The translations under genes were made by a program, and so were the position numbers. 32,348 nt of DNA. Origin: an uncultured Pseudomonadota bacterium. Its GTDB lineage: Bacteria; Myxococcota_A; UBA9042; PHBI01; CALCNF01. The DNA is taken from assembly GCA_937897815.1 (NCBI GenBank), contig CALCNF010000041.1, positions 1 through 32,348 of the forward strand. The letters run 5' to 3'. Shown here one piece after another: positions 1 through 32,348 of this stretch. Each line of letters opens with the position of its first letter. Position 1 is the first letter of the stretch. The notes under the pieces were generated by a model that saw nothing but the letters and a program-made list of their open reading frames with translations, searched no databases and had not been told where the DNA came from.

Positions 1-850
1 AACGCGTGCACGACCGGAGATACGTGCTCAGAGGGCTCTTGCGTGGGCGGGGCAGCGCCAGATTGCGATGACTCCAATGTGTGCACGACGGACACCTGTG
101 ACGCATTAGCAGGTTGCGTGAACACGCCGAACACAGACCCCTGCGATGACTCCAATGCCGCTACGGGCCCGGACACGTGCTCAGGCGGTTCGTGCTCGGG
201 TTCGCCAATCGAGTGCAACCAGGCATCGGATCAGTGCGTCGCATCAAGCACTCCCAATGGCGCGGGTTGCGACATCGTCAACGAAGACGACGGCACGTTG
301 TGCAGCGACGGCTCCAACAACACGAAGGACGACGTGTGCACCGCCGGCATCTGCGGCGGCACCAATATCGACTGCTCGGGTGAGGCCGTCGACACCTGCA
401 CCCCCAGCCACAGCCCCAACGGCGTGGGCTGCTCTCCCAATCATGCGGTCACCGGGACGAGCTGCAACGACTTCCTTAACGGCACAAAGGACGACGTTTG
501 TGACGGGAGCGGTACCTGCGCAGGCACGCCTTACGACTGTCTGGGCGAGGCCATCAGTCAATGCACCCCGAATTACAGCGCCAACGGTGTCGACTGCACG
601 CCCAACCATCTCGCAAACGAAGCTCCCTGTAACGATGGTGATCCGAGCACTCAAGACGACGAGTGTGACGGGAACGGCACGTGTGGAGGGACGGGATACA
701 GCTGCCCGGCCACGACCACGTGCATCCCAAGCTATACCCAGAACGGAGCGGGTGGCTGCACAGCAGTTCACGCCACCGAGGGGACCAGCTGCGACGACTC
801 GAACCCCAACACGAGCAATGACGAGTGCGATGGAGAGGGCAATTGTGTGG
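1..850 (+). repeat. Cys-rich CDDxNxCTxDxC repeats (Dictyostelium-repeat-like) in CDS1
   Basis: CDDSNVCTTDTCD, CDDSNAATGPDTC, CSDGSNNTKDDVC, CNDFLNGTKDDVCD, CNDGDPSTQDDECD, CDDSNPNTSNDECD. Confidence 0.75.
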
Positions 851-3800
851 CGTGCGGCGATGGCGTTCAGCAGCCCGATGAGGCCTGTGAGGACAGCAAT
901 ATCGACGCGGGTGATGGCTGCAGCGCTTCCTGCACCGTAGAGGCGGGCTGGGTCTGCAACCCTCACTGCGAGGCGGGCGCCTGCGGTGACGGGATCCAGG
1001 CGGGAACCGAGCAGTGCGACGCCGGTGTCGCCAACTCCGATGCCTGGGCGGCCGGCGATCACTGCAACGCCTCCTGTGAGCTCGGAAAGGCCCCGTATTG
1101 TGGCGATGGTGACGCCGACACGGGTGACTCCAATGGTGACGGAATAGACGACGAGATCTGCGATGATGGGGCCGATAACTCGGACCAATATTCCCCTACC
1201 GCTCGTTGCGACACGACCTGCCAGGACTATGCGCCTTATTGCGGCGACGGCGACACCGACGAAGGCGACGAGGTCTGCGACGATAAAGACGACAACGCAG
1301 ATGGGTGGACGGTAAATCAGACGTGCAACACCAGCTGCAACGCCTATCAGCCCTACTGTGGTGACGGCATCGTCACGGCTCCCCACGAGGTCTGTGACAT
1401 CAATGGAGACGCCTCGTGTCAGCCCGGTTGCCAGACCCAGGACTCGGACAGCGACGGCATCGTGGAGTCTCTCGACAACTGCCCCAGCGTTCCGAACGCC
1501 AATCAGGCCAACTTCGAGGTCGATGAGGAGACCGAGGCGTGCTCCGACGCGTCGGACTGCACCCCCGGCAACTGCATCGGCGGTGTGTGTGTCGTAGGCG
1601 ACGCCTGTGACACCGATGACGACAACGACGGCGTCGTGGACGCCGAGGACACCGACCCGAACAACAGGCTTGTCTGTCAGGACTCCGACAGCGACGAGTG
1701 CGATGATTGCGCGATCCTCGGATACGCTGATCCAGCCAACGACGGCGTGATCGATCGCGACGAGGACGGCCTGTGCGACATTGGCAGCAGCTGCCGCGCC
1801 CGCGTCTTCGTCACCAGCCAGATATTCACGGGTCAGCTCGGTGGCCTCGACGGGGCCGACAACGCCTGCGCGAACGCCGCTCAGAACGCCGACCTGAACG
1901 CGGTCGGAACCACCAATCGCTGGCGCGCCTGGATCGGCACGAGCGAGGCAGGTCCCGCCCAGCGCATCGGCCATATGCCCTTCCCCTTTGTCCTCGTCGT
2001 CCCCGAGGGCGAAGCTGAGGTGCAGATCGCCGCGAGCTGGGAGAAGCTCACCAGCGGTAATCTAGATCACCCCATCGATCGAAACGAGGCTGGACAGCCC
2101 ATCTCTGACGACGTGCGCATCTGGTCCTTCACCCAGATGGACGGTGACGCCCATGGAACCGGGACGATCGGTCACTGCAATGGGTGGACCACGAAGGGCC
2201 CGAACTTCATCGGGCACGTCGGGCAGCCGGCGTTCACGGATGGAAATGACGCGAACCTGGCCACTGGCGTCGGTATCGGCGCGGATCCCGAGACTCTGGG
2301 CTGCAACACGAAGCAGCGGCTGCTCTGCGTCGAGGTGATCTCCGATTGTGGAGACCCCGATGACGACAATGACGGCGTTCCCGATGGCGACGGCCTGGTC
2401 ATGTGTCCGTCGACCCCACCCGGCGAGTGCACGGACGGCTGCCTGGGCAACTGCGGTCTGAGCTGCCCGGCAGGATGCCCAACAGATTGCCCCTCGGCAT
2501 GCAGCGATAACTGCCCTCGAATCTCCAACGCCTCTCAGGCCGATGATGACGGCAACGGCATCGGAGACATCTGCGATCTCGACTCCGACGGAGACGGGTT
2601 CAAGGACAACTCGGATAACTGTCCGTTGATCCCCAACGCGGACCAGGCCGACGCCGACAACGACACCCAGGGTGATGTCTGCGACAACGATCTGGACAAC
2701 GACACCATCGTGAACGCCCTCGACAACTGCCCCGATGTCTACAACCTCGACCAGGACGACATGGACCCGTTCTATGTGGAGGACCCAGACAACCCTGGCG
2801 AGTACATCAAGAGCGCCTGTGGCAACAAAGACGACTGCACCGAGGAGCAGAGCTGTGTCGATGGGTATTGTGTGGGCGACGGCATCGGTGACGCCTGTGA
2901 CTTTGATGTGGACGCGGACCAGGTCCTGGACTCTGAGGACAACTGTCCGGAGGACTGGAACATCGATCAGGCCGATCTGGACGGGGACGGCCATGGCGAT
3001 GTCTGCGATGCCGACGAAGACGGAGACGGGATCGCAGACAGCGTGGACAACTGCCCGCGCGCGGCGAACCTCAACCAGATCGATCACGATGGAGACGGCG
3101 CGGGCGATCTCTGTGACGGAGACGACGACGATGATGGCTTCGCCGATGGAGGCGACAACTGTCCTCTGCTCAAGAACAGCGCTCAGGCTTGCGCGGCAGA
3201 CTCATCCTGTGAGGGCGCTGTCGCGGTCCCTTGCACCATCGACGCCCACTGCGCCAAGGGTACCTGCATCGAGGGTTACTGCCGCAAGGAGTGCGGCGCG
3301 TCCTGCACCAACCAAAGCGATAGCTACTGCTCCAAGTACGGAGAGTGCCTGATCTCTCAGGTGGACACCGATGGCGATGGCCTGGGTGACGCCTGTGATG
3401 AAGACGACGATGGCGACCTCTGGTTCGACTCCAGTGACACCTGTCCGGCGGACGCTGATGAGGCTCAGCTCGATCTCGACAGCGATGGAGAGGGAGACGC
3501 TTGTGATGATGACATCGATGGTGATGACCTGGTGAACTCCGCGTCGGCCTGCTGCTCCGAGCGGCAGGAGCCGGGCTGCTCGGTGGATGATCCCACCGCA
3601 GAGTTCAACCCATCGAACAAGAATGCGCTGGAGCTCTGCATCTGCGATGCGATCGGCGCGAGCCCGGGCTATGGCCCCGACACCTACTGTTGCACGAACA
3701 AATGGGACGATATTTGCGCGGCTAACGCCGTGGCCCACTGCGGTCTCGCGTGCAGCAACGACAACTGTCCCGACGTCTACAACCCAGACCAGGTGGACTC

Positions 3801-6800
3801 GACCGAGATGAGCCTGAACCCGGCCGAGTTCCCCATCGAGGGCGACGGCGTGGGTGACGTCTGCGATGACGATAAGGACGGCGATGGCATCTCCGACGAT
3901 CCGCTGCTCCCGCCTTGCAACGGCCCCGGTCAGACCGGGTGCTCGGACACCTGTCCATTGGTTCCCAACGCTGATCAGCTTGATCTCGATGGTGATTTCG
4001 TAGGCGACGTCTGCGATGTCGACGACGACGGCGACGTCATCGCGGACGTCCTCGACAACTGTCCCGTGATCTACAACCCCGATCAGGCGGACGCGGACGG
4101 GGACGAGGTCGGCGATCTCTGTGACACCTGTCCGCAGGACGCCGATGCCCATGATGACGACGGCGACGGGGTGGACTCCTGCCAGGACAACTGTCCCGAG
4201 CACGCCAACGCGGACCAGCTCGACTCCGATGAGGACGGCTTCGGTGACGCCTGCGACGTGGATGATGACAGCGACGGCATGCTCGACACCTACGGGGTCG
4301 ACGGGGCGGACAACTGCCCGACCGTCTCCAATCCTGACCAGGCGGACAGCGACGGCGACCTCGTGGGCGATGCCTGCGACAACTGCCCGAACATCCCCAA
4401 CAAGAACGCCAACGGCCCGCAGAAGGACCATGACAACGACGGCCTGGGTGACGCCTGCGATCCCGATGACGACGGCGACGGCGTCATGGACGTCGCGGAC
4501 AACTGCCCCTTCGATCCCAACGCGGATCAGACCAACCACGATCTCTTAGCGGAGCTCGCGGAGCTCGCGGCCGGTGGCGTTGTCCAGGGCGATGTCTGCG
4601 ATCCGGATGACGACAATGACGGCTTCCTCGACGAGGACGACGCGTGCCCCTTCACGCCCGAGGACGTTCAGGCGGACACGGACGGCGATGGCTTCGGAGA
4701 TCTCTGCGACTCTTGCCCGTTCGATCCCATCGACGGGGGGCATGACACGGACTTCGACGGGAAGTGCAACGCCGTGGACAACTGTCCGTTGCTCGCGAAT
4801 CCGGAGCAGGAGAACACGGATCTGGCCCTCGAGCAGGGCGCAGACCAGATCGCCTGTGATGAGAACGACCCGTGTGATGAGGGCGCCTGCATCCTTGGGA
4901 TCTGCATCGCCGGCGACGCGTGCGATTCCGATGACGACAACGACGGTCTGCTCGACTACCTCGACCCCTGCCCGGCGGTCCTCGATGACGCTGACGGAGA
5001 CTGTATTGGTGGCGCGGACGACGATTACCCCGACGACCCGTCCAAGTCGGGAGACGCAGACTCGGATGACGACGAGACGTGCACGACCAACAACAAGCTC
5101 TGCGGTGACGATTCCGTTGACACGGACGACGACAACGACGGCGTGCTGGACGTGGATGACAACTGCCCTGTCGTGCCCAACGCGACGGCCCTCGTCTCTC
5201 CCGAGATCGAGTGCGTCGAGGCCTCAGACTGCGTGGGCGACACCTACTGCGGCACCGACGCCAAGTGCCATGAGGCTCAGGCCAACCAGGACCAGGACCT
5301 CGAGGGGGATCTGTGTGACGTTGACGACGACAACGACGGGATCCTTGATGACGGGGACGGGGTAGACGCCTCCGCCGAGGACAACAAGGTCTGCGCCACC
5401 GCACAGGAGAGCGGCTGCGATGACAACTGTCCCAACGTGGCCAACCCGGGTCAGATGGACACCGATGGTGATGGTCAGGGCGACGCCTGTGACACCGATG
5501 ACGATGGCGATGGCGTTCCAGACGTCTATGACTCGACCCCCATGGGCGCGGATGACCCAACCTCGGATGACGATGACGGTGATGGCGTCCTGGATCTCGA
5601 GGACGCCTTCCCGCTCAACCCCAATGAGTCCAACGACCTCGACGGCGATGGCATCGGCGACAACGCGGACCTCGATGACGATGGCGACGGTGTCGCCGAC
5701 GCCGCCGACAACTGCCCCATGTGGGCGAACGCCGACCAGCTCGATACAGACGCGGACACGGAGGGCGACGTCTGTGATGAGGATGACGACGGCGACTCGG
5801 TGCTCGACGCGGACGACGCTTATCCGCTCGACGGGGCTGAGAGCGCAGACAGCGACGGCGATGGGGTCGGCGACAACGTGGACGCCTTCCCCAATGACCC
5901 ATCCGAGAGCGTCGACAGCGACGGCGACGGCGTGGGCGACAACGCTGATCCGGCCCCCTACGACGCTGAGCACAGCGTCGACACCGATGGGGATGGCTTC
6001 CCCGATACGGATGAGAGCGCGGAGAAGGACAAGGACGGAGACTCGGTGCTCGACGCTTTGGACAACTGTCCTCTGACCGTGAACGCCGATCAGGCCGATG
6101 CCGATGCCGACGCGCAAGGCGACGCCTGCGACACCGACGATGACGGTGACGGCGTGCTGGACGTCGATGACCTGTGTCCCCTCACGGCCGATCCTGACCA
6201 GCTCGACACGGACGATGATGGACAGGGGGATCTCTGCGATCCCTGCCCGCAGGACGTCACGGTGAACGCCTCGGGCGATGATGACGGCGACGGGCTCTGC
6301 CCGAGCGATGACAACTGTCCGCAGATCGCCAACATCAGCCAGTTCGATCTCGACGGCGATGGAGAGGGCGACGCCTGCGACAACGATGATGACGGAGATG
6401 AGCTCCTCGACCTCATCGATCCCTGCCCGCTGCTCTCCGCGGACAACGACGCGGATCAGGACTGCGTCGCAGACGACGAGGACGCCTTTCCGAACGATCC
6501 GGAGAAGGCCGCCGACGCCGATCAGGACGGCATCGACGACGCCGCGGATCTCTACGACGATGGAGACTCGATTCCTGACGAGCTCGACAACTGCCCGGGC
6601 ATCGACAACGACGACCAGGCCGATTTTGACGGCGACGGGCTCGGAGACGTCTGCGATACGGATAAGGACGGCGACGCCGTTCCCGATGAGCTCGACCTGT
6701 GCCCCTGGACGCCCGATCCGGCCCAGACCAACCTGGACGGGGACGCCTTCGGAGACGCCTGTGATAGCGACATTGACGGGGACATCCTCCCCAACGAGGT

Positions 6801-9800
6801 CGACAACTGTCCCTTCGACTACAACCCCGATCAGGCGAACCTGGATGGGGACGCGCAGGGCGACCTCTGCGACGATGATGACGATGGCGACTCGGTCCCC
6901 GATGTGCTGGACACCTGCCCGAAGAAGACCCCGGGCGCCTACCAGCTCGACACGGATGGTGATGGCCAGGGTGATCTCTGCGACACGGATGACGACGGCG
7001 ACGGCGTGCCCGACCCGGTCGACGTTTATCCCACGGATCCCACCGAGTGGCTCGACTCGGATAAGGACGGCGTGGGCGACAACGCGGACGCCTTCCCCGT
7101 CGATCCCAGCGAGCAGAGCGACGCCGATGGTGACGGCTTCGGTGACAACACGGACCCCGATCCTCTGAGCCCGGCTCCCCCTGGAGACACGGACGGTGAC
7201 GGCGTGGTCGACGATCAGGATCCCTTCCCGAACGACGGCTCAGAGAGCGGCGATCTCGACGGGGACGGAACGGGCGATAACGCCGACACCGATGATGACG
7301 GCGACTCCGTCCTCGACGTGCTCGACAACTGCCCGGGGACCGTCAACACCGATCAAGATGACCTGGATGCCGATGGTCTGGGAGACGCCTGTGATCCGGA
7401 CGTGGATGGTGACGGATTCACCAACGCTGACGACGAGTATCCCCTCGACGGTGACGAGTGGAAGGACACGGACGGCGACGGCGTGGGCGACAACGAAGAC
7501 GCCTTCCCCTTGAGCGCGACGGAGACGGTCGACAGCGACGGCGACGGGGTCGGCGACAACGCGGATGAGTACCCCTTCGACGCCTCCGAGCAGTTCAACA
7601 GCGACGCCTGCCCGGACAACGATGGCGATGGTTCTCCGGACACTCCAGGACCGGACGACTCCTGTGACACCGTGGGCAACAACCTCGATCTGGATGATGA
7701 CGGCGACGGCGTCTACGACGTCGATGACAACTGCCCGCTTCACCCGAACGCGGCGCCCCTGGCGCTCGAGAACGGCGTCGACGCCATCTCGTGCGCCGAC
7801 CAGCCCTGCCCGCTGCCCAGCCAGGACTGCTACATCGACAACCTGTGCCATGAGGCCCAGACCGACACGGACCAGGACGGCTACGGTGATGCCTGCGAGA
7901 GCTCCATCGACTCGGATGGCGACGGGATCGCCGATGAGGACGAGAAGGTGATCGAGGGCACCTGCTCCGACACCGACGAGGCCTGCACGACGGACGACGA
8001 TTGCCTGGCCGGAATCTGCGAGGGCTACAAGGACTGCATCCTGGTCTCAGCGTTCCTCGACGAGGACAACGACTGCGTACCGACGGACGCCAACGGCAAC
8101 GGCGTTCTCGATCCCGAGGACGACGCCTTCCCCGAGGACGGCACCGAGGACAAGGACACCGACCGCGATGGCATCGGCAACAACGCGGATACGGACGACG
8201 ACAACGACGGCGTGCCCGACGAGTCCGACGATCTGCCCCTGGACGCCACCTCCTCGGTGGATACGGACGGTGATGGTGTCGGCGACGAGACCGACGCGTT
8301 CCCCAACGATCCGGCTGAGCAGTCGGACACGGACGGGGACGGCATCGGCGACCAGGCCGACGGCGACGATGACCAGGACGGCGTGCCCGATGGTCTCGAC
8401 GATCTACCCCTCGACCCGACCGAGAGCGTCGACAGCGACGGTGACGGCGTGGGCGACAAGAAGGACGCCTTCGTCGACGACCCGACCGAGAGCGCGGACT
8501 CCGACGGGGACGGCGTCGGCGATAACGCCGACACCGATATCGACGGTGATGGGGTCCTGAACCAGCAGGACGCCTTCCCCTATGACGCCTCGGAGTCGGT
8601 GGACAGCGACGGTGACGGCGTGGGTGACAACTCCGACGCGGATCCCTTCGATGACGAGGAGACCCTCGACTCCGATGGCGACGGCGTGCCCGACGGCAAG
8701 GACGTCTTCCCAAGCGACGCCGGCGAGTGGCTCGACACCGATGGTGACGGCGTGGGCGACGAGCTCGACGACGACGCGGACGGCGACGGCGTGGCCGATG
8801 AGCAGGACGCCTTCCCCACGGACCCGACCGAGTCGGTGGACACCGACGGTGACGGCCTGGGTGACGAGACGGACACCGATGATGACGGTGACACGGAGCT
8901 CGACGTCCTCGACAACTGCCCCAAGGTGCCCAATCAGAGTCAGGAGGACTTCGACCACGATGATCTCGGTGACGTCTGCGACGACGACGATGACGGAGAT
9001 GGCCTCCTGGACGCGGTGGACAACTGCCCCATGGAGGACAACCCGGAGCAGCTCGACAATGACGGTGACGGCCTCGGGGACATCTGTGACCCCGATGACG
9101 ACAACGACGGTGTGCCCGATGGCGACCAGACCGTCCTGTGTCAGACCGGCCAGACCCTCAACTGCTCGGACAACTGTCCCTTGGTCTACAACCCCACCCA
9201 GAGCGATCTCGGTGACGGATCTGACGGGATCGGCGACGCCTGCGATGACTCGGACGGCGATGGCCTGAGCGACGCATTCGACAACTGCCCCGTGGTCGCC
9301 AACGCCGACCAGACCGACGCGGATGGTGACGGCCTGGGCGATCCCTGTGAGGCTGACTCGGATGGCGACGGCGTGCCCGACGTCTACGATTGGGCTCCCT
9401 ACGACGACAGCGAGCAGCTCGACACGGACGGTGACGGCGTGGGCGACAACGCGGACGCCTTCCCGACCGACCCAACGGAGCAGATCGACACGGATGGTGA
9501 CGGCGTCGGTGATCTCAAGGACACGGACGCGGACGGCGACGGGATCCCCGACGATGAGGATCTCTACCCGACCCTGCCCAACGGTCTGGACACCGATGGC
9601 GATGGCTCGCCTGACGTGGTCGATCAGGACGACGACAACGACGGTGTGCCTGACGCCACCGACAACTGTCCGCTCCTGTCGAACATCAGCCAGGCCAACC
9701 TGGATGAGGATCTGGAGATCGAGGCCGGTGAGGTCGCCCTCGGAGACGTCTGCGATGACGACGATGATGGAGACGAGACGCCGGATCTCTACGACCTCTG

Positions 9801-12800
9801 CCCCGAGACCTTCGATCCCGAGCAGAGCGATCTGGACAGCGACGCGGTCGGCGACGCCTGCGACGACGATATGGACGGCGACGGGGTGGACAACGACCTC
9901 GATGATCTCCCCGCCGATCCCTTCGAGACGAAGGACAGCGACGGTGACGGTGTCGGCGACAACGCCGATCTCTTCCCCGACAATTCGGACGAGCAGATCG
10001 ACACCGACGGCGACGGCCTCGGCGACAACTTCGCGGACTCCGACGACGACAACGACGGCATCCCGGATGACGAAGATCTCCTCCCGAAGAACAACGACTT
10101 CCTGGTGGATGACGATGGAGACGGTGTCCTCGACGTCGACGATGCTTTCCCCTTCGATCCGACCGAGAGCGAGGATTCGGACGGCGACGGGATCGGCAAC
10201 AACCAGGAGACCGACGACGACAACGACGCCTTCCCTGACACGATCGACAACTGTCCGACGACCCACAACCTGGACCAGGTGGACACGGACTCGGATGGCC
10301 TGGGAGACGCCTGCGACGACGACGACGACAACGACGGTATCCCCGATGCTACCGATCCCTGTCCGCTCCTCGAGCTGGCGCCGCTCTATGAGGATGACCT
10401 CGACGGAGACGGCTACAGCGACTCCTGTGACTCCGATGACGATGGGGACGGCGTGGTCGACAGCCTCGATCTCTTCCCGAACGATCCGAACGAGAGCAAG
10501 GACAGCGACGGTGACGGCGCCGGTGATAATGAGGACCTCGCGCCCAACAGCGACGCGGTCACGGTGGACACCGACGGTGACGGGCTCATCAACGAGATCG
10601 ATCTCGACGACGACGGTGACGGCGTGCCTGACACCGAGGACGCCTTCCCCTTCGACGCCTCGGAGGCCTACGACAGCGACGGTGACGGCGTGGGTGACAA
10701 CGCCGACCCGGCTCCGCTCGATCCGGCCCTGAGCGAGGACGCGGACGGCGACGGCATCGCGGATCCCTTCGATGAGGACGACGACGGCGACGGCGTACCC
10801 GACACCGAGGACGCGTATCCCTTCGATCCCAAGAAGAGCCTGGACACGGACCAGGACGGAATCGATGACATGGTCGATCCTGACGACGACGGCGACGGCG
10901 TCCCGGACACCGAGGATGAGTATCCGCTCAACGCCTTCGAGGCCTATGACACCGACGGCGATGGAACGGGCGACAACGAGGATCTCGATGACGATGGGGA
11001 CGGGATCAACGACGAGTACGACGAGTTCCCCCTCGATCCGACCGAGACCACCGACACGGACGGCGACGGCGTCGGCGACGTGGCGGACATCGCGCCTACG
11101 GACCCCAACCTGTCGAAGGACACCGATGGAGACTTCATCGCTGATGAGGTGGACGTCGATGACGACGGCGACGGTATGCCCGATGAGTTCGATGCCTTCC
11201 CCCTCGATCCGACCGAGACCGAGGACTCGGATGGCGACGGTATCGGCGACAACGCCGACCCGGCGCCCTTCGACCCTGACGTGAGCCTCGACACCGACGG
11301 AGACCTCATCGCCGATGAGGACGACGCCGATGACGATGGTGACGGTGTGCTCGACGTGAACGACGCGTTCCCGCTCGATCCCAACGAGGTCAGCGACCAC
11401 GACGGCGACGGTATCGGCGATAACGCCGACACCGACGACGACGGCGATGGTGTGGAGGACGCCTACGACGCGTTCCCGCTCAACGGCGACGAGTCGAAGG
11501 ACCTCGACGGTGATGGCGTCGGTGACGGCGTGGATCCCGACCTGGATGGCGACCAGGTCAGCAACGAGGCCGAGCTCGCCTGCGGGACCGACCCTGAGGA
11601 CGCCTCGGATGTGCCGGACACCACGAACACGGACGCGCCTGAGAACGCGGCTGAGGGTGTGGCTACGGACACGGACATCGACTGCTTCGACAGCGATGAC
11701 GATGGCGACGGCTACGACGATCTCCTCGAGATCACCTGTGGGTCCGATCCCCTCGACGCGACCAGTCTCCCGGTCGGGGTGGAGAACCACCACGACGCGG
11801 ATGACGACGGCGTGTGCGACAACCTCGATGAGGATGATGACGGTGACGGTTGGGCGGACGAGGATGAGACGACGTGTATGTCCGATCCCTTCGACGCCGA
11901 GCAGACTCCGGCGGATCTCGATGGTGACGGCGTGTGCGACATGCTCGACGCCGACATCGACGGTGATGGCGCCTCGAACGAGGAGGAGTCGGTGTGCAAG
12001 ACCGATCCTCTCGACGCCTCAAGCACCTCGACCGGTCAGACGCTCACGGACTTCGACGCGGACGGGATCCCCGACTGTGGAGATCCAGACGACGACAACG
12101 ACGGTCTGACCGACGTCATCGAGGCCGAGATTGGCTCCAATCCGACCTCGACCGACTCCGATGGTGACGGCATCGAGGACGGCGTTGAGGACGCCAACCA
12201 GGACGGCGTGCTCGATGATGGTGAGACCTCGCCGGTGCTGGCCGACAGCGACGGTGACGATCTCAGCGACAGCCTCGAGCTCGCCTCGTGCTACGACTCG
12301 GGCGCCGAGGGCTGGGTCTCTCCGACCGACACGCCGAGCCTCTGTGGTCAGACCGATCCCCGACAGGCGGACACGGATGGCGACGGGCTGCTCGACGGTC
12401 ATGAGGACGCCGATCTCGACGGCCAGTGGGCGCAAAACGAGACGAGCCCGCTCATGGCGGACACGGACGGCGATGGCGCGACCGATAAGGACGAGCTCGC
12501 CTGCGAGTCCTCGCCCCTCGATCCAGCCTCGCTGCCGGTGGACCAGGACGCGGATGGCCAGTGTGATCTCGCGATCCACGACTCGGACGCGGACGGCGTG
12601 GTGGACACGTTGGAGAACCTCTGCGGTACCGATCCGCTCGACGGCGGCCAGGTCCCTGGTCTCAATGAGATCGGAGACACGGACGGCGACGGGCTCCTCG
12701 ACTGTGTGGATCCCGACGACGATGAGGATGGCGCGCTCGACTCGATTGAGCAGGCCTGTGGCACCGATCCCCTGGACGCCTCTGAGGTGCCCACGGTGGA

Positions 12801-14640
12801 GGAGACCGCGGATCTCGACGGCGACGGAGCCCCCAACTGCGCGGACGAAGATCGTGACGGTGATGGGGTCAGCGACGCCATCGAGGAGGTGCTGGGCCTC
12901 GACCCGAACCGCGCGGACACCGACGGTGACGGACAGCCCGACAACCTCTCGGAGGCCTACTACGGTTATGTGGGCGGCACGATCACCGATGAGGACGCCT
13001 CACCGGTGGTCTCCTCGGGCGGCTCGGACAGCGGGTGTGGCGCCGGTCGCGACGCCACTCCGGCCGGGCTGGTCCTGTGTCTCTTCTTCGGTCTGACGCT
13101 CCTGTGGCGCCGCCGCCGCAGCCGGGCGATCCTGGGAACAGGAGCGCTCGCCTGCGTCCTGGCCCTGGGCTCGCTTCACCCGAGCGCTCAGGCGGCGGGG
13201 ACGGGCTTCATCGCCGATGGATTCGAGGCGCTGCCCGCGCATCATCGAAACCACATCGTGGTCTCGACCTCGGATGTTCTCTCCCACGGGGATGGTTCGA
13301 CCTCGCTCATCATGAGCCAGGCCCGAAACATCCTCAGCGCAGCGGACCTTCAGGTCGGGGGAGTGGAGGCCCTGAGCTACCCCGTTGAGGGTCAGCTTCG
13401 GACGGAGATCTTGAGCGCCTACGGCCTCTTCGACCTCATGGACATCGGGGTCGCGATCCCGGTCCTCGCCTACCAGTGGGGCGATGACCTCGCGGGCATC
13501 GACCGGCCTGGGCAGGACGTGGACGGCACGGTGCTCGGTGACGTGCGGATTCACCCGAGGATCCGCTTCGTGCGGCGCGAGGCCACAGGGGGGCTCGGGG
13601 TTGCGGTCGCCGCCTCCCTTCACCTCCCCACGGGAGACGTGAACAGCTTCAACTCCATGGGCGTGTTCCGAGCGGAGCCCAGGCTGATCATCGACTGGCT
13701 CTCGCCCGACGGGCGCCTGGCCATCGCGACCAACCTCGGCTACCACGTGGGCCCTCGCTACGTGTACCGTGGGCTCGTCTTTGACGACGACCTGCGCTGG
13801 GGAGCCTCGCTCCAGAGCGAGCTCTCGGTGGCCGATTACGCCTTCGTCGCGACCTTTGGTGCTCGAGGCTCGGTGCCCCTGGAGATGTCCCTTGGCGCCG
13901 GAGACCTCTCCAAGGTCGGCGTACCCGTTGAGCTTATCGGAGCGCTCAAGCTCCCGCTGAGTCACCATCTGGTCTCAGAGATCGGCTACGCTCAGAGCCC
14001 GTCGACGGGGATCGGCGCGCCAGGGTTTCGGGTCTTCGCGGGCTTGACCTTCGGCTGGCCCAAGCAGGAGTTCTTCGCGGGGCCCGTTCCCCTGGAGGGC
14101 GACCGCGATGGAGATCTCTTGATTGACCCCATCGACGCCTGTCCGGATGAGCCTGAGGACACCGATGGCTTTGAAGACGAAGACGGATGCCCCGAGCTGG
14201 ATCGGAGCCTCTGGCATCAGCGCCAAGGCGTCCTGACCTTCGCCGGAGAGGCCAGCTCGATCCTCTCGGAGAAGAGCCACGCGGTGATCCGAGACACGGC
14301 CAACGCCATCGCCGAGCTGGCGAACAAAGAGGGCGGTCTCGACCACATCGTCGTCATGGGGTTCGCCGATGACCTCGATGATGAGAGCGCCAACCGCGAG
14401 CTGGCCCAGGAGCGCGCCCGAGCGGTCGCGGGTCTCCTGGCGACCTACGGCATCGCGCGCGAGTTCATGAAGGTGGAGGCCTCGACGGGGGCCCCACTGC
14501 GCGGCGTGGGGGCGCCTGAGCGCTCCCCGGATCCAAGACGTGTACAGCTGCGCGTCGTGGTGCGCGGCAAGACCGTACCTACGAACACCACCCAGTCGCC
14601 GCGGCCCGATGCCGTCGCTGAGTTGGGAGGAGCACGATGA
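1..14640 (+). CDS. Giant Cys-rich/TSP3-repeat cell-surface protein fused through an internal MYXO-CTERM-like motif to a TraB-like beta-barrel, TSP3 and OmpA-like domain (5' partial)
   Basis: Frame 1 is open from base 1 (NACTTGDTCSEGSC...), so the true start lies upstream of the window; stop TGA at 14638-14640. Domain order: CDDxNxCTxDxC repeats, CGDG...ExCD repeats, RVFVTS domain, a long DxDxDG/DNCP/DAFP repeat tract, GC-TM-RRRR, amphipathic beta-strand region, OmpA-like GFADD...NRELAQERARAV...RRVQL. Confidence 0.92.
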   Translation, partial: NACTTGDTCSEGSCVGGAAPDCDDSNVCTTDTCDALAGCVNTPNTDPCDDSNAATGPDTCSGGSCSGSPIECNQASDQCVASSTPNGAGCDIVNEDDGTLCSDGSNNTKDDVCTAGICGGTNIDCSGEAVDTCTPSHSPNGVGCSPNHAVTGTSCNDFLNGTKDDVCDGSGTCAGTPYDCLGEAISQCTPNYSANGVDCTPNHLANEAPCNDGDPSTQDDECDGNGTCGGTGYSCPATTTCIPSYTQNGAGGCTAVHATEGTSCDDSNPNTSNDECDGEGNCVACGDGVQQPDEACEDSNIDAGDGCSASCTVEAGWVCNPHCEAGACGDGIQAGTEQCDAGVANSDAWAAGDHCNASCELGKAPYCGDGDADTGDSNGDGIDDEICDDGADNSDQYSPTARCDTTCQDYAPYCGDGDTDEGDEVCDDKDDNADGWTVNQTCNTSCNAYQPYCGDGIVTAPHEVCDINGDASCQPGCQTQDSDSDGIVESLDNCPSVPNANQANFEVDEETEACSDASDCTPGNCIGGVCVVGDACDTDDDNDGVVDAEDTDPNNRLVCQDSDSDECDDCAILGYADPANDGVIDRDEDGLCDIGSSCRARVFVTSQIFTGQLGGLDGADNACANAAQNADLNAVGTTNRWRAWIGTSEAGPAQRIGHMPFPFVLVVPEGEAEVQIAASWEKLTSGNLDHPIDRNEAGQPISDDVRIWSFTQMDGDAHGTGTIGHCNGWTTKGPNFIGHVGQPAFTDGNDANLATGVGIGADPETLGCNTKQRLLCVEVISDCGDPDDDNDGVPDGDGLVMCPSTPPGECTDGCLGNCGLSCPAGCPTDCPSACSDNCPRISNASQADDDGNGIGDICDLDSDGDGFKDNSDNCPLIPNADQADADNDTQGDVCDNDLDNDTIVNALDNCPDVYNLDQDDMDPFYVEDPDNPGEYIKSACGNKDDCTEEQSCVDGYCVGDGIGDACDFDVDADQVLDSEDNCPEDWNIDQADLDGDGHGDVCDADEDGDGIADSVDNCPRAANLNQIDHDGDGAGDLCDGDDDDDGFADGGDNCPLLKNSAQACAADSSCEGAVAVPCTIDAHCAKGTCIEGYCRKECGASCTNQSDSYCSKYGECLISQVDTDGDGLGDACDEDDDGDLWFDSSDTCPADADEAQLDLDSDGEGDACDDDIDGDDLVNSASACCSERQEPGCSVDDPTAEFNPSNKNALELCICDAIGASPGYGPDTYCCTNKWDDICAANAVAHCGLACSNDNCPDVYNPDQVDSTEMSLNPAEFPIEGDGVGDVCDDDKDGDGISDDPLLPPCNGPGQTGCSDTCPLVPNADQLDLDGDFVGDVCDVDDDGDVIADVLDNCPVIYNPDQADADGDEVGDLCDTCPQDADAHDDDGDGVDSCQDNCPEHANADQLDSDEDGFGDACDVDDDSDGMLDTYGVDGADNCPTVSNPDQADSDGDLVGDACDNCPNIPNKNANGPQKDHDNDGLGDACDPDDDGDGVMDVADNCPFDPNADQTNHDLLAELAELAAGGVVQGDVCDPDDDNDGFLDEDDACPFTPEDVQADTDGDGFGDLCDSCPFDPIDGGHDTDFDGKCNAVDNCPLLANPEQENTDLALEQGADQIACDENDPCDEGACILGICIAGDACDSDDDNDGLLDYLDPCPAVLDDADGDCIGGADDDYPDDPSKSGDADSDDDETCTTNNKLCGDDSVDTDDDNDGVLDVDDNCPVVPNATALVSPEIECVEASDCVGDTYCGTDAKCHEAQANQDQDLEGDLCDVDDDNDGILDDGDGVDASAEDNKVCATAQESGCDDNCPNVANPGQMDTDGDGQGDACDTDDDGDGVPDVYDSTPMGADDPTSDDDDGDGVLDLEDAFPLNPNESNDLDGDGIGDNADLDDDGDGVADAADNCPMWANADQLDTDADTEGDVCDEDDDGDSVLDADDAYPLDGAESADSDGDGVGDNVDAFPNDPSESVDSDGDGVGDNADPAPYDAEHSVDTDGDGFPDTDESAEKDKDGDSVLDALDNCPLTVNADQADADADAQGDACDTDDDGDGVLDVDDLCPLTADPDQLDTDDDGQGDLCDPCPQDVTVNASGDDDGDGLCPSDDNCPQIANISQFDLDGDGEGDACDNDDDGDELLDLIDPCPLLSADNDADQDCVADDEDAFPNDPEKAADADQDGIDDAADLYDDGDSIPDELDNCPGIDNDDQADFDGDGLGDVCDTDKDGDAVPDELDLCPWTPDPAQTNLDGDAFGDACDSDIDGDILPNEVDNCPFDYNPDQANLDGDAQGDLCDDDDDGDSVPDVLDTCPKKTPGAYQLDTDGDGQGDLCDTDDDGDGVPDPVDVYPTDPTEWLDSDKDGVGDNADAFPVDPSEQSDADGDGFGDNTDPDPLSPAPPGDTDGDGVVDDQDPFPNDGSESGDLDGDGTGDNADTDDDGDSVLDVLDNCPGTVNTDQDDLDADGLGDACDPDVDGDGFTNADDEYPLDGDEWKDTDGDGVGDNEDAFPLSATETVDSDGDGVGDNADEYPFDASEQFNSDACPDNDGDGSPDTPGPDDSCDTVGNNLDLDDDGDGVYDVDDNCPLHPNAAPLALENGVDAISCADQPCPLPSQDCYIDNLCHEAQTDTDQDGYGDACESSIDSDGDGIADEDEKVIEGTCSDTDEACTTDDDCLAGICEGYKDCILVSAFLDEDNDCVPTDANGNGVLDPEDDAFPEDGTEDKDTDRDGIGNNADTDDDNDGVPDESDDLPLDATSSVDTDGDGVGDETDAFPNDPAEQSDTDGDGIGDQADGDDDQDGVPDGLDDLPLDPTESVDSDGDGVGDKKDAFVDDPTESADSDGDGVGDNADTDIDGDGVLNQQDAFPYDASESVDSDGDGVGDNSDADPFDDEETLDSDGDGVPDGKDVFPSDAGEWLDTDGDGVGDELDDDADGDGVADEQDAFPTDPTESVDTDGDGLGDETDTDDDGDTELDVLDNCPKVPNQSQEDFDHDDLGDVCDDDDDGDGLLDAVDNCPMEDNPEQLDNDGDGLGDICDPDDDNDGVPDGDQTVLCQTGQTLNCSDNCPLVYNPTQSDLGDGSDGIGDACDDSDGDGLSDAFDNCPVVANADQTDADGDGLGDPCEADSDGDGVPDVYDWAPYDDSEQLDTDGDGVGDNADAFPTDPTEQIDTDGDGVGDLKDTDADGDGIPDDEDLYPTLPNGLDTDGDGSPDVVDQDDDNDGVPDATDNCPLLSNISQANLDEDLEIEAGEVALGDVCDDDDDGDETPDLYDLCPETFDPEQSDLDSDAVGDACDDDMDGDGVDNDLDDLPADPFETKDSDGDGVGDNADLFPDNSDEQIDTDGDGLGDNFADSDDDNDGIPDDEDLLPKNNDFLVDDDGDGVLDVDDAFPFDPTESEDSDGDGIGNNQETDDDNDAFPDTIDNCPTTHNLDQVDTDSDGLGDACDDDDDNDGIPDATDPCPLLELAPLYEDDLDGDGYSDSCDSDDDGDGVVDSLDLFPNDPNESKDSDGDGAGDNEDLAPNSDAVTVDTDGDGLINEIDLDDDGDGVPDTEDAFPFDASEAYDSDGDGVGDNADPAPLDPALSEDADGDGIADPFDEDDDGDGVPDTEDAYPFDPKKSLDTDQDGIDDMVDPDDDGDGVPDTEDEYPLNAFEAYDTDGDGTGDNEDLDDDGDGINDEYDEFPLDPTETTDTDGDGVGDVADIAPTDPNLSKDTDGDFIADEVDVDDDGDGMPDEFDAFPLDPTETEDSDGDGIGDNADPAPFDPDVSLDTDGDLIADEDDADDDGDGVLDVNDAFPLDPNEVSDHDGDGIGDNADTDDDGDGVEDAYDAFPLNGDESKDLDGDGVGDGVDPDLDGDQVSNEAELACGTDPEDASDVPDTTNTDAPENAAEGVATDTDIDCFDSDDDGDGYDDLLEITCGSDPLDATSLPVGVENHHDADDDGVCDNLDEDDDGDGWADEDETTCMSDPFDAEQTPADLDGDGVCDMLDADIDGDGASNEEESVCKTDPLDASSTSTGQTLTDFDADGIPDCGDPDDDNDGLTDVIEAEIGSNPTSTDSDGDGIEDGVEDANQDGVLDDGETSPVLADSDGDDLSDSLELASCYDSGAEGWVSPTDTPSLCGQTDPRQADTDGDGLLDGHEDADLDGQWAQNETSPLMADTDGDGATDKDELACESSPLDPASLPVDQDADGQCDLAIHDSDADGVVDTLENLCGTDPLDGGQVPGLNEIGDTDGDGLLDCVDPDDDEDGALDSIEQACGTDPLDASEVPTVEETADLDGDGAPNCADEDRDGDGVSDAIEEVLGLDPNRADTDGDGQPDNLSEAYYGYVGGTITDEDASPVVSSGGSDSGCGAGRDATPAGLVLCLFFGLTLLWRRRRSRAILGTGALACVLALGSLHPSAQAAGTGFIADGFEALPAHHRNHIVVSTSDVLSHGDGSTSLIMSQARNILSAADLQVGGVEALSYPVEGQLRTEILSAYGLFDLMDIGVAIPVLAYQWGDDLAGIDRPGQDVDGTVLGDVRIHPRIRFVRREATGGLGVAVAASLHLPTGDVNSFNSMGVFRAEPRLIIDWLSPDGRLAIATNLGYHVGPRYVYRGLVFDDDLRWGASLQSELSVADYAFVATFGARGSVPLEMSLGAGDLSKVGVPVELIGALKLPLSHHLVSEIGYAQSPSTGIGAPGFRVFAGLTFGWPKQEFFAGPVPLEGDRDGDLLIDPIDACPDEPEDTDGFEDEDGCPELDRSLWHQRQGVLTFAGEASSILSEKSHAVIRDTANAIAELANKEGGLDHIVVMGFADDLDDESANRELAQERARAVAGLLATYGIAREFMKVEASTGAPLRGVGAPERSPDPRRVQLRVVVRGKTVPTNTTQSPRPDAVAELGGAR
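853..1435 (+). repeat. Myxobacterial disulfide-rich repeats (myxo_disulf_rpt/DUF4215-like) in CDS1
   Basis: Five CGDG...ExCD/E units, e.g. CGDGVQQPDEACEDSNIDAGDGCSASC, CGDGIQAGTEQCDAG, CGDGDTDEGDEVCDD. Confidence 0.8.
1801..2334 (+). other. DUF1554-like (endostatin/C-type-lectin-like fold) globular domain in CDS1
   Basis: RVFVTSQIFTGQLGGLDGADNACANAA...WRAWI...L.HPIDRNE.G...IWS...CNGWT...CNTKQRLLCVE matches the family pattern as I recall it. Confidence 0.7.
2350..12950 (+). repeat. Thrombospondin type 3-like Ca-binding repeat tract of CDS1
   Basis: Roughly 3500 aa of DxDxDGxxDxxDNCP...NxDQ, DAFPxDPxExxDxDGDGxGDNAD and ExxCGTDPLD units; extremely Asp-rich. Confidence 0.9.
13018..13197 (+). 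other. Internal MYXO-CTERM-like sorting signal plus second signal-peptide-like segment (CDS1)
   Basis: GGSDSGCGAGRDATP-AGLVLCLFFGLTLLW-RRRR-SRAILGTGALACVLALGSLHPS-AQA|A. Confidence 0.78.
13198..14570 (+). other. TraB-like module in CDS1: outer-membrane beta-barrel, TSP3 repeat, OmpA-like peptidoglycan-binding domain
   Basis: AYGLFDLMDIGVAIPV, GDVRIHPRIRF, LHLPTGD, GIGAPGFRVFAGLTF barrel motifs; DRDGDLLIDPIDACPDEPEDTDGFEDEDGCPE; OmpA-like C-domain at about 14215-14570. Confidence 0.75.
14626..14631 (+). promoter_or_regulatory. Shine-Dalgarno site of CDS2
   Basis: GGAGGA five bases upstream of ATG 14637, which overlaps the CDS1 stop as ATGA. Confidence 0.7.
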
Positions 14641-17600
14641 AGATGATCTCACTCCGATCTCTGGCAGTTCTGACCGCCTTGACGCTGCTCTCGGGCTGCG
14701 TGGCCTCTGAGGCTGAGCCCTTTGACGCCCTGAACGCGGACACCATTGAGGAGCCCACCGTCGAGAGCCTGGCGCGCCTGGCGCCCGCTTCGGCAGAGAA
14801 GATCGAGCTGGCCGACCACGATCTGTCGCGTCTCTTTGATGGAGACGTGTGTGATCCTGCGGTCGTGCCCGGTTGTCGCGCGACCCTCGTGGGCCAGCGC
14901 TGGATGGACAACATCAACCGCGTGCTCCGGGAGGGCGCCTCCGAGGGCTACGCGGTCCTCACGAGCGAGTTCTTGGCCGGAGAGATGGATCTGGCGATCT
15001 TTGGCGCCCAGTCCATCGACCAGCTCGATCCCCAGGATAGTCTCGCCCTGCGTCAGGAGATCGCCTTCTGGTTCGCGACCCAATACGGCCATGACACCGC
15101 CGTGGGCGGTACGGTCTCCTCGAGCGCTCTCGACGCGGCGGCGCTCCTCTTCGACGCGCTCCAGGACGCCTCCGGTGAGACCTGGCGAATCGGCGTGGTG
15201 GGCTTTGACGCGTCCCAGGATCTTCACGAGGCCCGCGCCGTCACGCCGGCCTTCTTCCGCCCCCGCGACGGCGAGCTGGTCACGCTCGTGACCTCCGACT
15301 CCTACGAGGGCACGGGCTCGGGCGAGCTCACCCTGGATCTGCCTCAGAAGAGCTGGGCCTATGAGGAGTTCGCGGCCGGTTCGACCCTGGACGGCAATCG
15401 CCTGTGGCTCACGCGGTCCTCCGCCCGGCGGGACGCTCAGCCCTGTCCCTTCTGTAAGCCCTCGGCTGACGCGGACGCTCCGGCGGCTCCTCGCCAGCTC
15501 CTCGTTGATGGGCCCGCCCGCGTGATCGCCCAGGACGCCGAGGGTCGACAGACGGCGTTCCTCAGCGGCCAGGTGATCGAGGAGATCCCGGGCAGCAACG
15601 TGCGCGCCGTGTTTACGGGCGATGACGTGCCGCCCCGCCAACTCTTTCTCCCGCCCTCGGGCGAGGTCACGATCCTCGCCAGCGGTCGCCCGGCGCCCGA
15701 GTTCACGGTCCAGCCCGCGACGCGCGTCGAGCTCTACGCCCCCAACTTCGTGGCGGGCACCGGCACCATTGAGACCCCCGAGGGTCAGACCGACACCATT
15801 CGCATCCAGAACGCGGGCAAGCGCCTCTCGTTCTCCACGTGGCACGGAGACGGCGCGAACGTCTTCATCGCCTCCGACGCGGGCGACCAGCCCGTGCTCT
15901 TTGAGCTCGAGACCACGGGCGTGGGGACCGGGCAGAGCCTGTGGATCCAGCTCGACGAAGAGGAGGGCGTCGTCCTCCTCGATATGACGGCCGAGGCGAC
16001 CCTCCGCGGCACCTTCAGCTTCACGATCCAGCGCGGGCTCGATCGCCTGACCTACGTGAGCAGCCTGGATCTTCGAGCCCGAGGCCAATACCGCCTCCAC
16101 TACCGAGACTGGGTCGGCCCAGGTCTACCCATGACCGTGGACGTCGACCTCCAGCCTGATGGCGCGGTCGACCACACGATTGAGCTCTCGGGGTGCACGG
16201 TCGCTGAGGGATGCGAGCACCTAGAGGGCTTCGACGACGACGGTGTCCCCGGTGCTCTCGACAACTGCCCTTCGATCGCCAACGTGGACCAGGCAGACCT
16301 GGACGGGGATGGCCTGGGTGACGCCTGTGACGCGGACATCGACGGCGATGGCGTCGATGAGCTGGGCGCTCTGGAGGGATCGGTCCCTTGTCCCGATCAA
16401 GTGACGGTTGAGTGTGACGACAACTGTCCCGGGATTCACAACCCGACTCAGGCGGACCTGGACGGCGACTTCCTCGGAGACGCGTGTGACGACGACCTCG
16501 ATGGCGACGGCGTCCCTGATGACGGGAGCCTCAACGGCGTTCAGGTGTGCAACGCGCCGTTCATCCTGGGCTGCGACGACAACTGCCCGCTGATCGTCAA
16601 CGAAGACCAGGAGGACTTTGACGACGACGGCGTAGGCGACGCCTGCGACGCGGACATCGATGGCGATGCCATTGTTGAGGATCCGACTCTGGAGAGCTGC
16701 GCCGGGACCACCGAGAACTGCAATGACAACTGCCCCAATCTCTGGAACCCCCTCCAGGAGGACCTCGATGGTGACGGTCTTGGTGATCCCTGTGACGCCG
16801 ACGACGACGCCGACGGGATCGCGGATCTCGGGGACAACTGCCCGCTTCTGGCCAATCCCCAGCAGGCGGACCTCGATTCAGACGCCATCGGCGATCTCTG
16901 CGAGACTGACCTGGACGGCGATGGCATCGGAGAGGATGGGGATGAAGATCAGGCGGCGGATAACCCCTGTGAGCCCGGTCAGAAGACCGAGTGCGATGAC
17001 AACTGTCCCCTGAACTTCAATCCGGAGCAGGAAGATCTCGACGGTGACGGCGTCGGGGACGTCTGTGACACGAACCCCGACGGCGACGCCTTCGACGGCG
17101 CGGCAGATCTCTGCCCAATGATGGCCACCATCGAGCAAAAGGACGATGACGGCGACGGTCTCGGAGACGCCTGCCAGGACACGGACGGAGATGGCGTGCT
17201 CGATGACGGCGCCCTCGATGGGATCGTGGCCTCCTTGAAGCTCTGCGGCCCTGAGCTTCTCACGGACTGCGATGACAACTGCCCACAGAGCGCGAACGCC
17301 GACCAGGCGGACTCCGATGGTGACGGCCTGGGTGACGTGTGCGATCCCGACGCGGACAACGACGGCCTGGCCAACGAGCTGGATATCTGTCCTCTACACC
17401 CCGACCCCGAGCAGGGGGACATGGACGGCGACGGGATCGGCGACCCCTGCGACGATGACGTCGACGGAGACGGCGCACCCAATGACACAGACACCTGCGC
17501 GCTGATCGCGGACCCAGACCACCCGGATCAGGATCAGGATGGGGTCGGCGATGCCTGCGATGACGACATCGACGGTGACGCGGTCCCGAACGCAACCGAC

Positions 17601-20600
17601 AATTGTCCCCTGGGCGTGAACCCGGTTCAGGGCGACATCGACGGCGATGGTCTGGGCGACACCTGCGACACGGACATCGATGGGGATGACGTCCTCAACG
17701 CCTCCGACAACTGCGTTCAGGTCGCCAACGCGACTCAGGTCGATCTGGACGGCGATGGCATCGGTGACGCCTGCGATCCCGATCTGGATGGCGATGGGCT
17801 GCTGGACGGTTCCCAGGATCTCGACGACGACCAGGATGGCGTCATCGATGGGGATGACAACTGTGAGAGCACCCCCAACGCGGACCAGAATAATCTCGAC
17901 GGCGACGATTTCGGTGACGCTTGCGATGCCGATCAGGACGGCGACGGCGTGATCGACACCCAGGACGCCGATGACGATGAGGACGGCGTTCTCGATCTCG
18001 CCGACAACTGCTCGACCATCCCCAACGTCTCTCAAGACGATCTGGACGGGGACGGCCTGGGCGACGTCTGCGACGCGGACATCGACGGTGATGGCGTCTT
18101 GAACGCGGCCGATAAGGACGACGACAACGACGGATTCCAGGACGAATGTATCCCCGGGATCGATCCGTCGGACTGTGTCTCTGACAACTGCACGACCAAG
18201 GCCAATGACGACCAGATCGACTCCGACTTCGACGGGGAGGGTGACGTCTGTGACGCCGATGATGACGGCGACGGTGTCGACGACGCCTCCGATCTCTGTC
18301 CCCTGCTGGCGACCTTAGCCGCTGGCGCGGGCGACCAGGACTGCGAGGACGACGCAGCTTGTGGAGAGGGGACCTACTGCGCTCCCTCCGGCCTGTGCCA
18401 TGTGGGCCACCTCGATCTGGACGGCGACGGTCTTGGCAACGCATGCGACTCGGACGTCGACGGCGACAACGTCACCGATGGTGACGGCTCCTTTCCCTGC
18501 CAGCACGGCCAGATCTACGCCTGCGACGACAACTGTCCGATGGTGTTCAACGCCTCTCAGGCTGACACCGATGGCGACCAGCAGGGCAACGCCTGCGACG
18601 GGGACGACGACAACGACGGAGTGCCCGATGACGGCGTCGAGGGTGAGGTTCCCTGCGCCTCGGGTCAGCTCTCAAGCTGCGATGACAACTGTCCTCTGCT
18701 CGCCAACTCTTTCCAGCTCGACCTGGACGGCGACGGCCTCGGTGATGTCTGCGATGAGGACGACGATGGCGACGGCGTGGACGACGTCGAGGACAACTGC
18801 GCGACCCTGTCGAACCCGGCTCAGGCCAACGCGGATGGGGATCCCCTCGGGGACCTCTGCGATCCGGATGTGGATGGAGACAACGCCCCCAACGAGATCG
18901 ACAACTGCCCGGGCATCCTCAACATCGCGCAGGCGGATGACGATGGAGATGATCTGGGCGACCTCTGCGACAACTGCCCAGACGTCGCCAACCCTCAGCA
19001 GGATGATCTCGATGGCGATGGCCTCGGAGATGGCTGCGATGAGGACCGCGATGGCGACGGCTTCGACAACGGCGACGACAATTGTCCGAACAACTCCAAC
19101 GCCGACCAGGCCGATCAAGACGGCGACTCCACCGGCGACGTCTGTGATAGCGACATCGATGGAGACACGAAGGCGAACTTCGATGACAACTGCCCGCTCA
19201 TCCCCAACGTCGGCCAGGCCGACACGGACCTGGACGGCTTCGGTGACGCTTGTGACCTCGACGACGCCGATCTCGATGGCATCAAGGATCACGTCGACAA
19301 CTGTGACCTGCTCGCGAACCCGCAGCAGGAGGACATGGACCAGGACGGCGTGGGCGATCTCTGTGACGACGACCAGGATGGCGATGGTTTTGCCAACGGG
19401 AGCGACAACTGCCCGGAGACCATGAACGCACCTCCATCGGTCGGCGAGCTTCAGACCGATCAGGATCAGGACGGCCTGGGGGACGCCTGTGACCTCGATG
19501 ATGACAACGACGGCATCCCCGATACGCTCGATAACTGTCCCGAGGACGTGAACCCGGATCAGGCCAACCTCAATGAGCTCGACGAGCTCGCGGATCCCAA
19601 CCTGGCAGTGGAGGGTGACGCGTGTGACCACGATGACGACGGTGACGGGACCCCTGACGACGTCGATCTGGACGACGACGATGACGGAGTCGCCGATGAC
19701 CTGGATAACTGCCCGCTGGTCGTGAACGCCGAGCAGGACAATCAGGACGGTGACGGACTGGGTGATGCCTGTGATGGGGACATCGATGGGGACGACACCG
19801 AGAACCTGAGCGACAACTGTCCTTGGACCCCCAACGTCTCTCAGGCCGATCTGGATCTGGACGGCGTGGGCGACGCTTGTGACGAAGACCTAGACGGCGA
19901 TGGTCAGACCAACGACGTGGACGTGGATGACGATGGCGATCTTGTCGCTGACGGCGTCGACAATTGCCCCCACGCCTACAACGTCAACCAGCAGGACCTC
20001 GACTACGATGACGTGGGCGACGCCTGTGACAACTGCGCGTACGACTACAACGATCAGCAAGGCGATCTCGATCAAGATGAGATCGGCGACCTCTGTGATG
20101 ATGACGCGGACGGCGACAAGATCCTCGAGGACGGGGCCGAAGACGAGGTCGACCCCTGCGAGTCGGGCCAGTCGGCAGGCTGCGATGACAACTGCCCAGA
20201 GGTCTCCAATCACGATCAGCAGGACACAGACGCCGATGGTGTCGGTGACGCCTGCGACCTGTGCCCGCTGGTCCCCAACGCTGGCCAGGAGGACGTGGAC
20301 TTTGACGGTGTCGGTGACGCGTGCGCCGGCGACAGCGATGGTGACGGGACGCCTGACGCTCTGGACCTCTGTCCTACGCTCCAGAACCCGTCGACCGCTA
20401 CCCTCGACACCGATGGAGACGGCGTTGGTGACGACTGCGATAACTGCAAGGGCGAGTCGAACCCCAGTCAGGCAAACCTGGACGGCGATAACCAGGGGGA
20501 CAAGTGCGACGCCGACGGAGACGCCGACGGCATTGGCTACAGCTTCAACAAGCCGAACACCGAGGAGGCCTGCACGGGTGTCCCGGATCCCGATGACGGA

Positions 20601-23600
20601 GATCCCGCGACCGAGGAGAATGACGGAACCAAGGAGTGTGTGGACAACTGTCCGCTGGTCTACAACCCGACCCAGTCCGACACCGATCAGGATGGCCTTG
20701 GCGACGCCTGCGATCCGGACGCTGATGACGATCTCATTCTCGTCTCCGATGGCGACAACTGTCCTCTCGTGTCCAACCCCAACCAGGCAGACCTGGATGG
20801 CGATGGGGTAGGCGACGTCTGCGATGACGATCAGGACGGCGACTCGATCGCCAATGAGCTCGACAACTGCGCGCTCATCGCCAACGCGCCGCCGACCGTG
20901 GGTACGGAGCAGCTCGACCTCGACGGTGACGGGTTAGGTGATGTCTGTGACCTCGACCTGGACGGAGACTCGATCGCCAACGACGAGGACAACTGCCCCT
21001 ACGCGGTCAACGCTCCGGCCCTCTTCGGAGCCCAGCAGTCCGATCTCGATGGCGACGGCCTGGGCGACGCTTGTGATCCTGACTCGGATGGTGACGCCAT
21101 CGGGAACGTCGTTGACCTCTGCAAGGCGGTGGGCGTCGATGTCGACGGTATTCCTGTCCTGGGTCGCTACGATGCGAACGCTGCGATTCCATCAACGGAG
21201 TGCGTCGGTGGTTTCTGCGCCTACGATACTTCGAAGGAATGCACGACGAGCGCGGACTGTCAGAACCTCTGCGATGACCGCGACGCGGACGGGATTCCCA
21301 CGGAGCGAGACAACTGTCCCATCACGGACAACGGCGGCATTGAACAAGCAGATATCGAAACAATGCAGCTCGACAGCAACGCCGACGGCGTGGGTGACGC
21401 GTGCTCAGCTGATCCGGACGCCGACACGATTCCGCTCACGATCGACAACTGTCCCGCCGTGGCGAACCCGGATCAGCTCGACAGCGACGGGGATGGTCTT
21501 GGTGATCTGTGTGATCCCTGCGCGAACATTGCGGCGACGGTGATCAACGACGCGGCCGGGGCTCCCAAGGCCTGCACGATCGATCTTCATTGCGGTGAAC
21601 CGACCGAGGCCTATTGCTCCTTGGCGACCCAGACCTGTCGGGCTCGTCACGGAGACATGGACGGTGACGGTCTGGGCAATATCTGTGACACGGATCAGGA
21701 CGGCGATGGTACGCCCGAGTATCTCAACGACGCCTCCAAGCTCCCCTGCACCTCAGGGGCGATCACGGGCTGCGCCGACAACTGCCCCGAGCTCCCGAAC
21801 CCGGCCCAGCTCGATGATGATGGGGACGGCAAGGGCAACCGCTGCGAGATTGACGCGGACGGTGACTGGATCCTCGACGCCGATGACAACTGCCCGCTGG
21901 TGGCCAACCCGGGTCAGGAGGATCTGGACTTCGACGGTGAGGGTGACGCCTGTGACCTGGACAAGGACGGAGACAACCTGACCTGCTGCGCCGTGACCGA
22001 CACCCCGGGCTGCATCGACAACGCGGCCACCGAGGCCTGCGTGTGCGCGATGGACCCCTTCTGCTGCGCGCAGAGCTGGGACAGCATCTGCGTGGCTGAG
22101 GCGAGCCAGTACTGCGAGAACCCCTGCACCTGCACGGGCAACGTCTGCGCGGACAGCTGTCCCAACGACGTGGACACGACCCAGGCCGACGCCGACATGG
22201 ACGGCGTGGGTGATGTCTGTGACAACTGCCCGAACGCCGTAAACTTCGACCAGGCTGACCTGGACGGTGATCAGGTGGGCGACGTCTGTGACCTCGACAT
22301 CGACACCGATGGCGTCTTCAACAGCCACGACACCTGCATGCTCGCCGTGAACCCCTTCCTGGGCGGGATCGAGCAGCCCAACGCAGACAACGATGCCTAT
22401 GGAGACGTGTGTGACGGGGATGATGATGGTGACGGGATCCCCGATGTCATGGACAACTGTCCGCTCTTGGCCAACGTCGATCAGAACGATCTCGATGGAG
22501 ACCTCATCGGAGATCTCTGCGACACCGACGCTGATGGCGACGGGGTCGCGAACGAGGAGGACAATTGTCGCGGACAGCACAATCCACCGGCTGTGCCGGG
22601 ACTCGCTCAGGCGGACGCCGATGCCGACGGGATTGGAGACGCCTGCGAGCCTCAATGCTCGGAAGCTGTACTCGCGCTCAATAACGATGATGACGACATC
22701 CTGAACAATGACTGTGATGTGGACGCCCTGGGTGAGTTCTTCGACGATCCTTGTGTCACTGGACAGACTGAGGGCTGTGACGACAACTGCATCGGTGTGA
22801 CCAACCCGGATCAAAAGGACACAGACGGAGATGGCCTTGGAGATGCCTGTGACCCCGATGCCGATGGCGATGGGATCCTCGACGCCGCGTCGGACAACTG
22901 CCTGGGTCTGGCCAACGCCGGACAGGAAGACGATGACAATGACAACATCGGTAACTCCTGCGATCCGGACGTCGATGGCGACGGCATCCTCGAGGATGGA
23001 AATGTCGGCGCGGTCGCCTGCAACGCGCCGTTGGTCACGGATTGCGATGACAACTGTCCGCGGGAATCTAACCCAGCTCAGATCGATACGGACAATGACG
23101 GTCTGGGAGACGCCTGCGATCTCGACACCGATCAGGACGGCGTTCTGAACGCCTTCTCGGGGAACGCATTGCTCTGCATCTCGGGCCAGAACGTCGGGTG
23201 CAGTGACAACTGTCCTGACGACCCCAACCCGACGCAGCTGAACTCGGATCTTGATCTTGAGCTGGCGTTCAACACCAACCCCCAGGAGGGTGACGCCTGT
23301 GACGACGACCTCGATCAGGACAAAATCGATGACACGGTCGATCCCAACAGCGGGGACCCCGTCGATAACTGCGCCGAGATCTACAACCCGACGCAGACCG
23401 ACGCGGACGGGGATGGGCTGGGTAACCTCTGCGACATCTGTCCAGACGCCACGGACGTTGGCCAGGACGACAGCGATGGTGATGGACGAGGTGATGCCTG
23501 CGACACCTGTCCTGAGGTCGTATCTCCGCCGATATTTAAGGAGGACACGGCGCTCTGCTCGGGGAATGGAGACTGCGATACCGGTGAGTTCTGCTCCATC

Positions 23601-24662
23601 ACAGGTCGCTGCCAAAAGGACTGTACCTTGTTCATCGACGCCGATGAGGCCGCTACGGTTGCGGAGCACCTGGCGAGCCTGGACAACCTGCCCGACACCA
23701 ATGATGCGGACTACCCGTGCACCGCAGATCAGTACTGCGCGACGGATGGCACCTGCCGTGTCGAGCACCCGAACGCGGACAGCGACGCGCTCGGTGACGC
23801 TTGCGACAACTGTGACGATCACAACAACACCCTCGAGTACTGCCAAGCCAACCCCATGGCCTGCTCGGGTCCCATGGCGAACATCGCCTGCGCGAATGAG
23901 GCGGCCTGCGGCGTGGCGGATTGCGTGACCTACGGGTCCGGAGATTTCTGTCGGTTCACGGAGTGCACGATGACGTCGGAGTGCGGTTCCGCGGTCACAG
24001 AGGTCCTGGGCACTTGCTCGGACGACGACCAGGTCACGTGCTCCTCGGCTGAGGACTGCGCGGGTGTGGATGCCCTGTGTGAGGGCTATGTGGCGCCGGA
24101 CGAGTATTGCTCGGCCGAGGGCGTGTGCGTCAGCGATCAGCAGGACACCGACGGTGATGGTGACGGTGACGCATGCGACACCGACTCCGATGATGACGGC
24201 ATGGACGACGCCTTCGAGGTACGGTTCAACACGTGCCATCACGAGTGCGCGACCGGCGGTCAGTGTTATGACGACGAGGAGTGTGACCCGGACAACTGCG
24301 CCAACTGCGATGCCTTCAACCCGCTCAATCGCGGTGAGGAGGCCCTGGATTACGACGGCGACGGCCTGACCAACATCCAGGAGTTTGAGCTCAAGGGGAC
24401 GTACAGCTCGTGGACCGATCCGACGAACGCCGACACCGACGGTGGTGGTCGAACGGACGGGCAGGAGATCCTCCAGGACGGGACCGATCCAACCAACCCG
24501 AACGATGACCTGCAGCCCAACCCGAACACCTGCAAGAAGAGCTGCGGCGGTCACTCCAAGACCGGCGGTTGCTGGTGCGACTACATCTGCTTCCAGCTTG
24601 GAGACTGCTGCCAGGACGTCTGCAGCCACTGCAGCGGCAAGTTCCCCAGTAAATGCTACTGA
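14637..24662 (+). CDS. Giant TSP3-repeat lipoprotein (3341 aa) with N-terminal globular domain and C-terminal somatomedin-B-like domain
   Basis: MKMISLRSLAVLTALTL-LSGC lipobox; strong RBS; about 510-aa non-repetitive N-region; about 2750 aa of DNCP-type TSP3 repeats with Cys-rich inserts; terminal CKKSCGG...CWCDYICFQLGDCCQD. Confidence 0.92.
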   Translation: MKMISLRSLAVLTALTLLSGCVASEAEPFDALNADTIEEPTVESLARLAPASAEKIELADHDLSRLFDGDVCDPAVVPGCRATLVGQRWMDNINRVLREGASEGYAVLTSEFLAGEMDLAIFGAQSIDQLDPQDSLALRQEIAFWFATQYGHDTAVGGTVSSSALDAAALLFDALQDASGETWRIGVVGFDASQDLHEARAVTPAFFRPRDGELVTLVTSDSYEGTGSGELTLDLPQKSWAYEEFAAGSTLDGNRLWLTRSSARRDAQPCPFCKPSADADAPAAPRQLLVDGPARVIAQDAEGRQTAFLSGQVIEEIPGSNVRAVFTGDDVPPRQLFLPPSGEVTILASGRPAPEFTVQPATRVELYAPNFVAGTGTIETPEGQTDTIRIQNAGKRLSFSTWHGDGANVFIASDAGDQPVLFELETTGVGTGQSLWIQLDEEEGVVLLDMTAEATLRGTFSFTIQRGLDRLTYVSSLDLRARGQYRLHYRDWVGPGLPMTVDVDLQPDGAVDHTIELSGCTVAEGCEHLEGFDDDGVPGALDNCPSIANVDQADLDGDGLGDACDADIDGDGVDELGALEGSVPCPDQVTVECDDNCPGIHNPTQADLDGDFLGDACDDDLDGDGVPDDGSLNGVQVCNAPFILGCDDNCPLIVNEDQEDFDDDGVGDACDADIDGDAIVEDPTLESCAGTTENCNDNCPNLWNPLQEDLDGDGLGDPCDADDDADGIADLGDNCPLLANPQQADLDSDAIGDLCETDLDGDGIGEDGDEDQAADNPCEPGQKTECDDNCPLNFNPEQEDLDGDGVGDVCDTNPDGDAFDGAADLCPMMATIEQKDDDGDGLGDACQDTDGDGVLDDGALDGIVASLKLCGPELLTDCDDNCPQSANADQADSDGDGLGDVCDPDADNDGLANELDICPLHPDPEQGDMDGDGIGDPCDDDVDGDGAPNDTDTCALIADPDHPDQDQDGVGDACDDDIDGDAVPNATDNCPLGVNPVQGDIDGDGLGDTCDTDIDGDDVLNASDNCVQVANATQVDLDGDGIGDACDPDLDGDGLLDGSQDLDDDQDGVIDGDDNCESTPNADQNNLDGDDFGDACDADQDGDGVIDTQDADDDEDGVLDLADNCSTIPNVSQDDLDGDGLGDVCDADIDGDGVLNAADKDDDNDGFQDECIPGIDPSDCVSDNCTTKANDDQIDSDFDGEGDVCDADDDGDGVDDASDLCPLLATLAAGAGDQDCEDDAACGEGTYCAPSGLCHVGHLDLDGDGLGNACDSDVDGDNVTDGDGSFPCQHGQIYACDDNCPMVFNASQADTDGDQQGNACDGDDDNDGVPDDGVEGEVPCASGQLSSCDDNCPLLANSFQLDLDGDGLGDVCDEDDDGDGVDDVEDNCATLSNPAQANADGDPLGDLCDPDVDGDNAPNEIDNCPGILNIAQADDDGDDLGDLCDNCPDVANPQQDDLDGDGLGDGCDEDRDGDGFDNGDDNCPNNSNADQADQDGDSTGDVCDSDIDGDTKANFDDNCPLIPNVGQADTDLDGFGDACDLDDADLDGIKDHVDNCDLLANPQQEDMDQDGVGDLCDDDQDGDGFANGSDNCPETMNAPPSVGELQTDQDQDGLGDACDLDDDNDGIPDTLDNCPEDVNPDQANLNELDELADPNLAVEGDACDHDDDGDGTPDDVDLDDDDDGVADDLDNCPLVVNAEQDNQDGDGLGDACDGDIDGDDTENLSDNCPWTPNVSQADLDLDGVGDACDEDLDGDGQTNDVDVDDDGDLVADGVDNCPHAYNVNQQDLDYDDVGDACDNCAYDYNDQQGDLDQDEIGDLCDDDADGDKILEDGAEDEVDPCESGQSAGCDDNCPEVSNHDQQDTDADGVGDACDLCPLVPNAGQEDVDFDGVGDACAGDSDGDGTPDALDLCPTLQNPSTATLDTDGDGVGDDCDNCKGESNPSQANLDGDNQGDKCDADGDADGIGYSFNKPNTEEACTGVPDPDDGDPATEENDGTKECVDNCPLVYNPTQSDTDQDGLGDACDPDADDDLILVSDGDNCPLVSNPNQADLDGDGVGDVCDDDQDGDSIANELDNCALIANAPPTVGTEQLDLDGDGLGDVCDLDLDGDSIANDEDNCPYAVNAPALFGAQQSDLDGDGLGDACDPDSDGDAIGNVVDLCKAVGVDVDGIPVLGRYDANAAIPSTECVGGFCAYDTSKECTTSADCQNLCDDRDADGIPTERDNCPITDNGGIEQADIETMQLDSNADGVGDACSADPDADTIPLTIDNCPAVANPDQLDSDGDGLGDLCDPCANIAATVINDAAGAPKACTIDLHCGEPTEAYCSLATQTCRARHGDMDGDGLGNICDTDQDGDGTPEYLNDASKLPCTSGAITGCADNCPELPNPAQLDDDGDGKGNRCEIDADGDWILDADDNCPLVANPGQEDLDFDGEGDACDLDKDGDNLTCCAVTDTPGCIDNAATEACVCAMDPFCCAQSWDSICVAEASQYCENPCTCTGNVCADSCPNDVDTTQADADMDGVGDVCDNCPNAVNFDQADLDGDQVGDVCDLDIDTDGVFNSHDTCMLAVNPFLGGIEQPNADNDAYGDVCDGDDDGDGIPDVMDNCPLLANVDQNDLDGDLIGDLCDTDADGDGVANEEDNCRGQHNPPAVPGLAQADADADGIGDACEPQCSEAVLALNNDDDDILNNDCDVDALGEFFDDPCVTGQTEGCDDNCIGVTNPDQKDTDGDGLGDACDPDADGDGILDAASDNCLGLANAGQEDDDNDNIGNSCDPDVDGDGILEDGNVGAVACNAPLVTDCDDNCPRESNPAQIDTDNDGLGDACDLDTDQDGVLNAFSGNALLCISGQNVGCSDNCPDDPNPTQLNSDLDLELAFNTNPQEGDACDDDLDQDKIDDTVDPNSGDPVDNCAEIYNPTQTDADGDGLGNLCDICPDATDVGQDDSDGDGRGDACDTCPEVVSPPIFKEDTALCSGNGDCDTGEFCSITGRCQKDCTLFIDADEAATVAEHLASLDNLPDTNDADYPCTADQYCATDGTCRVEHPNADSDALGDACDNCDDHNNTLEYCQANPMACSGPMANIACANEAACGVADCVTYGSGDFCRFTECTMTSECGSAVTEVLGTCSDDDQVTCSSAEDCAGVDALCEGYVAPDEYCSAEGVCVSDQQDTDGDGDGDACDTDSDDDGMDDAFEVRFNTCHHECATGGQCYDDEECDPDNCANCDAFNPLNRGEEALDYDGDGLTNIQEFELKGTYSSWTDPTNADTDGGGRTDGQEILQDGTDPTNPNDDLQPNPNTCKKSCGGHSKTGGCWCDYICFQLGDCCQDVCSHCSGKFPSKCY
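16230..24510 (+). repeat. TSP3-like repeat tract of CDS2
   Basis: Dozens of DNCPxxxNxxQxDxDxDGxGDACDxDxDxDG units. Confidence 0.9.
24531..24659 (+). other. Somatomedin-B-like Cys domain at the C-terminus of CDS2
   Basis: TCKKSCGGHSKTGGCWCDYICFQLGDCCQDVCSHC fits the C-x3-C...C-x-C-D-x2-C-x5-C-C-x-D pattern. Confidence 0.7.
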
Positions 24663-25312
24663 TTCACACCCCACATACGCGCGACTCGAGCCCATGGAGG
24701 GCTTGGGCGCTCGCCCTGGTGATGGCGATGGTGCTCGTGGCCTGCCTCGATGAGCGGGACACCTACATCGTCGATCACATGCCCGACTGCATGCTCGGCT
24801 GCGAAGATCGATGCCTCTCTCAGCACGTCGGCGCGTGCCAGATGGCCTGCGAGGAGAGCTGGTCCTGGTCCCTGGGCCTGACGTTGCCTGTCTGCGGCTT
24901 CGAGTGGGAGGAGGTCGATGAGCACTGCAGAGGCTCAGGCGCCGGCTGCCTGGAGGTCTACGGACCGAAGCTCGGTACGAGCGACGCGGCCGATGAGCTG
25001 TGCGAGGCGTCTATCGCGACCTGGGAGGCCTGTATGGGCGGCTCCTATGTGCTGGACTGTCGCTGGCAGTGTCAGTCCTCCTGTGACGCGGAGGGGCTCG
25101 CGGCTTGTGAGGCCGCCTGCGAGGGCAACTGGAGCTGGATCGATCGCCTGGGAACCGGTCTGTGTCTTTCGGCGCGTAACGCCGTAGATCAGGCCTGCGG
25201 CACCGCGCGCGAGTGCTCGGCCGAGGGGCCTATCTTCGCCACCTCGGCGATCACCGAGGCCTGCAGCCAGGCCTTGAGCACCTGGACCACCTGCTATGAG
25301 GGTCTGAACTAA
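24653..25312 (+). CDS. Putative Cys-rich lipoprotein with two tandem ~90-aa 10-Cys repeats
   Basis: WRAWALALVMAMV-LVAC lipobox-like signal; ATG overlaps the CDS2 stop; TAA abuts the next ATG; repeats start at 24788 and 25058. The exact start is uncertain. Confidence 0.78.
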   Translation: MLLIHTPHTRDSSPWRAWALALVMAMVLVACLDERDTYIVDHMPDCMLGCEDRCLSQHVGACQMACEESWSWSLGLTLPVCGFEWEEVDEHCRGSGAGCLEVYGPKLGTSDAADELCEASIATWEACMGGSYVLDCRWQCQSSCDAEGLAACEAACEGNWSWIDRLGTGLCLSARNAVDQACGTARECSAEGPIFATSAITEACSQALSTWTTCYEGLN

Positions 25313-28300
25313 ATGATGGGGTCGACGAGCCGACAATGGGCCTCATGGGCCATGCTGCCCCTCGGTGCGCTCGCGCTCGTCGTGGCGCCCGTGGCCTCGG
25401 CGGCGCCCATCGTCGTGGCCCCGGCGAGCGACGTGGACGCCCTGGTCGAGAGCATTACGGGTCCTGGCATCGAGGTCGTGAGCTCGACCCTCGTGGTCGG
25501 ACCGGCCGCCACTACCGGGACCTTCGTCGGTGACGGAAGCGACGTCGATCAGGAGGCCGCCCTCCCGTTCGACTCGGGCGTGATCCTGGGAACGGGCCTC
25601 GTCGAGGGGATCCTCGGTCCGAACGAGGGCTTCTACAATGGTGATGGGAGCGGCCTGGACATGGACCCGGAGGCGGGCGAGACCTGCGCCGTGGGCGCCA
25701 TCCCTGAGGGCAAAGAGGGCGTCTGCGATTTCGACGACGGGAGCGGAGAGGGCATCTTCGATGCGACCTGGCTCGAGATCGTCTTTCTGCCCAACCAGAA
25801 CGAGCTGAACCTCTCCTATGTCTTCGCCTCGGATGAGTACGAGGAGGGCGCCCAGGCCCGCGCGGGCGACGCCCTGCGGATCCTGGTCAACGGGGAGCGC
25901 TGCGCGCTGACGCCCTCGGGCTCGGCCGTCGGGAGTCACACGATTCACATCGGGACCCCTGAGCTCTTCGTGGACAACACCACGAGCGCCTACGCGATCG
26001 AGGCCAACGGTCTCTCGACCGGCCTTGAGTGCGAGGCGCCTGTGACTCCCGGAGTGGAGAACACACTCAAGATCGGCATCGCCAACATCGGAGACCGCTT
26101 TCGGGACTCCTGGGTGATCCTCGAGCGCGCCGGCCTCACGGCGTCTATCCCCATCGTCGATCTCATGAGCGATGAGGATGGGGACGGGATCCCAGACGCC
26201 TATGACAACTGCGCGAGCATCGCGAACGTGGACCAGGCCGACCTGGACGGGAACGACGTCGGTGACCTGTGCGAGACCCATATTCTTGGCGTAGGCGGTG
26301 GCGCATGCAGCGGCGGTGACGCGGACTCGTCTCCTCTTGGATGGGCGATTATCGCCCTCCTCGGGTGGCTTCTGGCTCGCCGGCGCTCCTCTCGAGCCAC
26401 GGCGCGCGCGCTGGTCCTCACGGTGCTGGCGGGGACCCTGCTCTGGCCGGGGGCGCCAGACGCCCTGGCCGAGGAGCCTGTTCCCAACCTGGACACCCAG
26501 CTCTTCAGGCCCTCACCCTTCGCTCAGGATCTCTTCTCAGCCCCCCGTCGCGCCGAGCAGGGCGCCGATCACTGGAACATCGGCCTGATGTTTCAGAGAC
26601 AGAGCGGCCTCTTGTCGATTCGCCGACCCACCGAGGGCGGTGGGCTCCTACCCCTCGAAGACTCGACCGAGCTCATGCCGCTCATCGAGGACGACACGGG
26701 GATGAACCTGTTGATGTCCTACGCCATCCTCGAGGGCTTCTCGCTGGGCGTGGACCTGCCTTTCATCCTCTCTCGAACGGGAGCCTACTCTGAGGACCTC
26801 CCGATCCTCACGGGCTCGAGCCTGGGGGATATGCGTCTCCTCTCACGGATCCAGTTCGGTGGTCGCAGCGGAGATGGCCTCTCCATGGGCATGAACGTGG
26901 GCGGCATCACCCCCACCCACAACGGCGCCTTCCGTGGCCGCTCCGGGTTCGGCTTCATCTCGGACCTCTTCCTGGAGCTCCGCCGTCGCCGCTGGGGGAT
27001 GACGTTTCGCGCGGGCGCCATCTGGGCCACCGAAAAGGAGCGCTTCCTGGACGTGGAGCAGGAGCACCAGGCGCAGGCTGAGATCGGCGCGTGGCACAAC
27101 ACCATCCCGGGCGCTCTTGAGCTCATCGCTGAGCTCCACGGGACGAGCGAGCTCAATGATCGCTTCCTCGAGGGCGCGGTCACGCCCATCGAGCTTCGCG
27201 CTGGCGCTCGCTGGCGCTCGCCCTGGGGTCTGATCGTCGGCGCCGGACTGGGCGCCGGGCTGACCCGCGGGGTGGGCGCGCCTGACTACCGCGCGCTCGT
27301 GAGCCTGTCCTACGAGTCCTGGTATGTCCTCTCGAGCGCCCAGCTCGACGGGGCAGGTGGCCGTGACCTCTGCCCGACCGAGGAGGAGGACAAGGACGGC
27401 TACCGAGATGATGATGGCTGCCCCGATCCGGATGTGGAGCGCATGCTCGACGTGATCGTCGATCGCGCCGTGCCCGCGGGCACCTTTGAGAAGTTTGCCT
27501 CCGCCAAGGCGCGGGCGGACGCGCGGCTTCGACGGTCCAAGAGCATCAACGCCCTCTCCGGTCTCGGCGTGCCCCAGGTGATCGTGAGGTCAGAGCGCTC
27601 CGACGAGGTGGAATCCGCCGATGACGGGGAGACCAGCCGAATGTTCGGCGCGAAGTCGCGGCGCAAGCGTAAGCTCCGAAAGGCTCCCGCTGGCAACCGC
27701 GCGCCCATGATCGGCGCCGTTCAGGTCAGCCCGGAGTCGCCGGTCACCGGCCAGGCGATTCAGTGTACCTACACGGACTTCAGGGACCCGGACGGCGACC
27801 CGGATGACTCGCTGGTCGACTGGACCGTCAACGGCAAGGACGCGGGCTTCGGTCCCACCCTGGAGGAGGGCTTCGTCAAGGGCGACAAGGTGCGCTGCAC
27901 GGTCACGCCCCACGACGGCGCTGTGGGCGGCCCCAAGAAGTACGCGCAGGTCATCGTCCGCAACACGAACCCGACGATTCGCTCGGCCAAGATCACCCCG
28001 GAGGTGCCCAAGGGAGGCGACACGCTTCAGTGTGTCTACGATGACTTCTCGGATCCCGACGGCGACCCCGATCGCTCCAGCATCGTCTGGACCGTCAACG
28101 GCCTCCGAGCCGGCGGCGGCCGCGTCCTCAAGACCAAGCCCGAGTCGGGCGACCGCATCGCGTGCACGGTCACGCCGCGAGACGGCGAGGGCAGCGGGGA
28201 TCCGGTCCGCGCGGCCGTGGCCGTGGGCAACCGTCCGCCGAGCATCACCTCGGTCTGGCTCGAGCCCAAGCAGACGAGCGCCGGTAAGCCCATCACCTGC

Positions 28301-29344
28301 AAGTACGGCGGCTACAGCGATCCGGACTTCCACTCAGACGCCTCGAAGATCACCTGGACCGTGAACGGCCAGCCGGCGGGCACGGGCCCGAAGATCGAGA
28401 AGGGATTCGTGGGCGGAGATCGACTCCAGTGCATCGTCACCCCCAACGATGGTGAGGTCGACGGTGAGCCCATGCGGGCGGAGACCGTGATCGACAACAC
28501 GCCGCCCGTCGTAGATATGGTCGCCATTCGGCCTGGAAAGGCCCGCTTCGGCGATCTGCTCCAGTGCATCTACACCGGCTTCAGTGACCTCGACGGGGAC
28601 CGAGACGCTTCGAAGGTCCGCTGGGGTGTCAACGGCAAGGTCGTCGGCGAGGGCAAGGTGCTCAACGCCAAGATCCGCGCGGGGGATGTCGTCACCTGCA
28701 TCGTCGAGCCTCATGACGGCAAGCAGGCCGGCAAGGAGGTCCGCTCCGAGCTGACGGTGGAGAACACGCCGCCGAAGGTCGCGAGCGTCGCTCTTTATCC
28801 CGAGCAGGTGAAGGCAGGAGATAAGGTCTCGTGCACCTACGAGGGCTACACCGACGTGGACGGGGACACGGACGCCTCCAGGATTCAATGGAAGGTCAAC
28901 GGCAACCTGGCGGGCTGGAACCGCGTGCTCACGACCGATCTGAAGCGGGGAGACGTCCTGCGATGTGAGGTGGAGCCCTTCGACGGTAAGACCGCGGGCA
29001 AGACCGCGCGCTCTGAGTCCATCCAGGTGTCGAATACGCCTCCGAGTCTCAAGGCCGTGCGGATCGTTCCTCTCAAGCCCCAGCTTCCTAACGACAACCC
29101 GGAGCGAAAGCACCTCAAGTGCGTCACGAAGGGCTTTAAGGACGCGGACGGCGACGCGGACGCGGGCTCGAGGATCACCTGGGAAGTGAACAACGAGCCG
29201 GCCGGCTCAGGCGCCGCGCTCACCCGCGAGCTCAAGGCCGATGACTGGGTGCGCTGCAAGGTGCGGCCCTATGACGGCTACGACTTCGGAAACGAGATCA
29301 ACGCTTACGCCCGAGCGGACGCCGCCTGGAAGATGAGCCGCTGA
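25313..29344 (+). CDS. Choice-of-anchor-L-like domain protein fused through an internal MYXO-CTERM-like motif to a TraB-like beta-barrel and six Ig-like repeats
   Basis: N-terminal signal peptide (...LALVVAPVASA|A); SGVILGTG, YVFASDEYEE, NGLSTGL...VTPG...TLKIGIANIGD...DSWVIL; one TSP3 repeat; GGGAC-TM-RRR; barrel; DLCPTEEEDKDGYRDDDGCPDPD; six NxxP repeats. Confidence 0.9.
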   Translation: MMGSTSRQWASWAMLPLGALALVVAPVASAAPIVVAPASDVDALVESITGPGIEVVSSTLVVGPAATTGTFVGDGSDVDQEAALPFDSGVILGTGLVEGILGPNEGFYNGDGSGLDMDPEAGETCAVGAIPEGKEGVCDFDDGSGEGIFDATWLEIVFLPNQNELNLSYVFASDEYEEGAQARAGDALRILVNGERCALTPSGSAVGSHTIHIGTPELFVDNTTSAYAIEANGLSTGLECEAPVTPGVENTLKIGIANIGDRFRDSWVILERAGLTASIPIVDLMSDEDGDGIPDAYDNCASIANVDQADLDGNDVGDLCETHILGVGGGACSGGDADSSPLGWAIIALLGWLLARRRSSRATARALVLTVLAGTLLWPGAPDALAEEPVPNLDTQLFRPSPFAQDLFSAPRRAEQGADHWNIGLMFQRQSGLLSIRRPTEGGGLLPLEDSTELMPLIEDDTGMNLLMSYAILEGFSLGVDLPFILSRTGAYSEDLPILTGSSLGDMRLLSRIQFGGRSGDGLSMGMNVGGITPTHNGAFRGRSGFGFISDLFLELRRRRWGMTFRAGAIWATEKERFLDVEQEHQAQAEIGAWHNTIPGALELIAELHGTSELNDRFLEGAVTPIELRAGARWRSPWGLIVGAGLGAGLTRGVGAPDYRALVSLSYESWYVLSSAQLDGAGGRDLCPTEEEDKDGYRDDDGCPDPDVERMLDVIVDRAVPAGTFEKFASAKARADARLRRSKSINALSGLGVPQVIVRSERSDEVESADDGETSRMFGAKSRRKRKLRKAPAGNRAPMIGAVQVSPESPVTGQAIQCTYTDFRDPDGDPDDSLVDWTVNGKDAGFGPTLEEGFVKGDKVRCTVTPHDGAVGGPKKYAQVIVRNTNPTIRSAKITPEVPKGGDTLQCVYDDFSDPDGDPDRSSIVWTVNGLRAGGGRVLKTKPESGDRIACTVTPRDGEGSGDPVRAAVAVGNRPPSITSVWLEPKQTSAGKPITCKYGGYSDPDFHSDASKITWTVNGQPAGTGPKIEKGFVGGDRLQCIVTPNDGEVDGEPMRAETVIDNTPPVVDMVAIRPGKARFGDLLQCIYTGFSDLDGDRDASKVRWGVNGKVVGEGKVLNAKIRAGDVVTCIVEPHDGKQAGKEVRSELTVENTPPKVASVALYPEQVKAGDKVSCTYEGYTDVDGDTDASRIQWKVNGNLAGWNRVLTTDLKRGDVLRCEVEPFDGKTAGKTARSESIQVSNTPPSLKAVRIVPLKPQLPNDNPERKHLKCVTKGFKDADGDADAGSRITWEVNNEPAGSGAALTRELKADDWVRCKVRPYDGYDFGNEINAYARADAAWKMSR
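26288..26470 (+). other. Internal MYXO-CTERM-like sorting signal plus second signal-peptide-like segment (CDS4)
   Basis: GVGGGACSGGDADSSP-LGWAIIALLGWLLA-RRR-SSRATARALVLTVLAGTLLWPGAPD-ALA|EE. Confidence 0.8.
27695..29320 (+). repeat. Six tandem ~89-aa Ig-like two-Cys repeats in CDS4
   Basis: Unit starts at 27695, 27962, 28229, 28496, 28763 and 29033 (267-nt period, last 270). Consensus NxxPxIxxVxIxP...GDxLxCxYxxFxDxDGDxDxSxxxWxVNG...GDxVxCxVxPxDG. Confidence 0.85.
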
Positions 29345-29362
29345 GCCGCTCGAGGTGGCGGC
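29345..29362. terminator. Possible short hairpin between convergent genes
   Basis: GCCGCT-cgaggt-GGCGGC stem in a 22-bp gap between convergent stop codons; no U-tract. Confidence 0.25.
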
Positions 29363-29366
29363 CCGC

Positions 29367-30545
29367 TTACGGGGTCGCCGGCGGCGCGTCCTCCGGCACC
29401 GCTCCGGGGGTACCCGGGGGCGCGAAGGCCTTCTTCACGGAGGCCAGGCGCTGGGCCTGATCCGGGCGCCCCTCAGCGAGCTGCACGTAGCGCGTGAGCA
29501 CGACGCTCGCCTCGGGAAGTCGGCCCATGACCTTGAGCGCTCGTCCCAACTCAAAAAGCGGGTCGAGGGCGTTGGGCTGGGCCTCGACGAGCTTGCTGAA
29601 GATCCCCAGCGCCCGATCGCCCTCCTTCATTTGTAGGGCCAGGCGCCCGAGCTCCAGTCGAACCGCGGGTTGATCCTCGAGCACCAGGCTGCGCTCAAGG
29701 ACCTGGCTGGCCACTTTCGGCTGTTGATCCGCCGCCAGCGCCAGCCCGAGTCGCCTCAGGATCTCGGCCGATCCCGGGGCCATTTCGTGGGCCTTGGCCA
29801 GGTGAGGGATCGCCTCCTTGTCTCGCTTGAGCAGGCTCAGGGCGTTCGCCGCGTTGAGCCGGCTCGCCGCGTTGTCTCGGATGGCGATGGCGCCCTGGAA
29901 GCGAGCCAGGCCCGAGTCCACGGCGCCCAGGTCCACCTCGATCGTGCCCAGGTTGTTGAGCGCCATGAGGTTCTTGGGCGCCGCCTTGTGGGCGGCCTCG
30001 TGCGCGGCTCGGGCGTCCTCGAGATCTCCCGCGGCCCGCTTGAGCCTCGCCGCGGCCAGGTGCGCATGGACGGCCTGAGGGTTCGCACCGGCGGCCTGCT
30101 CGTAGAGCGCCATGGCGCGGCCTGCGTCCTGACGGCGCTCCGCCAGAAGCCCCCGTGCGACCAGCCAGTTCGCGTCGGCGCTGCGATCTCGGGCGGCCTT
30201 GCTCATGTCGAGCATGTAGGCCAGGTCGGAGAGCTGCTCGCTGGTGACCGTGTGGGGCTGAGCGGCCACCCGCGCCATTTGCACGTCAAAGACCTCCAGC
30301 TTCAGGTCGACCGAGTCGGGGGCGTGGGCCATGGCCTGCTGATAGGTCGACTCGGCGAGATCGTAGCGCTCTTCGGCCAGGGCCGCCGCCGCGCGCGCTC
30401 GGTGCAGCTCGACCCACGCTTCGCTTTGCTGGCGCGCCTGCAGCGCGCTCCAACTGTCGAGCGTAATGGGCGCGAGCATCAGAAGGCCCAGGCCAACCAG
30501 CACGACGAGGACACCTTGGGGTGGGGACTTGGATTCATCGCTCAT
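29367..30545 (-). CDS. Membrane-anchored tetratricopeptide repeat (TPR) protein
   Basis: N-terminal hydrophobic segment VLVVLVGLGLLMLAPITL; TPR-like helical pairs (ALNNLGTIEVDLGAVDSGLARFQGAI, PLFELGRALKVMGRLPEASVVLTRYVQLA, AESTYQQAMAHAPDS). Confidence 0.85.
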   Translation of the reverse strand: MSDESKSPPQGVLVVLVGLGLLMLAPITLDSWSALQARQQSEAWVELHRARAAAALAEERYDLAESTYQQAMAHAPDSVDLKLEVFDVQMARVAAQPHTVTSEQLSDLAYMLDMSKAARDRSADANWLVARGLLAERRQDAGRAMALYEQAAGANPQAVHAHLAAARLKRAAGDLEDARAAHEAAHKAAPKNLMALNNLGTIEVDLGAVDSGLARFQGAIAIRDNAASRLNAANALSLLKRDKEAIPHLAKAHEMAPGSAEILRRLGLALAADQQPKVASQVLERSLVLEDQPAVRLELGRLALQMKEGDRALGIFSKLVEAQPNALDPLFELGRALKVMGRLPEASVVLTRYVQLAEGRPDQAQRLASVKKAFAPPGTPGAVPEDAPPATP

Positions 30546-30678
30546 AGGGCGGAGCCTGCCCCGCGGGTCGCTCGATCGTCAAGGCGCTCTGGAGGTCCCC
30601 GGTCCCTGGCGCTCTCGCCCACTCGCGCTCGCCCGCGGAGTCGTGTACGATTTGGGTATCCATTCGAGGGGTCAGAAT

Positions 30679-32348
30679 ATGGAGAATGAGGGGACGGACA
30701 CAGCGCCTGCGACGCAGCCGAGTCCACGTCTCATCGCGGGCACCGAGTCCAGGCGCAACGCCGACGGGGAGCTCGTCTACATCGGACCGAGCGGCTCCGG
30801 GTACATGGGCGTGAGCGCGGCCGAGGAGCCGATCTCCGAGCTCATCGACGGCGAGCACAGCCTCGACCAGCTCGTGGCCAATGGCCTCGATCGGACGCCC
30901 CAGGTGCGACCCCTGGACGTCCTGGCGCTCTTGAGGCGTCTGGACCGCTCGGGCCTCTTGACCGGCCTGGGCGCCGATAGGGATCGACTCTTTGGCCCGC
31001 CGGAGAAGCCAAGCGCCCTCGTGAGCGGCTTACGAAAGCTCGCGGATATCCGCCTCCAGCTCGGGTTCCTCGCGGCCCCGTTGGCCGTCGGGGGCGCCCT
31101 TCCACGCGGGCTCTGGACCCTGTTTCATGTCCTGGGCTTCGGTGCCCTGGTCGCCGCCCTGGCCTTAGCCTCCAGCAAGAGCAGCCTGAGCGGTCTCGTC
31201 GATCCCTTCCACGGGAAGTCGGCCTCGGGCAATCCCGTGCTCATGCTCGTGATGCTCTACGCCTTCGCCTCGGCCGTCTTGTCGGTTCGAGGTTTGATGC
31301 GCGGTCTCATGATGCGCTCGGTGGGGATGAACGTTCGTCGCGCCGGCCTTCGGATCGTCATGGCCGTCGCGTGTCTCGACGTGGACGATCTCGACCGCAA
31401 GGCGGCGGCCCGCTCGGAGCGTCTCCACCTGGCGCTCACGGGCATGTCGACCCTGGCGCTCATCTCTGGCGTCACGGGCCTCCTCTCGCTCCAGGGCGGT
31501 CACCCGATCCTGCGCGTCGTCTCCGCCGTGAGCTTCTTGCTCCTGCTCATCGATCTCACACCCTATCTGAACACCGATGGCCGCCATCTCGTGGGCATCC
31601 TGGCGCGGGTCCCGCGCATGAGAGATCGCTCGCTCTCCTACCTGCTCAAGCGCGCCCTGGTACCCAGCATGAGCCGCTCCAGTCAGGCCGAGGGTCGCTA
31701 TGTGCTGGCCGTGAGCGCCTGGCTCCTTCACGCGGTCGTCTCCATGTACGTCCTGGGCGAGGCCGTGATGCCTGGGGCGCTCAAGCTCCTGAGCGGCATC
31801 TTCGCCGTGGCCTTTGGCTCCGAAGGCTCGGACGGGCTGATGGTCCTGGGCGTCTTGATCGCGGTGGTGCTCCTGGCGGTGCTCCTCGCCTTCGGCCTGG
31901 GCTTCATCGTCCTCCTCGGAGCCTTCCTCAAGCAGATCGCCGGCCGCGCACGCGGCGGACTCCAGATTCAATCTCGCGTCGCCTCCGACGCCCAGCGGGC
32001 TTCGTTTGTGGAGGCGGCTCCAGGGATCCCCTTCCTGTCTGTCCTGCCCGCCGATTCGCTCGCCAAGCTCGCCGACTCCCTCAAGCACGAGACCTACACG
32101 CCAGGCGATCCCATCATCCGTGAGGGAGACCCCGGCGACCGGTTCTGTTTCATCGAGTCGGGTCGCTGCGTGGTGGAGATCACCGAGGAGAGCGGCATGG
32201 TCCACGAGGCCGCCCACCTGGGCACCGGTGACTTCTTCGGAGAGGTCGCCCTGGTTCAGCCGGTCTCACGCACCGCCACCGTACGGGCGAACGACGCCGT
32301 GGAGGTCCTCTCCCTGGCCCGGGAGCCCTTCTTGGCCCTGCTCCAGGA
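30679..32348 (+). CDS. Multi-pass membrane protein with PqqD/RRE-like N-domain, degenerate M50 peptidase-like domain and cyclic nucleotide-binding domain (3' partial)
   Basis: Translated by hand: ATG 30679 preceded by GAGGGG; MENEGTDTAP...ELIDGEHSLDQLV...LLRRLDRSGLL; several TM helices; DLTPYLNTDG; YTPGDPIIREGDPGDRFCFIESG...LGTGDFFGEVALVQPVSRTATVRA. The frame is open to the window end, so it is absent from the ORF track. Confidence 0.88.
   Translation, partial: MENEGTDTAPATQPSPRLIAGTESRRNADGELVYIGPSGSGYMGVSAAEEPISELIDGEHSLDQLVANGLDRTPQVRPLDVLALLRRLDRSGLLTGLGADRDRLFGPPEKPSALVSGLRKLADIRLQLGFLAAPLAVGGALPRGLWTLFHVLGFGALVAALALASSKSSLSGLVDPFHGKSASGNPVLMLVMLYAFASAVLSVRGLMRGLMMRSVGMNVRRAGLRIVMAVACLDVDDLDRKAAARSERLHLALTGMSTLALISGVTGLLSLQGGHPILRVVSAVSFLLLLIDLTPYLNTDGRHLVGILARVPRMRDRSLSYLLKRALVPSMSRSSQAEGRYVLAVSAWLLHAVVSMYVLGEAVMPGALKLLSGIFAVAFGSEGSDGLMVLGVLIAVVLLAVLLAFGLGFIVLLGAFLKQIAGRARGGLQIQSRVASDAQRASFVEAAPGIPFLSVLPADSLAKLADSLKHETYTPGDPIIREGDPGDRFCFIESGRCVVEITEESGMVHEAAHLGTGDFFGEVALVQPVSRTATVRANDAVEVLSLAREPFLALLQ

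Follow-up and report, generated by a model that had tools for sequence, protein, structure and literature searches.

Does an open reading frame that runs from a giant passenger protein through two hydrophobic helices into an outer-membrane barrel encode one protein, or the precursor of two? The question is raised by CDS1 in the window analyzed here, which is the entire 32,348-nucleotide contig CALCNF010000041.1 of a marine myxobacterium-like genome. CDS1 is the open frame at positions 1..14640 of the plus strand, on which all features described below are located. Its 5' end lies beyond the contig edge, and the N-terminus with the protein's own export signal falls outside the sequenced part.

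Architecture of CDS1 and its junction

CDS1 joins a passenger to a TraB-type unit of barrel, TSP3 linker and OmpA domain in a single frame. The order of the parts is passenger, Gly-rich Cys motif, helix 1, RRRRSR, helix 2 ending in AQA, 12-strand barrel, TSP3 linker and OmpA domain. The passenger part (1..13017) has at least 4339 residues and consists of Cys-rich modules and, after them, calcium-binding repeats of thrombospondin type 3, with Pfam TSP_3 found in 32 stretches (E 4.7e-185) and the NCBIfam MtsC model NF047638 scoring 1052 bits across 21 repeat stretches. A sequence-only reading of this DNA had placed a sorting-signal-like pattern about 540 residues before the protein end, and 541 codons do run from G4340 (position 13018) to the stop at 14638-14640. 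That stop overlaps the start codon of CDS2 (ATGA), which is preceded by a GGAGG-like site.

The junction opens with a Gly/Ser-rich, MYXO-CTERM-like signature (13018..13053) carrying the motif SGCGAG, whose Cys, C4346 (13036-13038), is the presumed site of lipidation and myxosortase cleavage. An unusual charged RD stretch lies between this Cys and helix 1 (A4352-W4369, 13054..13107). This helix, presumed to act as the stop-transfer element of the sorting signal, appears as a hydropathy segment of 19 residues and as helix 22-39 of the AlphaFold2 model. The Arg cluster RRRRSR (13108..13125), with Arg at least 90% conserved in its column, is the proposed cytoplasmic loop. The signal-peptide-like segment A4376-A4398 (13126..13194) comprises helix 2 proper (A4376-L4392, 13126-13176) and the c-region HPSAQA (13177-13194) and is followed by AGTGF; signal peptidase I is predicted to cut at the 13194/13195 boundary, between A4398 and A4399. 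In the AlphaFold2 model both helices of the hairpin have low confidence (block pLDDT 52-63). A codon-by-codon reading from the Cys to AQA finds no stop, ATG, GTG or TTG, with only CTG and ATC present, in agreement with the earlier statement that no stop or in-frame ATG or GTG separates the two helices; TTG is absent as well.

The assignment of the first half of the junction to MYXO-CTERM holds in its parts but not in its score. Cys motif, helix and Arg cluster are all present, while TIGR03901 gives 13.4 bits (E 0.69; 13024-13119, model positions 3-33) against a cut-off of 20, and finds no match at E ≤ 10 in the 90-residue junction fragment. Across the fragments of 43 junctions of this kind, 23 reach E ≤ 1 with the same model, 7e-7 being the lowest value.

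The frame across the junction is also found in independent DNA. A metagenome contig (X3) spanning 12700-13385 differs by 16 substitutions and 0 gaps. Together, the two X3 contigs list 17 differences over 12700-13600, and 12 of these fall at third codon positions of CDS1 without altering the amino acid. An indel splitting the gene, one of the outcomes that the sequence-only reading had named as refuting its proposal, is absent from the junction in this contig. The one RNA-library contig compared (X16) ends at 13094, short of bridging both helices.

Downstream, the order of barrel, TSP3 linker and OmpA domain given by the sequence-only reading is confirmed by profile matches and by the structural model. 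The barrel (13195..14058) is a 12-strand outer-membrane beta-barrel of FapF/COG4313-like fold, with its strands at AlphaFold2 model residues 98-352 (block pLDDT mostly 88-98). The NCBIfam TraB model NF033763 matches along its positions 3-293 of 522 (E 1.3e-24, 86.1 bits); as its cut-off is 700, TraB proper is rejected and the barrel is regarded as a distant TraB relative. The Pfam matches all exceed their cut-offs: OmpA at 32.4 bits, TSP3_bac at 29 bits and Phenol_MetA_deg (PF13557) at 27.2 bits against 22. The Asp-rich TSP3-type linker from barrel to OmpA (14065..14250) contains the TSP3_bac match and near-invariant D/G/C/E columns at the end of the alignment. The OmpA-like peptidoglycan-binding domain (14251..14577), after which comes a short tail, corresponds to Pfam OmpA at CDS1 residues 4751-4826 and to an alpha/beta domain at model residues 417-525.

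Recurrence of the junction

The junction was found at 43 distinct loci in 27 related genomes among the 41 searched, the loci having been chosen by long open frames among 150 listed barrel matches. Both paralogs and orthologs share it, and the pattern is far above chance. Among the 43 aligned junctions the Cys and the -1 Ala are the sole invariant positions; position -3 holds Ala in 33 of them, another small or aliphatic residue in 8 and a poor one (D or Q) in 2. The first R/K follows the Cys at a median distance of 24 residues (range 21-31), and position -1 lies a median of 27 residues beyond that R/K, which matches the size of a Sec signal peptide. The junction profile begins to match at positions 2-11 in the fused loci, whereas seven free-standing barrel genes match it only from 30-41, that is, over n-region, signal peptide and barrel start. 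By this alignment helix 2 is homologous in position to the signal peptide with which the free-standing genes begin, in line with the earlier description of a signal-like second helix ending in AQA.

Searching a library of 1.8 billion proteins with the junction profile gave 20,025 matches at E ≤ 1e-3. Among the best 150 of these, 61 start at profile position 14 or before and are fused, and 88 start at position 37 or later, inside the first 50 residues of the protein. Upstream of the junction, 59 of the 61 fused proteins have 53 to 4190 residues; 47 of the 61 begin with M and carry over 150 residues upstream, and an N-terminal signal-like run is present in 38 of these 47.

Split forms are found as well. 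In two other genomes a single TGA, in frame with the upstream MYXO-CTERM gene, separates the Arg cluster from the signal peptide of the barrel, which starts three codons further on. The label fused or free changes at least 13-23 times on a tree built from 151 barrels; therefore fused and free forms interconvert.

The window holds a second fused protein, CDS4 (25313..29344), which comprises, in this order, an N-terminal signal peptide, a choice-of-anchor L domain (NF038133, E 5e-30), one TSP3 repeat, an internal MYXO-CTERM, a signal-peptide-like helix ending in ALA, a barrel resembling TraB and a part resembling ZirU. Its MYXO-CTERM (26294-26386) scores 26.3 bits with TIGR03901, above the cut-off, and is followed by 985 residues; the region 26387-29341 matches TraB (E 6.8e-9) and ZirU (1.2e-15), and the junction profile scores 57.9 bits. 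Tandem chains are present elsewhere in the genome. The genome further encodes the myxosortase MrtP (NF040674, 259.4 bits, cut-off 250), signal peptidase I, the type II secretin GspD (477.6 bits) and 20 canonical C-terminal MYXO-CTERM proteins. A myxosortase might accept a tag that 500 residues follow; in support, an archaeosortase substrate carrying its tag away from the terminus has reportedly been described (reference 46 in PMC11980579).

Proposed processing of the chain

CDS1 is a natural gene fusion, and on balance its most likely role is that of a secretory polyprotein precursor. One chain would probably yield two proteins through cuts at both conserved sites. In this mechanism Sec would export the passenger until helix 1 stops transfer, and the Arg cluster would stay in the cytoplasm with a double role, ending the sorting signal and providing the n-region for the signal peptide that comes next. 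Helix 2 would restart export for the barrel part, and signal peptidase I would cut after A4398 to release a barrel-OmpA protein for outer-membrane insertion. Lipidation of the Cys and a cut by MrtP behind it would release the passenger with its lipid anchor, and this product may travel to the surface via the type II system, by analogy with TraA. A hairpin peptide of about 50 residues would remain in the inner membrane, and the two products would arise 1:1, probably as a TraA/TraB-like pair of surface protein and wall anchor.

It is rather unlikely that only one of the cuts is made, for example that signal peptidase I frees the barrel while the uncut hairpin keeps the passenger periplasmic or tethered to the inner membrane and not lipid-anchored. 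The sub-threshold TIGR03901 score of CDS1 and its unusual RD stretch would fit such a course, as would the report that M. xanthus without MrtX has only a partial surface defect (PMC11980579). However, the invariance of the Cys in all 43 junctions would be hard to account for if it were unused, MrtP scores above its cut-off in this genome and TIGR03901 does match more than half of the sister junctions.

Double processing with the barrel acting as the passenger's own translocon, in the manner of autotransporters or FapF with one pore per passenger, seems distinctly unlikely. The best structural matches in Foldseek are the polypeptide transporter FapF (5o65, E 2.8e-9, TM 0.64-0.69 by target) and other 12-strand channels; 4rl8 matches with TM 0.65, and autotransporter beta domains follow further down the list. 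Type Va systems likewise place the passenger before a 12-strand barrel in the chain. Against this, the Pfam search gave no autotransporter match, the type II system is the reported route of MYXO-CTERM proteins, and TraA and TraB are described as reaching the outer membrane independently (PMC11980579, PMC12045341). A passenger of more than 4300 residues with a lipid anchor is moreover an unlikely client for a 12-strand pore.

That the chain stays uncut, crossing the inner membrane as a hairpin, then the periplasm, and the outer membrane as a barrel, is very improbable, even though purifying selection acts on a single frame throughout the junction. The modelled ordered barrel starts no more than about 10 residues from the AxA site, which is too short for spanning the periplasm; the invariant -1 Ala and Cys point to cleavage, and the same pair exists in split form with frequent interconversion. 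Production of the barrel from an internal translation start, which would make the fusion only apparent, is barely credible. An in-frame ATG, GTG or TTG does occur in the tail of helix 1 in 30 of 43 junctions, but any hydrophobic helix should contain Val, Leu and Met codons by chance; 13 junctions, CDS1 included, have none where a separate start would be needed, and the GGAGG-like site seen before CDS2 is absent before helix 2. The junction is not an assembly error, and a sequencing error or recent pseudogene-like stop loss joining two genes has negligible probability despite the fragmented source assembly (766 contigs, 88% complete), given the gap-free independent contig with its mostly synonymous differences and the same junction at 43 loci, one of them (L042) in a single-contig 9.3-Mb genome, and in the 61 library proteins.

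Comparison with known systems

The idea of such a fusion is not new. Guo, Haft and Wall (mBio 2025; PMC11980579) describe MXAN_5598, a protein combining an adhesin, an internal MYXO-CTERM, an outer-membrane barrel and OmpA. They call it rare, liken it to TraA plus TraB, ascribe it to gene fusion and suggest that its N-terminal part is processed; their passages on MXAN_5598 make no mention of a second signal peptide. The architecture of CDS1 is therefore already known; one earlier mention of it exists in print, and the present searches show it to be common in this group.

The sequence-only reading saw in CDS1 a TraA/TraB-style pair encoded as one chain. The TraB side of this comparison stands with the barrel as a distant relative: TraB has the same barrel-TSP3-OmpA order as the downstream part of CDS1 (PMC12045341). 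The TraA side does not. The CDS1 passenger differs from TraA in being a TSP3-repeat protein with MtsC-like repeats, and a TraA-like passenger was rejected as Pfam finds no PA14 domain. The overall interpretation is accordingly retained for its architecture and homology, and is qualified by the predicted status of both cuts, the weak TIGR03901 score, the passenger and the earlier publication of the idea. In the Tra system the MYXO-CTERM of TraA is cleaved by MrtX and its Cys is required (PMC11980579), TraA and TraB work at a ratio of 1:1 (PMC12045341), and the genes traA and traB share a 4-base overlap (PMC3325183). Beyond MXAN_5598, what is new here is the conserved signal-peptidase site, the abundance of the architecture and the tandem chains elsewhere in the same genome.

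Layout of CDS1 and its junction

The assembly of the genome under study (G000) is fragmented, with 766 contigs, 4.5 Mb and 88% completeness, and the window is the entire contig C41. CDS1 (1-14640, forward strand) is open at its 5' end, and 4879 residues of it are present. The first ~4340 residues, the passenger, consist of Cys-rich modules and thrombospondin type 3 (TSP3) repeats. Pfam TSP_3 matches 32 stretches of CDS1, and the NCBIfam model of MtsC scores 1052 bits scattered across 21 repeat stretches, a score that does not establish orthology with MtsC because it comes from the repeats. The Pfam scan of CDS1 returns TSP_3, TSP3_bac and OmpA only, with no PA14 variable domain in the part present; the N-terminus lies off the contig, and a distal domain is possible. 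The AgmC N-terminal domain (NF047640) likewise has no match in the 4879 residues present, the N-terminus being beyond the contig end.

The junction between the passenger and the downstream parts starts at 13018 (forward strand) with a Gly/Ser-rich motif that holds a single Cys (C4346). It continues with a first hydrophobic helix (A4352-W4369), the Arg cluster RRRRSR and a second helix (A4376-L4392), which is followed by HPSAQA and then by AGTGF. The layout given in the sequence-only reading, a Cys motif, a helix, RRRR, a helix ending in AQA and then barrel-TSP3-OmpA, is correct in every detail. The tripartite build of a sorting signal, a Gly-rich motif with Cys, a membrane helix and an Arg-rich cluster, is present. 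The MYXO-CTERM model TIGR03901 aligns by its positions 3-33 to 13024-13119, with 13.4 bits and E 0.69, below the cut-off of 20, and the match is not C-terminal, as 506 residues come after it. A 90-residue junction fragment gives no TIGR03901 match at E<=10. The MYXO-CTERM signal that had been read here stands as a pattern and falls short as a model score.

Downstream of the junction, the barrel is followed by an Asp-rich TSP3 linker and an OmpA domain (Pfam, 32.4 bits), all on the forward strand. The barrel matches PF13557 (27.2 bits, cut-off 22) and, at E 1.3e-24, the TraB model NF033763, which scores 86.1 bits on the C-terminal 746 residues and 76.1 on the whole of CDS1 against a cut-off of 700. 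The AlphaFold2 model of this part predicts a barrel of 12 main strands with block pLDDT mostly 88-98, in line with the barrel that had been read from the sequence. A type Va autotransporter was considered and rejected; the barrel is not the most C-terminal part, since OmpA follows, the linker takes the form of a hydrophobic hairpin carrying an Arg cluster, and the autotransporter beta-domain family has no Pfam match in CDS1. A word-index search with residues 4335-4700 found no homologues among proteins of 2683-8539 residues, the index being too insensitive for this purpose.

Conservation and abundance of the junction

Each of the 41 related genomes searched has matches to the barrel part, in many copies, and many of these matches sit within open frames of 1400-4900 residues. 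Forty places taken for open frames of at least 1260 residues correspond to 39 distinct new loci. The same junction is found in 38 of these and in 5 of 12 loci from the barrel search, giving a total of 43 loci from 27 genomes, including one locus in a single-contig genome; the set is not a frequency, because loci were selected by open-frame length. Across the 43 aligned junctions, no column is invariant except the Cys and the -1 Ala of the AxA site, and conservation of Arg reaches at least 90% in one column. With counts anchored by alignment on the -1 Ala, the -3 residue is Ala in 33 junctions; V, S, G, L or T takes this place in 8, and D or Q in 2. At +1, Q is present in 20 and Ala in 10. The median distance from the Cys to the first R/K is 24 residues, and that from the first R/K to the -1 Ala is 27 residues, the length of a Sec signal peptide. 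TIGR03901 matches 23 of the 43 fragments at E<=1, and the 'midcut-by-XrtH' model (NF033207) gives weak matches in 8. The junction profile aligns to the fused loci starting at position 2-11, and to seven free-standing barrel genes starting only at 30-41; helix 2 of the fused genes and the signal peptide at the N-terminus of the free genes are therefore the same element.

Two genomes carry a split form. At their loci L139 (G083:C25:38217-39071, reverse strand) and L140 (G213:C469:979-1842), the upstream TSP3 gene ends with the Cys motif, the helix and the Arg cluster, and a TGA comes right after this Arg-rich tail; the barrel gene begins with its signal peptide three codons past the TGA in the same frame. 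By their sequences, these split forms and the fused forms differ by one base change. Around eight other free-standing barrel loci (L003, L005, L007, L008, L010-L013), no upstream MYXO-CTERM gene was found within 1.5 kb with an HMM built from 20 canonical signals of G000. On a FastTree phylogeny of 151 barrel domains, 23 changes of the fused or free label are required, and well-supported branches force 13 of these; shuffled labels need 46.9 +/- 3. The state is thus inherited, yet it has switched many times. The change count is rough, given a quickly built tree and divergent sequences.

Other junctions are present in the same genome. TIGR03901 has 36 matches in G000 at E<=10, and among the best 24 of these, 20 end 0-8 residues before the stop and 4 are internal. 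On the window itself, a second fused protein, CDS4 (25313-29344, forward strand), has an internal MYXO-CTERM at 26294-26386 that scores 26.3 bits, above the cut-off. Its N-terminal part has a signal peptide, a choice-of-anchor L domain and a TSP3 repeat before the tag, and after the tag come a signal-peptide-like helix ending in ALA and a TraB-like barrel, with a ZirU-like part where CDS1 has its OmpA domain. Four further contigs of G000 (C188, C347, C280 and C422) carry in-frame junctions of Cys tag, helix, Arg cluster and signal-like helix, and the modules downstream are not barrels. C188 (the whole contig, frame 3) and C347 have two junctions each, connecting paralogous modules of ~1000 residues in one open frame that runs past both contig ends; this arrangement resembles a tandem chain of MYXO-CTERM proteins.

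Between CDS1 and CDS4 lie two other genes on the forward strand. CDS2 (14637-24662) encodes a TSP3-repeat protein of 3341 residues with a lipoprotein-type signal, its lipobox ending in LSGC, and a Cys-rich C-terminal tail without a sorting tag. Its ATG overlaps the CDS1 stop (ATGA) and is preceded by a GGAGG-like site. CDS3 (24653-25312), between the giant genes and CDS4, encodes a Cys-rich protein of 219 residues with an N-terminal hydrophobic stretch and no Pfam or NCBIfam family.

Searched against 1.84 billion representative proteins, a profile of junction and barrel together gives 20,025 matches at E<=1e-3, of which 5,669 reach E<=1e-30. Among the best 150 of the 20,025, 61 start at profile position 14 or earlier, and 59 of these 61 have 53 to 4190 residues upstream; 88 are of the free-standing form (position 37 or later, within the first 50 residues) and one is intermediate. 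An independent pass of a junction HMM over the same 150 gives 61 fused, 76 signal-peptide-only and 13 without a match. The top of this list is enriched in fused forms, because the profile was built from fused forms. Of the 61 fused proteins, 47 begin with M and have more than 150 residues upstream, and 38 of these 47 have an N-terminal signal-like run. Among the source names are 'adventurous gliding motility protein AgmC' (Corallococcus, Myxococcus), 'MYXO-CTERM domain-containing protein' and 'OmpA family protein [Bradymonadia bacterium]'. The library protein P0068 has the AgmC N-domain (398.8 bits), and in P0089 the barrel is joined to an N-part of MtsC type (454 bits, cut-off 350). Among the best 80 loci in named species genomes, the HMM flags 9 as fused, 58 as signal-peptide-only and 13 without a match, and inspection by eye upholds 7 of the 9, which come from Corallococcus coralloides, a Bradymonadia MAG and five other Myxococcota MAGs.

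With a junction-only profile, 179 of 301 genomes sampled from the phylum are matched at E<=1e-6, a tally rejected as too loose because a canonical C-terminal signal of G000 reaches 6.6e-7 and passes. By hand count at a best E<=1e-9, a threshold at which both helices are covered by the matches listed, the junction is found in 8/8 genomes of the own and same order, 31/50 of the same class and 49/243 of the rest of the phylum; the per-genome counts are lower bounds, with 17 candidates scored per genome. Internal MYXO-CTERM motifs are common in some lineages rather than rare, and CDS1 is an ordinary member of its class. Positions 12700-13600, or near-identical sequence, occur in runs of several studies that are labelled marine or seawater metagenome; the contig X3, from an independent seawater metagenome, is a close variant with 95-99% identity over this stretch.

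Proposed processing and its alternatives

The CDS1 chain is probably, though by no great distance, processed at two sites into a lipid-anchored passenger and a barrel-OmpA protein; everything past one open frame with two conserved signals we infer. The passenger would be exported by Sec, helix 1 would stop the transfer with the Arg cluster remaining inside, and export would begin again at helix 2. A cut by signal peptidase I after A4398 would let the barrel-OmpA protein reach the outer membrane, where it would bind the wall. On the passenger side, the Cys would receive a lipid and MrtP would cut, and the passenger would be delivered to the surface; a published model of MYXO-CTERM processing and its Cys dependence is given in the available text of PMC11980579. 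G000 encodes signal peptidase I, a type II secretin (477.6 bits) and an MrtP-type myxosortase (G000:C177:33450-34544, forward strand), which scores 259.4 bits with NF040674 (cut-off 250) and 123 bits with Mrt_core (cut-off 100). This myxosortase has an extra central domain, as in the MrtP type, which the Haft preprint (10.1101/2023.06.07.544157) assigns to Bradymonadales, a hint at the affiliation of G000.

The closest alternative to complete processing is partial processing, in which only one of the two cuts would be made. Less probably, the barrel may be the translocon of its own passenger, a role consistent with its best fold matches, which are the polypeptide transporter FapF (TM 0.64-0.69, normalised by target) and the COG4313 channel 4rl8 (TM 0.65); the OmpA domain behind the barrel, and the hairpin before it, are the features that set CDS1 apart from an autotransporter. 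Two further alternatives, that the chain is not cut at all and that the barrel is made from an internal start, are unlikely. Helix 2 is internal by position and has the build of a Sec type I signal peptide, with RRRRSR as n-region, a 17-residue h-region and AQA. No stop, ATG, GTG or TTG is found from the Cys to AQA in the CDS1 frame; the earlier claim that neither a stop nor an in-frame ATG/GTG separates the helices is confirmed by the codons, and TTG is absent as well.

The weakest alternative, a fusion produced by faulty assembly of a fragmented genome, is contradicted by the Logan contigs of X3, which cover 12700-13385 with 16 substitutions and no gaps. Over 12700-13600, the two X3 contigs together list 17 differences, 12 of them synonymous third-position changes in the CDS1 frame, and several of the synonymous changes fall within both helices. 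X1 and X2 gave identical records, possibly from the source sample, and are not counted as independent. No transcript contig across the whole junction was found, the RNA-library contig X16 spanning 12909-13094 only.

If both cuts occur as proposed, CDS1 is a bacterial secretory polyprotein, in which two different membrane proteases would split one product into a surface protein and an outer-membrane, wall-bound partner at a fixed 1:1 ratio. Such an arrangement suggests that the assembly of TraA/TraB-like pairs follows a built-in logic. The myxosortase field would gain many natural substrates with a tag that is not C-terminal, and for annotation, thousands of giant 'OmpA family' or 'Ig-like domain' proteins may each be two mature proteins. 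The prospects are even that the hairpin of Cys tag, helix, Arg cluster and signal peptide is a general, portable 'cut twice' linker of Myxococcota secretory polyproteins, serving both adhesin-barrel pairs and tandem chains of surface proteins. With such a linker, fused and split forms would interconvert via single stop-codon changes, every junction would leave a hairpin peptide of ~50 residues in the inner membrane, and 'C-terminal' sorting tags would be internal processing sites on a large scale.

Relation to known systems

The 12-strand outer-membrane channels FapF and COG4313, to which the modelled CDS1 barrel is most similar in fold, share only 10-14% identity with it and have neither an OmpA domain nor a fused passenger. 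Internal signals that follow a membrane segment and are cut by signal peptidase to give two proteins are known from the cytochrome b/c1 precursor FbcH of Bradyrhizobium and from viral envelope polyproteins; these proteins are unrelated to CDS1 and involve no sorting-tag protease. The 'midcut-by-XrtH' proteins resemble the CDS1 junction in having a tripartite sorting signal inside the chain that is thought to be processed, and a Haloferax ArtA substrate reportedly has a non-terminal tripartite signal that would still be processed. These systems use an exosortase and an archaeosortase, not a myxosortase, and we know of no signal peptide or barrel after their internal signals.

MtsC (MXAN_1334), named 'cell-cell cohesion MYXO-CTERM protein' in NCBIfam (NF047638) and mentioned in the available text of PMC12475490, is similar to CDS1 in that a TSP3-repeat passenger ends in a Cys sorting signal. 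The likeness to TraA/TraB, the outer-membrane exchange pair of M. xanthus, lies in a MYXO-CTERM-type surface protein with a partner of signal peptide, barrel, TSP3 and OmpA, the part order of TraB (PMC12045341). According to the available text of the same paper, the TraA:TraB complex is 1:1 and the base of TraA is predicted to seat on the TraB barrel. traA and traB are two genes, with a 4-base overlap (PMC3325183), whereas CDS1 is one. The TraB-like barrel and the TraA/TraB-style pair of the sequence-only reading are thus upheld in part: a surface protein and a partner in TraB order form one chain, but the score far below the cut-off makes the barrel, by sequence, a distant relative of TraB and not TraB, and the passenger, in the part on the contig, is without the PA14-type variable domain that TraA has together with a Cys-rich stalk.

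The closest counterpart is MXAN_5598 of M. xanthus, which consists of an adhesin, an internal MYXO-CTERM, an outer-membrane barrel and OmpA (Guo, Haft and Wall, mBio 2025, PMC11980579). In the available text, that paper likens it to TraA plus TraB, suggests a gene fusion, proposes that the N-terminal part is processed and surface-anchored, and calls internal motifs rare; neither a second signal peptide nor cutting by signal peptidase is mentioned in that text. The words internal, fusion, fused, polyprotein and TraB are absent from the Haft preprint (10.1101/2023.06.07.544157). Relatives of MXAN_5598 carry the NCBI name 'adventurous gliding motility protein AgmC', and the AgmC-named P0068 and P0123 (the name is on its cluster member P0155) share the junction, which agrees with the earlier suggestion that similar fusions may be annotated in other myxobacteria. 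CDS1 differs from MXAN_5598 and AgmC in its giant TSP3-repeat passenger and in having no match to the AgmC N-domain on the contig, where the N-terminus is missing, and is like MXAN_5598 in combining an adhesin-like part, an internal Cys sorting signal, an outer-membrane barrel and OmpA in one chain. The design is thus already described, as a proposal, for MXAN_5598 (PMC11980579, available text). New here are the conserved signal-peptidase site with its homology to the signal peptides of free genes, the finding that the design is abundant, the split intermediates that stay in frame, and the G000 junctions with downstream modules other than barrels.
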